Source of the DNA: Nitrospirota bacterium
Lineage (GTDB): Bacteria > Nitrospirota > Nitrospiria > Nitrospirales > Nitrospiraceae
DNA length: 64,000 nucleotides
Direction: 5' to 3'
NCBI GenBank assembly: GCA_963701855.1
Contig: CAVPBK010000003.1
Coordinates: forward strand, 1-64,000
The notes under the pieces are model-generated. The model did no database searches. It worked only from the letters and a program-made list of their open reading frames with translations, and was not told where the DNA came from. How positions within the stretch are numbered: the stretch's first letter is position 1; every line of letters begins with the position of its first letter. The translations under genes and the position numbers were made by a program. Positions 1 to 64,000 of the stretch are shown one piece after another.

Positions 1-506
1 GTCCACCGATAAGCCTTCCCACAGGTAACAGTTGCCGCCAGATCGCGCCCAACGATACTCGGAGCTGCCTGTGCCTTCTCAACGGCCCGCCGTGGATCCT
101 CGTCGACATGAGTGATAAGGCCCTGCTGCGAACCATGTTCGCGCAAGTGGCGGGTCAGAGCCCTCGTATCCAAGCCTTCGATGCCGACGATCTTCGCCTC
201 ATGCATATAATCGTGTAACTGCTGCCGACTGCGCCAGTTACTGGCGAGTCGGCTTGCCTCTTTCACAATGAATCCTTCAGCCCAAACCCGCCGTGACTCG
301 GCATCCTCCGTTGTCATCCCATAGTTTCCGATATGGGGAGAGGTCATCGTGATGATTTGCCCCTTATATGAAGGATCGGTCAAGACCTCCTGATAGCCGG
401 TCATGGCCGTATTAAACACGACTTCTCCCACCGTCTCCCCTTCGTATCCAAGGGCACGACCCTCGAAAATTGTGCCATCTGCCAGTGCCAACAATGCCGT
501 TTTCAC
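1..506 (-). CDS. carA: Carbamoyl-phosphate synthase small subunit (partial, runs off the window start)
   Basis: Manual translation from GTG at 506: MKTALLALADGTIFEGRALGYEGETVGEVVFNTAMTGYQEVLTDPSYKGQI, the canonical CarA N-terminus. GGAG RBS upstream; lies in the pyr operon. Confidence 0.95.
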   Translation of the reverse strand, partial: MKTALLALADGTIFEGRALGYEGETVGEVVFNTAMTGYQEVLTDPSYKGQIITMTSPHIGNYGMTTEDAESRRVWAEGFIVKEASRLASNWRSRQQLHDYMHEAKIVGIEGLDTRALTRHLREHGSQQGLITHVDEDPRRAVEKAQAAPSIVGRDLAATVTCGKAYRW

Positions 507-1022
507 GAAAAGACTCCGTCCCTTAAGGGACCGTTTCGCCTTGATACCGACCAAGAGAATGCCCAGTACAAGGTCAACCATGTAGATCCAGCGGATTGGC
601 TTCAGCATACGAAACAAGGCTTCGAAGGCCGCCTTCTTCGCCGCCTCCTCTTGCACTGCGAAGGCCTGAGTTTGAAGCGCCGCAGCAGAGGGATGCAGCC
701 ACACAATAATGATGCCTGTGATCACTAGCATCCCGGCCAACACCATCATCTCGCCCCGACCGACGCCGACCACCGGATTTCCACTCCACCAGCGATACCA
801 CAATGCGGCACCCATGATCGCCAGCGCTCCGACCATAAAGCGATGATAGCCCTCAAACGCCTTCGTCAGAAACAGTCCGCCTGAGTCCTGCCCGCCGAAC
901 GTATTGAAGACCGCAGGAATGACCGCTCCAATGAGCACCAGTCCGCCGCCAACCCAAACTCCCAGTGCCAGCCATTCAAGCGTGAGGCAACCGATCATCC
1001 CCCAACGGGACAGACGTAGCAC
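507..1022 (-). CDS. Four-TM membrane protein, DUF4149-like; no stop codon before carA in this sequence
   Basis: Manual translation from GTG at 1022: MLRLSRWGMIGCLTLEWLALGVWVGGGLVLIGAVIPAVFNTFGGQDSGGLFLTKAFEGYHRF..., with several hydrophobic helices. Absent from the ORF track because it reads in frame into carA. Confidence 0.7.
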
Positions 1023-1026
1023 AGTG

Positions 1027-2331
1027 CTATGACTCTTCCCGACCGGCCTCGAATACGACCCGGCCACCCACGATCGTCATCGTAACCCGGCCCTTCACCT
1101 TCCATCCGGCAAACGGGGTATTCCGGCTCTTTGAGCGAAACTTGGCTGGATCGACCTCCCACTGTTCCTGCTGATCGACGATCGCCACATCGGCATCGGC
1201 ACCGACCGCCAGCGTGCCTTTGGCTAATCCAAATGCCTTCGCCGGAGCCGTGCTCAACTTATCGACAGCCGACTCCAACGATATGACCCCTTCATCGACC
1301 AGCGCAAGGGTTAATGGCAGCGCAGTCTCCAGTCCGACGATCCCGAACGGCGCTTCGGTAAATCCCAGCTGTTTTTCCTGGGAAGCATGCGGAGCATGAT
1401 CCGTCGCAATGACATCGATCGTGCCGTCGCGAAGACCTTCCTTGATCGCTTGCACATCCTTCCATGTCCGAAGCGGAGGATTCATTTTGGCATAGGTATT
1501 ATAGCCTCGGACGGTTTCTTCCGTAATCGTAAAGTGATGGGGACAAGCTTCGGCTGTGACTTTCAGCCCGCGTGACTTGGCCTCCCGCACCATCCGAACC
1601 GATCCCTCGGTGCTGATATGGGCCAGGTGCAGCCGAGCCCCGGTCAGTTCCGCCAAGGCAACATTACGCGCCACCATCACATCTTCCGCTGCTGCCGGCA
1701 TCCCGGGGAGCCCCAACTCGGTCGAGACGGCCCCTTCGTTCATACAGCCCCCCTCGGCAAGATGCAGATCTTCGCAATGATCAACTACCGGCACGTCGAA
1801 GGCCAAGGCATACTCCATCGCTCGGCGCATGACCAGGCTATTCATCACCGGCTTTCCGTCATCCGAAATCGCCACACAGCCTGCACGCCGCAAATCGCCA
1901 ATCTCCGCCAGCTCTTTCCCTTCCGAACCTTTCGTAATCGCACCGATCGGAAACACATTCGCCAGCCCAGCAGCCCTTGCGCGATCGAGCATAAACTCCG
2001 TAATCGCTTGGTTGTCATTGACAGGATTCGTATTGGGCATACAACAGACCGAGGTGAAGCCGCCGGCCACCGCCGCCGCCGCTCCGCTCTGGATCGACTC
2101 TTTGTATTCAAAGCCCGGTTCACGAAAATGAACGTGGAGATCGACAAAACCGGGAAGAACTAATCGTCCCCTGGCATCGATTTTCGTGGCTCCTGCGGGA
2201 ACCTTGAGGTGAGGCCCCACCGCGACCACTCGACCTTCATCGATCAGCACGTCGGCCACGCCGTTGAACCGCCCAGGATTGATCACGTGCCCGCCTGCAA
2301 TAAGAATAGGCTGATTGGACGATGGCTTCAT
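1027..2331 (-). CDS. pyrC: Dihydroorotase
   Basis: DLHVHFREPG, MPNT, CPHHF, KMNPPLR and ATDHAPH motifs. Confidence 0.97.
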   Translation of the reverse strand: MKPSSNQPILIAGGHVINPGRFNGVADVLIDEGRVVAVGPHLKVPAGATKIDARGRLVLPGFVDLHVHFREPGFEYKESIQSGAAAAVAGGFTSVCCMPNTNPVNDNQAITEFMLDRARAAGLANVFPIGAITKGSEGKELAEIGDLRRAGCVAISDDGKPVMNSLVMRRAMEYALAFDVPVVDHCEDLHLAEGGCMNEGAVSTELGLPGMPAAAEDVMVARNVALAELTGARLHLAHISTEGSVRMVREAKSRGLKVTAEACPHHFTITEETVRGYNTYAKMNPPLRTWKDVQAIKEGLRDGTIDVIATDHAPHASQEKQLGFTEAPFGIVGLETALPLTLALVDEGVISLESAVDKLSTAPAKAFGLAKGTLAVGADADVAIVDQQEQWEVDPAKFRSKSRNTPFAGWKVKGRVTMTIVGGRVVFEAGREES

Positions 2332-2370
2332 AGGTTCGCTGCTTCCTTCAATGATTCAATGCGTGTCACG

Positions 2371-2526
2371 ACTCAGGGGTTCAGGCTGAAGGCTATACAT
2401 TATCTCGCAGAGCACGAATCAAGCCATTCAAAACCTTCTCAGTTTCTACGACCTTGGGTTCAAGTAACGATACGTCTTCGTTGCGCAGGAAACCCGACCC
2501 CTAAACACCTTCAGCCTATCGACCTG
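2371..2526. repeat. Intergenic palindromic repeat, family B (actcagg..caggctgaag...cttcagcct..acctg), MITE/REP-like
   Basis: Terminal inverted repeats. The first ~95 bp closely match the reverse complement of ~51676-51769; shorter relatives at ~4373, 10003 and 58524. Confidence 0.75.
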
Positions 2527-2538
2527 CCTCATGATCAT

Positions 2539-3459
2539 TCAATTGCTGCCCGACATGAGATAGAGAATCCCCATGCGAACCGCCACACCGTTCGCGACCT
2601 GCTCTAGAATTACCGACGACAAACTATCGGCCACCTCCGGAGCGATCTCGACCCCGCGGTTGATCGGACCCGGATGCATCACAATCGCCCCAGGATCGGC
2701 CAGTTCGACCCGCTCGGTCGTCAACCCATACAGCCGCGCATATTCTCGAATGGTCGGAAATAGCGCAATCCCCTGCCGTTCGAGCTGCAATCGCAACATC
2801 ATGATGACCTGCACGCCGCGCAACGCCTCGTCGAAATCATAGTAGACGCGCACGCCCAATTTCTCTACGCCACAGGGCATCATCGTCGGCGGCCCTACCA
2901 GTCGAACCTCTGCTCCCAACTTCACGAGCGCGTGAATGTTCGAACGCGCGACACGGCTATGGGCGACATCCCCGACGATCGCCACCCGCAGCCCCTCGAA
3001 CGACAACCCACGCTCGCGAATCGTATACAGATCCAAGAGTGCTTGCGTCGGATGCTCATGCCACCCATCTCCAGCATTGATCACGGAAGACTTCACACCG
3101 CGGGCCAGGGACTCTGCGGCACCGGCAGAGGGGTGACGCAAGACGATAATATCCGCCTGCATCGCCTCGATATTACGCGCAGTGTCGAGTAACGTTTCCC
3201 CTTTCACGATGCTGCTCGACGACGGTGAGAAATTGATCACATCAGCACTCAGCCGTTTCGCCGCCAACTCAAACGAGGTACGAGTCCTGGTACTGGGCTC
3301 AAAGAACAGATTCACCACGGTACGACCACGGAGAGCCGGAACTTTCTTGATTTCCCGGCCGGTCACTTCCTTGAACGAATCGGCCGTTTCTAAAATCAAT
3401 CGGATCTCATCCACCGACAGAGGGGCGAGGCTTAAGAGGTCTTTGCGTTTGAGACTCAT
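2539..3459 (-). CDS. pyrB: Aspartate carbamoyltransferase catalytic subunit
   Basis: [20 protein letters not shown] and MHPGPINRG motifs. Confidence 0.97.
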
Positions 3460-3472
3460 CGTTCCCTCCTCC

Positions 3473-4030
<558 letters not shown>

Positions 4031-4070
4031 TCATCCGCAACGCACCACATTGCAAACGTTTCACATTAAG

Positions 4071-4195
4071 CAGGATGCTCAAAAAGGCTGTCCGGCAAGG
4101 CCACAGGCGAATCGAAACCGGCGGCGTACCCTCAGGGGTACGTTGAGGATTTCGATGAACCGAAACCGCCGCTGGCGGACTTTTTCAGCATCCTG
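4071..4195. repeat. Intergenic palindromic repeat, family A (caggatgctcaaaaa...tttttcagcatcctg)
   Basis: ~16-bp terminal inverted repeat; internal similarity to 8818-8939. Confidence 0.8.
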
Positions 4196-4206
4196 GGGGC
4201 TGGCAT

Positions 4207-4242
4207 AAAAAAACCCTCCCATCGATATCCGACGAGAAGGTT
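4207..4242 (-). terminator. Attenuator terminator of the pyr leader
   Basis: Minus strand aaccttctcgtcg-gata-tcgatgggagggtt followed by a T-run, downstream of the PyrR site. Confidence 0.7.
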
Positions 4243-4287
4243 GAGGTATGCCTGCAGACACAAACCTGATTGAAACTCATGGCCACT

Positions 4288-4319
4288 CCTTGCTCACCTC
4301 GCAGGATGAGCATTAAAGG
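4288..4319 (-). promoter_or_regulatory. PyrR-binding RNA stem-loop
   Basis: Minus strand CCUUUAAUGCUCAUCCUGCGAGGUGAGCAAGG contains the UUUAA element and the UCCNGNGAGG loop of PyrR sites; lies upstream of pyrR. Confidence 0.85.
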
Positions 4320-4483
4320 CTTCTGCATCTTACGGAAGCAGGAGGAATGCTGTCAAGCTACAAGACAGCCTACTCAGGTGTTCAGGCTGAAGGCTGAAGT
4401 GTTCGGAACTTCGAACCTATAACTTCCCTGCCCGTTTCGCTTGAGTGTGGACGATCGGAGTGACGCCATCCCCTGCGAAGGAC

Positions 4484-5179
4484 TCACCCGCGCGGTGTGA
4501 GTTCTTCTAATGTGAACTGCTTGGGCAGCATCACCGGCACCACAATGCCGATGGGATCACCACGTTTGATCGTCGTCGGCTTGGTAAGGTGCAATAGAAA
4601 GTTGGCGGTGAACGCGTCGTAGTCCGGAAGCCAGTCGTACATATTTGGCGTGCGTTTATACTCTTGGGTCTTCATCCCCTCCCACACAAAAAAAGTCCGA
4701 TCGGGGTAATGGTAAAAGTGGTTCGGCACGTCCTTCATTATCAACCCCACCTGCTTGGGATAGTAGAAGCGAATACCACAGCAGAGCTTGGGGTACCCGC
4801 TGTTTAAGATCAAATCGACATAGGTCCCTGAAAACGACTTGTAGCCAAGAATCCGCTCTTCCGGCAGGATCGGCGGGGCTTGCCATTTGATCCCATCGGC
4901 CGTTCGTCGAATTTTGCAGTCCGCCGGAGACCGAATGAGCCAGCCGTACTGGCCCACTGTTCGCACCGGTCCACAGTCGTCGGGGATCACTTTGTAGCCC
5001 TCGACCGCCACCGTCCGTTGCTCATCCAGCGACATCCCGGACAATAACGGCCGATGCGGTGTGAAGTCGAGCTTCAACCGCTCCGGCGCAATGGCCGTCG
5101 AATACTCCCGTTCCCAATAGACGATGACCTTGTCGTCAGGCTCCTCGCCGGCAATCTGTTCTGGAGTCGCGTCACTCAT
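4484..5179 (-). CDS. Hypothetical protein, possibly DUF6065/dUTPase-like fold (left copy)
   Basis: 231-aa ORF identical to 63215-63910; GWLIRSPAD and IKRGDPIGIVVPV segments. Confidence 0.6.
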   Translation of the reverse strand: MSDATPEQIAGEEPDDKVIVYWEREYSTAIAPERLKLDFTPHRPLLSGMSLDEQRTVAVEGYKVIPDDCGPVRTVGQYGWLIRSPADCKIRRTADGIKWQAPPILPEERILGYKSFSGTYVDLILNSGYPKLCCGIRFYYPKQVGLIMKDVPNHFYHYPDRTFFVWEGMKTQEYKRTPNMYDWLPDYDAFTANFLLHLTKPTTIKRGDPIGIVVPVMLPKQFTLEELTPRG

Positions 5180-5221
5180 CTCGCCAACCGTAGTTCATCT
5201 GGAATACCCGGTGCAAGCACG

Positions 5222-7006
5222 TTAGATCCTTTTGAAATAAAATAGTGTCAGCCCTGCCCTCAGCTTCGCTTTCGGCAGAATGGTGCGATGCATTCGAAAT
5301 GTGGGAAGCTGTTCGACCGGTTCTTCCCAGCAGATGCGGAGTCCGTGGGATGTGCCACACTGACCCAACTGGGCTGGGCCGATGACGAACGCAGTGCCTC
5401 CTCCCCGAAGCATCAGGCTGATCCCCTTCATGCGTTCGGCTAGGCTCGCCGGTAGATCTCTGCTGTCATAAGGCGCCCAGTGATAGACCACGTCATAGGA
5501 GTGCGGCGCTTCCTGATCGGACAGCCCTTCGTCCGGCACGAATCGAATTCGCGAGAGCCAATCCCACCGCTGAATCTCGGCACAGATGTTCCAGAGTCGT
5601 TGCGCCTGTTTTTGTGCAACGGCTGGACACCGTACCAGCACGGTATAGTCTCTCGGCCGATCGAACGTGATGCAGGTCGCCACCACGGCATCGCCATTGT
5701 CAATGAGCACGCGCTGGGCCCGCGAAAGGACCGAACCGATTTCTCGGTCCTGCTCGCCAAGATCCTCCAGATAATCGGCCACGAACGGTTGCGCCGAACA
5801 CTCACCGATTTCAGATTCGTCTTCCGGATAGAGCAACGTCGCTCCGTAGGCCTCGGCTGGAGGGATCGCCGGAACGCCCTGGACAAAAACCGACCGCCAG
5901 TCAACTGGGCTCATGGCCACCAACTCACCAGACTGTTCCAGGCTCCCTGGCGGCAGGGTCACAGCCAACGTCATCTCACGATCACGATCCTTCAGAATGA
6001 CATGCGCTCCGACTATCTTTGCACTGCGATCGTAGGGGACAAATCGACGGCCTTTCTGGCTCAGATAGGACAGCCCGGATGAGTCTGACGCCACCGTCAC
6101 CTTGTGCAACAAGCCACCGTGGAAGGTCAGGCAAGCCTCCGAGTGTTGATCGAAGTATCGAATCGGCGGCGTTGCAATCGGTAGCCAAATTACTTGATTG
6201 GACCGTTCCGGACTCATGAAGACCGTGAAGGGATCATTTCCCTCAGGCGCTTGCGGGGTAAAGAAGCTACTAAACAAACGGAAGGCGGCTTCGGATGGAT
6301 AGGTGGGAATACCTCGGTATCGCAAAGGTTGCGGAGTCGGTTTTCCCTCATTCTGATCGTCGTAGAGTCCGCGAATCAATTCAAAGACCGCAGACCCGGT
6401 TCCCGGTAACAGCGACTGAAAAAGTTCGACCACCGGCAGGAAATCGATAGAAGACCAATTCATCGCCCCCATGCAGGACATGAAGCAGGCCCGCTCGAAG
6501 TTCCCGTCCTCCAGCACATAGAAGGCGTCTTTCCTCTGGCGGATTGTCGCGTTGCCGGCCGACTCGATCAGGAGATCCTCATCCCGATAAAACCATCGCA
6601 CTTCCTCGAGCGGAACCCGAAGCGCCTGAGCCGCTATCATCCGTAAATCGTCGGCCTTGAGCCGTTGCCAACCAGGTTTCCTGGCGAGATTGAGGCTGGT
6701 TTCATTCACCAAACCAGCCGGCTTCAACCCGACCCATTGCCCCCAATCCAATCGTATCCGCGCACGGAGGAGGGCCACATTGCCTGTGGCATCAGTCCCC
6801 CACTCGCATTCGTGCAACGGGTTTCCTGCTGGATCGGTTGCAAGAAACCGGCGACCGTCCGCGCGATAGAAGACGAGATGCCCTGTTGACTGTTCGACGC
6901 AACGGCCGCCAGCTGCGGCAAGATCGCGAGCAAATACATGATTTCCGGAGAAGCTAATGTTACCGGGGTTGGCGAGCGCTGAGGGATTCACAAGAAATGA
7001 TCTCAA
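5222..7006 (-). CDS. Hypothetical protein, 594 aa (left copy)
   Basis: Long ORF nearly identical to 61388-63172; no motif recognised. Confidence 0.75.
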   Translation of the reverse strand: MRSFLVNPSALANPGNISFSGNHVFARDLAAAGGRCVEQSTGHLVFYRADGRRFLATDPAGNPLHECEWGTDATGNVALLRARIRLDWGQWVGLKPAGLVNETSLNLARKPGWQRLKADDLRMIAAQALRVPLEEVRWFYRDEDLLIESAGNATIRQRKDAFYVLEDGNFERACFMSCMGAMNWSSIDFLPVVELFQSLLPGTGSAVFELIRGLYDDQNEGKPTPQPLRYRGIPTYPSEAAFRLFSSFFTPQAPEGNDPFTVFMSPERSNQVIWLPIATPPIRYFDQHSEACLTFHGGLLHKVTVASDSSGLSYLSQKGRRFVPYDRSAKIVGAHVILKDRDREMTLAVTLPPGSLEQSGELVAMSPVDWRSVFVQGVPAIPPAEAYGATLLYPEDESEIGECSAQPFVADYLEDLGEQDREIGSVLSRAQRVLIDNGDAVVATCITFDRPRDYTVLVRCPAVAQKQAQRLWNICAEIQRWDWLSRIRFVPDEGLSDQEAPHSYDVVYHWAPYDSRDLPASLAERMKGISLMLRGGGTAFVIGPAQLGQCGTSHGLRICWEEPVEQLPTFRMHRTILPKAKLRAGLTLFYFKRI

Positions 7007-7015
7007 TTATGCTGC

Positions 7016-7210
7016 GGGCTGCTCAAACAAGCCGGCCAACGAGGCCACAAGGAGAGAGAACCCCGAAGAGGTACATACCAAGCTTCGCTTGACCCGCTCG
7101 CTTCGATCAAATGCGGGCGGATAGTCACTTTGCCTCAAGTATCCTTACATCGGTACGTTGAGGGGTTCGAACGACTGAGAACGAAGTTGGGAGCCTGTTT
7201 CAGCAGCCTG
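7016..7210. repeat. Family A-related palindromic repeat (gctgctcaaaca...tgtttcagcagc) next to the proA stop
   Basis: Terminal inverted repeat; shares the internal gtacgttgagg motif with 4071-4195. Confidence 0.65.
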
Positions 7211-7211
7211 A

Positions 7212-8546
7212 TTACTCGCGGACTTGCCCGCTCCCCATGACGATAAACTTGAAGCAGGTCAATTCTTCCAGCCCCATCGGACCGCGGGCATGGATGCGGG
7301 ACGTGCTGATCCCGATTTCTGCCCCAAGCCCGAACTGATAGCCATCGTTCAACCTGGTCGAGGCGTTTACCAATACCGCGCCGGCATCGACCTCCCGCAG
7401 AAACCGCATGGCTTTCGGATAGTCGGAGGTCACGATGGCTTCCGTGTGGCGTGATCCATACTTGGCAATATGCTCCATCGCCTCATCGACGTGCTTGACT
7501 ACTTTCACTGCTACGGTGAGATCGAGGAATTCTTTTCCGAAATCCTCGTCGCTCGCGGGCTTGGCCGAGGATGACAGCTGACAGGTTTTCTGGCAGCCGC
7601 GGACCTCGACCCCGGCCGCCGCCAATTTCTCAATGAATGGGGCAAGCCAATGACGCGCAATGCCTTGATGCACTAGGAGCGTCTCCATCGCATTACAAGT
7701 CGACGGCCGCTGCACCTTGGCATTGAAACAGATTCGCTCCGCCATAACTGGATCGGCATCGACATCGACATAGATGTGACAGACGCCGGCATCGTGCCTG
7801 ACGACGGGGATCGTGGCATGTTCGGTGACGACGCGCATCAGCGATTCTCCGCCGCGCGGGATAATCAGGTCGATGTAACGATCTTGCTTCAGCAGTAGAG
7901 GAACCAGCTCACGATCTGGCCTGGCGACAAAACTGATCGCTCCGGCTGGGACACCGGCTTTCTCTGCCGCCTCCGACAGAACCGTCGCAATCGCTGTATT
8001 CGAATGGATCGCCTCGCTTCCTCCCCGCAGTACGCAGGCGTTTCCGGATTTCAAACAAAGCGCGGCGGAATCCGCCGTAACGTTCGGGCGGGATTCATAC
8101 ACAATGCCAATAACACCGATTGGAACCCGCACGCGTCCCACCTGCATCCCGTTCGGCCTGGTCCACATCTTCGGCATCTCCCCAAGTGGATCGGGGAGGG
8201 CAGCCACCTCACGCAGGCCTGCCGCCATTTCGACGATCCTCTTGGCCGTCAGACGCAGCCGATCTGCCATCGCCTTCTTTTCCGGCGCAGTCCCGAAGGC
8301 TTCCAGATCCAGTTCGTTCGCAACCAACAGCGCATCCTTCTGCGCTTCCAGCGCCTCCGCCATCGCGAGAAGGGCCCGGTTCTTGATCGCGCTCGAAAGC
8401 GTAGCCAGTCGGCCTGCGGCCCCTTTGGCTCGCATGACCAATTCAGCGACATATTCTGGAAGCGGTATGGGCGCAACCACTTCCACGCCAACCGATTCGA
8501 TGGGCTCGACTGACGCTTCCGCCTGGTTATTTCGGTCAGATAGCAT
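7212..8546 (-). CDS. proA: Gamma-glutamyl phosphate reductase (left copy)
   Basis: YESRPNVT, IPRGG, CNAMETLLVH, VNASTR and HARGPMGL motifs. Confidence 0.97.
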   Translation of the reverse strand: MLSDRNNQAEASVEPIESVGVEVVAPIPLPEYVAELVMRAKGAAGRLATLSSAIKNRALLAMAEALEAQKDALLVANELDLEAFGTAPEKKAMADRLRLTAKRIVEMAAGLREVAALPDPLGEMPKMWTRPNGMQVGRVRVPIGVIGIVYESRPNVTADSAALCLKSGNACVLRGGSEAIHSNTAIATVLSEAAEKAGVPAGAISFVARPDRELVPLLLKQDRYIDLIIPRGGESLMRVVTEHATIPVVRHDAGVCHIYVDVDADPVMAERICFNAKVQRPSTCNAMETLLVHQGIARHWLAPFIEKLAAAGVEVRGCQKTCQLSSSAKPASDEDFGKEFLDLTVAVKVVKHVDEAMEHIAKYGSRHTEAIVTSDYPKAMRFLREVDAGAVLVNASTRLNDGYQFGLGAEIGISTSRIHARGPMGLEELTCFKFIVMGSGQVRE

Positions 8547-8635
8547 ACAAACTCTTACCCCATGATGTTTGAACAGGATACAGCGGGAGTTTCAACGCGG
8601 TCAAGGCGGCTATTCGCAGGATTGCTACGCGAGAC

Positions 8636-8748
8636 AGGCGGGACAGGTCTATCTGGTTCATGTGGTTTGTCAGGTTCATCTGGTAAGTTTCGTTCAACCA
8701 AACACACGAGACAGACCACCAGATAGACCAAATGAACAAGACAGGCTG
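8636..8748. repeat. Degenerate ~9-nt tandem repeat (aaccagat/agaccagat type), family C; left arm only at this site
   Basis: tctatctggttcat..tggttt..ggttcatctgg..agaccaccagatagaccaaatgaac; similar tracts at ~10731, 12060, 56455 and 57742. Confidence 0.55.
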
Positions 8749-8817
8749 CAGAAAAAGCATTTCGGTACAGCAAAACATCAATGGCCTAGATGTCCTGGAC
8801 AAGAAGAGAAGACCATG

Positions 8818-8939
8818 CAGGATGCTCAAAAATGCAGTCCAGCAAGGCCGCAGCGAGCGAAGAGGCTCAGCGTACGCTTCGGTACGTTGAGCCTTTGAGC
8901 GCTACGAGAACACCGCTGGCGGCCTTTTTCAGCATCCTG
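8818..8939. repeat. Family A palindromic repeat abutting the stop codon of the UDP-glucuronate decarboxylase gene
   Basis: caggatgctcaaaaa...tttttcagcatcctg terminal inverted repeat. Confidence 0.8.
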
Positions 8940-9944
8940 CTAGATGACTTTTCTAAAGTATTCGATTGTGCGAAGAAGGGCATCTTCGAGCTGTACTTGA
9001 GGTTCCCATTTCAGGAGAGTACGCGCCCGACTGATGTCGGGCCGTCTGACTTTTGGATCATCGGCTGGCAGCGGGTGGTGGGTGATTTGGCTCGATGAAT
9101 GAGTGAGTTCCAATACCAATTTCGCGATCTCCAAGACAGTCAGCTCACGCGGATTCCCAATATTCACGGGGTCATGCATGCTGTATCCATCGGTATCTTT
9201 ATTTTGCGTGACGAGGAACTTGCGATCTGTCCGTTGTTCGACATTCTTGTCCGAGTCCAGCAGAAGCAATCCGGTAATACCGCTGACTAGGTCGTCAACA
9301 TAGCAAAAACTCCTGGTTTGAGATCCCTCGCCAAACACACTCAACGGTTTTCCCTGGAGCGCCTGGACGATGAACGTCGACACGACACGTCCGTCATTTG
9401 GCCGCATGCGTGGCCCGAATGTGTTGAAGATGCGCACAATCCTGGTATCGACCGCATGGTAGCGGTGGTAGGCCATCGTGAGGGCTTCTGCAAAACGCTT
9501 GGCCTCGTCGTATACGCCACGGGGGCTGAGAGGGTTGACGTTGCCCCAGTAAGATTCAGGCTGAGGGTTCACCAGTGGATCTCCATAGACCTCCGATGTG
9601 CTGGCCAAAAGGAACCTTGCGCCCTTGGCCTTGGCAAGTCCAAGGACTTTGTGCGTACCTAACGCACCGACCTTCAGCGTGGCAATAGGAAATTCAAGGT
9701 AGTCTTGCGGGCTCGCGGGTGATGCGAAATGCATGACCGCATCCAGTGGACCATCGACGTGCACATAGTCGCACACATTGTATTTGACAAAGGAAAATTG
9801 CTCGTGCCCGAGCAGATGGGCAATATTCTCAACGCGTCCGGTGAGGAGGTTGTCCATGCAGATTACTGAATGCCCGGCCTGCAGCAGTACCTCGGAGAGA
9901 TGACTCCCGAGAAACCCGGCTCCACCTGTAATAAGAATACGCAT
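8940..9944 (-). CDS. UDP-glucuronate decarboxylase (extended SDR) (left copy)
   Basis: [41 protein letters not shown] and [10 protein letters not shown] motifs. Confidence 0.92.
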
Positions 9945-10002
9945 ACGATGATTCTTCTTTTACGCCCCTCTCATCGGGAATGCCATGAAATATAGCGCCT
10001 AG

Positions 10003-10049
10003 TCAGGTGTTCAGGCTGAAGACTAAAAGCCTTCAGCCTATCTACCTGA
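10003..10049. repeat. Short family B palindrome
   Basis: tcaggtgttcaggctgaag-actaaaagc-cttcagcctatctacctga. Confidence 0.65.
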
Positions 10050-10092
10050 GAGTTACGAAATATAACAGAATCGATGGGAAAGATGTCTAGGA

Positions 10093-10699
10093 TTAAGGAT
10101 TCAGGGGCGGCTGCCCCTGAGTTGGCTGGATAACTGGAGCACTTCCACCAGGAGTGATCGTCGATCCCGGCACCGGGGATACCCCGGAACTGGGCACAGT
10201 CCCTTGCGGCAAGATCGTACCCGATGAGGGACTTGGATGTTGGAAGACCCAATCACGATAGGTAGCGCGTCCCTCGAAATGCCGGACAGCTAAGAGGAAA
10301 ATCTTTCTGTCGAAATGGCCTTGCGCGGCTCTTGCTCCGGACCCCCATGATGCCGCCTGTCGGCGCCTGAAGATATTCCCATTCATCAGACCCCATTGGG
10401 TCAAGATAGACCTTGCGCAAGAAGGGTTTGGGTAATCTCGTGAGTTCAGCCAATGTCTGGGGGTAGACCTCTCCAGGCATCACGCGACCTGCCTTGATCG
10501 TCTCGGAATACAATGCGAGGGCATTCTGGATCTCGATCCCTTTGGCCAAAAGGTCCGCTTCACGCTCCCGTTGCACGATAACCTTCCATTGTTTCGCCGC
10601 AGCAGTCGTGGCAATACCGATGAGGACGATCACGAACATGAGCATGAGGTAGGTCACCCCTCGCTCATTGATGACACGTTGCTGGCGGCTGATGACCAT
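10093..10699 (-). pseudogene. Minor pseudopilin (GspK-like), frameshifted left copy
   Basis: Split across ORFs 10253-10825 and 10093-10404; indel near 10290 relative to the intact 57875-58480. Confidence 0.75.
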
Positions 10700-10872
10700 T
10701 GAGCCGTTGGCAGACTGTAAAGAACTATGTTGGTTTGTCTGGTTCATCTGTGCATCTGGTTTGTTTTGTTGCTTGACCCAGAGAAACCAAATAAACGAGA
10801 CAGACGAGATAGACCAAATGAACAAGACAGTGCTCGCGGACTTTTTCAGCCTCCTGCCTTCCCCCCCTTTAT

Positions 10873-11457
10873 CTATGGCTGTACGGGAGCGTCGTCAGAG
10901 AGCAATACAGTATGTTCCACTCGTGCCTGGCGGTCTTGCAACGTCACACTCTCTTGCGTAATCGCTTTCACCACGACGTGGTCTTCTAAGGCTTCTCCGG
11001 TCCTGACGACATGGACATCATCCCTCTTCGTGAGCACAGCCAGTTCGCCCTTCTTTCGCCACCCCTCCTCCATACGCACAAACCCGAGATAGTGGAATTG
11101 TGCCAATCCGTCAAGAGCCACCTGTTGGCGCAGTGCCTGCTCCAACCCAGGATCGGACTCTGGCCCATGTGCACCTGCCACCTCCAAGTCATCCGAGCGA
11201 GCCAGGGCAAAAATATTACGTGGCAGGGTAAAGATCATCTCCCGTTGAGTCCTCGCGGTCGCGAGGAGATCGAGCTGAACATGCAACCCATCGACTACTC
11301 CACGGGTTGCCCGAGGCGTCGCAGCAGGACCGCTCACATTGGTCAGCGGCACATGCACGGGCTCTTCCATGATCGGCCATTCGCTGGCAACAATCCCACC
11401 CCAGAGCAGGCCAAGCGCAGCCAATGCCGCCATTTTCTTTTGATTGGTCGTCATCAT
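10873..11457 (-). CDS. PilP/GspC-position assembly protein (left copy)
   Basis: N-terminal TM helix; follows the PilO-like gene; C-terminal HVVRTGE...VKAITQESVTL resembles the PilP/GspC HR domain. Confidence 0.65.
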   Translation of the reverse strand: MMTTNQKKMAALAALGLLWGGIVASEWPIMEEPVHVPLTNVSGPAATPRATRGVVDGLHVQLDLLATARTQREMIFTLPRNIFALARSDDLEVAGAHGPESDPGLEQALRQQVALDGLAQFHYLGFVRMEEGWRKKGELAVLTKRDDVHVVRTGEALEDHVVVKAITQESVTLQDRQARVEHTVLLSDDAPVQP

Positions 11458-11466
11458 ATCTCGGCG

Positions 11467-12018
11467 CTACAGTTTATCAGGCTCGCCTCGAAGGTACGTG
11501 GCAATCTTAATATTAAAAGTCAACGTCTGGTCCTGCTGAGCGTCAGAGCGCACAAGTTCTAAGTCCTCGATATAGACCAATTCCTCTGCCGTCTCCACGT
11601 TATAGAGAAACCGTCGCAGATCCTCGTAACGACCGGTCATCGTACCTTGAAGCACCCCCTTACTTATATTGGCCACCATTGCAGGCTCAGTCTTATAGGA
11701 AAGCGCGGGGAGGATCACACGATCCCGCTTCGCCTCCTCAGTAATACCCAGTGCCAAGGGAGCAAAATCCCGTTCAACCGGCAAGACCGACCACACCTGA
11801 GCAAGATCCTTCCGCGCTTTCTGAGCCTCCTTATGGTGTGTAAATTCTTGACGAACTTGACTCCATTCCAACTCCAATTTCGCCCGACTCTGCTCGGCCC
11901 CATCAACCCCAACGGTGCGGACCACCCACAAGACTCCGGCCAACAGCAACAGCAGCACAAGCCATGGGATCAAGACCCCATAGGGTTTTCGCAACTGTTG
12001 GAGGATGAAATCCATCAT
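11467..12018 (-). CDS. PilO/GspM-like assembly protein (left copy)
   Basis: TM helix, coiled coil and GRYEDLRRFLYNVE motif; identical to 56572-57123. Confidence 0.8.
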   Translation of the reverse strand: MMDFILQQLRKPYGVLIPWLVLLLLLAGVLWVVRTVGVDGAEQSRAKLELEWSQVRQEFTHHKEAQKARKDLAQVWSVLPVERDFAPLALGITEEAKRDRVILPALSYKTEPAMVANISKGVLQGTMTGRYEDLRRFLYNVETAEELVYIEDLELVRSDAQQDQTLTFNIKIATYLRGEPDKL

Positions 12019-12172
12019 GTTGTTCTATCAAATTGCCCAATACGACTATTTTGACACGCGAAACTGGTTCGATCTGGTTCATCTGGTTGGGCTTGTTCAA
12101 CCAAATAAACAAGACAAACCAGACAGAACAAACAACGGCCTGCTTATGCTGGTGGCCTTTTTCAGCATCCTG

Positions 12173-12800
12173 CTACATGCCTGGTTGCCGATAGCGCAGC
12201 GTAAGGTCAAACTCAATCAAGTCATTTGGCCCCACCCGATACTGGCCCAGCACAGGATCGCGAAAGACGGCATGATCTTGCAATGTGACCGTCAATGCCG
12301 TCACATCTTCGACCGTCACTGCCAACCCTGTCATGTATACGAGCGCGCTCCCCGGATCCAGGCGTATACTCTTAATCGACACATGCTGGGGAATGGCCGT
12401 TTCAAGAGTAGATAGAAACTGTGTCCAGGAAAAATGCCGTTTTGTGAGCAGCTCGTTCGCTAAACTGACTTCAGCCGGTAACTGCTGCAATGAAGGTCCG
12501 GAGAGATCAATACCTTCCTGTTGGGCCTGGGAAAGGAGCTGATGATCTTGCATGCGAACATGGTCGAGACGGGCTTGTATGTCGTCCCGGTCGCGCATGG
12601 TCATCACGGTCTGGGTCACACTCCAGAGGATTGGCCCCGATGATCCCGCTGAGCGCAACCAGCATCAGACGAACAGGCGCAACATACCATCGGTATCGGC
12701 TACTCAGTTCGATGTGAAAATATCGCGCCCCCCCTGGCGTCAAGAGAAATCCGTTCGTCCTGCGGGCAAGCGTACCAAGAGATGTCCATCCAGGCGCCAT
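12173..12800 (-). pseudogene. PilN-like protein, frameshifted left copy
   Basis: Indel near 12635 relative to 55788-56417. Confidence 0.75.
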
Positions 12801-12802
12801 CG

Positions 12803-13802
12803 TCACATCACTCCTGCCACAACAGGGAGCGTGGCCCATGACGTACTCCCTCCGTCATGAGTCCACCCGCCCGTTCAACAGCTTCCCAGTCCAGTCGCTC
12901 AGTCGATAGGCCGAGTTCCCTATTCAGCGCCTGTTCAATCGTCGGGAATGGGCTATCTCCGGCAAAGACCATTTCAGTCACGTTCAGGCCAGGATAATGC
13001 TCACGACACACACGAAGAGACGCCGCACATTCCTCGACAATATTATCGGCCACGCCTCTCCCCAAGTCCTCTTCATCTTGAAGTCCTACTGACCTCAACA
13101 GCTTGGTCCGAACAAAAACCAACCGGTCTTCCTGCATGACGAAGCACGTCAACCCGCCGTCCGATACACTGGCCCAGAGCAAATCGCGGCCCAACCGTTT
13201 CCGGCCACCTGCCGCTTTCAGCCAGAGATTAAACAGACGAAAGCTGGTTACCCCGATTTCTTGTGGAAGCAACCCGATCGATTCCAGAGGGACTCGTATT
13301 GCTTCAAGATGGATTCTTGAATTGCCACGGCGAGAACAACATGGGCACGCTCGTCTCTTGCCCCATGTGAGGGAAACCCCTGCCAGACAATCTTGGCCCC
13401 GGCCAGGGGCAACAGCTGTTCCTGCCCTAGGCGCCAACGAATCAACGACTCTTGTTCCTCCGCCTGCGCCGGGAGCTGTTCCAGCTGCAACACAGTCGCG
13501 CGCACCGACAGATCCGGTAACAACAACACAATCGGGCGTGGAACATGAGACAGCCATACACGCCCTGCGAATCGGATATCTCGACGTGGTCCTCCCAGCG
13601 ACCGAAGACAACGTTCAACCGCAGGCATATCTGTCAGATTCAGATCCATAGGGGACAGCTTGATCGCCCCGGTCGGCGCCGGCGAGAGAACGCACCGGTA
13701 GCGATACCGCCCCCGCCAGGTGCGGACGGCCTCTCCCCACACGAGAGTCTGCCCTCCGATTTTCAAGCAGTGCCGCGGACGGCTGATCGCCACTCCCCAC
13801 AT
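12803..13802 (-). pseudogene. PilM-like protein, frameshifted left copy
   Basis: Split into ORFs 13248-13802 and 12808-13611; indels near 13286 and 12866 relative to 54783-55784. Confidence 0.75.
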
Positions 13803-13805
13803 CGC

Positions 13806-15533
13806 TTATCCTTCCTCGCTAAACGTCACTCGATTGATTTCGTGCAAGGTGGTGGAACCTTCCAGCACCTTTCTGAGTGCGGACTGTCGCAACGTGATCA
13901 TCCCGCTGGTCACTGCGCGATAACGGATCTCGGACAAGGGACGCTCGGCAAGAATCATTTCTTTGATTTCATCGTTCAGATCCAGAAACTCCGTGATGCA
14001 TTTTCGGCCACGATACCCGGTTCCATGGCATTCCTGGCATCCTTTGCCTTCATAAAATGGCGTATCCTTATAACCCTCGAAATCGAGGCCGGATTCTTCA
14101 GCCAGCGATTTGTCGAGCGTGACCGCAGTCCGACAGGCGAGACACAGCATTCGAACAAGCCGCTGCGCCAACACACAGTTTAACGCGGCCAAGAAGTTGT
14201 AGGCATCGATTCCCATTGAGGCAAATCGCCCGATCACATCGAATACGTTGTTGGCGTGTACCGTCGTCAAGACCAAGTGGCCGGTAAGGGACGATTGGAT
14301 AGCGATTTGTGCGGTCTCGGCATCGCGGATCTCGCCGACCATGATCTTGTCAGGGTCATGACGCAGGATGGATCGGAGCCCTCGCGCGAAGGTCAGGCCT
14401 TTCTTCTCATTCACGGGAATTTGCACGACCCCTGACAGCTGATACTCGACAGGATCTTCGATCGTGATCAGTTTATCTTCCTTGATATTCATCTCCGTAA
14501 TCGCCGCATACAGTGTCGTCGTCTTTCCACTTCCGGTCGGACCGGTCACCAGCACCATGCCGTAGGGTCGTGTGATCGCGCGCCTAAAACACTTGAGATC
14601 TTCCACATTGAACCCGAGTCGTTCCAGCCGCAACGTCGACACACCAGTGGTGATCGCCTCGCGGTCAAGAATACGAACGACGACCGATTCACCGAACACG
14701 CTGGGAAGGATCGAGACGCGGAAATCGACGGTCTTTCGCTCCAGCCGCATCCGAAAGCTTCCATCTTGCGGGACCCGCCGCTCGGCGATGTCCAGGTCCG
14801 ACATGACTTTCAGCCGTGAGACCAACGGCGCATGGAGACGGATATCGAGCGGCTCCATCGCCGGAACGAGAATCCCATCGACCCGCAATTTTACCTTGGT
14901 GGCGCGATCGGCGGCTTCAATGTGAATATCGCTGGCCCGACGCTGCAGCGCGCTCAGGAGGATCGAATCCAACAGTTTGACGGCGGGGCTTTGATCCTCT
15001 CCCGCTTGATCGATCGTGAGGACTTCCTCTCCACGCTCATCCTCCTTCACCAACACGGATCGATACTCCGCCTCGAGTTCCCGAAGGGCTTGGCTGGAGC
15101 CTTCACTGCGTTCTAAGGCCGCCAGAATTGCGCTTCTCGGACTGACCACCAGATCCAACGGATGCCCCAAGAGCAATTCCAACTCATCCAGTGCCAGGAG
15201 ATTCTGCGGATCGGGGATGGCAATGGTCAGGCGACCTTGACGCTCTGCAATCGGGATGAAGGGATGCCGCTGCATGAGTTTCACCGACATGGAGTCATAA
15301 AACGACTGGTCGACCCGAAACTCCGTCAGAAAATCACAGGGCAAGTCAAACTGGACCGCCAACGCACGGGCCAGCTGATCCTCAGAGAGAATCCCCTCGC
15401 TCACCAAGGTCTGGCCGAAGGCTGCCGTCACACCGCCCAGCCGACTGAGGACTTGGTCGAGCGTCTGTTTCGGCAAAATCCCCTGCTGTATGAGAACATC
15501 CGCCAGAGTTGGTCGTGTCACAGTCCGTGCCAT
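13806..15533 (-). CDS. GspE/PilB secretion ATPase (left copy)
   Basis: ASDIHIE, GPTGSGKTTTLY, TIEDPVEY, LRHDPDKIMVGEIRD and tetracysteine motifs. Confidence 0.95.
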   Translation of the reverse strand: MARTVTRPTLADVLIQQGILPKQTLDQVLSRLGGVTAAFGQTLVSEGILSEDQLARALAVQFDLPCDFLTEFRVDQSFYDSMSVKLMQRHPFIPIAERQGRLTIAIPDPQNLLALDELELLLGHPLDLVVSPRSAILAALERSEGSSQALRELEAEYRSVLVKEDERGEEVLTIDQAGEDQSPAVKLLDSILLSALQRRASDIHIEAADRATKVKLRVDGILVPAMEPLDIRLHAPLVSRLKVMSDLDIAERRVPQDGSFRMRLERKTVDFRVSILPSVFGESVVVRILDREAITTGVSTLRLERLGFNVEDLKCFRRAITRPYGMVLVTGPTGSGKTTTLYAAITEMNIKEDKLITIEDPVEYQLSGVVQIPVNEKKGLTFARGLRSILRHDPDKIMVGEIRDAETAQIAIQSSLTGHLVLTTVHANNVFDVIGRFASMGIDAYNFLAALNCVLAQRLVRMLCLACRTAVTLDKSLAEESGLDFEGYKDTPFYEGKGCQECHGTGYRGRKCITEFLDLNDEIKEMILAERPLSEIRYRAVTSGMITLRQSALRKVLEGSTTLHEINRVTFSEEG

Positions 15534-15597
15534 AGCTTCCTATTCACTCCTCGACACAGGAGGCCAAGCCAAACCACAGCGAGAATGGCATTCAGCG

Positions 15598-16810
15598 CTA
15601 CACCGCCCCAGCCATTTGAAACACCGGCAGATACATGATAATGACGATCGCACCCACTAAGACCCCCATGATCAGAAGTAGCACCGGTTCAATCCACGTC
15701 GTCAGTTGCGTGAGCCGGAGATCCAGGTCTCCTTCATAGAATTCAGCCACGTCATGCAACATCGTGGGCAACGATCCGGTTTCCTCCCCGACCGACAGCA
15801 TCTCCACCGCCAATTTGGGAAATACTTTGGGGCGATCCAGTGCGGCGGCCAGGGTCGTCCCTTCGCGAATTTCCGCGACCGCAGCCGCGACTCCGACCGA
15901 CGACATACCGATTGGAGATGGCGCCACGTGCAAGAGACAACGCGTCCACAAGCGGGGTGCCTCCGGCAAGAATCGTCGCAAGGGTGCGCGTGAGTTGGAC
16001 CGTATAATGCTTCACGAAAATCGGTCCCAAGAGGGGCACGCTCAATAACAGCCGATCCACGGCGAGTCGCCCGGCCGGCGTCGCATAGTACGCACGACCT
16101 GCGAGCCCAAGAGCGGCAAGCCCCACGCATCCAGGCACAACGTACGCTTTGCCTCCCGTCACCAAATCGAGCAACAGTTGCGTGGCAACCGGTAAGGATT
16201 TCGACGTCTCCGCATAGACCGACACGAACGTCGGCACGACGTAACTCAACAGAAACCCGATGACGGCAATCCCGACAAGCACGAGGAAACCAGGATACGC
16301 AAGCGCTTTCGAGACCTTCTGACGCAGCCCGATCATCAATTTTAAATACGCAATGAACCGCTGCAGCACCTCGGCCAAATTTCCTGATTGTTCTCCGGCT
16401 TTGATCGTCGCAATATACAATTCTGAAAAATGGATCGGGTGTTTTGCCAGCGCTTCCGAAGCCGACGCCCCTCCACGAATATCTTGTCGGACCGTCCGCA
16501 AGGCCTGCTGAAATCCTGAATGGCTGGCTCGCTCGATCAAGAGATCCCACACCCTCAACACGGGAAGCCCTGCTTTCACGAGGGCGAGCAGCTCTTGATT
16601 GAACACCAAGAATTCTTGAAGCGGGAGCTTTCCAAACGCGTGCCACCCCAGACCCAAACCGGTTGTGGCCGCGCCCCGTCGCTGCAACCGAAAGATGAGG
16701 AAGCCCTGGCCCTCCAGTTTGGCCCGGACGAGGTGTTCTTCCTCTCCCTCAATCTGTCCATCGAGGGTTGAGCCATCAGGACGGGCCACTCTGTAAGCAA
16801 ATACAGGCAT
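15598..16810 (-). pseudogene. GspF/PilC platform protein, frameshifted left copy
   Basis: Two overlapping ORFs; indel near 15900 relative to 51777-52988. Confidence 0.8.
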
Positions 16811-17105
16811 GATACGGCGTGACGTCGGGGCGATAACGGGATCTAGAGGATGCTGAAAAATCGCTCTTCTCCTCGCCAACCCCTGCGCCGACCTTCATCT
16901 AGAGCTCTTTCCGAATAGCCTTCTCTCGTTCTCTATGACCTTCTGGACGTTTTTGAGCATTCTGAGATATATCCTGGCATCAGCACGTCTATAAGATTCC
17001 AACGGCATATTGTGCATACACCGAAGTTTCGCAGCCTCGCTAGCCCGCATGGTTCATGAAGCGTCTGCCACAAGCGCGGATTGTGAGACGTCATAATCAG
17101 GAAGC

Positions 17106-17988
17106 TTACGGCGTCGATGCGTCCTTGTCGTCGCCTGCCCCGGACATGAGTCCGATCATCCGGTAACCATAGGGCCTGGCCAATGACAATCCTGTTGTCG
17201 GTCAATTGATTGAGCGTCCGCAGATGCTCCAGATGGACACGATACTTCTGCGCAATCCTCCAGAGCGTATCACCGGGTTTCACCGAAACATGTTTAGTTG
17301 GAGCCATCGGCTCCTCAACCTCTGACGAGGGCTCACGGTTGGCCCGCACCGGCATCACAGCAACCGAGGTCGCCACCATCTGAGGCGGCTCAGGAGATTC
17401 TGATGGCTGATTTCGTTGTGCGGGAACCTGCATGGCCTTCTGGTCCTTCTGTATTGCATCGCTGGATGGTAGTGGGATCACCTCCTGCCCGTCATGAGAA
17501 GGGCTCGATTTCCCCGTTTTTGAAAGCTGCTTCTGGAGCTGCCTCATCTGGCCCTGTAATTGAAGACTGCTTCGGGACACATGCGTCCTCTCCTTCCGAG
17601 CTGCGGCCAGTTCTTCCCGTTGCAACTCGATCACCTGCCGTGCTTCGATGACCCGCCGTTCCGCTTCCCTCACCCGTCCTTCAAGCTGCGCCCGAGCGAC
17701 CTGAGCTTCTGCCAATTCCCTGCGCCGTGCCTCAAGGTCAGCCCGCAACTCAGCCACCATCCGTTGCGCATCTCGCACCGACACTTTTAACGTGTCTGTG
17801 GTCAGCTCAAGATCGACCACCTCCGGCTCACGCATCGGCTCGAGTTCGCCGCATCCCGCAAACAAGGCTGAGGCGAAGCCGACTGCACAGAGGACTCCGA
17901 CTCGCACCGTCGGATAACAGGCGCGTGTTGCTTCAACTGAAGTCTGAAACAATCTGCGATGGCGATTGCGCATGGACATCCTTACCAA
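17106..17988 (-). CDS. LysM coiled-coil lipoprotein (left copy; frameshift near the C-terminus)
   Basis: FAGC lipobox and VKPGDTLWRIAQKY LysM motif; an indel near 17140 shifts the reading frame past the stop used by the right copy. Confidence 0.75.
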
Positions 17989-18383
17989 CGATTATACGGG
18001 GTGCCATTCGTTCCCACAAACTCGGCCCCTGAAAAGATGTCGACCACGCCCCCCTCGACAGGATCAGAAATCTCTTGCCATGTGGTCGTCGCACCGGTGA
18101 AGGGATCTTTGGGGATCCCCCGCAGATACCCGGTGCCCACCAATGCCGACAGAGACGGAGGATACTTTCCCTGGTCTGCCTTGTGCTGATCCAGCACATC
18201 GCGGAGTGTCGAGAGATCCTGACGCAAGGCAGCCTCTTTGGCCTTCACAACCGACGATTGGTACGAGGGCACCGCCAGGGTGGCAAGAATGCCGATGATC
18301 GATACGACGATCATCAGCTCAAGCAGGGTGAAACCATTTGCGCCCCGTGCTCCACTCTTACCAATCTCGATACTTCGTGCCAT
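17982..18383 (-). CDS. Pseudopilin, GspG-like (left copy)
   Basis: G/FTLLELMIVV prepilin motif; YLRGIPKDP. Confidence 0.9.
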   Translation of the reverse strand: MARSIEIGKSGARGANGFTLLELMIVVSIIGILATLAVPSYQSSVVKAKEAALRQDLSTLRDVLDQHKADQGKYPPSLSALVGTGYLRGIPKDPFTGATTTWQEISDPVEGGVVDIFSGAEFVGTNGTPYNRW

Positions 18384-18864
18384 CTAATGCCATGTCCTGA
18401 CTTTGAGTCATCACGTCATACACGTCATCCCCACACCAACTCGATGCGTTCGGCGCATCTTTATAGCATCGGAACAACCAATCAGCCTTGCCGGTCAAGG
18501 GATCGAGGGGAAGACTCCTCAGATAGCGCTTCGTCGTCGTGCCCCTGACCGTCGCCTCTTGACTCGTGAGCTTGATCCCCAACAGCTTATCCAGCGACTT
18601 CGGATATCCGTACACACTCGTCACGTCTTTGCACGTGAGCTTATTCTTCATACACGCCGCCCCCAATAAGACGTCCCCATCGCGATTCCACTCCAGCTTA
18701 AAGGTGTCAATGGCAGCCCGCATGATCCTCAACTGCTGCCGCAGTTCTACTTCGTGAGTCCGTTTCGCCGACAGGCGGCTGAGCGGCATCGCGATAGAGG
18801 CGAGAACCATCACAATCGTCATCGTGATCAGGAGTTCCAAAAGAGTCACGCCTGACTCTTTCAC
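18358..18864 (-). CDS. Pseudopilin, GspG-like (left copy)
   Basis: G/VTLLELL prepilin motif; YLRSLPLDP. Confidence 0.88.
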   Translation of the reverse strand: MKESGVTLLELLITMTIVMVLASIAMPLSRLSAKRTHEVELRQQLRIMRAAIDTFKLEWNRDGDVLLGAACMKNKLTCKDVTSVYGYPKSLDKLLGIKLTSQEATVRGTTTKRYLRSLPLDPLTGKADWLFRCYKDAPNASSWCGDDVYDVMTQSQDMALDGTKYRDW

Positions 18865-21224
18865 CGCACCCTCACGATACCTTTTCCTTCTTGGGACGTG
18901 GCCGTGGATGATCCCGGGGCAGAATCCACCAACGCCACACGCACTGGAGACACACCAGGCGCCTTGGCGTAGAAGGTGACCGTGACGGTCCGCCCTCCTG
19001 CCTGTCTCGCGGATGGTGCGACTTTGAACGCAACCGTTCCCACTTGCGTCTCTGATCTCTTCGAGGCCTGCTCGCCTGTGCCCTCTGACTGGACGACCTT
19101 ACCATTGAGGAGTGTTCTGAATTCCAGTACCTGTGGATCATACTGAAGCTGAAACACGCCTTCCGCCGTTGGACGAAGACGTTCGTCATTGATGGCAAGC
19201 TTCAATTCTTTTCCCATTTGGATCACTGGATCGTCGGGCCTAATCGAGGCGACCGCCCCTCCCAAAACCATTGGGGTGAGTGTGGCTACAGAGGCCTTCC
19301 CCGCCATTCCCTCTTTTTCCGACCCTCTCGACGATGAGAACTTTGCACCCGAAACCCCGCCACCCAGCATGGAAATTTTCTTCCCCTTTGGGGTAAACAT
19401 CGGGTTCGTGGAATAACTTGAATCCGTCCCGGACCAAAATACTTGCGTACTGAGCCCAGGAGGAGTGACCCCCTGAATGATGTGCGGTGTAATCGTCAGA
19501 ATCACCTCGGTGGTGACCCGTTGAGTCATAAAAGAACTCAAGAGATTGCCGATGAACGGAAGATCGCCGATCCAGGGAATCGTGGTGCGGGTCTTGCGGT
19601 CCTCTTCTTGGATCAGCCCTCCCAACACAATAGTTTCACCATCTCTGACATTGAGCATGGTTTCCGCCGAGCGATTCCCAAATTTAAACTGGGTAATGGG
19701 GGGACTGGCTTGGAGCAGAACTTGATCACCAAGACGAACGACTTCAATCTTCATCTTCAGGGAAAGTTCATTCCCCAGATGGATGGAAGGCTCAACGGTC
19801 AATTTGACTCCGGTGTCGCGGAATTCGATCGAGGTCACCGTCGAGGTCGTCGGAACTGCCCCTGTTGCCGCTTGACCTGGCAAGACATTCGTTGTGGAAA
19901 GCAGGATCGGCTGCTTATCACCAATGTTAATCTCCGCCTTCTTGTTGTTGACCACACGGATTTTCGGAGCGGCAAGGGTCTTGGCATCGGTGATCTGTTT
20001 AAAGAAATCCAGCTGGACGTTGGTCGGAAGCTTAAAGAGATAGCTGTTCCTGCCAAGGCCGGTGAGTTGGTTGAAGCGTGAACTGCTGTGCGAGAGTTCC
20101 GGCGATCAGTCCCGTAGACCCCGGAGGTACCATGGCAGCTGCGATTTGTTTCGGATAGGTCAGCCCATAGGTCTGATCGACTGTGCGATCGACCTCCAGA
20201 ACCTCAACATCAAACAGCACTTCGGAGTCCAGGCGGTCGTTGGCCAAGATGATTTTTTCAGCCATCTCCAGCTTTTCCGGTTGGTCCCGGATGACAATCG
20301 TGTTCAATTGTTCATTGGCATGCATCCGTTTAGAATCGAGCATGCTCTTCAGCAACACCAGCATATCTTTCGCTTTGGCGTTGGACAAATAGAATGTCCG
20401 AATCATCAGATCTTGATACTGTTCCTGCTTCTGCTTGGTATTGGGGCTGACAATCATGACGCCCGGAGATACGGTTTGGGCGAACAGGCTATTGCTGTTG
20501 AGAAGGAGATTGAAGGCCTCTTCGAACGGCGTATCCTGAATGCTAATGGTCACAGGGTCATTTCTGACATCCTTGTCGAAAATGAGGTTGATCCCTCCGG
20601 CCTTTCCAATTCCTTCCAAGACTTCTTTAAGCCCGGCATTGCGAAACCGAAGTGTCACAGGTTGTTTCCGCCGATCGTCACGGTTCAGCGCCTGCTGCTC
20701 CTCGGTGAGCTTGGAGATGCTTTCAAGGGGTTCCTTGAACGAGGGATCCAGCTCAGCCGCTCTGGCATACGCCTCCATGGCCTCGTCGGTCCGACCGAGC
20801 TGGGCGAGGCGATCTGCCTCTCGATTCTGGCCGCGCGCATCTTTCAAGCGAAGCGCTTCAAGCAACCCCGATTGATGTTCGAGACTGGACGGTTCGATGG
20901 TGAGTGCACGCTTAAATTGTTCCGCTGCGAGGTCAGGCTGGTGTTCTTTGAGATACGCCCGTCCTCGCTCCTCATACGACGCCGCAGCTCGTTCTCGAGC
21001 CATGGTGTATTTGCCCTGTAATGTGGGATTGAAGGGATCATCTTTCAGCGCTTGCTTATAGGCGAGACTGGCTTCCTCCCAATTACTCGCTGCGAGATGT
21101 TGATCCCCTCGTTTGACGTCAGGTGAACTGAAATAGGCGCAGCCGGCGAGAAGGGCCAATGCCCCAATGGCACACCACAACCCCGATGCCGTGCGTCTTA
21201 CGATGCTCTGCCCAGACTATTCAT
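18861..21224 (-). pseudogene. Secretin, GspD-like, frameshifted left copy
   Basis: Split into ORFs 20032-21180 and 18861-19955; indel near 20070 relative to 47447-49804. Confidence 0.8.
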
Positions 21225-21487
21225 CGGTCACCGAACCAGGCCGACCCCAAAAAAGGAACCAGGGAAACTACCTGGAATTTTCATGCCACCAGCAGTCTAT
21301 AGCAGCCTCTCAGAGTGCGGCAATAAGAATCAAAAACTCTGCTGAAAGTGAAAGATGAGTGTTCTGTCTGTTACGTACTACCGGGAAGTTCCCGGTGTGA
21401 GCATGCCGTCTTCCCGCCACTCCATACGTATTAGACTACGTGGAAAGGTGCTGGTGCAGAATGAAGAACACCGCGGCTTGCTGCCTC

Positions 21488-22786
21488 TTATAAACGCCAG
21501 TACTTGAGCGTCTTAGGCAGTTTCGCCTGATCAAGCAGACATTTCACATCAATAACCACACCCTCTCGCTGACTGCGAAGAGGCTTGAGCAATTTCTGCA
21601 GGCCCATATCCGCATACTTGCGGTGCGCCACCGCAATAACCAATCCATCGATTCTTCAGATCGTTCCACTGCTCAAATGAATTCCGTATTCAGCGACCGC
21701 CTCTTCCGGTTCTGCGATCGGATCATGCACCAACACTTGAACCCCATACTCTCGCAACTCCTGAATGATATCGAGCACCTTGCTGTTGCGCAGATCCGGC
21801 ACATTTTCTTTAAACGTGAGGCCTAAGACTGCCACCTTGAGATCGTTGACTGGCCGGGGAAGCTGACCGAGCAGCTTCATCGTTTGCTCCGCAACGAACT
21901 TTCCCATCCCGTTATTGATGCGCCGACCAGCCAGAATCATTTGCGGATGATAGCCGACCGATTCAGCCTTAGCGGTCAGATAATACGGATCTACGCCAAT
22001 ACAATGTCCGCCGACTAATCCCGGGAAAAACTTCAGAAAGTTCCACTTCGTACCGGCAGCGTCGAGGACCGACTTGGTATCGATTCCGAGACGATGGAAG
22101 ATGAGAGCCAGCTCATTCATCAATGCAATGTTCAGATCGCGCTGTGTGTTCTCGATCACCTTGGCTGCTTCCGCAACCTTAATGCTTGAAGCCCGATGGA
22201 TCCCGGCCTTCACGACGAGCGCATAGGTATTCGCAACGACTTCAAGCGAATCCGCATCCTGAGCCGAAACGACTTTGACGATCTTCTCGAGAGTATGCTC
22301 CTTGTCCCCTGGATTGATGCGCTCTGGTGAATATCCAACCTTGAAGTCAATGCCTGATTTGAGGCCGGAAGTCTTCTCCAGAATGGGGAGACAAATGTCC
22401 TCTGTCACTCCCGGGTAAACCGTAGACTCATAGACAACGATCGTACCAGGCGACATATTTTTGCCGATCAATTCCGAGACCATTCGTAGCGCCTTGAGAT
22501 CCGGCTGGAGCGCTTCATTGATCGGAGTTGGAACGGCCACAATGATGAAGTCGGCGGCCTTGAGGTCGGTAGGCTCCGAAGTATACTGCACATCGGAGGC
22601 TTTGAGGTCGGCCGTCGACACTTCCCCCGTTCGGTCAAAGCCCCTCTGCAGTTCTGCGATCTTTGCTTTGTTGATATCGAACCCGATGACCTTACCCCGC
22701 CTGCCGAAGGCAACGGCGATAGGAAGCCCCACATAACCAAGTCCAACAAGCGCAACCTTTCGTTCGTTCTCTTTCTTTTGAGCCAT
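21488..22786 (-). pseudogene. UDP-N-acetylhexosamine dehydrogenase, frameshifted left copy
   Basis: ORF ends early at 21656 because of deletions at ~21650-21675 relative to 45877-47178. Confidence 0.8.
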
Positions 22787-22994
22787 GAATCCTCTCCGTC
22801 GGTTTTTATTAGAATGGCAGAACGTCGCATTTCCGTCAACGAAGTCGAGTGAGTTCGAGACATACCTCCATTTGCCTATGGATGATCGTCGGTTCTTGAA
22901 AACTCAACTGCGTGTAGATTTTTCCCATGCAGCATTTTCTCCCATAAATGTTACACATGGTTTGTGAATGCGCCGCTATTCACAAGACCTCGAC

Positions 22995-24818
22995 TACTGA
23001 TAATGCTGGGCTTGGGTGAGGAAAAGCGTAGCGTGAGCCCCTGCCGTAGCATCAACTCATCATGGGTTCCCCGTTCCACAATTTGGCCGTGATCGAGGAC
23101 AAAAATACAGTCGGCCATTTTGACAGTAGCCAGTCGATGACTGATCAAAATCGCCATACGCCCTTGAGTGAGTTCGTGAAACCGCTCGAACAATTCCGCT
23201 TCGGCCTTGGCATCCATCGCGCTGGTAGGCTCGTCGAGAATCAGGATCTGAGAATCGCGAAGGATGGCCCTGGCGAGCGCTACTTTTTGCCATTCCCCGA
23301 TGCTCAGTTCATGCCCGCCGTCGAACAGCTTGCCGAGCAATGACTCGTACCCCTTCGGCAAACGCTCGATGGCCTCATGGATCCCAGCCTGTTGGCCGCC
23401 TGCGTGACGGCGGAAAGGTCGATGTCGGGGGATCTCAGGCCCAACGAGATGTTGTCCTTGGCCGAAAACTGGAACTTCACAAAGTCCTGAAAAATTCCGC
23501 TGACGGCGCCACGGACATCGGCAAGGGGATAGTTCCGAAGATCTTCACCATCGACCGTGATGCGCCCCCCCGACGGATCGTACAGACGGCATAGGAGCTT
23601 CACCAGCGTCGTCTTCCCCGCCCCATTGGCTCCGACAAACGCGACATGTTCGCCGGGTCTGATCGTAAAGGTGAACTCCTGGATCGCCACACGTTCTTCA
23701 TGCGGGTATTGGAAGGACACATGATCGAATGTAATCCCCTGCGCGATCGGTTGGGGAAACAACTTCGGATGTGCCGACTTCGGCAAACGAGACTGAATAC
23801 CCAGAAACTCATCCAACGTGGTTAGGAACAAATTGCTCTCATAGAGGCTGGACACACTCTGTCCCAAACTCTCCAGGAATCCGGAGGCCCGCTGCACCGC
23901 CTGGAAAAACATGACGAGGTCGCCCACGGTGAGCAGCCCCTGAAACGTTCGGAACGCCACAAAACTGTAGACCCCGAACACACCGGCCACGCCGATGATC
24001 TGCGCGGCAAAACCCGCGAGCGCCCATCGGCGCTCTAACGCGATCCGTTCTCGACGCAGCACTGATCGCGCGTCTTGGAACCATTGCCGCAACCGAGGGC
24101 CGAGGTCGAACAGCCGGATTTCTTTCGCTGCAATCGCTTGGGTCAGCAGCATATTGACGTACCAGGCTTTCCGCTCAAGCGGCGTCCGCTCGCGCTCCCA
24201 GGCAAACAGCCGATTGGATTGCTGCAGACGGACGAAAAAGTACGGGATGGCCGTCAGCATCAAGATCGGGATCACCCCCCAATGCAACCACCAGAGTATG
24301 GCTGCCATCGCAAACAGTGAAATGGCATCCTGGCCAAATTGGAGCAAGGCGTTGAGAATCGCCGTCGGACGATAAGGCGCTTCTTCTTGTGCGCGATGGA
24401 GCGTATCTTGATAGCGCGCATTCTCGTAGTACTCAAGATCGACCTCGACGGACTTTGCCTGAAGGAGTGCGTGCATATGATCCGTGACGACTTGAGCATG
24501 AATCCTTGAAATCAGAGAGGCCACGCCGGTGAGCATGGCACTGGCCACCGCGACACCTGCCAACCCAGCAAGAATCATGGCCATCCCGCTCAAGGAGCCT
24601 TCGGCTGATGGAGCCTTGAGCCCTTCGGCCACGGCATCGATCAACAACTTCGTCAGATACAGCGCCACCAGCGGAAGAAGGCCTTGGATCACGCGCACCA
24701 CGATACTGCCGATTGCCAGACTCGGGCTGCTCTGCCACACAAACAAGAGAGCGTGGCGAAGCGTCAGGAGGAAGGGGCGGATGCGATTCAGAATGATGTT
24801 CATCGGTGACGGGAACAC
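22995..24818 (-). pseudogene. ABC exporter, frameshifted left copy
   Basis: 1-nt deletions near 23392 (T-run) and 23035 relative to 43840-45666. Confidence 0.8.
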
Positions 24819-24833
24819 GTGATGAATGCCTCG

Positions 24834-25304
24834 TCAGGACATCGTCGTCCTGTTGTTCTGACGCCGAAGGGCAGAGGCCTGCGTCCCAACTGTCGGATCC
24901 GGAGGATGCGAAAAGGTAACGGTGAACCGTTGCCAATGCTGGCCCGTCTCGTGAAAAGGCTGGCCATCCAATGTGAGCCACGCATGGCCATCGAGATTCG
25001 AGACTTCTTTTCTTACACCACAATGAAAGAGAACCGGATACCCCAATCGCCGGGCGAACCAATAGAGAGCCAGCGACCGTGGGAAGCAATTCCCTTTTTT
25101 GTTATAGGGAAACAGTTGAAGCCAGCGATCTACATAGCAGACCAGATCCCCCATCACTGCCTCGTCGGGTCTTCCCGTTGTCGAGCGAGGGTTTAATCGG
25201 TCCAGCACCAGTGGCAAACTCTTGACCCGCAACAAGAGACGAATCCACGACACTACCAGGCCTGCGCGCAGCAGGGTCCAATACTTTTTTACGAATCGGA
25301 TCAT
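24834..25304 (-). CDS. Lasso B2-type leader peptidase (left copy)
   Basis: CFPRSLAL and HAW transglutaminase-like motifs. Confidence 0.85.
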   Translation of the reverse strand: MIRFVKKYWTLLRAGLVVSWIRLLLRVKSLPLVLDRLNPRSTTGRPDEAVMGDLVCYVDRWLQLFPYNKKGNCFPRSLALYWFARRLGYPVLFHCGVRKEVSNLDGHAWLTLDGQPFHETGQHWQRFTVTFSHPPDPTVGTQASALRRQNNRTTMS

Positions 25305-25578
25305 AGTGCGTTCAGTGTAGCAAGCCTCAATGAGAATTCCAGCATCCGCCGTTTCCAAATCCAAGACCACGCGCTCTGATAATCCTGGTGCCCCATGGGA
25401 GGCGCTCAACCTCCCGTCGCAACCCACGAGGCATGGCTGTGGGCCGTGATGTATTTCCAATTTCTTCGGCAGAGCAATTAAAGACAATACAGACCATAGC
25501 GAGTGACGCAGCAGGCCAACCATTTCCTGTGTGGGACTAGACAGATGGGCTTCCCAGAAGGTTCAAACCAGAAGATGA

Positions 25579-26802
25579 CTACCCACCGTGCTCAATCCAA
25601 CGATTGATAGCGCCACGAATCGTGGAGGGAAACAGACTCCTCATGGTCCGGTGAAGGGGGAGAACGAGCCGAGCAAGACGCGGAAGGGAGGTGCGCCAGC
25701 GAAACCAGGCTGGAGGGGTTATGACCATAGGATTCTGGTCATGACACAACTGCAGGCCAAACCACCAGCGCTCCCACCACGAATCTTTCAATGAGAAATA
25801 GAGCGCAACTGCCTGTGCCTCATTCACACCGGCACGATGATCTGCCAGGAGAGTGGATGGCATACGGTGGGACAGCATCTGCACATCTGAATCGGCGGAG
25901 AGCCGCGCGAGAACCGTCTTGGGCAGTGGGGCATCCAACACCAGATGCGCGAGCGACAACCCCATAGACAGCAGGCGTCGGCAGCGCCACCTCGATGCGC
26001 TCGAGAAGATCCGATCCCAGTCCAGTTGGTCCTGTGCGCGAAGCAGCTCGGCGACATCGCACACCCATTTGAGCGAGTCCCATGCATGCTTCGACCCATG
26101 GACACACAGGACGATCAATAGATCTTCCGGGGTCAGTCCTTGTACCGTCTTGTTCGCAAGCGGAACAGCCGTTCGGCGCTGCCAGAACTCGGGACGATCC
26201 AACTGAAACGCAAAGTGCTCACCTGCCATCACCCACTGAAGATCGACGCGAAAGAGCGTGCGCTTCTTGATAAACACATGGTAAGGCCCATCCTCATGGT
26301 CCCTCTCACCAGGATCAGAAGAAGGGTCTTTCCTCTCATAGCCCCGCTCCAACAAGATGGCGTGCGCTTCCGCAATGGAGCCTTTGGGAACAAGCAGGTC
26401 CATGTCGCTAAAGTCGCGAAGCGTCAGATCGCCATAGACCGAGGACGCCAGGGTCGCCCCTTTGATGGGTATGACCGGCACTCCATTCGCGGCAAACGCG
26501 TCGCACAAGACGACGAGTTCCTGGACGAGCAACCGGTTGAGCAAGGCACCGGCTTGCGTCCTCTGGCGTAACTGAGTCAACGATTCGGCAGGCACAAGGT
26601 CGGAACAAAGCGTGGACAGATTCCGATACAACAGGGGGCCCACACCATGATATCGAGCCAGGTCGAGGACAAATTCCCAGTCAAGCGGCCCTTGCACTCT
26701 CTGCCGGATACGGGCCTTGAGCTCATCAGTCACAACCGTACGGGCACACCAGACCAAGAGCTCCGATTCCGGTCGCAATGAGAACTGCCTGGTCGTCATC
26801 AT
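25579..26802 (-). CDS. Nucleotidyltransferase, NTP_transf_5 type (left copy)
   Basis: IKGATLA...R.FSDMDLL motif. Confidence 0.85.
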   Translation of the reverse strand: MMTTRQFSLRPESELLVWCARTVVTDELKARIRQRVQGPLDWEFVLDLARYHGVGPLLYRNLSTLCSDLVPAESLTQLRQRTQAGALLNRLLVQELVVLCDAFAANGVPVIPIKGATLASSVYGDLTLRDFSDMDLLVPKGSIAEAHAILLERGYERKDPSSDPGERDHEDGPYHVFIKKRTLFRVDLQWVMAGEHFAFQLDRPEFWQRRTAVPLANKTVQGLTPEDLLIVLCVHGSKHAWDSLKWVCDVAELLRAQDQLDWDRIFSSASRWRCRRLLSMGLSLAHLVLDAPLPKTVLARLSADSDVQMLSHRMPSTLLADHRAGVNEAQAVALYFSLKDSWWERWWFGLQLCHDQNPMVITPPAWFRWRTSLPRLARLVLPLHRTMRSLFPSTIRGAINRWIEHGG

Positions 26803-27836
26803 CTTCGTTGCTCAAGCAGCGGCGTGATCAACTTCGGCAAGTCGAGGATATCGTGGCCGAAATGCAAGCGGTAACAGTCCACCTGCTGCACCAGGCTCGC
26901 TAAGACTTGAAATTCTCGTCTGGCCACCTCTGGATCGTAGACCAATAACGCCTGTGGGAGGAGGACTTCCAGGGCCCGGCTCTTGGGGAGGAGCTCAAGG
27001 TGACTGTGAGGGGCATCGACGACATGAGGGAACAGCATGATGGCCGGCTGACAGCGGTCGCCCACCGAGGTCGGATACAGATCCTCGGCATGAAAAGACC
27101 GCTTGGGTGAACCGGGATGAAGCACGTGATCAGGCGCATCCAGGAGTTCCGGGAAAAAGGCGATCGTCGCTTCGGTGACGTTAATCTTGGTGGGAAAGGG
27201 GAGCACCTCCACATGCGTCCCGGCATCTCGAATCAACGGATGATCATCCGAGAGATACCGATAGCCCGAGCGGAGCAGCGAGATAAAGGACGTCGTCTTG
27301 CCGCGGCCGCTATTCCCTGGGATCAAGACTCCACGGCCATGTTTCTCCAGCGCAGTCGCATGGATCGTATAGAGCCCACGGCGTCGTAAGAGTTCGATCA
27401 AGGCGAGGTGAAAGAAATATTCGATCAAGTTCGCGTGCATGGTCTCCGGCTTGATCAGATAGCCGTCAGCCTTGCCCTGCTCGCCATCAATCACCAGGAC
27501 TCCGGCATCGAAAAAGTCCGCAATCAACCGCCCGCCATCCTGAATCACCTCGTAGGGCAACCCGGTCTCCCGCCGATCCCCGACCGCTGCACCCGTTCCG
27601 GAAGATAATTGACGCGCCGATGAAGATATCGTCAGCGGAATGTCCGCTCGTTCCTGCACAGCCTGGAAGCACAAGGTGAGAGAGGCTGACTCCTCAAGGG
27701 AGTCCCGCCGAAAATGCCTCAGAAACTCATTCACCGGTGCGGCCAACAGGGGCGACGCCGTGGCATATCTCACCGCCGTGCCGTAGAGGGAAAATAGAGA
27801 CTCGGCCATAGGCTTTTCGACCACGGTCATCGTCAT
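26799..27836 (-). CDS. HprK-related kinase (left copy)
   Basis: HATA, GNSGRGKTT and LSDD motifs. Confidence 0.85.
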   Translation of the reverse strand: MTMTVVEKPMAESLFSLYGTAVRYATASPLLAAPVNEFLRHFRRDSLEESASLTLCFQAVQERADIPLTISSSARQLSSGTGAAVGDRRETGLPYEVIQDGGRLIADFFDAGVLVIDGEQGKADGYLIKPETMHANLIEYFFHLALIELLRRRGLYTIHATALEKHGRGVLIPGNSGRGKTTSFISLLRSGYRYLSDDHPLIRDAGTHVEVLPFPTKINVTEATIAFFPELLDAPDHVLHPGSPKRSFHAEDLYPTSVGDRCQPAIMLFPHVVDAPHSHLELLPKSRALEVLLPQALLVYDPEVARREFQVLASLVQQVDCYRLHFGHDILDLPKLITPLLEQRR

Positions 27837-27933
27837 ACTGTTCCCCCACTGATGATTGTCACCTACGCCGTCACGCCTCGTGAGAAAAACGGCTGGCCGA
27901 TTCTTATGAATCGACCAGCCCATGGTGACTTAT

Positions 27934-28077
27934 CTAGCGATGGCCATGGAAAAAACCAAACAAACGGCCAAACGAGAAGTTCCCATGATGACCGCCAGAA
28001 GCCTTCGCAGTGATGTCCCGCAGCAACTCGTGCGTTACGAGCACTGGCTGGACATACACCTCTTTCTTTTCATTCAC
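27934..28077 (-). CDS. RiPP precursor peptide, 47 aa (left copy)
   Basis: Same peptide as 40579-40722, with a synonymous CAT/CAC His codon difference. Confidence 0.85.
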   Translation of the reverse strand: MNEKKEVYVQPVLVTHELLRDITAKASGGHHGNFSFGRLFGFFHGHR

Positions 28078-28083
28078 TCTTTC

Positions 28084-28425
28084 TCACCTCCTTTCCTGTT
28101 GAAGTAGCCCCTCCTTGACCAATTGGTTGATCAGGGCAACGAGATCGTCCAGGGCCCGATCAGGAGAGACCTCAAAGCGGTCGCACAGGACCGCATGAAT
28201 GTCACTGACGGTGTTGTGGCCGGTACAGTGGTCCCATATGACGCTCCCCAACCGGTTCAGGGTGTAGTACCGCCCGGTACTGAGATCCAACAGCACCGTC
28301 TCGCCCTCCATGCTCGTGCCCTGCACATCAGGGCTGGGCCATAGGATGGTCCGATCCAGCATCGTGATGTCGACGACAGGCTCGGAGGCAATCGGGGGTG
28401 GAGCTACCTGCAGTGGGTCCGACAT
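28084..28425 (-). CDS. PqqD-family RiPP recognition element (left copy)
   Basis: GETVLLDL..GRYYTLN..G..IW motif. Confidence 0.88.
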   Translation of the reverse strand: MSDPLQVAPPPIASEPVVDITMLDRTILWPSPDVQGTSMEGETVLLDLSTGRYYTLNRLGSVIWDHCTGHNTVSDIHAVLCDRFEVSPDRALDDLVALINQLVKEGLLQQERR

Positions 28426-29039
28426 GGGTCTGTCCTCCTCGGTCCAACGTTCGACTGCTTGTGCAACTCTGTCACTCATGCGTATGCCAGTCCAATACTC
28501 TTAATGAGAGCTATGTACGATCGGACGAACCAGGAATTCTCATACAACCAGACACATTCACGAAAGGCTTCCGCACATTCGTCCCTTGCGCCACCGGAGG
28601 AGCAGCAAAAGTGTTGACTAAGGATTCGAGAATATGGTTGACGCTCCTTAATAATACGAGAAGGTTCGGTTCGGAGAGCACATCCTGGGCCTTTCCAGGA
28701 TCACATGTCACTAGAGTACCCTTCATCGGTTCCATCGACCAGCCCCTCTTTAGAGGGAGTGTACCAGGCTTAGGAGGCTTAAGTTCTAACTCCACCCGCA
28801 ATACTGCAGGGCTTAGTAGGCTCAGGTGTTGCCATGCCAAAGAATACGACATGCACTTGAACGTCGAAGCACGCAAGACCCTGAGCCTGGAGCTGGCCCA
28901 CGGTGATGCGTTCTGAACGATAGCCGCGGTATCGGGACGAGCCCTCAGCATTGTGACCGCGAGGCTGCCCGGAATACGACGCAGGGCAGACACAGCTATC
29001 GGCGGAGACCATCAGTTGCATGCGGCACTTGAAACTGCC

Positions 29040-29240
29040 CTAGGAGCCTGTCCTACATTGCCATCGTGACGAGGAAAAGGAGGTGCGGCCATATGAGCGG
29101 TGCAAGGCCAGGAAAAACAGGAAGTGTATTCGCTGGAATACCTGAATACGATGCGTTGAGGATTTTTTAGGGCGAGAACGACGCAGATGGTCACAGATCA
29201 TTTGCCACAGTAGAACGGTCACTGTCGGACAGGCTCCTAG
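29040..29240. mobile_element. MITE-like element with CTAGGAGCCTGTCC termini (left copy)
   Basis: 14-bp perfect terminal inverted repeat; 8 bp longer than the right copy. Confidence 0.65.
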
Positions 29241-29466
29241 TTCTTCCAACGGCCCCCTCTGATGCACCAAGAATAAATAATATGATAGATATCCCATGCA
29301 CTTATGAGATACCACTCCCCCTGTATGAGGTATCCGTCCTGCTTATGCGGGGTTGTTTTGCTAGAGCACAATAGGGCATCATCGCCGTCAAAATCGCATG
29401 AGGAAACGGGCGCAGGCCTCAGAGTGTCGGCTCGCCGCGAACCAGATAGAACCTCACTCATAGCCT

Positions 29467-32194
29467 ATGAAGATATCGACCAACTTGTTCAGTAAGCTCG
29501 TGACCTGCGCCACACTCTTGCTTGCTCTGAGTTCATGCAGCGGCGGCGGGTCTGGTGGAGGAAGTACCCCCACTCCCCTTGCGCCAGCTACTGGTTCCAC
29601 AACCGTCACCGGGACGGTCTCCGGGACCGTCATCAAGGTGTTGCGTGCCGACACGAAGGCCCTCATTTCTCAATTTGACACCGCGCCTCTACCCGGCCCT
29701 CCTCCGTTCCCATTTGCTCTCTCAAATATTCCGGTCGGCCTTCCGGTCGAAATTGTCTTCTTTAGCGCAGGCCAGACGTTCCCTCTCTATGGCGGGAATC
29801 CACCGACAAATGTGTTTACTATGCAGACGGCGGGATCTCTTGATTTGGGAGCCGTCACGATGAGTAGCGGGAGAGCGACGCCCCAGAACCCGCTTATTAA
29901 TGTGATCTTGGGCGTTGAAGATCTTTTAGTTTCGCTTTTAGGAAGCGAGCCGCCGCCGGCAACCCTCACGGTCACGACTCCCCCCGATCCGGACTTCGGA
30001 TCGTTTTGTTATCGTAGAGTTCGCTGTTCAGCACTTCGTCATCGGAGGACAGGGGCAGCAGCACCTCCACATCACGGTGGATGAGGGAGCAACTCGCCAT
30101 TTCTTCAACGGACAATGCAACAACGGACAATCCAACAAGGTGGTAGACGGCAACGGACAACCCACCCCCGATGTTCAATGGCAAAGTGCCACTTCGTTTC
30201 GACTGAACGGATTGTCTCCTGGCCCACATCAAGTCACTGTGAGGTTAGCCACGGCCTCAGATAACGAATTTGTTAACTTGGAGGCCAAACCTGACCCGGT
30301 GAGCATCACGATCGCTGCCTCCCGGTTTCCCCTTCCGCCGTTGACCATCACGAGCCCATCACAGGGAGCTTCATTGCCGTTGGACCCTGTCGACGTGTCG
30401 TTTACAGCCCAGAATTTGACGATCGGAGTCAGGGGGCTCCTCATCTCCATATCTATCTGGATGGCGGAACCACCAAGAACCACTTCTACAACGGAACCAC
30501 CAATAAGGTGCTTGATAACAGCGGACAGCCTGTTGCCAACATCACCTGGCTGAGCACCAATTCGTTTGAGATTACCGACCTCCCAAGCGGTTGCCATTCG
30601 ATTCGACTTGTTCTTGCCAATTCTAGTCACATTGACCTGCAGAACGCGGAAGCCAACCCGCCCATCCTGAACATCAGCATTCAGGCTCCACCTGCTCCTC
30701 CAACATTGACCATCAATAGTCCTGCCCAAGGGGCATCCTTGCCTCCAGGGCCGGTGCTGGTCTCGTTCAATATTCAGAATTCTCCAGTTACCGCACTCGG
30801 CCACTCAGCCGCGAATGCATTTCTACGTCGACGATGATCCCGCCATATTCAAATTCTACGATGGACCAGTGATCACTGAAAATGGCAATACAAGCGGGGT
30901 TCGTTATCCGGACCCCAATACCCAGCAGTATGGTCATACCCACTCCATCCATTGGAAGTCCGGCAGTTCAATTCAAATCAATGCCTTGGCATCCGGTCCT
31001 CATCAGGTCCAATTCGTGCTGGTGGATCAAACGGAAACAAGCTGCCAAGTACGGAGAAAACTCTTAATTTTACCATCGTGGCGGGGACGAGCGGAAATTT
31101 TTCCCTCCTAGAAGTTGCGAGCGGCTTGAATTTCCCGGCCGCGATGGCCACGGCTCCGGACGGACGGATCTTTGTGACTGAACTAATTACCGGGAATATC
31201 CGGGTGGTCACGCCGACCGCCACGCCTCCGTGGAAGTTGCAAACTGCACCGTTTTACACTTTCACCTCCACTAAGGATGATTTTGTGACCGGGGTTGAAA
31301 AGGGGTTGCTTGGCATCGCGGTCGATCCCGAATTTCAGCGATAACAACTATGTGTATGTGTACTACACCACCGCATCCGGTCCGAAGAACCGAGTGGTGC
31401 GATTTACGGCCACGACTGATTCGAATGGGTATACTGTGGCCACAAGCGATCCGCCCACAGTGATTGTTGACAATATTCCTGCCGGCGACCCGCACAACGG
31501 AGGCACATCCATTTCGGCCAGGACGGAATGCTCTATATTTTTGTGGGGGACAACGAAGTAAGGGATGCACAGAGCTTGAGTACGCTTCGAGGAAAAATGT
31601 TGCGGATCAATCCGAATGGAGGAATTCCGTCCGACAATCCCTTCATTAATCCTCCGAATAATCTCCGTAGCCTTTCTCCGCGATCTACAGTTATGGCCAT
31701 CGCAATAGCTTCGGGTTCACGTTCCATCCCCATACGAATGACTTGTGGGAGACCGAGAACGGTGAGACCACTGATGATCAGATTAATAGGATCATTGCCG
31801 GCGGGAATTATGGATGGCCTCTTTGTCTAGGAATTTGCAATGATCCACGGTGGATTGATCCGATCATCACCTTCGGCACTCCACCACCCCCACCATTGCG
31901 CCAACCGGGATCGTCACAATCAGAGAAGATTCCCCCTATCCGGCGCAATATTACAACAACTTACTGTTCGCCGATTACAACTTCGGCCAACTTCATCGAA
32001 TCGTGCTTGGTGGAGCAGAGTTGACAGACCTCTCCAGTCATACGATCGCCTACCCCGGTGGAAATGGTGCGTTGATCGCGGTCATGCACGGATTGAATGT
32101 GCCGGGGCAGGATGGGTATATCTATGTGGCAAATGGCAACTATGGCGAATCTAACCACCGCATCTTCAGAGTCATCCTCAATCCTAGTCCCTAA
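29467..32194 (+). pseudogene. Lipoprotein with PQQ-type sugar-dehydrogenase domain, multiply frameshifted left copy
   Basis: Many short ORF fragments tile the intact 910-aa protein at 36461-39193. Confidence 0.85.
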
Positions 32195-32278
32195 CGTCGT
32201 TCCCCGTCTTTTTCGGTTTTTTCTTCAGAGTACCCCTCCGATCGTAAGCTCCCCCGTCAAGCCCGCGGAGTTTGTCCG

Positions 32279-34015
32279 CTACTGAATCGCCACCGGTATG
32301 CGGTCATCATGATGAATACCTTGAACTGGCATCGGAAGTACTGATTGCCCTTCTACTTCCGCGTAATACAATTTCCCTTTGCACCATTGCCTAATTGGTT
32401 CCAGGATTGGTATAGAATTTTGGCTGACTACAATTGCATTGATGGCCTTTATTTCCCAGCCACTTGAAGTACGTATTAATGATGCATTGACGAAATTGGT
32501 TAATGCATTACGCAATGCATTAAAAGGTAACGTAACTAACTCCCTTTGACTTTGCTTTTCCGAGATATTCTTAACAGCTTCAATAAATTCCGGAATCAGT
32601 GATAGCTTATTGCCATCGTTAACAAAACAGTTCATTGTCCCATATCTATTTCTTTGATGACCAAAGTAACAATGGGCCACTAACAAGCCATTCTGCTGGC
32701 ATAGTAAATCAATATTCGCAGGCCTCAGTTGAAACGCTAAATGATTGAGCAGGACTGTATCAAAAACCTATATGCTCTGATCGCTCATGAGACTAGATTG
32801 TCCGCTTAAATCATAAAGAACCATTGGATTTTCATGATAATACTTTAGGCGGCGATTATGCTCAGCAACAAGTTTCCATGCACCCATTCTCCACGGCTCT
32901 TTTATATGATGTAAATGGTTAGGGCTTAACAAGTTCTTATATACAGAACTGCCATAGTAAGCCATCAGCGGGGCGCTCACGCGCTCTGTGTCCCACAAGA
33001 ACGACAAGAAATTTGAGAAGGCGCTGAATACTTTTCTATGCTCCCAAACATCTAAATGCCGTACCGGATTTTCCCAAACATCGGTATAGGACCAGTAGTT
33101 TTCAATTCCGGCTTTACTTAATATGTCCAACAAGCCGTCCCCTTCTTTAAAAACAGCATCTCTTGAAAATAGGTACGCTCCACACCCGTGATCAATCCAT
33201 GTTTTTGGAGAATATATGCTCATCATTTGAATTCTACGCAAACACTCCGAGAGTGAGGGAAGATTTTTCCGTGGACTTAGACCATGGTAGGCTATTTCAG
33301 AGCCGCTTTCATACATCTTGTCAATGTAGTTTTTATATTCAGGGACATCTAAACCAGGCTCCATTTTACCTGACCCATAATCACTGCTAGGGAATACCCC
33401 CTTTGTAATACGAAGACTGTTTTCAGAAAAAAGCTCGTGTTGTAGGCGAAGTTTTGGAACGGTATCAAAATCTGGGTGGTCAGTTAAACAAATAACGGAA
33501 CGCGCACCGTTCGGATATGGTTCAAGCCAAGCAGCTTCCTGAAGTGATCTGAGCCTGTTTGCCCTAATGTGGATTTGTTTCTTAATAATAGGAGGTTTTC
33601 TAATCTTAGAGTCGCCCCAGAGAATAAGCCCTGAACCCAATCTATCTTGAATTACAAACGTAGCAGTGACCTGGTTTCCTTGTTTGCACAGCCTCAAATG
33701 TGGATATTTAGGCAAATCAATTTGGCACAGCATATCCCCTTCCTGTAACCAAAGAATACAACCTACAGGAAAAGGAGGTGATGCCTTAGAAGATAAAGGA
33801 AGTATTTGCCGATCATGGCTAAGGAAGTATGCTTCTTCAGCACAGAACAAGCAGGTGACCTGAATACGATTCGTGTCTTCATTAGGCGTTGGGATACTAA
33901 GATGAAATTGTGTGGACCAGACACTCTCTTGAACTATTGAAATTAGAACTTCTTTTTTGGTTACTTTGAAGTCCGATGTGCTCTCGGAGTAGGCTTTTAC
34001 CGTAACGATTGCCAT
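32279..34015 (-). pseudogene. AT-rich deacetylase-like gene, left copy with a nonsense codon
   Basis: TGG>TAG at 32768-32770; the downstream part continues in the same frame. Confidence 0.8.
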
Positions 34016-34289
34016 GCCAAAATTTCTCCTTGCACATTACACATATTCATAAGTGGAACCTTGCGATGGTCTGTAGCGGTGGCCTCGTAAGTCCCCGTCA
34101 AGGAGACATTTTGAAAGTGTCTCCTTGACGGGGGGAGCTTGCAAAGGGAGGATGTCAGGGTAACAATGTTCCTCAACACACAGTCAAGCAATACCCCGTT
34201 GGGGGGGCCGCCACTCCAGCCTCACCTATTCTGTCACCCCTTCCCTGCTTCCCAGGCCAATAGGGCAAAGAACACATTGCGTGCTCTAT

Positions 34290-34365
34290 TAAAACAAGAT
34301 ATTCTCACCAAATTCTCGATACGTACGTGTATGTATCGAGAATTTGGTGAGAATATCTTGTTTTA
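34290..34365. other. Symmetry centre of the giant palindrome (axis at 34327/34328)
   Basis: taaaacaagatattctcaccaaattctcgatacgtacg|tgtatgtatcgagaatttggtgagaatatcttgtttta; no spacer, two G-T mismatches near the axis. Confidence 0.95.
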
Positions 34366-34510
34366 AGAGAGCACGCAATGTGTTCTTTGCCCTATTGGCC
34401 TGGGAAGCAGGGAAGGGGTGACAGAATAGGTGAGGCTGGAGTGGCGGCCCCCCAACGGGGCATTGCTTGACTGTGTGTTGAGGAAAAGTGTTACCCTGAC
34501 ATCCTCCCTT

Positions 34511-34570
34511 TGCAAGCTCCCCCGTCAAGGAGACACTTTCAAAATGTCTCCTTGACGGGGGAACTTACCA
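34511..34570. mobile_element. 60-bp TG...CA palindrome resembling two fused IS ends (IS3-like)
   Basis: tgcaagctcccccgtcaaggagaca-ctttcaaaa-tgtctccttgacgggggaacttacca; mirror copy at ~34087-34143. Confidence 0.5.
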
Positions 34571-34639
34571 GGCCACCCCTACAGACCATCGCAGGGTTCC
34601 ACTTATGAATAAGTGTAATGTGCAAGGAGAAATTTTGGC

Positions 34640-36376
34640 ATGGCAATCGTTACAGTAAAAGCCTACTCCGAGAACACATCAGACTTCAAAATAACCAGAA
34701 ATGAAATCCTGATTTCCATAGTTCAAGAGAATGTTTGGTCCACACAATTTGATCTTCGTATCCCAACGCCTAATGAAGACACGAATCGTATTCAGGTCAC
34801 CTGCTTGTTTTGTGCTGAAGAAGCATACTTCCTTAGCCATGATCGCCAAATACTTCCTTTATCTTCTAAGGCATCACCTCCCTTTCCTGTAGGTTGTATT
34901 CTTTGGTTACAAGAAGGGGATATGCTGTGCCAAATTGATTTGCCTAAATATCCATATTTGAGGCTGTGCAAACAAGGAAACCAGGTCACTGCTACGTTTG
35001 TAATTCAAGATAGATTGGGTTCAGGGCTTATTCTCTGGGGCGACTCTAAGATTAGAAAACCTCCTATTATTAAGAAACAAATCCACATTAGGGCAAACAG
35101 ACTCAGATCACTTCAGGAAGCTGCTTGGCTTGAACCATATCCGAACGGTGCGCGTTCTGTTATTTGTTTAACTGACCACCCAGATTTTGATACCGTTCCA
35201 AAACTTCGCCTACAACACGAGCTTTTTTCTGAAAACAGTTTTCGTATTACAAAGGGGGTATTCCCTAGCAGTGATTATGGGTCAGGTAAAATGGAGCCTG
35301 GTTTAGATGTCCCTGAATATAAAAACTACATTGACAAGATGTATGAAAGCGGCTCTGAAATAGCCTACCATGGTCTAAGTCCACGGAAAAATCTTCCCTC
35401 ACTCTCGGAGTGTTTGCGTAGAATTCAAATGATGAGCATGTATTCTCCAAAAACATGGATTGATCACGGGTGTGGAGCGTACCTATTTTCAAGAGATGCT
35501 GTTTTTAAAGAAGGGGACGGCTTGTTGGACATATTAAGTAAAGCCGGAATTGAAAACTACTGGTCCTATACCGATGTTTGGGAAAATCCGGTACGGCATT
35601 TAGATGTTTGGGAGCATAGAAAAGTATTCAGCGCCTTCTCAAATTTCTTGTCGTTCTTGTGGGACACAGAGCGCGTGAGCGCCCCGCTGATGGCTTACTA
35701 TGGCAGTTCTGTATATAAGAACTTGTTAAGCCCTAACCATTTACATCATATAAAAGAGCCGTGGAGAATGGGTGCATGGAAACTTGTTGCTGAGCATAAT
35801 CGCCGCCTAAAGTATTATCATGAAAATCCAATGGTTCTTTATGATTTAAGCGGACAATCTAGTCTCATGAGCGATCAGAGCATATGGGTTTTTGATACAG
35901 TGCTGCTCAATCATTTAGCGTTTCAACTGAGGCCTGCGAATATTGATTTACTATGCCAGCAGAATGGCTTGTTAGTGGCCCATTGTTACTTTGGTCATCA
36001 AAGAAATAGATATGGGACAATGAACTGTTTTGTTAACGATGGCAATCAGCTATCACTGATTCCGGAATTTATTGAAGCTGTTAAGAATATCTCGGAAAAG
36101 CAAAGTCAAAGGGAGTTAGTTACGTTACCTTTTAATGCATTGCGTAATGCATTAACCAATTTCGTCAATGCATCATTAATACGTACTTCAAGTGGCTGGG
36201 AAATAAAGGCCATCAATGCAATTGTAGTCAGCCAAAATTCTATACCAATCCTGGAACCAATTAGGCAATGGTGCAAAGGGAAATTGTATTACGCGGAAGT
36301 AGAAGGGCAATCAGTACTTCCGATGCCAGTTCAAGGTATTCATCATGATGACCGCATACCGGTGGCGATTCAGTAG
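34640..36376 (+). CDS. AT-rich protein with a polysaccharide-deacetylase/NodB-like central domain
   Basis: 578-aa ORF with AAGGAG RBS; YPNGARSVICLTDHPD, EIAYHG and WIDHG motifs; visibly lower GC than its flanks. Confidence 0.6.
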   Translation: MAIVTVKAYSENTSDFKITRNEILISIVQENVWSTQFDLRIPTPNEDTNRIQVTCLFCAEEAYFLSHDRQILPLSSKASPPFPVGCILWLQEGDMLCQIDLPKYPYLRLCKQGNQVTATFVIQDRLGSGLILWGDSKIRKPPIIKKQIHIRANRLRSLQEAAWLEPYPNGARSVICLTDHPDFDTVPKLRLQHELFSENSFRITKGVFPSSDYGSGKMEPGLDVPEYKNYIDKMYESGSEIAYHGLSPRKNLPSLSECLRRIQMMSMYSPKTWIDHGCGAYLFSRDAVFKEGDGLLDILSKAGIENYWSYTDVWENPVRHLDVWEHRKVFSAFSNFLSFLWDTERVSAPLMAYYGSSVYKNLLSPNHLHHIKEPWRMGAWKLVAEHNRRLKYYHENPMVLYDLSGQSSLMSDQSIWVFDTVLLNHLAFQLRPANIDLLCQQNGLLVAHCYFGHQRNRYGTMNCFVNDGNQLSLIPEFIEAVKNISEKQSQRELVTLPFNALRNALTNFVNASLIRTSSGWEIKAINAIVVSQNSIPILEPIRQWCKGKLYYAEVEGQSVLPMPVQGIHHDDRIPVAIQ

Positions 36377-36393
36377 CGGACAAACTCCGCGGG

Positions 36394-36411
36394 CTTGACG
36401 GGGGAGCTTAC
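36394..36411. repeat. Isolated copy of the IS-end-like repeat
   Basis: cttgacgggggagcttac is a 17/18 inverted match to 34512-34529. Confidence 0.6.
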
Positions 36412-36460
36412 GATCGGAGGGGTACTCTGAAGAAAAAACCGAAAAAGACGGGGAACGACG

Positions 36461-39193
36461 TTAGGGACTAGGATTGAGGATGACTCTGAAGATGCGGTGG
36501 TTAGATTCGCCATAGTTGCCATTTGCCACATAGATATACCCATCCTGCCCCAGCACATTCAATCCGTGCATGACCGCGATCAACGCACCATTTCCACCGG
36601 GGTAGGCGATCGTATGACTGGAGAGGGCTGTCAACTCTGCTCCACCAAGCACGATTCGATGAAGTTGGCCGAAGTTGTAATCGGCGAACAGTAAGTTGTT
36701 GTAATATTGCGCCGGATAGGCGGAATCTTCTCTGATTGTGACGATCCCGGTTGGCGCAATGGTGGGGGTGGTGGAGGTGCCGAAGGTGATGATAGGATCA
36801 ATCCACCGTGGATCATTGCAAATTCCTAGACAAAGAGGGTATCCATAATTCCCGCCGGCAATGATCCTATTAATCTGATCATCAGTGGTATCACCGTTCT
36901 CGGTCTGCCACAAGTCATTCGTATGGGGATGGAACGTGAACCCGAAGCTATTGCGATGGCCATAACTGTAGATCGCGGAGAAAGGATACAGAAGATTATT
37001 CGGAGGATTAATGAAGGGATTGTCGGACGGAATTCCTCCATTCGGATTGATCCGCAACATTTTTCCTCTAAGCGTACTCAAGCTCTGTGAATCCCTTACT
37101 TCGTTGTCCCCTACAAAAATATAAAGCATTCTGTCCTGGCCGAACTGGAGAATGCCTCCGTTGTGAGGGTTGCCGGCAGGAATGTTGCCAAGAATCACTG
37201 TGGGCGGATCGCTTGTGGCCACAGTATATCCATTCGAATCAGTTGTGGCAGTTAACCGAACCACTCGGTTCTTCGGACCGGATGCGGTGGTGTAGTACAC
37301 ATACACATAGTGGTTATCGCTGAAACCGGGATCGACTGCGATGCCGAGCAACCCCTTTTCAACCCCGGTCACAAAATCATCCTTAGTGGAGGTGAAAGTG
37401 TAAAACGGTACAGATTGCAACTTCCACGGAGGCGTGGCGGTCGGCGTGACCACCTGGATATTACCGGTAATTAGTTCAGTCACAAAGATCCGTCCGTCCG
37501 GAGCCGTGGCCATCGCGACCGGGAAATTCAAGCCGCTCGCAACTTCTAGGAGGGAAAAATTTCCGCTCGTCTCAGTCGCGATGGTAAAATTAAGAGTTTT
37601 CTGCGTTGTTGGCAACTCTATATCCGATTGATCCACCAGCACGAATTTGACCTGATGAGAACCGGATGCTAAGGCATTGAGTTGAATTGAACTGCCGGAC
37701 TTCCAATGCACGGCGTGGGTATGACCGTACTGCTGGGTATTGGGGTCCGGATAACGAACCCCGCTCGTATCGCCAATTTCGGTGATCACTGGTCCATCGT
37801 AGAATTTGTAGATGGCGCGGTCATCGTCGACGTAGAAATGCATCCGTGGCTGAGTGGCCGAGTGCGGTACTGGAGAATTCTGAATATTGAACGAGACCGG
37901 CACAGGCCCGGGCGGCAAGGGAGCCCCTTGGGCAGGACTATTGATGGTCAATGTTGGAGGAGCAGGTTGAGCCTGAATGCTGATGTTCAGGATGGGCGGG
38001 TTGGCCTCCGCGTTCTGCAGGTCAATGTGACTAGAAGTGGCAAGAACAAGTCGAATCGAATGGCAACCGCTTGGGAGGTCGGTAATCTCGAACGAACTGT
38101 TGCTCAGCCAGGTGATGTTGGTAACAGGCTGTCCGCTGTTATCAAGTACCTTTTTGGTGTCTCCGTTGAAGAAGTGGTTCGTGGTGGTTCCGCCGTCCAG
38201 ATAGATATGGAGATGAGGGGCCCCCTGACCTCCGATCGTAGAATCCTGGGCTGTAAACGACACGTCGACAGGGTCCAATGGCAATGAAGCTCCCTGTGAT
38301 GGGCTCGTGATGGTCAACGGCGGAAAGGGAAACGAGGAGGCGAGGATCGTGATCGGCACCGAGTCGGGCGTGGCCTCCTTGTTAACAAATTCGTTATCTG
38401 AGGCAGTGGCTAACCTCACAGTGACTTGATGTGTGCCAGGAGACAATCCGTTCAGTCGAAACGAAGTGGGACTTTGCCATTGAACATCGGGGGTGGGTTG
38501 TCTGTTGTCGTCTACCACCTTGTTGGATTGTCCGTTGTTGCATTGTCCGTTGAAGAAATGGCGAGTTGCTCCCCCATCCACCGTGATGTGGAGGTGCTGC
38601 TGCCCCTGTCCTCCGACGACGAAGTGCTGAACAGCGAACTCTACGATAACCGAAAACGATCCGAGATCCGGATCGGTGGGAGTCGTGACCGTGAGGGTGG
38701 CCGGCGGCGGCTCGCTTCCTAAAAGCGAAACTAAAAGATCTTCAACGCCCAAGATCACATTAAGAAGCGGGTTCTGGGGCGTCGCTCTCCCGCTACTCAT
38801 CGTGACGGCTCCCAAATCAAGAGATCCCGCCGTCTGCATAGTGAACACGTTTGTCGGTGGATTCCCACCATAGAGAGGGAACGTCTGGCCTGCGCTAAAG
38901 AAGACAATCTCGACCGGAAGCCCGACCGGAATATTTGAGAGAGCAAATGGGAACGGAGGAGGGCCGGGTAGAGGCGCGGTATCAAATTGAGAAATGAGGG
39001 CCTTCGTGTCGGCCCGTAACACCTTGATGACGGTCCCGGAGACCGTCCCGGTGACGGTTGTGGAACCAGTAGCTGGCGCAAGGGGAGTGGGGGTACTTCC
39101 TCCACTAGACCCGCCGCCGCTGCATGAACTCAGAGCAAGCAGGAGTGTGGCGCAGGTCAAGAGCTTACTGAACAAGTTGGTCAATACCTTCAT
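36461..39193 (-). CDS. Lipoprotein with three repeated His-motif beta domains and a C-terminal glucose/sorbosone (PQQ-type) dehydrogenase propeller
   Basis: LSSC lipobox; HLHITVDGG, HLHIYLDGG and MHFYVDDD repeats; EKGLLGIAVDP, HNGG, GKMLRIN, YSYGHRN and GGNYGYP motifs. Confidence 0.85.
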   Translation of the reverse strand: MKVLTNLFSKLLTCATLLLALSSCSGGGSSGGSTPTPLAPATGSTTVTGTVSGTVIKVLRADTKALISQFDTAPLPGPPPFPFALSNIPVGLPVEIVFFSAGQTFPLYGGNPPTNVFTMQTAGSLDLGAVTMSSGRATPQNPLLNVILGVEDLLVSLLGSEPPPATLTVTTPTDPDLGSFSVIVEFAVQHFVVGGQGQQHLHITVDGGATRHFFNGQCNNGQSNKVVDDNRQPTPDVQWQSPTSFRLNGLSPGTHQVTVRLATASDNEFVNKEATPDSVPITILASSFPFPPLTITSPSQGASLPLDPVDVSFTAQDSTIGGQGAPHLHIYLDGGTTTNHFFNGDTKKVLDNSGQPVTNITWLSNSSFEITDLPSGCHSIRLVLATSSHIDLQNAEANPPILNISIQAQPAPPTLTINSPAQGAPLPPGPVPVSFNIQNSPVPHSATQPRMHFYVDDDRAIYKFYDGPVITEIGDTSGVRYPDPNTQQYGHTHAVHWKSGSSIQLNALASGSHQVKFVLVDQSDIELPTTQKTLNFTIATETSGNFSLLEVASGLNFPVAMATAPDGRIFVTELITGNIQVVTPTATPPWKLQSVPFYTFTSTKDDFVTGVEKGLLGIAVDPGFSDNHYVYVYYTTASGPKNRVVRLTATTDSNGYTVATSDPPTVILGNIPAGNPHNGGILQFGQDRMLYIFVGDNEVRDSQSLSTLRGKMLRINPNGGIPSDNPFINPPNNLLYPFSAIYSYGHRNSFGFTFHPHTNDLWQTENGDTTDDQINRIIAGGNYGYPLCLGICNDPRWIDPIITFGTSTTPTIAPTGIVTIREDSAYPAQYYNNLLFADYNFGQLHRIVLGGAELTALSSHTIAYPGGNGALIAVMHGLNVLGQDGYIYVANGNYGESNHRIFRVILNPSP

Positions 39194-39420
39194 AGGCTAT
39201 GAGTGAGGTTCTTTCTGGTTCGCGGCGAGCCGACACTCTGAGGCCTCCGCCCCTTTCCTCATGCGATTTTGACGGCGATGATGCCCTATTGTGCTCTAGC
39301 AAAACAACCCCGCATAAGCGGGACGGATACCTCATACAGGGGGAGTGGTATCTCATAAGTGCATGGGATATCTATCATATTATTTATTCTTGGTGCATCA
39401 GAGGGGGCTGTTGGAGGGAA

Positions 39421-39613
39421 CTAGGAGCCTGTCCGACAGTGACCGTTCTACTGTGGCAAATGATCTGTGACCATCTGCGTCGTTCTCGCCAGAAAAAATC
39501 CTCAACGCATCGTATTCCAGCGAATACACTTCCTGTTTTTCCTGGCCTTGCACCGCTCATATGGCCGCACCTCCTTTTCCTCGTCACGATGGCAATGTAG
39601 GACAGGCTCCTAG
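39421..39613. mobile_element. MITE-like element with CTAGGAGCCTGTCC termini
   Basis: ctaggagcctgtccgacagtgac...ggcaatgtaggacaggctcctag; 14-bp perfect, ~23-bp imperfect terminal inverted repeat. Confidence 0.65.
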
Positions 39614-40230
39614 GGCAGTTTCAAGTGCCGCATGCAACTGATGGTCTCCGCCGATAGCTGTGTCTGCCCTGCGTCGTATTCCGGGCAGCCTCGCGGCCAC
39701 AATGCTGAGGGCTCGTCCCGATACCGCGGCTATCGTTCAGAACGCATCGCCGTGGGCCAGCTCCAGGCTCAGGGTCTTGCGTGCTTCGACGTTCAAGTGC
39801 CTGTCGTATTTTTTGGCATGGCAACACCAGAGCTTACTAAGCCCTGCAGTATTGCGCGTGGAGTTAGAGCTTAAGCCTCCTAAGCCTCGTACACTCCCTC
39901 TAAAGAGGGGCTGGTCGATGGAACCGATGAAGGGTACTCTAGTGACATGTGATCCTGGAAAGGCCCGGGATGTGCTCTCCGAACCGAACCTTCTCGTATT
40001 ATTATTAAGGAGCGTCAACCATATTCTCGAATCCTTAGTCAACACTTTTGCTGCTCCTCCGGTGGCGCCAGGGAGGAATGTGCGAAAACCTTTCGTGAAT
40101 GTGTCTGGTTGTATGAGAATTCCTGGTTCGTCCGATCGTACATAGCTCTCATTAAGAGTATTGGACTGGCATACGCATGAGTGACAGAGTTGCACAAGCA
40201 GTCGAACGTTGGACCGAGGAGGACAGACCC

Positions 40231-40572
40231 ATGTCGGACCCACTGCAGGTAGCTCCACCCCCGATTGCCTCCGAGCCTGTCGTCGACATCACGATGCTGG
40301 ATCGGACCATCCTATGGCCCAGCCCTGATGTGCAGGGCACAAGCATGGAGGGCGAGACGGTGCTGTTGGATCTCAGTACCGGGCGGTACTACACCCTGAA
40401 CCGGTTGGGGAGCGTCATATGGGACCACTGTACCGGCCACAACACCGTCAGTGACATTCATGCGGTCCTGTGCGACCGCTTTGAGGTCTCTCCTGATCGG
40501 GCCCTGGACGATCTCATTGCCCTGATCAACCAATTGGTCAAGGAGGGGCTACTTCAACAGGAAAGGAGGTGA
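40231..40572 (+). CDS. PqqD-family RiPP recognition element (lasso B1-like)
   Basis: GAGGAGG RBS before ATG 40231; GETVLLDLSTGRYYTLNRLGSVIW...L..EGLL motif. Confidence 0.9.
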   Translation: MSDPLQVAPPPIASEPVVDITMLDRTILWPSPDVQGTSMEGETVLLDLSTGRYYTLNRLGSVIWDHCTGHNTVSDIHAVLCDRFEVSPDRALDDLIALINQLVKEGLLQQERR

Positions 40573-40578
40573 GAAAGA

Positions 40579-40722
40579 GTGAATGAAAAGAAAGAGGTGT
40601 ATGTCCAGCCAGTGCTCGTAACGCATGAGTTGCTGCGGGACATCACTGCGAAGGCTTCTGGCGGTCATCATGGGAACTTCTCGTTTGGCCGTTTGTTTGG
40701 TTTTTTCCATGGCCATCGCTAG
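40579..40722 (+). CDS. RiPP precursor peptide, 47 aa, with a lasso-type leader
   Basis: AGGAGGT RBS 8 nt before GTG. Translation MNEKKEVYVQPVLVTHELLRDITA-KASGGHHGNFSFGRLFGFFHGHR, with YxxPxL and Thr at -2. Below the ORF-track size cutoff. Confidence 0.88.
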   Translation: MNEKKEVYVQPVLVTHELLRDITAKASGGHHGNFSFGRLFGFFHGHR

Positions 40723-40735
40723 ATAAGTCAGCATG

Positions 40736-40772
40736 GGCTGGTCGATTCATAAGAATCGGCCAGCCGTTTTTC
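40736..40772 (+). terminator. Hairpin / intrinsic terminator after the precursor gene
   Basis: ggctggtcgattc-ataa-gaatcggccagcc followed by gtttttc. Confidence 0.75.
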
Positions 40773-40819
40773 TCACGAGACGTGACGGCGTAGGTGACAA
40801 TCATCAGTGGGGGAACAGT

Positions 40820-41857
40820 ATGACGATGACCGTGGTCGAAAAGCCTATGGCCGAGTCTCTATTTTCCCTCTACGGCACGGCGGTGAGATATGCCACGGCG
40901 TCGCCCTTGTTGGCCGCACCGGTGAATGAGTTTCTGAGGCATTTTCGGCGGGACTCCCTTGAGGAGTCAGCCTCTTTCACCTTGTGCTTCCAGGCTGTGC
41001 AGGAACGAGCGGACATTCCGCTGACGATATCTTCATCGGCGCGTCAATTATCTTCCGGAACGGGTGCAGCGGTCGGGGATCGGCGGGAGACCGGGTTGCC
41101 CTACGAGGTGATTCAAGATGGTGGGCGGTTGATTGCGGACTTTTTCGATGCCGGAGTCCTGGTGATGGATGGCGAGCAGGGCAAGGCTGACGGCTATCTG
41201 ATCAAGCCGGAGACCATGCACGCGAGCTTGATCGAATATTTCTTTCACCTCGCCTTGATCGAACTCTTACGACGCCGTGGGCTCTATACGATTCATGCGA
41301 CTGCGCTGGAGAAACATGGCCGTGGAGTCTTGATTCCAGGGAATAGCGGCCGCGGCAAGACGACGTCCTTTATCTCGCTACTCCGCTCGGGCTATCGATA
41401 TCTCTCGGATGATCTTCCGTTGATTCGAGATGCCGGGAGGCATGTGGAGGTGCTCCCCTTTCCCACCAAGATTAACGTCACCGAAGCGACGATCGCCTTT
41501 TTCCCGGAACTCCTGGATGCGCCTGATCACGTGCTTCATCCCGGTTCGCCCAAGCGGTCTTTTCATGCCGAGGATCTGTATCCGACCTCGGTGGGCGACC
41601 GCTGTCAGCCGGCCATCATGCTGTTCCCCCATGTCGTCGATGCCCCTCACAGTCACCTTGAGCTCCTCCCCAAGAGCCGGGCCCTGGAAGTCCTCCTCCC
41701 ACAGGCATTGCTGGTCTATGATCCAGAGGTGGCTAGACGAGAATTTCAAGTCTTAGCGAGCCTGGTGCAGCAGGTGGACTGTTACCGCTTGCATTTTGGC
41801 CACGATATCCTCGACTTGCCGAAGTTGATCACGCCGCTGCTAGAGCAACGAAGATGA
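40820..41857 (+). CDS. HprK-related (RiPP-modifying) kinase
   Basis: IHATA, Walker A GNSGRGKTT and YLSDD motifs. Start moved to ATG 40820 (GGGGGA RBS, downstream of the hairpin). Confidence 0.85.
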   Translation: MTMTVVEKPMAESLFSLYGTAVRYATASPLLAAPVNEFLRHFRRDSLEESASFTLCFQAVQERADIPLTISSSARQLSSGTGAAVGDRRETGLPYEVIQDGGRLIADFFDAGVLVMDGEQGKADGYLIKPETMHASLIEYFFHLALIELLRRRGLYTIHATALEKHGRGVLIPGNSGRGKTTSFISLLRSGYRYLSDDLPLIRDAGRHVEVLPFPTKINVTEATIAFFPELLDAPDHVLHPGSPKRSFHAEDLYPTSVGDRCQPAIMLFPHVVDAPHSHLELLPKSRALEVLLPQALLVYDPEVARREFQVLASLVQQVDCYRLHFGHDILDLPKLITPLLEQRR

Positions 41858-43077
41858 TAGCGACCAGGCAGTTCTCATTGCGACCGGAATCGGAGCTCTT
41901 GGTCTGGTGTGCCCGTACGGTCGTGACCGATGAGCTCAAGGTCCGTATCCAGCAGAGAGTGCAAGAGCCGCTTGACTGGGAATATGTCCTCAACCTGGCT
42001 CAATATCATGGTGTGGGCCCCCTGTTGTATCGGAATCTGTCCACACTTTGTTCCGATCTCGTGCCTGCCGAATCGTTGACTCAGTTACGCCAGAGGACAC
42101 AAGCCGGTGCCTTGCTCAACCGGTTGCTCGTCCAGGAACTCGTCGTCTTATGCGACGCGTTTGTCGCGCAGGGAGTGCCGGTCATGCCCATTAAAGGGGC
42201 GACCCTGGCGTCCTCAGTCTATGGCGATCTGACGCTTCGCGACTTTAGCGACATGGACCTGCTCATTCCCAAAGGCTCCATTGCAGAAGCGCACGCCATC
42301 TTGTTGGCGCGGGGCTATGAGAGGAAAGACCCTTCTTCTGATCCTGGTGAGAGGGACCATGAGGATGGGCCTTACCATGTGTTTATCAAGAAGCGCACGC
42401 TCTTTCGTGTCGATCTCCAGTGGGTGATGGCAGGTGAGCACTTTGCGTTTCAGTTGGATCGTCCCGAGTTCTGGCAGCGCCGAACGGCTGTTCCGCTTGC
42501 GAACAAGACGGTACAAGGACTGACCCCGGAAGATCTATTGATCGTCCTGTGTGTCCATGGGTCGAAGCATGCATGGGACTCGCTCAAATGGGTATGCGAT
42601 GTCGCCGAGCTGCTTCGTGCACACAACCAACTGGACTGGGATCGGATCTCCTCGAGCGCATCGAGGTGGCGCTGCCGACGCCTGCTGTCTATGGGGTTGT
42701 CGCTCGCACATCTGGTGTTGGATGCCCCACTACCCAAGACGGTTCGCGCGCGGCTCTCCGCCGACTCAGATGTGCAGATGCTGTCCCACCGTATGCCATT
42801 CACTCTCCTGGCAGATCGTCGTGCCGGCGTGAATGAGGCACAGGCAGTTGCGCTCTATTTCACGTTGAAAGATTCGTGGTGGGAGCGTTGGCGGTTTGGC
42901 CTGATGCTGTGTCGTGACCAGAGTCCTATGGTCACAACCCCTCCAGCCTGGTTTCGCTGGCGCATCTCCCTTCCGCGTCTTGCTCGGCTCGTTCTCCCCC
43001 TTCACCGGACCATGAGGAGTCTGTTTCCCTCCACGATTCGGGGCGCTATCAATCGTTGGGTCGAGCACGGTGGTTAG
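41854..43077 (+). CDS. Nucleotidyltransferase family protein (NTP_transf_5 type)
   Basis: PIKGATLASSVY..LR.FSDMDLL, VDLQW and HGSKH..LKW.CD motifs; ATGA overlap with the kinase. Confidence 0.85.
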   Translation: MIATRQFSLRPESELLVWCARTVVTDELKVRIQQRVQEPLDWEYVLNLAQYHGVGPLLYRNLSTLCSDLVPAESLTQLRQRTQAGALLNRLLVQELVVLCDAFVAQGVPVMPIKGATLASSVYGDLTLRDFSDMDLLIPKGSIAEAHAILLARGYERKDPSSDPGERDHEDGPYHVFIKKRTLFRVDLQWVMAGEHFAFQLDRPEFWQRRTAVPLANKTVQGLTPEDLLIVLCVHGSKHAWDSLKWVCDVAELLRAHNQLDWDRISSSASRWRCRRLLSMGLSLAHLVLDAPLPKTVRARLSADSDVQMLSHRMPFTLLADRRAGVNEAQAVALYFTLKDSWWERWRFGLMLCRDQSPMVTTPPAWFRWRISLPRLARLVLPLHRTMRSLFPSTIRGAINRWVEHGG

Positions 43078-43353
43078 TCATCTTCTGGTTTGAACCTTCT
43101 GGGAAGCCCATCTGTCGAGTCCCACACAGAAAATGGTTCGGATCTGCTGCGTCACTCGCTATGGTCTGCATTGTCTTTAATTGCTCTGCCGAAGAAATTG
43201 GAAATACATCACGGCCGACAGCCATGCCTCGTGGGTCGCGACGGGAGGTTGGGCGCCTCCCATGGCGCACCAGGATTATCAGAGCGCGTGGTCTTGGATT
43301 TGGAAACGGCGGATGCTGGAATTCTCATTGAGGCTTGCTACACTGAACGCACT

Positions 43354-43824
43354 ATGATCCGATTCGTAAAAAAGTATTGGACCCTGCTGCGCGCAGGCCT
43401 GGTAGTGTCGTGGATTCGTCTCTTGTTGCGGGTCAAGAGTTTGCCACTGGTGCTGGACCGATTAAATCCTCGCTCGACAATGGAAAGACCCGACGAGGCA
43501 GTGATGGGGGATCTGGTCTGCTATGTAGATCGCTGGCTTCAACTGTTTCCCTATAACAAAAAGGGGAATTGCTTCCCACGGTCGCTGGCTCTCTATTGGT
43601 TCGCCAGGCGATTGGGGTATCCGGTTCTCTTTCATTGTGGTGTAAGAAAAGAAGCCTCGAATCTCGATGGCCATGCGTGGCTCACATTGGATGGCCAGCC
43701 TTTTCACGAGACGGGCCAGCATTGGCAACGGTTCACCGTTACCTTTTCGCATCCTCAGGATCCGACAGTTGGGACGCAGGCCTCTGCCCTCCGGCGTCAG
43801 AACAACAGGACGACGATGTCCTGA
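43354..43824 (+). CDS. Lasso B2-type leader peptidase (transglutaminase-like)
   Basis: NCFPRSLAL (catalytic Cys), GV..GHAWL (His); probable start MIRFVKKYW. Confidence 0.88.
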   Translation: MIRFVKKYWTLLRAGLVVSWIRLLLRVKSLPLVLDRLNPRSTMERPDEAVMGDLVCYVDRWLQLFPYNKKGNCFPRSLALYWFARRLGYPVLFHCGVRKEASNLDGHAWLTLDGQPFHETGQHWQRFTVTFSHPQDPTVGTQASALRRQNNRTTMS

Positions 43825-43839
43825 CGAGGCATTCATCAC

Positions 43840-45666
43840 GTGTTCCCGTCACCGATGAACATCATTCTGAATCGCATCCGCCCCTTCCTCCTGACGCTTC
43901 GCCACGCTCTCTTGTTTGTGTGGCAGAGCAGCCCGAGTCTGGCAATCGGCAGTATCGTGGTGCGCGTGATCCAAGGCCTTCTTCCGCTGGTGGCGCTGTA
44001 TCTGACGAAGTTGTTGATCGATGCCGTTGCCGAAGGGCTCAAGGCTCCATCAGCCGAAGGCTCCTTGAGCGGGATGGCCATGATTCTTGCTGGGTTGGCA
44101 GGTGTCGCGGTGGCCAGTGCCATGCTCACCGGCGTGGCCTCTCTGATTTCAAGGATTCATGCTCAAGTCGTCACGGATCATATGCACGCACTCCTTCAGG
44201 CAAAGTCCGTCGAGGTCGATCTTGAGTACTACGAGAATGCGCGCTATCAAGATACGCTCCATCGCGCACAAGAAGAAGCGCCTTATCGTCCGACGGCGAT
44301 TCTCAACGCCTTGCTCCAATTTGGCCAGGATGCCATTTCACTGTTTGCGATGGCAGCCATACTCTGGTGGTTGCATTGGGGGGTGATCCCGATCTTGATG
44401 CTGACGGCCATCCCGTACTTTTTCGTCCGTCTGCAGCAATCCAATCGACTGTTTGCCTGGGAGCGCGAGCGGACGCCGCTTGAGCGGAAAGCCTGGTACG
44501 TCAATATGCTGCTGACCCAAGCGATTGCAGCGAAAGAAATCCGGCTGTTCGACCTCGGCCCTCGGTTGCGGCAATGGTTCCAAGACGCGCGATCAGTGCT
44601 GCGTCGAGAACGGATCGCGTTAGAGCGCCGATGGGCGCTCGCGGGTTTTGCCGCGCAGATCATCGGCGTGGCCGGTGTGTTCGGGGTCTACAGTTTTGTG
44701 GCGTTCCGAACGTTTCAGGGGCTGCTCACCGTGGGCGACCTCGTCATGTTTTTCCAGGCGGTGCAGCGGGCCTCCGGATTCCTGGAGAGTTTGGGACAGA
44801 GTGTGTCCAGCCTCTATGAGAGCAATTTGTTCCTAACCACGTTGGATGAGTTTCTGGGTATTCAGTCTCGTTTGCCGAAGTCGGCACATCCGAAGTTGTT
44901 TCCCCAACCGATCGCGCAGGGGATTACATTCGATCATGTGTCCTTCCAATACCCGCATGAAGAACGTGTGGCGATCCAGGAGTTCACCTTTACGATCAGA
45001 CCCGGCGAACATGTCGCGTTTGTCGGAGCCAATGGGGCGGGGAAGACGACGCTGGTGAAGCTCCTATGCCGTCTGTACGATCCGTCGGGGGGGCGCATCA
45101 CGGTCGATGGTGAAGATCTTCGGAACTATCCCCTTGCCGATGTCCGTGGCGCCGTCAGCGGAATTTTTCAGGACTTTGTGAAGTTCCAGTTTTCGGCCAA
45201 GGACAACATCTCGTTGGGCCTGAGATCCCCCGACATCGACCTTTCCGCCGTCACGCAGGCGGCCAAACAGGCTGGGATCCATGAGGCCATCGAGCGTTTG
45301 CCGAAGGGGTACGAGTCATTGCTCGGCAAGCTGTTCGACGGCGGGCATGAACTGAGCATCGGGGAATGGCAAAAAGTGGCGCTCGCCAGGGCCATCCTTC
45401 GCGATTCTCAGATCCTGATTCTCGACGAGCCTACCAGCGCGATGGATGCCAAGGCCGAAGCGGAATTGTTCGAGCGGTTTCACGAACTCACTCAAGGGCG
45501 TATGGCGATTTTGATCAGTCATCGACTGGCTACTGTCAAAATGGCCGACTGTATTTTTGTCCTCGATCACGGCCAAATTGTGGAACGGGGAACCCATGAT
45601 GAGTTGATGCGACGGCAGGGGCTCTACGCCACGCTTTTCCTCACCCAAGCCCAGCATTATCAGTAG
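43840..45666 (+). CDS. ABC exporter, fused permease + ATPase
   Basis: TM domain, GANGAGKTT, LSIGEWQK, ILDEPT and SHRL motifs; no C39 peptidase domain. Confidence 0.92.
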   Translation: MFPSPMNIILNRIRPFLLTLRHALLFVWQSSPSLAIGSIVVRVIQGLLPLVALYLTKLLIDAVAEGLKAPSAEGSLSGMAMILAGLAGVAVASAMLTGVASLISRIHAQVVTDHMHALLQAKSVEVDLEYYENARYQDTLHRAQEEAPYRPTAILNALLQFGQDAISLFAMAAILWWLHWGVIPILMLTAIPYFFVRLQQSNRLFAWERERTPLERKAWYVNMLLTQAIAAKEIRLFDLGPRLRQWFQDARSVLRRERIALERRWALAGFAAQIIGVAGVFGVYSFVAFRTFQGLLTVGDLVMFFQAVQRASGFLESLGQSVSSLYESNLFLTTLDEFLGIQSRLPKSAHPKLFPQPIAQGITFDHVSFQYPHEERVAIQEFTFTIRPGEHVAFVGANGAGKTTLVKLLCRLYDPSGGRITVDGEDLRNYPLADVRGAVSGIFQDFVKFQFSAKDNISLGLRSPDIDLSAVTQAAKQAGIHEAIERLPKGYESLLGKLFDGGHELSIGEWQKVALARAILRDSQILILDEPTSAMDAKAEAELFERFHELTQGRMAILISHRLATVKMADCIFVLDHGQIVERGTHDELMRRQGLYATLFLTQAQHYQ

Positions 45667-45876
45667 TCGAGGTCTTGTGAATAGCTGGGCGCATTCACAA
45701 ACCATGTGTAACATTTATGGGAGAAAATGCTGCATGGGAAAAATCTACACACAGTTGAGTTTTCAAGAACCGACGATCATCCATAGGCAAATGGAGGTAT
45801 GCCTCGAATTCACTCAACTCCGTTGACGGAAACGCGACATTCTGCCATTCTAATCGAAACTTAACGGAGAGGCTTT

Positions 45877-47178
45877 ATGGCTCAAAAGAAAGAGACCGGA
45901 CGAAAGGTTGCGCTTGTTGGACTTGGTTATGTGGGGCTTCCTATCGCCGTTGCCTTCGGCAAGCGGGGAAAGGTCATCGGGTTCGATATCAACAAAGCAA
46001 AGATTGCAGAACTGCAGAGGGGCGTTGACCGAACGGGGGAAGTGTCGGCGGCCGACCTCAAAGTCGCTGATGTACAGTATACTTCGGAGCCTACCGACCT
46101 CAAGGCCGCCGACTTTATCATTGTGGCTGTTCCAACTCCGATCAATGAAGCGCTCCAGCCGGATCTCAAGGCGCTACGAATTGTCTCGGAATTGATCGGT
46201 AAAAACATGTCCCCTGGTACGATCGTTGTCTATGAGTCTACGGTGTACCCTGGAGTGACAGAGGATGTTTGTCTCCCTATTCTGGAAAAGACTTCCGGCC
46301 TCAAATCAGGCATTGACTTCAAGGTTGGATATTCACCGGAGCGCATCAATCCAGGGGACAAGGAGCATACTCTCGAGAAGATCGTCAAAGTCGTTTCGGC
46401 TCAAGATGCAGAGTCGCTTGAAGTCGTCGCGAATACCTATTCACTCGTCGTGAAGGCCGGGGTCCATCGGGCTTCAAGCATTAAGGTTGCGGAAGCAGCC
46501 AAGGTGATTGAGAACACGCAGCGCGATCTGAACATTGCATTGATGAACGAGCTGGCTCTCATTTTCCATCGTCTCGGAATCGATACCAAGTCGGTCTTAG
46601 ACGCTGCCGGGACGAAGTGGAACTTTCTGAAGTTTTTCCCAGGATTAGTCGGCGGACATTGTATTGGTGTGGACCCATATTATCTGACCGCTAAGGCTGA
46701 ATCGGTCGGCTATCACCCGCAAGTGATTCTGGCTGGTCGGCGCATCAATAACGGGATGGGAAAGTTCGTTGCAGAGCAAACGATAAAGCTGCTCGGTCAA
46801 CTTCCCCGGCCAGCCAACGAACTCAAGGTGGCAGTCTTAGGACTCACGTTTAAGGAAAATGTGCCGGATCTGCGCAACAGCAAAGTGCTCGATATTATCC
46901 AGGAGTTGCGTGAGTATGGGGTTCAAGTGTTGGTGCATGATCCGATCGCAGAACCGGAAGAGGCGGTCGCTGAATACGGAATTCATCTGCAGCAGTGGAA
47001 CGATCTGAAGAACGTCGATGGGATGGTTATTGCGGTGGCCCACCGCTCGTATGCGGAGATGGGCCTGCAGGAATTGCTCAAACCTCTCCGCAGTCAGCGG
47101 GAGGGCGTGGTTATTGATGTGAAATGTCTGCTTGATCAGGCGAAACTGCCCAAGACGCTCAAGTACTGGCGTTTATAA
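45877..47178 (+). CDS. UDP-N-acetylhexosamine 6-dehydrogenase (WbpO/TviB-like)
   Basis: [36 protein letters not shown] and [11 protein letters not shown] motifs. Confidence 0.92.
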   Translation: MAQKKETGRKVALVGLGYVGLPIAVAFGKRGKVIGFDINKAKIAELQRGVDRTGEVSAADLKVADVQYTSEPTDLKAADFIIVAVPTPINEALQPDLKALRIVSELIGKNMSPGTIVVYESTVYPGVTEDVCLPILEKTSGLKSGIDFKVGYSPERINPGDKEHTLEKIVKVVSAQDAESLEVVANTYSLVVKAGVHRASSIKVAEAAKVIENTQRDLNIALMNELALIFHRLGIDTKSVLDAAGTKWNFLKFFPGLVGGHCIGVDPYYLTAKAESVGYHPQVILAGRRINNGMGKFVAEQTIKLLGQLPRPANELKVAVLGLTFKENVPDLRNSKVLDIIQELREYGVQVLVHDPIAEPEEAVAEYGIHLQQWNDLKNVDGMVIAVAHRSYAEMGLQELLKPLRSQREGVVIDVKCLLDQAKLPKTLKYWRL

Positions 47179-47446
47179 GAGGCAGCAAGCCGCTGTGTTC
47201 TTCATTCTGCACCAGCACCTTTCCACGTAGTCTAATACGTATGGAGTGGCGGGAAGCCGGCATGCTCACACCGGGAACTTCCCTGTAGTACGTAGCAGAC
47301 AGATCACCCATCTTTCACTGTCAGCAGAGTTTTTGATTCTCATTGCCCCACTCTAAAGAGGCTGCTATAGATTGCTTGTGGCACGGAAATTCCAGGTAGT
47401 TTCCCTGGTTTCCTTTTTTGGCGTTGGCCTTCTTATTGTGTGACCA

Positions 47447-49804
47447 ATGAATAGTCCGGGCAATAGCATCGTAAGACATACCGCAGCGGGGGCGTGCTGT
47501 GCCATTGTGGCAATGGCATTTCTCGCCGGCTGCGCGTATTTCAATTCACCTGACATCAAGCGTGGGGATCAACATCTCGCAGCGGGTAATTGGGAGGAGG
47601 CGAGTCTCGCCTATAAGAACGCACTGAAGGATGATCCCTTCAGCCCAACATTACAGAGCAAATACACCATGGCTCGAGAACGAGCTGCGGCGTCGTATGA
47701 GGAGCGAGGACGGGCGTATCTCAAAGAACGTCAGCCGGACCTCGCAGCGGAACAGTTTAAGCGGGCACTCACCATCGAACCGTCCAGTCTCGATCATCAA
47801 TCGGGGTTGCTTGAAGCGCTTCGCTTGACTGATGCGCGCGGCCGGAATCGAGAGGCAGCCCGCCTCGCCCAGCTCGGTCGGATCGACGAGGCCATGGAAG
47901 CCTATGCCAGAGCGGCTGAGCTGGATCCTTCATTCAAAGAACCCCTTGAGAGTATCTCCAAACTCACTGAGGAGCAGCAGGCGTTCAACCGTGACGATCG
48001 GCGGAAGCAGCCGGTGACACTTAAGTTCCGTAATGCCGGACTCAAAGAAGTCTTGGAAGGGATTGGAAAGGCCGGAGGGATCAACCTCATATTCGACAAG
48101 GACGTCAGAAATGACCCCGTGACCATCAGCGTTCAGGACACGCCATTCCAAGAAGCCTTCAATCTCATTCTCAACAGCAATAGCCTGTTCGCCCAAACCG
48201 TATCTCCGGACGTCATGATCGTCAGCCCTAATACCAAGCAGAAGCAGGAGCAATATCAAGATCTGATGATTCGGACGTTCTACTTGTCCAATGCCAAAGC
48301 GAAGGACATGCTGGTATTGCTGAAGAGCATGCTCGATTCAAAGCGGATGCATGCCAATGAACAACTGAACACGATTATCATCCGGGACCAACCGGAAAAA
48401 CTGGAGATGGCTGAAAAGATCATCTTGGCCAATGACCGCCTGGACTCCGAAGTTCTTTTTGATGTTGAGGTTCTCGAAGTCGATCGCACGACCAACCAGA
48501 CCTATGGTCTGACCTATCCTAAGCAAATCGCAGCCGCCATGGTACCTCCGGGGTTTACGGCACCAATCAGCGGAGATTTCTCACCGACGTTCACGCTTCG
48601 TCAGCTCACCAGCCTCGGTCAGGACAGTTATCTCTTTAAACTTCCAACCAACATCCAGCTGGATTTCTTTAAAACGATCACCGATGCCAAGACCCTTGCC
48701 AACCCGAAAGTTCGCGTGGTGAACAACAAGAAAGCGGAGATTAACGTCGGGGACAAGCAGCCGATCCTGCTTTCCACAACGAATGTCTTGCCAGGTCAAG
48801 CGGCAACAGGGGCAGTTCCGACGACCTCGACGGTAACCTCGATCGAATTCCGCGACACCGGAGTCAAATTAACCGTTGAGCCTTCCATCCATCTGGGGAA
48901 TGAACTGTCTCTGAAGATGAAGATTGAAGTCATTAGTCTTGGCGATCGAGTTGTGCTCCAAGCCAGTCCCCTCATTTCCCAGTTTAAGTTCGGCAATCGG
49001 TCGGCGGAAACCCAGCTCAATGTTAGAGATGGTGAAACCATTGTGTTGGGAGGGCTGATCCAGGAAGAGGATCGCAAAACCCGCACCACCATCCCCTGGA
49101 TCGGTGATCTTCCTTTTATTGGCAATCTATTAAGTTCCTTTATAACCAGCAGGGTCACTACTGAGGTGATCCTGACGATCACGCCACACATCATTCCAGA
49201 TAGGACTCCTCCCGGGCTCAGTAAGCAGGTGTTCTGGTCCGGGACGGATTCAACCTATGCCACGAGCCCGCTGTTTACGCCACAGGGGAAGAAGGCTTCC
49301 TTGATGGGAAGTGGACCCGTTTCAGGGTTCTCATTGTTGGGCGAAACGGCAAAAGGGGGACTGGCAGGGAAGCCAGCTGCAGCGTCACTCACTCCCTTGA
49401 ATTCGGTAGGCGCGGTCGCCTCGATCAGGCCAAACGAGTCGGTGATCCAAATGGGAAAAGAATTTAAGCTTGCCATCAATGACGAACGTCTTCGTCCCAC
49501 GGCGGAAGGCGTATTTCAACTTCAGTATGATCCACAGGTGCTGGAACTCAGAACACTCCTGAATGGTGAGGTTATCCAAGACGGCACAGGCGATCAGACG
49601 TCTCGCAGTCCAGAGACGCAAGCGGGGACGGTTGCTTTTAAAGTCGCACCATCAGCAAGACAGGCAGGCGGGCGGACCGTCACGGCCACCTTCTATGCCA
49701 AGGCGTCCGGTGTGTCTCCTGTGCGTGTGGCGTTGGTGGATTCCGCCGCGGGATCATCCACGGCACTGTCCCAAGAAGGAAAAGGTATCGTGAGGGTCCG
49801 GTGA
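47447..49804 (+). CDS. Secretin, GspD-like lipoprotein with N-terminal TPRs and a C-terminal cohesin-like extension
   Basis: LAGC lipobox, TPR-like helices, RTFYLSNA N3 domain, DTGVKLTVEP and DGETIVLGGLI..PWIGDLP motifs. Confidence 0.9.
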   Translation: MNSPGNSIVRHTAAGACCAIVAMAFLAGCAYFNSPDIKRGDQHLAAGNWEEASLAYKNALKDDPFSPTLQSKYTMARERAAASYEERGRAYLKERQPDLAAEQFKRALTIEPSSLDHQSGLLEALRLTDARGRNREAARLAQLGRIDEAMEAYARAAELDPSFKEPLESISKLTEEQQAFNRDDRRKQPVTLKFRNAGLKEVLEGIGKAGGINLIFDKDVRNDPVTISVQDTPFQEAFNLILNSNSLFAQTVSPDVMIVSPNTKQKQEQYQDLMIRTFYLSNAKAKDMLVLLKSMLDSKRMHANEQLNTIIIRDQPEKLEMAEKIILANDRLDSEVLFDVEVLEVDRTTNQTYGLTYPKQIAAAMVPPGFTAPISGDFSPTFTLRQLTSLGQDSYLFKLPTNIQLDFFKTITDAKTLANPKVRVVNNKKAEINVGDKQPILLSTTNVLPGQAATGAVPTTSTVTSIEFRDTGVKLTVEPSIHLGNELSLKMKIEVISLGDRVVLQASPLISQFKFGNRSAETQLNVRDGETIVLGGLIQEEDRKTRTTIPWIGDLPFIGNLLSSFITSRVTTEVILTITPHIIPDRTPPGLSKQVFWSGTDSTYATSPLFTPQGKKASLMGSGPVSGFSLLGETAKGGLAGKPAAASLTPLNSVGAVASIRPNESVIQMGKEFKLAINDERLRPTAEGVFQLQYDPQVLELRTLLNGEVIQDGTGDQTSRSPETQAGTVAFKVAPSARQAGGRTVTATFYAKASGVSPVRVALVDSAAGSSTALSQEGKGIVRVR

Positions 49805-50307
49805 AAGAATCGGGCGTGACTCTTTTGGAACTCCTGATCACGCTGACCATTGTGATGGTGCTCGCCTCTGTGGCTATGCCGCTCAGCCGTCTGTCAGTGA
49901 AACGGACTCACGAAATAGAACTGCGGCAGCATTTGAGGATCATGAGGGCTGCCATCGACACCTTTAAGCTGGAGTGGAACCGTGATGGCGACGTCTTATT
50001 GGGGGCGGCATGTGTAAAAAATAAGCTCACGTGCAAAGACGTGACGAGTGTGTACGGATATCCGAAGTCGCTGGATAGACTGTTGGGGATCAAGCTCACC
50101 AGTGAAGAGGCGACGATTAGGGGCACGACGACGAAGCGCTATTTAAGAAATCTTCCCCTCGATCCCTTGACCGGCAAGGCCGATTGGTTGTTCCGATGTT
50201 ATAAAGATGCGCCGAACGCATCGAGTTGGTGTGGGGACGACGTGTACGACGTGATGACTCAAAGTCAGGACATAGCACTAGATGGCACAAAGTATCGAGA
50301 TTGGTAA
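49801..50307 (+). CDS. Pseudopilin, GspG-like
   Basis: G/VTLLELL prepilin motif. Confidence 0.88.
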   Translation: MKESGVTLLELLITLTIVMVLASVAMPLSRLSVKRTHEIELRQHLRIMRAAIDTFKLEWNRDGDVLLGAACVKNKLTCKDVTSVYGYPKSLDRLLGIKLTSEEATIRGTTTKRYLRNLPLDPLTGKADWLFRCYKDAPNASSWCGDDVYDVMTQSQDIALDGTKYRDW

Positions 50308-50683
50308 GAGTGGAGTACGGGGCACAAATGGTTTCACCTTGCTGGAACTGATGATCGTCGTGTCGATCATCGGTATTCTCGCCACCCTGGCGGTGCCCTC
50401 GTACCAATCATCGGTTGTGAAGGCCAAAGAGGCTGCCTTGCGTCAGGATCTCTCCACACTGCGCGATGTGCTGGATCAGCACAAGGCAGACCAGGGAAAG
50501 TATCCTCCGTCTCTATCGGCATTGGTGGGCACCGGGTATCTGCGGGGGATCCCAAAAGATCCCTTCACCGGTACAACGACCACGTGGCAAGAGATTACTG
50601 ATCCTGTTGAGAAAGGCGTGGTCGACGTCTTTTCAGGGGCCGAGTTTGTTGGGACGGATGGCACTCCGTATAATCGTTGGTAA
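50282..50683 (+). CDS. Pseudopilin, GspG-like
   Basis: G/FTLLELMIVV prepilin motif. Confidence 0.9.
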   Translation: MAQSIEIGKSGVRGTNGFTLLELMIVVSIIGILATLAVPSYQSSVVKAKEAALRQDLSTLRDVLDQHKADQGKYPPSLSALVGTGYLRGIPKDPFTGTTTTWQEITDPVEKGVVDVFSGAEFVGTDGTPYNRW

Positions 50684-51558
50684 GAATGCCCATGCTCAAT
50701 CGTCATTGCAGATTGCTCCAGGCTTCAGTTGAAACAATACGTGCCTGTTATCCGACTGTGCGAGTTGGAGTTCTCTGTGCGGTCGGCTTCGCCTCAGCCT
50801 TGTTTGCGGGATGTGGCGAACTTGAGCCGATGCGTGAGCCGGAGGTCGTGGATCTTGAGTTGACTACAGACACGTTAAAAGCGTCAGTGCGCGATGCTCA
50901 GCGGACAGTGGTGGAGTTGCGGGCTGATCTTGAGACGCGGCGCATGGAATTGGGAGAAGCTCAGGTCGCTCGGGCGCAGCTTGAAGGACGGGTTAGAGAG
51001 GCGGAACGGCGGGTTATCGAAGCACGGCAGGTGATCGAACTGCAACGGGAAGAATTGGCCGCGGCTCGGACAGAACGGGAGCGTGTGTCCCGAAGTAGTC
51101 TTCAATTGCAGGGCCAGATGAAGCGGCTCCAGAAGCAGCTTGCAAAAGCGGGGATATCGGTCCCTGCTCATGACGGGCAGGAGGCGGCTCCACTATCTTC
51201 CAGCGGAGCGATGCACAAGGGCCAGAAGGCGATGCCGGTTTCCACACAGCGAAATGAGCCCTCAGAGCTTCCGGAGCCGTCTCAGACGGTGGCGACCCAG
51301 GCAGCTAAGAAGCCGGTGCCGGCCAACAGCGAGCCCTCGCCAGAGGTTGAGCAGCAGAGGACTCCAACAAAATATGTTTCCGTGAAACCCGGTGATACGC
51401 TCTGGAGGATTGCGCAGAAATATCGCGTCGATGTGGAAGATCTTCGGACACTCAATCTATTGACCGACAACAGGATTGTCATTGGCCAGGCCCTGTGGTT
51501 ACCAGATGATCGGACCGTGTCCAGAGTCGGTGCCGACAAGGGCGCGTCGATTCCGTAA
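50677..51558 (+). CDS. LysM coiled-coil lipoprotein (start uncertain)
   Basis: FAGC lipobox, coiled coil and C-terminal LysM domain. Confidence 0.82.
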   Translation: MVRMPMLNRHCRLLQASVETIRACYPTVRVGVLCAVGFASALFAGCGELEPMREPEVVDLELTTDTLKASVRDAQRTVVELRADLETRRMELGEAQVARAQLEGRVREAERRVIEARQVIELQREELAAARTERERVSRSSLQLQGQMKRLQKQLAKAGISVPAHDGQEAAPLSSSGAMHKGQKAMPVSTQRNEPSELPEPSQTVATQAAKKPVPANSEPSPEVEQQRTPTKYVSVKPGDTLWRIAQKYRVDVEDLRTLNLLTDNRIVIGQALWLPDDRTVSRVGADKGASIP

Positions 51559-51595
51559 GATTCCTGTTATCCGTCTGAAATTCCGTGCACGTCTG

Positions 51596-51774
51596 TAACT
51601 ACTCAGGTGGATAGGCTGAAGACTGAAGGCTTTTAGTATTCAGCCTTCAGCCTGCTATTGAAGGATTCATCTCTGCTTGAACCCAAGGTCGTAGAAACCG
51701 AGAAGGCTTTGAATGGCTTGATTCGTGCCTTGCGAGATAATTTATAGCCTTCAGCCTGAACACCTGAGTAGTTA
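51596..51774. repeat. Family B MITE-like repeat, right arm only
   Basis: Perfect 14-bp terminal inverted repeat taactactcaggtg...cacctgagtagtta; homologous to 2371-2526. Confidence 0.78.
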
Positions 51775-51776
51775 TC

Positions 51777-52988
51777 ATGCCTGTATTTGCGTACAGAGTG
51801 GCCCGTCCTGATGGGTCGACCCTTGATGGACAGATTGAGGGAGAGGAAGAACACCTAGTCCGGGCCAAACTTGAGGGCCAGGGCTTTCTCGTCTTTCGGT
51901 TGCAGCGACGGGGTGCGGCCACAACCGGTTTGAGTCTGGGGTGGCACGCGTTTGGAAAGCTTCCACTTCAGGAATTCTTGGTGTTCAATCAAGAGCTGCT
52001 CGCCCTCGTGAAAGCCGGCCTTCCCGTGTTGCGGGTGTGGGATCTCTTGATCGAACGAGCCAACCATTCAGGGTTTCAGCAAGTCTTGAGGACCATTCGG
52101 CAAGATATTCGAGGAGGGGCGTCGGCTTCGGAAGCGCTGGCAAAACATCCGATCCATTTTTCAGAATTGTATATTGCGACAATCAAAGCCGGAGAACAAT
52201 CAGGAAATTTGGCCGAGGTGTTGCAGCGTTTCATTGCGTATTTAAAGTTGATGATCGGGCTGCGCCAGAAGGTCTCGAAAGCGCTTGCGTATCCCGGCTT
52301 TCTTGTGCTCGTCGGGATTGCCGTCATTGGGTTTCTGTTGAGTTACGTCGTGCCGACATTCGTGTCGGTCTATGCGGAGACGTCAAAATCGTTACCGGTT
52401 GCCACGCAGCTGTTGCTTGACTTGGTGACGGGGGGCCAAACGTACGTTGTGCCTGGACTCATAGGGCTGGCCGCTTTGGGACTCGCAGGTCGTGCGTACT
52501 ATACGACGCCGGCTGGGCGGCTTGTGGTGGATCGGCTGTCATTGAGCCTGCCCATCATGGGGTCGATTTTCGTAAAACATTATACGGTTCAACTTACGCG
52601 TACCCTTGCGACGATCCTTGCCGGGGGCACTCCGCTGGTGGACGCATTGTCTATCGCACGGGGCGCCATCTCCAATCGGTATGTAGCGGTCGGAATCGCC
52701 GGTGCGGTCGAGGAAATTCGTGAAGGGATAACCCTGGCTGCCGCACTGGATCGCCCAAAAGTATTTCCCAAATTGGCGGTGGAGATGCTGTCGGTCGGGG
52801 AGGAAACCGGATCGTTGCCCGCGATGTTGCATGATGTGGCTGAATTCTATGAAGGAGACCTGGATCTCCGTCTCACGCAATTGACGACGTGGATTGAACC
52901 GGTACTACTTCTGGTCATGGGGGTTTTAGTGGGTGCGATCGTCATTATCATGTATCTGCCGGTGTTTCAAATGGCAGGGGCTGTGTAG
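51777..52988 (+). CDS. GspF/PilC inner-membrane platform protein
   Basis: AGEQSGNL, ALAYP and VGEETGSL..EP motifs. Confidence 0.93.
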   Translation: MPVFAYRVARPDGSTLDGQIEGEEEHLVRAKLEGQGFLVFRLQRRGAATTGLSLGWHAFGKLPLQEFLVFNQELLALVKAGLPVLRVWDLLIERANHSGFQQVLRTIRQDIRGGASASEALAKHPIHFSELYIATIKAGEQSGNLAEVLQRFIAYLKLMIGLRQKVSKALAYPGFLVLVGIAVIGFLLSYVVPTFVSVYAETSKSLPVATQLLLDLVTGGQTYVVPGLIGLAALGLAGRAYYTTPAGRLVVDRLSLSLPIMGSIFVKHYTVQLTRTLATILAGGTPLVDALSIARGAISNRYVAVGIAGAVEEIREGITLAAALDRPKVFPKLAVEMLSVGEETGSLPAMLHDVAEFYEGDLDLRLTQLTTWIEPVLLLVMGVLVGAIVIIMYLPVFQMAGAV

Positions 52989-53051
52989 CGATGGATGCTG
53001 TGATCATGTGGTTCGGCTTGCGTTCATGTGTTGAAGAATGAGTAGAAATCT

Positions 53052-54779
53052 ATGGCACGGACTGTGACACGGCCAACATTGACGGATATTCTCGTGCGGC
53101 AGGGGACTCTGCCGCAACAGACTCTCGACCAAGTGCTCAGCCGACTGGGTGGCGTGATGGCAGCTCTCGGCCAGACCTTGGTGAGCGAGGGAATTCTCTC
53201 TGAGGAGCAGCTAGCGCGTGCGTTGGCAGCCCAGTTTGATTTGCCATTTGATGCTCTGACGGAGTTCCGGGTCGACCAGTCGTTCTATGACTCTATGTCG
53301 GTGAAACTTATGCAACGGCATCCATTTATACCGATTGTAGAGCAACAAGGCCGCCTGTCCATTGCCATCCCTGATCCGCAGAATCTCCTAGCATTGGATG
53401 AGCTGGAGCTGCTTTTGGGGCGTCCGTTGGACCTGGTGGTGAGCCCGCGAAGTGCGATTCTGGCGGCCTTGGAACACAGTGAAGGCTCCAGCCAGGCTCT
53501 TCGTGAACTCGAGGCTGAGTATCGATCCGTGTTGGTGAAGGAGGATGAGCGGGGAGAGGAAGTCCTCACGATCAATCAAGCGGGAGAGGATCAAAGTCCT
53601 GCCGTCAAACTCTTAGACTCGATACTCCTGAGCGCGATGCAGCGCCGGGCCAGCGATATTCACATTGAAGCTGCTGACCGTGCCACCAAGGTGAAATTGA
53701 GGGTTGATGGGATTCTGGTTCCGGCAATGGAGCCGCTCGATATCCGTCTCCATGCGCCGTTGGTCTCGCGGCTGAAAGTCATGTCGGATCTGGACATCGC
53801 CGAGCGGCGGGTTCCGCAAGATGGAAGCTTTCGGATGCGACTGGAACGAAAGACCGTCGATTTCCGTGTCTCAATCCTTCCAAGTGTGTTCGGTGAATCG
53901 GTCGTTATTCGTATTCTCGACCGCGAGGCCATCACCACAGGTGTGTCGACGTTGCGGTTGGAACGACTTGGATTCAATGAGGAAGATCTCAAGCGATTTC
54001 GGCGCGCGATCACGCGGCCCTACGGCATGGTGCTGGTGACCGGTCCGACCGGAAGTGGAAAGACAACGACGCTGTACGCGGCGATTACGGAGATGAATAT
54101 CAAGGAAGACAAGCTGATTACGATCGAAGATCCGGTCGAATATCAGCTGTCGGGCGTCGTCCAAATTCCCGTGAATGAGAAGAAAGGCTTAACCTTTGCG
54201 CGAGGGCTTCGATCCATCTTGCGGCATGATCCTGACAAGATCATGGTCGGAGAAATCCGCGATGCAGAGACCGCACAAATTGCCATCCAATCGTCGCTCA
54301 CCGGCCACCTGGTTTTGACGACGGTGCACGCCAACAACGTGTTCGATGTCATCGGACGATTTGCCTCAATGGGAATCGATGCCTACAACTTCTTGGCTGC
54401 GTTGAACTGTGTGCTGGCTCAGCGGCTTGTTCGAATGGTGTGTCTTGCCTGTCGTGCGGCGGTCAAGCTCGACAACGTGCTGGCGGAAGAGTCCGGTCTC
54501 GACTTCGAGGAATACAAGGATAGGACATTTTATGAAGGCAAGGGATGCCAGGAGTGTCATGGGACTGGGTATCGCGGGCGAAAATGCATCACGGAATTTC
54601 TGGATCTCAACGATGAAATCAAAGAAATGATTCTTGCCGAGCGTCCCCTGTCAGAGGTTCGCTATCGCGCGGTGACCAGCGGGATGATCACGTTGCGGCA
54701 GTCCGCGCTCAGAAAGGTGCTGGAAGGTTCCACCACTTTGCATGAGATCAATCGAGTGACGTTTAGCGAGGAAGGATAA
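53052..54779 (+). CDS. GspE/PilB secretion ATPase
   Basis: Walker A/B, Asp box, His box and tetracysteine motifs. Confidence 0.95.
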   Translation: MARTVTRPTLTDILVRQGTLPQQTLDQVLSRLGGVMAALGQTLVSEGILSEEQLARALAAQFDLPFDALTEFRVDQSFYDSMSVKLMQRHPFIPIVEQQGRLSIAIPDPQNLLALDELELLLGRPLDLVVSPRSAILAALEHSEGSSQALRELEAEYRSVLVKEDERGEEVLTINQAGEDQSPAVKLLDSILLSAMQRRASDIHIEAADRATKVKLRVDGILVPAMEPLDIRLHAPLVSRLKVMSDLDIAERRVPQDGSFRMRLERKTVDFRVSILPSVFGESVVIRILDREAITTGVSTLRLERLGFNEEDLKRFRRAITRPYGMVLVTGPTGSGKTTTLYAAITEMNIKEDKLITIEDPVEYQLSGVVQIPVNEKKGLTFARGLRSILRHDPDKIMVGEIRDAETAQIAIQSSLTGHLVLTTVHANNVFDVIGRFASMGIDAYNFLAALNCVLAQRLVRMVCLACRAAVKLDNVLAEESGLDFEEYKDRTFYEGKGCQECHGTGYRGRKCITEFLDLNDEIKEMILAERPLSEVRYRAVTSGMITLRQSALRKVLEGSTTLHEINRVTFSEEG

Positions 54780-54782
54780 GCG

Positions 54783-55784
54783 ATGTGGGGGTTGACCACT
54801 AGTCGTCCACGGCACTGTTTGAAAATTGGAGCGCAGAGCTTCACCTGGGGAGAAGCCGTTCGTACCTGGCGGGGGCGGTATCGCTATCGGTGTGCCGTCT
54901 CGCCGGCGCCGGCCGGGACTATCAAGCTGTCCCCTGTGGACCTGAATCTGACAGGCATGCCTGCGGTAGAAAGTTGCCTTCGGTCGCTGGCGGGCCCAAG
55001 TCGAGATATTCGGTTCGCAGGGGGTGTATGGCTGTCTGATATCCCATGCCCGATTGTATTGTTGTTGTCGGATCTGTCGGTGCGCGCGACTGTTTTGCAG
55101 ATGGAACAGCTCCCGGCACAGGTGGAGGAACAAGAAGCGCTGATTCGCTGGCGCCTGGGGCAGGAACAGCTGTTGCCCCTAACCGGGGCCAAGATTGTCT
55201 GGCAAGGGTTCCCCTCACATGGGGCAAGAGACGAGCGTTCCCATGTCATTCTTGCCGTGGCGATTCAAGAAGCCATCTTGAAGCAATACGAGTCCCTCTG
55301 TGAATCGGTCGGGTTGCTTCCGCAGGAAGTCGGTGTGACCAGCTTTCGTCTATTTAATCTCTGGCTGAAAGCGGCAGGTAGCCGGAAACGGTTGGGCCGT
55401 GATTTGCTCTGGATCAGTGTATCGGACGGCGGGTTGACTTGCTTCGTTCTGCAGGGAGGCCGATTGGTTTTTGTTCGGACCAAACGGTTAAACGCCGAAG
55501 GCCCACAGGATGAAAAAGATACTGATGGGGACCTGGTCGACAATATTGTCGAGGAATGTGCCGCATCCCTTCGTGCGTGCAGCGAGCAGCATCCCAGCCT
55601 GAACGTTACCGAGATTATTCTCGCAAGCGATAGTCCGTTCACGACGCTTGAACAGGCGCTGAACAGCGAACTCGGCCTCTCGACTGATCGGCTGGATTGG
55701 AAAGCAGTTGAACGGATGGGATGGACCCATAATGGTGGAAGCAGGTCATGGGCGACGCTCCCTGTCGTGGCGGGGGTGATGTAG
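54783..55784 (+). CDS. PilM-like assembly protein
   Basis: Position before the PilN/PilO-like genes; size and actin-like beta pattern. Confidence 0.7.
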   Translation: MWGLTTSRPRHCLKIGAQSFTWGEAVRTWRGRYRYRCAVSPAPAGTIKLSPVDLNLTGMPAVESCLRSLAGPSRDIRFAGGVWLSDIPCPIVLLLSDLSVRATVLQMEQLPAQVEEQEALIRWRLGQEQLLPLTGAKIVWQGFPSHGARDERSHVILAVAIQEAILKQYESLCESVGLLPQEVGVTSFRLFNLWLKAAGSRKRLGRDLLWISVSDGGLTCFVLQGGRLVFVRTKRLNAEGPQDEKDTDGDLVDNIVEECAASLRACSEQHPSLNVTEIILASDSPFTTLEQALNSELGLSTDRLDWKAVERMGWTHNGGSRSWATLPVVAGVM

Positions 55785-55787
55785 ACG

Positions 55788-56417
55788 ATGGCACCTGGAC
55801 GGACATTGCTTCGTGTGCTTGCCGACAGGGCGAACAGTTTTCTATCGACGCCTGGAGGGACGCGGTATTTCCACATCGAGCTGAGTAGCCGATACCGATG
55901 GTATGTTGCACCCACTCGCCTGGTGCTGGTTGCACTAAGCGGGATCATTGGGGTCTCAATCCTCTGGAGTGTGACTCAGACCGTGGTGACTATGCGTGAC
56001 CGGCACGACATACAAGCACGCCTCGATCATGTTCGCATGCAAGATCAGCAACTCCTTGCCGAAGCCCAACAGGAAGGCATTGATCTTTCCGGGCCTTCAT
56101 TGCAACAGCTACCGGGCGAAGTGAGTTTGGCGAACCAGTTGATGACGAAGCGGCACTTTTCCTGGACGCAGTTTTTGTCCGCTCTTGAATCGGCCATCCC
56201 TCGGTATGTGTCGATAAAGAGTATACGCCTGGATCCGGGCAGTGCGGTCGTGCACATGACAGGGTTGGCTGTGACGGTCGAAGATGTGACGGCATTGACG
56301 GTCACATTGCAAGATCATGCCGTCTTTCGCGATCCTGTGCTGGGCCAGTATCGGGTGGGGCCAAATGACTTGATTGAGTTTGACCTTACGCTGCGCTATC
56401 GGCAACCAGGCATGTAG
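55788..56417 (+). CDS. PilN-like assembly protein
   Basis: TM helix, coiled coil and SWTQFLSALESAIP motif. Confidence 0.78.
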   Translation: MAPGRTLLRVLADRANSFLSTPGGTRYFHIELSSRYRWYVAPTRLVLVALSGIIGVSILWSVTQTVVTMRDRHDIQARLDHVRMQDQQLLAEAQQEGIDLSGPSLQQLPGEVSLANQLMTKRHFSWTQFLSALESAIPRYVSIKSIRLDPGSAVVHMTGLAVTVEDVTALTVTLQDHAVFRDPVLGQYRVGPNDLIEFDLTLRYRQPGM

Positions 56418-56530
56418 CAGGATGCTGAAAAAGGCCACCAGCATAAGCAGGCCGTTGTTTGTTCTGTCTGGTTTGTCTTGTTTATTTGGTTGAACAAGCC
56501 CAACCAGATGAACCAGATCAACCAGTTTCG
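56418..56530. repeat. Family A half-repeat plus a family C tandem tract
   Basis: caggatgctgaaaaagg directly after the TAG stop, followed by aaccagatgaaccagat repeats. Confidence 0.6.
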
Positions 56531-56571
56531 CGTGTCAAAATAGTCGTATTGGGCAGATTTGATAGAACAAC

Positions 56572-57123
56572 ATGATGGATTTCATCCTCCAACAGTTGCG
56601 AAAACCCTATGGGGTCTTGATCCCATGGCTTGTGCTGCTGTTGCTGTTGGCCGGAGTCTTGTGGGTGGTCCGCACCGTTGGGGTTGATGGGGCCGAGCAG
56701 AGTCGGGCGAAATTGGAGTTGGAATGGAGTCAAGTTCGTCAAGAATTTACACACCATAAGGAGGCTCAGAAAGCGCGGAAGGATCTTGCTCAGGTGTGGT
56801 CGGTCTTGCCGGTTGAACGGGATTTTGCTCCCTTGGCACTGGGTATTACTGAGGAGGCGAAGCGGGATCGTGTGATCCTCCCCGCGCTTTCCTATAAGAC
56901 TGAGCCTGCAATGGTGGCCAATATAAGTAAGGGGGTGCTTCAAGGTACGATGACCGGTCGTTACGAGGATCTGCGACGGTTTCTCTATAACGTGGAGACG
57001 GCCGAGGAATTGGTCTATATCGAGGACTTAGAACTTGTGCGCTCTGACGCTCAGCAGGACCAGACGTTGACTTTTAATATTAAGATTGCCACGTACCTTC
57101 GAGGCGAGCCTGATAAACTGTAG
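56572..57123 (+). CDS. PilO/GspM-like assembly protein
   Basis: TM helix, coiled coil and GRYEDLRRFL motif. Confidence 0.8.
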   Translation: MMDFILQQLRKPYGVLIPWLVLLLLLAGVLWVVRTVGVDGAEQSRAKLELEWSQVRQEFTHHKEAQKARKDLAQVWSVLPVERDFAPLALGITEEAKRDRVILPALSYKTEPAMVANISKGVLQGTMTGRYEDLRRFLYNVETAEELVYIEDLELVRSDAQQDQTLTFNIKIATYLRGEPDKL

Positions 57124-57132
57124 CGCCGAGAT

Positions 57133-57717
57133 ATGATGACGACCAATCAAAAGAAAATGGCGGCATTGGCTGCGCTTGGCCTGCTCTGGGGTGGGATTGT
57201 TGCCAGCGAATGGCCGATCATGGAAGAGCCCGTGCATGTGCCGCTGACCAATGTGAGCGGTCCTGCTGCGACGCCTCGGGCAACCCGTGGAGTAGTCGAT
57301 GGGTTGCATGTTCAGCTCGATCTCCTCGCGACCGCGAGGACTCAACGGGAGATGACCTTTACCCTTCCGCGTAATATCTTTGCCCCACCCCACTCTGATG
57401 ACACGGAGGTTGCTCGTGCAAACAGGTCAGTGTCCGATCCTGGGTTAGAGCAGGCACAGCACCAACAGGTGGCCCTTGACGGTTTGGCACAATTCCACTA
57501 TCTCGGGTTTGTGCGCATGGAGGAGGGGTGGCGGAAGAAGGGCGAACTGGCTGTGCTCACGAAGAACGACGACGTCCATGTCGTCAGGACCGGAGAAGCG
57601 TTAGAAGACCACGTCGTCGTGAAAGCGATCACGCAGGAGAGCGTGACATTGCAAGACCGCCAGGCACGAGTAGAACACACTGTATTGCTGTCCGAAGAAG
57701 CTCCCGTACAGCCATAG
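57133..57717 (+). CDS. PilP/GspC-position assembly protein
   Basis: Operon position, N-terminal TM helix and HR-like C-terminus. Confidence 0.65.
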   Translation: MMTTNQKKMAALAALGLLWGGIVASEWPIMEEPVHVPLTNVSGPAATPRATRGVVDGLHVQLDLLATARTQREMTFTLPRNIFAPPHSDDTEVARANRSVSDPGLEQAQHQQVALDGLAQFHYLGFVRMEEGWRKKGELAVLTKNDDVHVVRTGEALEDHVVVKAITQESVTLQDRQARVEHTVLLSEEAPVQP

Positions 57718-57874
57718 CAAAAGGCTGAAAATGTCCGCCAGCCTGTCTTGTTCATTTGGTCTATCTCGTCTGTCTCGTTTATTTGGTTTCTCTGGGTCAA
57801 GCAACAAAACAAACCAGATAGACCAGATGAACCAGACAAACCAACATAGTTCTTTACAGTCTGCCAACAGCTCA

Positions 57875-58480
57875 ATGGTCATCAGCCGCCAGCAACGTGT
57901 CATCAATGAGCGAGGGGTGACCTACCTCATGCTTATGTTCGTGATCGTCCTCATCGGTATTGCCACGACTGCTGCGGCGAAACAATGGAAGGTTATCGTG
58001 CAACGGGAGCGTGAAGCGGACCTTTTGGCCAAAGGGATCGAGATCCAAAATGCCCTCGCATTGTATTCCGAGACGATCAAGGCAGGTCGCGTGATGCCTG
58101 GAGAGGTCTACCCCAAGACATTGGCTGAACTCACGAGATTACCCAAACCCTTCTTGCGCAAGGTCTATCTTGACCCAATGGGGTCTGATGAATGGGAATA
58201 TCTTCAGGCGCCGACAGGCGGCATCATGGGGGTCCGGAGCAAGAGCCGCGCAAGGCCATTTCGACAGAAAGATTTTCCTCTTATCGTCCGGCATTTCGAG
58301 GGACGCGCTACCTATCGTGATTGGGTCTTCCAACATCCAAATCCCTCATCGGGTACGATCTTGCCGCAAGGGACTGTGCCCAGTTCCGGGGTATCCCCGG
58401 TGCCGGGATCGACGATCACTCCTGGTGGAAGTGCTCCAGTTATCCAGCCAACTCAGGGGCAGCCGCCCCTGAATCCTTAA
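57875..58480 (+). CDS. Minor pseudopilin lacking Glu5 (GspK-like)
   Basis: ERG/VTYLMLMFVIV prepilin motif; FLRKVYLDPM; Pro-rich tail. Confidence 0.78.
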   Translation: MVISRQQRVINERGVTYLMLMFVIVLIGIATTAAAKQWKVIVQREREADLLAKGIEIQNALALYSETIKAGRVMPGEVYPKTLAELTRLPKPFLRKVYLDPMGSDEWEYLQAPTGGIMGVRSKSRARPFRQKDFPLIVRHFEGRATYRDWVFQHPNPSSGTILPQGTVPSSGVSPVPGSTITPGGSAPVIQPTQGQPPLNP

Positions 58481-58523
58481 TCCTAGACATCTTTCCCATC
58501 GATTCTGTTATATTTCGTAACTC

Positions 58524-58570
58524 TCAGGTAGATAGGCTGAAGGCTTTTAGTCTTCAGCCTGAACACCTGA
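58524..58570. repeat. Short family B palindrome
   Basis: Mirror of 10003-10049. Confidence 0.65.
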
Positions 58571-58628
58571 CTAGGCGCTATATTTCATGGCATTCCCGAT
58601 GAGAGGGGCGTAAAAGAAGAATCATCGT

Positions 58629-59633
58629 ATGCGTATTCTTATTACAGGTGGAGCCGGGTTTCTCGGGAGTCATCTCTCCGAGGTACTGCTGCAGGCCGGG
58701 CATTCAGTAATCTGCATGGACAACCTCCTCACCGGACGCGTTGAGAATATTGCCCATCTGCTCGGGCACGAGCAATTTTCCTTTGTCAAATACAATGTGT
58801 GCGACTATGTGCACGTCGATGGTCCACTGGATGCGGTCATGCATTTCGCATCACCCGCGAGCCCGCAAGACTACCTTGAATTTCCTATTGCCACGCTGAA
58901 GGTCGGTGCGTTAGGTACGCACAAAGTCCTTGGACTTGCCAAGGCCAAGGGCGCAAGGTTCCTTTTGGCCAGCACATCGGAGGTCTATGGAGATCCACTG
59001 GTGAACCCTCAGCCTGAATCTTACTGGGGCAACGTCAACCCTCTCAGCCCCCGTGGCGTATACGACGAGGCCAAGCGTTTTGCAGAAGCCCTCACGATGG
59101 CCTACCACCGTTACCATGCGGTCGATACCAGGATTGTGCGCATCTTCAACACATTCGGGCCACGCATGCGGCCAAATGACGGACGTGTCGTGTCGACGTT
59201 CATCGTCCAGGCGCTCCAGGGAAAACCGTTGAGTGTGTTTGGCGAGGGATCTCAAACCAGGAGTTTTTGCTACGTTGACGACCTAGTCAGCGGTATTACC
59301 GGATTGCTTCTGCTGGACTCGGACAAGAATGTCGAACAACGGACAGATCGCAAGTTCCTCGTCACGCAAAATAAAGATACCGATGGATACAGCATGCATG
59401 ACCCCGTGAATATTGGGAATCCGCGTGAGCTGACTGTCTTGGAGATCGCGAAATTGGTATTGGAACTCACTCATTCATCGAGCCAAATCACCCACCACCC
59501 GCTGCCAGCCGATGATCCAAAAGTCAGACGGCCCGACATCAGTCGGGCGCGTACTCTCCTGAAATGGGAACCTCAAGTACAGCTCGAAGATGCCCTTCTT
59601 CGCACAATCGAATACTTTAGAAAAGTCATCTAG
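58629..59633 (+). CDS. UDP-glucuronate decarboxylase
   Basis: Protein identical to 8940-9944. Confidence 0.92.
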
Positions 59634-59847
59634 CAGGATGCTGAAAAAGGCCGCCAGACGAAGAATATTGAGGCTCAGGCTAAGGTTGAGAGAACGAGAG
59701 TCTGATCTTCGCTCGCTGCGGCCTGAGCATCTTTGATATGGCTCTTCTTGTCCACCTTTTCTGGTGGTTCTCTCCTGCGAATAGCCGCCTTGACCGCGTT
59801 GAAACTCCCGCTGTATCCTGTTCAAACATCATGGGGTAAGAGTTTGT

Positions 59848-61182
59848 ATGCTATCTGACCGAAATAACCAGGCGGAAGCGTCAGTCGAGCCCATCGAATC
59901 GGTTGGCGTGGAAGTGGTTGCGCCCATACCGCTTCCAGAATATGTCGCTGAATTGGTCATGCGAGCCAAAGGGGCCGCAGGCCGACTGGCTACGCTTTCG
60001 AGCGCGATCAAGAACCGGGCCCTTCTCGCGATGGCGGAGGCGCTGGAAGCGCAGAAGGATGCGCTGTTGGTTGCGAACGAACTGGATCTGGAAGCCTTCG
60101 GGACTGCGCCGGAAAAGAAGGCGATGGCAGATCGGCTGCGTCTGACGGCCAAGAGGATCGTCGAAATGGCGGCAGGCCTGCGTGAGGTGGCTGCCCTCCC
60201 CGATCCACTTGGGGAGATGCCGAAGATGTGGACCAGGCCGAACGGGATGCAGGTGGGACGCGTGCGGGTTCCAATCGGTGTTATTGGCATTGTGTATGAA
60301 TCCCGCCCGAACGTTACGGCGGATTCCGCCGCGCTTTGTTTGAAATCCGGAAACGCCTGCGTACTGCGGGGAGGAAGCGAGGCGATCCATTCGAATACAG
60401 CGATTGCGACGGTTCTGTCGGAGGCGGCAGAGAAAGCCGGTGTCCCAGCCGGAGCGATCAGTTTTGTCGCCAGGCCAGATCGTGAGCTGGTTCCTCTACT
60501 GCTGAAGCAAGATCGTTACATCGACCTGATTATCCCGCGCGGCGGAGAATCGCTGATGCGCGTCGTCACCGAACATGCCACGATCCCCGTCGTCAGGCAC
60601 GATGCCGGCGTCTGTCACATCTATGTCGATGTCGATGCCGATCCAGTTATGGCGGAGCGAATCTGTTTCAATGCCAAGGTGCAGCGGCCGTCGACTTGTA
60701 ATGCGATGGAGACGCTCCTAGTGCATCAAGGCATTGCGCGTCATTGGCTTGCCCCATTCATTGAGAAATTGGCGGCGGCCGGGGTCGAGGTCCGCGGCTG
60801 CCAGAAAACCTGTCAGCTGTCATCCTCGGCCAAGCCCGCGAGCGACGAGGATTTCGGAAAAGAATTCCTCGATCTCACCGTAGCAGTGAAAGTAGTCAAG
60901 CACGTCGATGAGGCGATGGAGCATATTGCCAAGTATGGATCACGCCACACGGAAGCCATCGTGACCTCCGACTATCCGAAAGCCATGCGGTTTCTGCGGG
61001 AGGTCGATGCCGGCGCGGTATTGGTAAACGCCTCGACCAGGTTGAACGATGGCTATCAGTTCGGGCTTGGAGCAGAAATCGGGATCAGCACGTCCCGCAT
61101 CCATGCCCGCGGTCCGATGGGGCTGGAAGAATTGACCTGCTTCAAGTTTATCGTCATGGGGAGCGGGCAAGTCCGCGAGTAA
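59848..61182 (+). CDS. proA: Gamma-glutamyl phosphate reductase
   Basis: Protein identical to 7212-8546. Confidence 0.97.
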   Translation: MLSDRNNQAEASVEPIESVGVEVVAPIPLPEYVAELVMRAKGAAGRLATLSSAIKNRALLAMAEALEAQKDALLVANELDLEAFGTAPEKKAMADRLRLTAKRIVEMAAGLREVAALPDPLGEMPKMWTRPNGMQVGRVRVPIGVIGIVYESRPNVTADSAALCLKSGNACVLRGGSEAIHSNTAIATVLSEAAEKAGVPAGAISFVARPDRELVPLLLKQDRYIDLIIPRGGESLMRVVTEHATIPVVRHDAGVCHIYVDVDADPVMAERICFNAKVQRPSTCNAMETLLVHQGIARHWLAPFIEKLAAAGVEVRGCQKTCQLSSSAKPASDEDFGKEFLDLTVAVKVVKHVDEAMEHIAKYGSRHTEAIVTSDYPKAMRFLREVDAGAVLVNASTRLNDGYQFGLGAEIGISTSRIHARGPMGLEELTCFKFIVMGSGQVRE

Positions 61183-61183
61183 T

Positions 61184-61378
61184 CAGGCTGCTGAAACAGG
61201 CTCCCAACTTCGTTCTCAGTCGTTCGAACCCCTCAACGTACCGATGTAAGGATACTTGAGGCAAAGTGACTATCCGCCCGCATTTGATCGAAGCGAGCGG
61301 GTCAAGCGAAGCTTGGTATGTACCTCTTCGGGGTTCTCTCTCCTTGTGGCCTCGTTGGCCGGCTTGTTTGAGCAGCCC
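61184..61378. repeat. Family A-related palindromic repeat
   Basis: Mirror of 7016-7210. Confidence 0.65.
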
Positions 61379-61387
61379 GCAGCATAA

Positions 61388-63172
61388 TTGAGATCATTTC
61401 TTGTGAATCCCTCAGCGCTCGCCAACCCCGGTAACATTAGCTTCTCCGGAAATCATGTATTTGCTCGCGATCTTGCCGCAGCTGGCGGCCGTTGCGTCGA
61501 ACAGTCAACAGGGCATCTCGTCTTCTATCGCGCGGACGGTCGCCGGTTTCTTGCAACCGATCCAGCAGGAAACCCGTTGCACGAATGCGAGTGGGGGACT
61601 GATGCCACAGGCAATGTGGCCCTCCTCCGTGCGCGGATACGATTGGATTGGGGGCAATGGGTCGGGTTGAAGCCGGCTGGTTTGGTGAATGAAACCAGCC
61701 TCAATCTCGCCAGGAAACCTGGTTGGCAACGGCTCAAGGCCGACGATTTACGGATGATAGCGGCTCAGGCGCTTCGGGTTCCGCTCGAGGAAGTGCGATG
61801 GTTTTATCGGGATGAGGATCTCCTGATCGAGTCGGCCGGCAACGCGACAATCCGCCAGAGGAAAGACGCCTTCTATGTGCTGGAGGACGGGAACTTCGAG
61901 CGGGCCTGCTTCATGTCCTGCATGGGGGCGATGAATTGGTCTTCTATCGATTTCCTGCCGGTGGTCGAACTTTTTCAGTCGCTGTTACCGGGAACCGGGT
62001 CTGCGGTCTTTGAATTGATTCGCGGACTCTACGACGATCAGAATGAGGGAAAACCGACTCCGCAACCTTTGCGATACCGAGGTATTCCCACCTATCCATC
62101 CGAAGCCGCCTTCCGTTTGTTTAGTAGCTTCTTTACCCCGCAAGCGCCTGAGGGAAATGATCCCTTCACGGTCTTCATGAGTCCGGAACGGTCCAATCAA
62201 GTAATTTGGCTACCGATTGCAACGCCGCCGATTCGATACTTCGATCAACACTCGGAGGCTTGCCTGACCTTCCACGGTGGCTTGTTGCACAAGGTGACGG
62301 TGGCGTCAGACTCATCCGGGCTGTCCTATCTGAGCCAGAAAGGCCGTCGATTTGTCCCCTACGATCGCAGTGCAAAGATAGTCGGAGCGCATGTCATTCT
62401 GAAGGATCGTGATCGTGAGATGACGTTGGCTGTGACCCTGCCGCCAGGGAGCCTGGAACAGTCTGGTGAGTTGGTGGCCATGAGCCCAGTTGACTGGCGG
62501 TCGGTTTTTGTCCAGGGCGTTCCGGCGATCCTTCCTGCCGAGGCCTACGGAGCGACGTTGCTCTATCCGGAAGACGAATCTGAAATCGGTGAGTGTTCGG
62601 CGCAACCGTTCGTGGCCGATTATCTGGAGGATCTTGGCGAGCAGGACCGAGAAATCGGTGCGGTCCTTTCGCGGGCCCAGCGCGTGCTCATTGACAATGG
62701 CGATGCCGTGGTGGCGACCTGCATCACGTTCGATCGGCCGAGAGACTATACCGTGCTGGTACGGTGTCCAGCCGTTGCACAAAAACAGGCGCAACGACTC
62801 TGGAACATCTGTGCCGAGATTCAGCGGTGGGATTGGCTCTCGCGAATTCGATTCGTGCCGGACGAAGGGCTGTCCGATCAGGAAGCGCCGCACTCCTATG
62901 ACGTGGTCTATCACTGGGCGCCTTATGACAGCAGAGATCTACCGGCGAGCCTAGCCGAACGCATGAAGGGGATCAGCCTGATGCTTCGGGGAGGAGGCAC
63001 TGCGTTCGTCATCGGCCCAGCCCAGTTGGGTCAGTGTGGCACATCCCACGGACTCCGCATCTGCTGGGAAGAACCGGTCGAACAGCTTCCCACATTTCGA
63101 ATGCATCGCACCATTCTGCCGAAAGCGAAGCTGAGGGCAGGGCTGACACTATTTTATTTCAAAAGGATCTAA
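61388..63172 (+). CDS. Hypothetical protein, 594 aa
   Basis: Long ORF, open in both arms. Confidence 0.75.
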   Translation: MRSFLVNPSALANPGNISFSGNHVFARDLAAAGGRCVEQSTGHLVFYRADGRRFLATDPAGNPLHECEWGTDATGNVALLRARIRLDWGQWVGLKPAGLVNETSLNLARKPGWQRLKADDLRMIAAQALRVPLEEVRWFYRDEDLLIESAGNATIRQRKDAFYVLEDGNFERACFMSCMGAMNWSSIDFLPVVELFQSLLPGTGSAVFELIRGLYDDQNEGKPTPQPLRYRGIPTYPSEAAFRLFSSFFTPQAPEGNDPFTVFMSPERSNQVIWLPIATPPIRYFDQHSEACLTFHGGLLHKVTVASDSSGLSYLSQKGRRFVPYDRSAKIVGAHVILKDRDREMTLAVTLPPGSLEQSGELVAMSPVDWRSVFVQGVPAILPAEAYGATLLYPEDESEIGECSAQPFVADYLEDLGEQDREIGAVLSRAQRVLIDNGDAVVATCITFDRPRDYTVLVRCPAVAQKQAQRLWNICAEIQRWDWLSRIRFVPDEGLSDQEAPHSYDVVYHWAPYDSRDLPASLAERMKGISLMLRGGGTAFVIGPAQLGQCGTSHGLRICWEEPVEQLPTFRMHRTILPKAKLRAGLTLFYFKRI

Positions 63173-63214
63173 CGTGCTTGCACCGGGTATTCCAGATGAA
63201 CTACGGTTGGCGAG

Positions 63215-63910
63215 ATGAGTGACGCGACTCCAGAACAGATTGCCGGCGAGGAGCCTGACGACAAGGTCATCGTCTATTGGGAACGGGAGTATTCGACGGC
63301 CATTGCGCCGGAGCGGTTGAAGCTCGACTTCACACCGCATCGGCCGTTATTGTCCGGGATGTCGCTGGATGAGCAACGGACGGTGGCGGTCGAGGGCTAC
63401 AAAGTGATCCCCGACGACTGTGGACCGGTGCGAACAGTGGGCCAGTACGGCTGGCTCATTCGGTCTCCGGCGGACTGCAAAATTCGACGAACGGCCGATG
63501 GGATCAAATGGCAAGCCCCGCCGATCCTGCCGGAAGAGCGGATTCTTGGCTACAAGTCGTTTTCAGGGACCTATGTCGATTTGATCTTAAACAGCGGGTA
63601 CCCCAAGCTCTGCTGTGGTATTCGCTTCTACTATCCCAAGCAGGTGGGGTTGATAATGAAGGACGTGCCGAACCACTTTTACCATTACCCCGATCGGACT
63701 TTTTTTGTGTGGGAGGGGATGAAGACCCAAGAGTATAAACGCACGCCAAATATGTACGACTGGCTTCCGGACTACGACGCGTTCACCGCCAACTTTCTAT
63801 TGCACCTTACCAAGCCGACGACGATCAAACGTGGTGATCCCATCGGCATTGTGGTGCCGGTGATGCTGCCCAAGCAGTTCACATTAGAAGAACTCACACC
63901 GCGCGGGTGA
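63215..63910 (+). CDS. Hypothetical protein, possibly DUF6065/dUTPase-like
   Basis: 231-aa ORF, open in both arms. Confidence 0.6.
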   Translation: MSDATPEQIAGEEPDDKVIVYWEREYSTAIAPERLKLDFTPHRPLLSGMSLDEQRTVAVEGYKVIPDDCGPVRTVGQYGWLIRSPADCKIRRTADGIKWQAPPILPEERILGYKSFSGTYVDLILNSGYPKLCCGIRFYYPKQVGLIMKDVPNHFYHYPDRTFFVWEGMKTQEYKRTPNMYDWLPDYDAFTANFLLHLTKPTTIKRGDPIGIVVPVMLPKQFTLEELTPRG

Positions 63911-64000
63911 GTCCTTCGCAGGGGATGGCGTCACTCCGATCGTCCACACTCAAGCGAAACGGGCAGGGAAGTTATAGGTTCGAAGTTCCGAACACTTCAG

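Follow-up and report, generated by a model that had tools for sequence, protein, structure and literature searches.

A lasso-type RiPP cassette of the Nitrospiraceae that has no cyclase and probably makes a linear phosphorylated peptide

What can a lasso-type gene cluster produce when the enzyme that would close the ring is not there? The question is raised by six tightly spaced genes, all on the + strand at positions 40231-45666 of the window (the whole 64,000-nucleotide stretch of DNA that was analysed), which encode in this order an RRE, a precursor peptide, a kinase, a nucleotidyltransferase, a B2 peptidase and an ABC exporter. The original prediction had assigned the six co-oriented genes to these families, and all six are present, with matches to the named families for all but the precursor. 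It had further proposed that cyclisation was dropped while the rest of the machinery was kept.

The machinery itself looks complete. The first gene (40231..40572, +) encodes a discrete RRE of the PqqD family and lasso B1 type (PF05402, E 5e-19) with a start that is consistent with its relatives; its best NCBIfam matches are the lasso PqqD chaperone models, at scores below their cut-offs. The kinase ORF as listed spans 40733..41857 (+), but its homologues are about 345 aa long and the true start is therefore probably 40820. Since its best matches, HprK_rel_A (TIGR04352, E 6e-16) and Hpr_kinase_C (PF07475, E 6e-6), both fall under the curated cut-offs, as do its scores with every HprK-type model, we judge the enzyme to be a distant HprK relative. 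Its best PDB match is the HPr kinase 1ko7, over the P-loop, and the GxxGxGK[T] and DD motifs are invariant, or nearly so (K180), among 15 Nitrospiraceae sequences. The nucleotidyltransferase-fold enzyme (41854..43077, +), whose first 4 nt lie within the end of the kinase gene, belongs to PF14907 (NTP_transf_5; 213 bits, cut-off 31), and D133 and D135 are invariant in the alignment. The transglutaminase-like B2 leader peptidase has a longest ORF of 43090-43824, but its homologues start near residue 92 of this ORF and the alignment places the conserved start at about 43363 (43363..43824, +); it exceeds the cut-off of the lasso_biosyn_B2 model (NF033537, 47 bits versus 33), matches PF13471 (E 6e-18) and has C161, H195 and E207 invariant in 12 sequences. 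The cassette thus contains both the B1 (RRE) and the B2 (transglutaminase-like Cys protease) that lasso peptides require. The last gene (43840..45666, +) encodes an ABC exporter with the permease (PF00664, ABC_membrane) fused to the ATPase (PF00005, ABC_tran); its best NCBIfam match is MsbA, under the cut-off of that model, and a domain search of it found no C39 peptidase domain. A signal-peptidase domain, sought in the six cassette proteins, was found in none of them, leaving B2 as the only peptidase.

The cyclase is another matter. As the original prediction had claimed, there is no asparagine-synthetase-like gene in the window, where neither PF00733 nor NF033535 gives a lasso cyclase candidate. 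In the source genome, which is 97% complete and not closed, a genome-wide PF00733 search yields a single strong match, on contig C4. That gene scores only 175 bits against the cut-off of 525 on the lasso cyclase model, passes the model for glutamine-hydrolysing Asn synthase (420 bits versus 267) and adjoins a glycosyltransferase gene; it is an Asn synthase of the AsnB type, not a lasso cyclase. The closest complete relative, G178, similarly has only one Asn synthase by PF00733, with 138 bits on the cyclase model and far from the cassette. We also collected the neighbourhoods of related cassettes, the original prediction having held that orthologous clusters with a cyclase would mean decay, and none of the 96 fetched loci (92 distinct) has an Asn-synthase-like gene. 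This PF00733 scan covered 70 ORFs plus 51 representatives of 52 clusters rather than every ORF, the 52 clusters comprising all 252 otherwise unassigned ORFs of at least 300 aa in the 96 loci. A 476-aa "AsnB-like" neighbour, considered as a cyclase, turned out to be purF, the usual neighbour of the cassette in these loci.

As a positive control, the same method detects a real lasso cluster in G142, another Nitrospira genome of the same bacterial family (locus L150, order B1-B2-C-A-methyltransferase-K-N), with a 651-aa cyclase (NF033535, 504 bits) and a core having Gly1 and Asp9. The cluster lies 1.8 Mb from G142's own cassette. It shares with the window cassette the RRE, B2, the HprK-like kinase, a PF14907-like nucleotidyltransferase and a YxxPxL...T-x leader, and differs from it in the cyclase, the methyltransferase and the Gly1/Asp9 core. 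With such a canonical cyclase-bearing relative in the family, and with every part except C being of lasso type, it could be argued that the window contains the remains of a paeninodin- or Bsf-type cluster from which the cyclase has recently disappeared and which no longer functions. However, because the G142 enzymes are only 26-36% identical to those of the window, we consider their cluster a paralogue and not an orthologue, that is to say a distant paralogous system rather than an ancestor caught in the act.

The distribution of the cassette is also difficult to reconcile with decay, since different genera share the cyclase-free layout. Of the 201 Nitrospiraceae genomes that were sampled, 86 have the kinase at E <= 1e-5 (68 of them at E <= 1e-78), and it occurs in 17 of the 39 genera. 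A contig scan gave 131 matched stretches that encode a kinase relative, of which the best 80 were kept, as 76 loci; in 75 of these loci the title names Nitrospira, Nitrospiraceae, Nitrospirota or Nitrospirae, and in the remaining one (L082) it reads only "uncultured bacterium". Enough flanking sequence is available for 53 related loci; in 45 of them the kinase is accompanied by the RRE, peptide, nucleotidyltransferase and B2, and in 36 of those 45 the ABC exporter is also present, after B2. This recurrence is more than chance. Some of the related Nitrospira cassettes also encode an ATP-grasp protein and members of the FA_hydroxylase family, and multiple precursor genes occur in relatives.

The window itself contains a mirror copy of the whole cassette, which the original prediction did not mention, at about 23035..28425 on the - strand, on the opposite arm of a 68-kb quasi-palindrome in the contig. 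By tblastn, its peptide is identical to that of the + copy, and the identities are 99% for the RRE, 98.7% for the kinase and 93% each for the nucleotidyltransferase and B2, but its ABC gene is split in two pieces in a frameshift-like manner. The interrupted exporter is what might be expected of a decaying cluster; against this, the ORFs of the + copy are all intact with invariant catalytic residues, and most of the changes that separate the arms are synonymous, with pN well under pS (0.006 versus 0.061 for the kinase). Purifying selection acts on the two copies.

The precursor gene (40579..40722, +; GTG start, with GGAGG 8 nt upstream) encodes a 47-aa peptide that matches none of the family models. 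It consists of a 24-aa leader ending ...HELLRDITA and a 23-aa core with KAS at its start and HGHR at its end. The leader has Y-17, P-14, L-12 and T-2 in the lasso register, and the cleavage after ...DITA foreseen in the original prediction would fit this register, with T at -2. In 39 database homologues the leader is near-invariant and the cores are variable, a combination of constancy and diversification that is once more not that of a dying system. Taking all of this together, we regard decay as very improbable.

The variable cores have one conserved feature. At position 3, 38 of the 39 closest homologues carry a Ser and the other a Thr; the 167 unique cores obtained from 185 leader-motif sequences have Ser there in 126 cases, Tyr in 25 and Thr in one, and 11 of the remaining 15 have Ser4. 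A C-terminal Ser, the phosphosite in the paeninodin/pseudomycoidin mode, was rejected as a candidate here, given that the last residue of the window peptide is Arg and that a terminal Ser is found in only 12 of the 167 cores. The conserved core Ser3 is the likely phosphosite, by analogy with the LPP and Bsf systems discussed below.

Directly 3' of the precursor gene is a strong, terminator- or attenuator-like hairpin with a T-run (40736..40775, +), having a 13-bp stem with 8 G-C pairs followed by GTTTTTC. For the relatives, the 90 nt that follow leader-motif ORFs were folded; of 136 distinct stretches, 84% reach -30 kcal/mol or below, as compared to 20% of 300 random control stretches from the same loci. 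The hairpin probably keeps the precursor transcript in excess over that of the enzymes. A 521-nt contig from a sediment RNA library spans 40278-40798 with 3 differences and gives a weak hint, DNA carry-over being possible, that the cassette is transcribed.

Could a ring or cross-link nevertheless be introduced into the peptide by another route? Lasso-type cores start with a small residue and have an acidic one (Asp or Glu) at position 7, 8 or 9. The window core begins with Lys and contains no Cys, Asp or Glu, although its leader has the lasso motif. The original prediction was correct that this core is acid-free, but its notion that such cores go with the absence of a cyclase does not hold for the family, where 63 of the 167 unique cores, all from cyclase-free loci, have Asp or Glu at 7-9. 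These cores, together with the 31 of 167 that have exactly two Cys and the ATP-grasp and FA_hydroxylase-family proteins of the related cassettes, leave room for a trans-acting or unrecognised cyclase, for disulfides, or for conversion of the phospho-Ser to dehydroalanine with a secondary ring, in which case the phosphate would serve as an intermediate rather than as the finished decoration. Kinase-then-elimination chemistry is established in class III and IV lanthipeptides. The window peptide, however, has no Cys or acidic residue in its core; domain searches of its cassette found no ATP-grasp, lyase or cyclase domain; a second Asn-synthase homologue is absent from both the source genome and G178; and, in the published accounts of LPP and Bsf, the phosphate stays on Ser3 (PMC13381572, PMC10368454). 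Such a route is therefore unlikely in general, although in the cores with an acidic residue at 7-9 ring formation by an enzyme that we do not recognise could still occur.

Cyclase-free clusters of much the same kind have in fact been described. The linear polyphosphorylated peptides (LPP) of Popov et al. (Nat Commun, May 2026; PMC13381572) come from clusters with an RRE, an HprK-type kinase, an NTP-transferase and an MsbA-type exporter, and are stated there to be restricted to Bacillota. The suggestion in the original prediction of a possibly undescribed RiPP class has thus been overtaken, although by a system from Bacillota with a different protease. As far as LPP is described in that paper, its clusters and our cassette have in common a discrete RRE, a kinase like HprK, an NTP-transferase, an MsbA-like exporter, the lack of a macrolactam cyclase, a conserved YxxP leader, a variable C-terminal part and Ser at core position 3. 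Set beside the LPP leader consensus (YxxPxVLxHQxIxFETxxS), the cassette leader agrees at Y, P, a hydrophobic residue, H, Q/E, I/L and T. The precursors are of 36-60 aa in the cassettes and 35-200 aa in LPP. The two differ in host (Nitrospirota, here a Nitrospira, versus Bacillota), in the predicted cut (after T-x versus after T) and above all in the leader peptidase, which is a lasso-type B2 cysteine protease in the cassette and in LPP is the family-defining LppS, a SipW-like or archaeal-type signal peptidase I. In addition, the Nitrospira RRE profile scores lower with LppB (PDB 9x8z, 30 bits) than with the lasso B1 proteins (PbaB1 9x90, 49 bits; TbiB1, 45; TfuB1, 32). Because this profile is nearer to lasso B1 than to LppB, we do not place the cassette in the Bacillota LPP clade, and the scores suggest a separate origin. 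The analogy with LPP may therefore mask differences.

Other relatives do bear a cyclase, and one of them, bsf, is together with LPP the nearest characterised system. The bsf phosphorylated lasso cluster of Bradymonas sediminis (Duan et al., Front Microbiol 2023; PMC10368454), which we compare by its description, shares A, B1, B2, D, K, N and the YxxPxL leader with the cassette, and the spacing of the kinase P-loop and DD is that of the catalytic residues listed for BsfK. It differs in having C, with a lasso product predicted, and in Ile rather than Thr at leader position -2. BsfK is described as phosphorylating core Ser3 of the linear precursor with stimulation by BsfB1, and B2 with B1 as removing the leader. 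In LPP, LppK places one to four phosphates on core Ser3 (PMC13381572). A Tyr3 variant is reported not to be phosphorylated by either LppK or BsfK (PMC13381572, PMC10368454), whereas Tyr3 is seen in 25 of our 167 cores, a point against the pathway favored below. In the paeninodin and pseudomycoidin systems (Zhu et al. 2016 and Zyubko et al. 2019, as cited in PMC8498205) an HprK-homologue kinase again acts on the linear precursor, and they share with the cassette this kinase, a nucleotidyltransferase-family gene, B1, B2 and an ABC exporter; their descriptions include a cyclase and a phosphorylated C-terminal Ser, whereas our cassette has no cyclase and its peptide ends in Arg.

We thus favor, with a probability of roughly 0.7, a functional RiPP pathway that stems from phosphorylated-lasso machinery and does without a cyclase. 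It can be seen either as Bsf minus C or as LPP with B2 replacing the signal-peptidase-like protease; probably it is a B2-dependent, LPP-like pathway that was independently derived. From its motif and family membership, the RRE would bind the YxxPxL part of the 24-residue leader. The kinase, assisted by the RRE, would then phosphorylate core Ser3, possibly several times, to judge from the conservation of this residue and from BsfK and LppK, both of which act on it. The B2 peptidase is predicted from the lasso register to cleave after Ala-1, with Thr at -2, and the transporter would export a linear, cationic, Gly/His/Phe-rich peptide of 23 residues bearing a phosphate handle. Since there is no cyclase and no acidic residue in the window core, no macrolactam should form. 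An exported linear phosphorylated peptide, as originally predicted, is the best reading and the most likely product of machinery that contains no ring-forming enzyme.

The role of the PF14907 enzyme is more speculative: it may extend the phosphate to a phosphodiester-linked group such as a sugar, an alditol phosphate or a nucleotide. In a rival reading, the peptide would be a carrier or primer on which this enzyme builds phospho-Ser3 into a phosphodiester-linked glycan, tying the cassette to surface or exopolysaccharide biosynthesis. The next gene after the cassette (45877-47178) encodes a TviB-like NDP-sugar dehydrogenase, and an epimerase gene lies farther along the window. The LPP and paeninodin clusters of Bacilli are reported to be located in capsule loci (PMC13381572), and the nucleotidyltransferase-family enzyme of pseudomycoidin to add one or two hexoses to the phosphate (PMC8498205). 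Furthermore, the AlphaFold2 model of our enzyme (pLDDT 89) has among its best Foldseek matches FKRP, a CDP-ribitol phosphotransferase, along with MenT1, ANT(2'')-Ia and LnuA; the MenT and ANT matches, however, are equal to or better than that of FKRP, and no activity of LppN was seen according to the LPP paper (PMC13381572). In addition, neither this dehydrogenase nor the secretin occurs in any of the 96 related loci, which mostly adjoin purF. Because the dehydrogenase is not a conserved neighbor, nothing ties it to the cassette, and the original idea that it supplies an NDP-sugar donor finds no echo in the relatives. We give the carrier hypothesis little credence.

If we return to the preferred pathway, a role of the secreted peptide in antagonism, signalling or metal binding is suggested by the hypervariable cores and by the multiple precursor genes of relatives. 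A bolder proposal, which we offer tentatively and consider somewhat less than an even bet, is that the Nitrospiraceae independently turned lasso machinery into a family-wide system of fast-diversifying linear phospho-RiPPs, in which a constant phosphate handle on Ser3 (or Tyr3) would be elaborated by the PF14907 enzyme to a phosphodiester-linked group, while the hypervariable cores, Gly/His/aromatic-rich or with two Cys, would be secreted effectors of competition, signalling or metal binding among nitrifiers. If this is true, the sister cassettes with an ATP-grasp ligase and FA_hydroxylase-type enzymes would be phospho-RiPP hybrids of an undescribed kind.

In more general terms, the cassette follows the same logic as LPP, lasso tailoring without the lasso, around a classical B2 protease and in another phylum. 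Because an LPP-like logic with a B2 protease occurs outside of Bacillota, it suggests that cyclase loss happened more than once and that linear RiPPs with a phospho-handle are a broader group than published. The cassette is also natural material with which to work out what PF14907 enzymes do, a gap even in the characterised systems as they are described. The Nitrospiraceae include the main nitrite oxidisers and the comammox bacteria, and Nitrospira, central to nitrification, is hard to study genetically. With the kinase present in about a third of the sampled Nitrospiraceae genomes, Nitrospira would gain a conserved and yet highly variable secreted-peptide system, the ecological role of which can now be tested.

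Six tightly spaced genes sharing one orientation make up the cassette at 40231-45666 (+), and the host organism is a Nitrospira. The first encodes an RRE of the PqqD family (40231-40572; PF05402, E 5e-19) and the second a 47-residue precursor peptide (40579-40722), which begins with GTG and has a GGAGG upstream. There follow a distant relative of the HprK-like kinases (ORF 40733-41857), with an intact P-loop and matches to TIGR04352 (E 6e-16) and PF07475 (E 6e-6) that both fall below the cut-off; a nucleotidyltransferase (41854-43077; PF14907, 213 bits); a B2 peptidase (ORF 43090-43824; NF033537, 47 bits against a cut-off of 33); and, by its family matches, an MsbA-like ABC exporter without a peptidase domain (43840-45666). 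Judging from homologues, the true starts of the kinase and of B2 probably lie near 40820 and 43363, respectively. The kinase motifs GxxGxGK[T] and DD are conserved, every position being invariant except K180, which is nearly so. A His stands 15 residues ahead of the first Gly in the window kinase, as read from the sequence and the consensus, in a column that is not invariant. Searches of PDB sequences with the nucleotidyltransferase and with B2 returned no match.

The precursors were compared through 39 database homologues and 146 ORFs in 82 related loci. Their leader is near-invariant (...Y-x-x-P-x-[LV]-x-x-H-E-L-L-R-D-[IV]-T-[AG]), with Tyr at -17, Pro at -14, Leu at -12 and Thr at -2. An RRE and its leader are a textbook binding pair, and this register is familiar from lasso leaders. 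It is described in part by Duan et al. (PMC10368454), and it puts the predicted cut after Ala-1, in agreement with the cleavage site originally proposed. The cores, by contrast with the leader, are highly variable (167 unique sequences). Residue 3 is nevertheless Ser in 126 of them, Tyr in 25 and Thr in one, and 11 of the other 15 have Ser at position 4. A C-terminal Ser, the phosphosite of the paeninodin/pseudomycoidin type, is found in only 12/167. Acidic residues (Asp/Glu) occupy positions 7-9 in 63 cores and are wholly absent from 41; exactly two Cys occur in 31. The window core, KASGGHHGNFSFGRLFGFFHGHR, is without Cys, Asp or Glu.

Directly 3' of the precursor gene lies a hairpin (40736-40775) with a G+C-rich stem of 13 bp, followed by a T-run. 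Of the 136 distinct 90-nt stretches compared downstream of leader-motif ORFs in relatives, 84% fold at -30 kcal/mol or below, against 20% of 300 random stretches, an excess that fits real, separately regulated precursor genes. In a sediment RNA library, one contig of 521 nt matches 40278-40798 with three differences and so includes the last part of the RRE gene, the entire precursor gene and the hairpin; with DNA carry-over uncontrolled this is only a hint of transcription, and gaps in the cover are uninformative in that respect. None of the public sequencing runs contained half or more of the stretch. Those with a small share of it are labeled soil and sediment, labels that do not amount to evidence of habitat.

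The kinase is present in 86/201 sampled Nitrospiraceae genomes (E <= 1e-5) and in 17 of the 39 genera; this tally takes in one unpublished genome (G006) with a weak match only, and by our own count 68 of the 86 matches reach E <= 1e-78. In a phylum-wide sample it was found in 26/50 Nitrospiraceae genomes, and just two of 250 genomes from other families matched, both weakly. For gene order we used 96 loci (92 distinct): 20 of 20 kb and 76 more drawn from the best 80 of 131 matched stretches encoding a kinase relative. The contig scan was dominated by Nitrospira, so its evidence covers no other phyla. These loci repeatedly show the order RRE, peptide(s), kinase, nucleotidyltransferase, B2, ABC. 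When only the 53 in which the kinase gene is preceded by at least 4 kb and followed by at least 6 kb are considered, RRE, peptide, nucleotidyltransferase and B2 are all present in 45, and the exporter as well in 36 of those 45.

The original observation that no Asn-synthetase-like lasso cyclase is present is borne out by the family matches and by PF00733 scans of both genome and loci. The genome (4.30 Mb, 97% complete) has one strong PF00733 gene, on contig C4, which adjoins a glycosyltransferase; it scores 420 bits on the model for glutamine-hydrolysing asparagine synthase, above the cut-off there (267), and 175 bits on the lasso-cyclase model, where the cut-off is 525. The remaining matches are weak (26 bits or less), each confined to a short segment of the model. 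The same method can detect a lasso cyclase in Nitrospiraceae: in the positive control, genome G142, a 651-residue protein inside a canonical cluster scores 504 bits on the cyclase model. PF00733 found nothing in the 70 ORFs scanned from 14 loci of the first set of 20, nor in 51 ORFs that represent the 52 BLAST clusters formed by all 252 unassigned ORFs of at least 300 aa in the 96 loci, a scan of cluster representatives only, whose 52nd cluster was covered in the 70-ORF scan. In G178, the closest complete relative, the only Asn synthase scores 138 bits on the cyclase model. Over the 201 family genomes AsnB paralogues occur in nearly all, among the matches listed, and adjacency is readable from that set only for the single-copy genomes G000, G178, G187, G100 and G134. 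A decayed lasso cluster, whose orthologues would normally hold a cyclase, was the outcome foreseen as contrary to the original interpretation; the orthologous loci without a PF00733 match and the G178 result therefore speak for a cyclase-free system. One candidate for the missing enzyme, a 476-aa “AsnB-like” ORF near the cassette in 37 loci, proved to be purF (GATase plus PRTase, 80–90% identical to the genome's own purF).

The AlphaFold2 model of the nucleotidyltransferase, built with 20 sequences, is confident (pLDDT 89, pTM 0.89), and Foldseek places its core among the Pol-beta-type nucleotidyltransferases MenT1, ANT(2'')-Ia, LnuA and the CDP-ribitol phosphotransferase FKRP. The predicted fold would thus allow either NMP transfer or phospho-alcohol transfer. 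The UDP-HexNAc dehydrogenase that had been put forward as a source of sugar donor is not conserved in this position, an NDP-sugar dehydrogenase being beside the cassette in 0/96 loci, and we therefore leave it out of the system. Within a few kb of the cassette a PhoD-like phosphatase gene is found in 17/96 loci (e.g., L042:13440-14909, L043:5923-7404 and L070:4893-6563) and an O-methyltransferase gene in 23/96; the window copy has neither nearby. Downstream of it, 47447-57123 encodes a set resembling a type II secretion system or a type IV pilus: a secretin that has TPR repeats at its N terminus, a pseudopilin, a LysM protein, T2SS-F, a T2SS-E ATPase bearing an MshEN domain, PilN and PilO. The set has a mirror copy on the other arm of the palindrome considered below. 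Two ORFs without a family match come next, and then genes for an NAD-dependent epimerase (58629-59633) and for an aldehyde dehydrogenase.

All the window genes, including the cassette, occur twice in mirror image, as the first 68.4 kb of the contig (1-68395) form a giant imperfect palindrome centered at about 34.3 kb, with arms 92–99.8% identical. Substitutions account for most of the differences, and most are synonymous, so that the arms are two truly diverged alleles rather than products of read errors. Since the fold-back begins exactly at the contig end, we suspect that the assembly has joined two strains, rather than that this is a true inverted duplication. The center (31879-36776) is a low-GC island (0.43–0.44 against about 0.55 elsewhere) with a 578-aa ORF (34640-36376) that has no Pfam or NCBIfam match; its mirror is cut down to 415 aa (32768-34015; no Pfam match). 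Elsewhere in this genome, contig C4 carries an orphan RRE (73% identical) and precursor gene (84% identical, core KASGGHHGN...) at 269922-270536 (-), with no kinase, nucleotidyltransferase or B2 close by; the cassette enzymes may act on this pair in trans. A precursor-like stretch on contig C12 (43581-43697) has an in-frame stop.

With respect to known systems, the suggestion of a possibly undescribed class gives way to the “linear polyphosphorylated peptides” (LPP) of Bacillota, published by Popov et al. (Nat Commun 2026, PMC13381572) and made without B2. That account defines the family by a SipW-like signal peptidase, gives the leader consensus as YxxPxVLxHQxIxFETxxS, and describes LPP as restricted to Bacillota; core Ser3 receives one to four phosphates, which S3A abolishes, and deletion of the transferase is reported to cause no detectable change. 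In the cyclase-bearing lasso cluster bsf of Bradymonas sediminis (A, B1, B2, C, D, K, N), as described by Duan et al. (2023, PMC10368454), the kinase likewise phosphorylates core Ser3, stimulated by B1, and B2 removes the leader together with B1; the paeninodin and pseudomycoidin kinases are reported to target a C-terminal Ser (PMC8498205). By analogy, the conserved core Ser3 is the natural candidate for the phosphosite here. From these gene sets, the Nitrospira cassette can be viewed as either a Bsf cluster that lacks C or an LPP cluster in which B2 replaces the signal peptidase. LppB (the LPP RRE) was compared only as a PDB chain, and LppK, LppN and BsfK (the LPP kinase and transferase and the bsf kinase) by their published descriptions. 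The BsfK residues shown to matter have the same spacing as the Nitrospira GxxGxGK[T] and DD motifs, and its His also lies 15 residues before the first Gly (PMC10368454). The Nitrospira RRE profile scores higher against PbaB1 (49 bits), TbiB1 (45) and TfuB1 (32) than against LppB (30), PDB codes being matched to names via PMC13381572. These scores, with the differences in protease (B2 against signal peptidase) and phylum (Nitrospirota against Bacillota), argue for a cassette separately derived from lasso machinery and not for a member of the Bacillota LPP clade. Among the papers listed, titles and abstracts yielded neither a B2-dependent cyclase-free cluster nor a Nitrospira RiPP of this type; Supplementary Data 1 and 2 of PMC13381572 may list B2-linked clusters with a bearing on the novelty of the cassette.

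Other Nitrospira carry further variants. A second cassette type, seen in many (e.g., L048:6611-13199, L046:1500-8411 and L055:6455-11782), combines RRE, kinase and nucleotidyltransferase with a RimK-like ATP-grasp, a conserved protein of about 340–430 aa without a family match and one or two FA_hydroxylase-family proteins; its cores read x-K-Y-[RK]-E-K-x-S-D-K, position 3 being Tyr. Its chemistry may be a hybrid, phospho-RiPP on the one side and ATP-grasp cross-linking on the other. In a third type the cores are I-x-L-S-R-V and the gene order is purF-B2-RRE-peptide-kinase-nucleotidyltransferase. The canonical lasso cluster of G142 (locus L150, G142:C1:2719000-2738999, at 7545-13887) has the order B1-B2-cyclase-precursor-methyltransferase-HprK-like kinase-nucleotidyltransferase, and its precursor joins a YxxPxL...T-x leader to a core G-S-P-S-G-R-F-P-D... 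with Gly1 and Asp9. Its enzymes are only 26–36% identical to those of the window, and it lies 1.8 Mb from G142's own cyclase-free cassette, a co-existence that echoes the co-occurrence of LPP and paeninodin reported for Bacilli.

The gene set first observed is thus confirmed. Of the original interpretation, the cyclase-free, linear, phosphorylated and exported peptide stands, with its chemistry inferred; the novelty, the phosphosite and the sugar-donor link have to be revised. We consider it rather probable (roughly 0.7) that the cassette gives these Nitrospira a functional B2-dependent analogue of LPP, every chemical step of which we infer.
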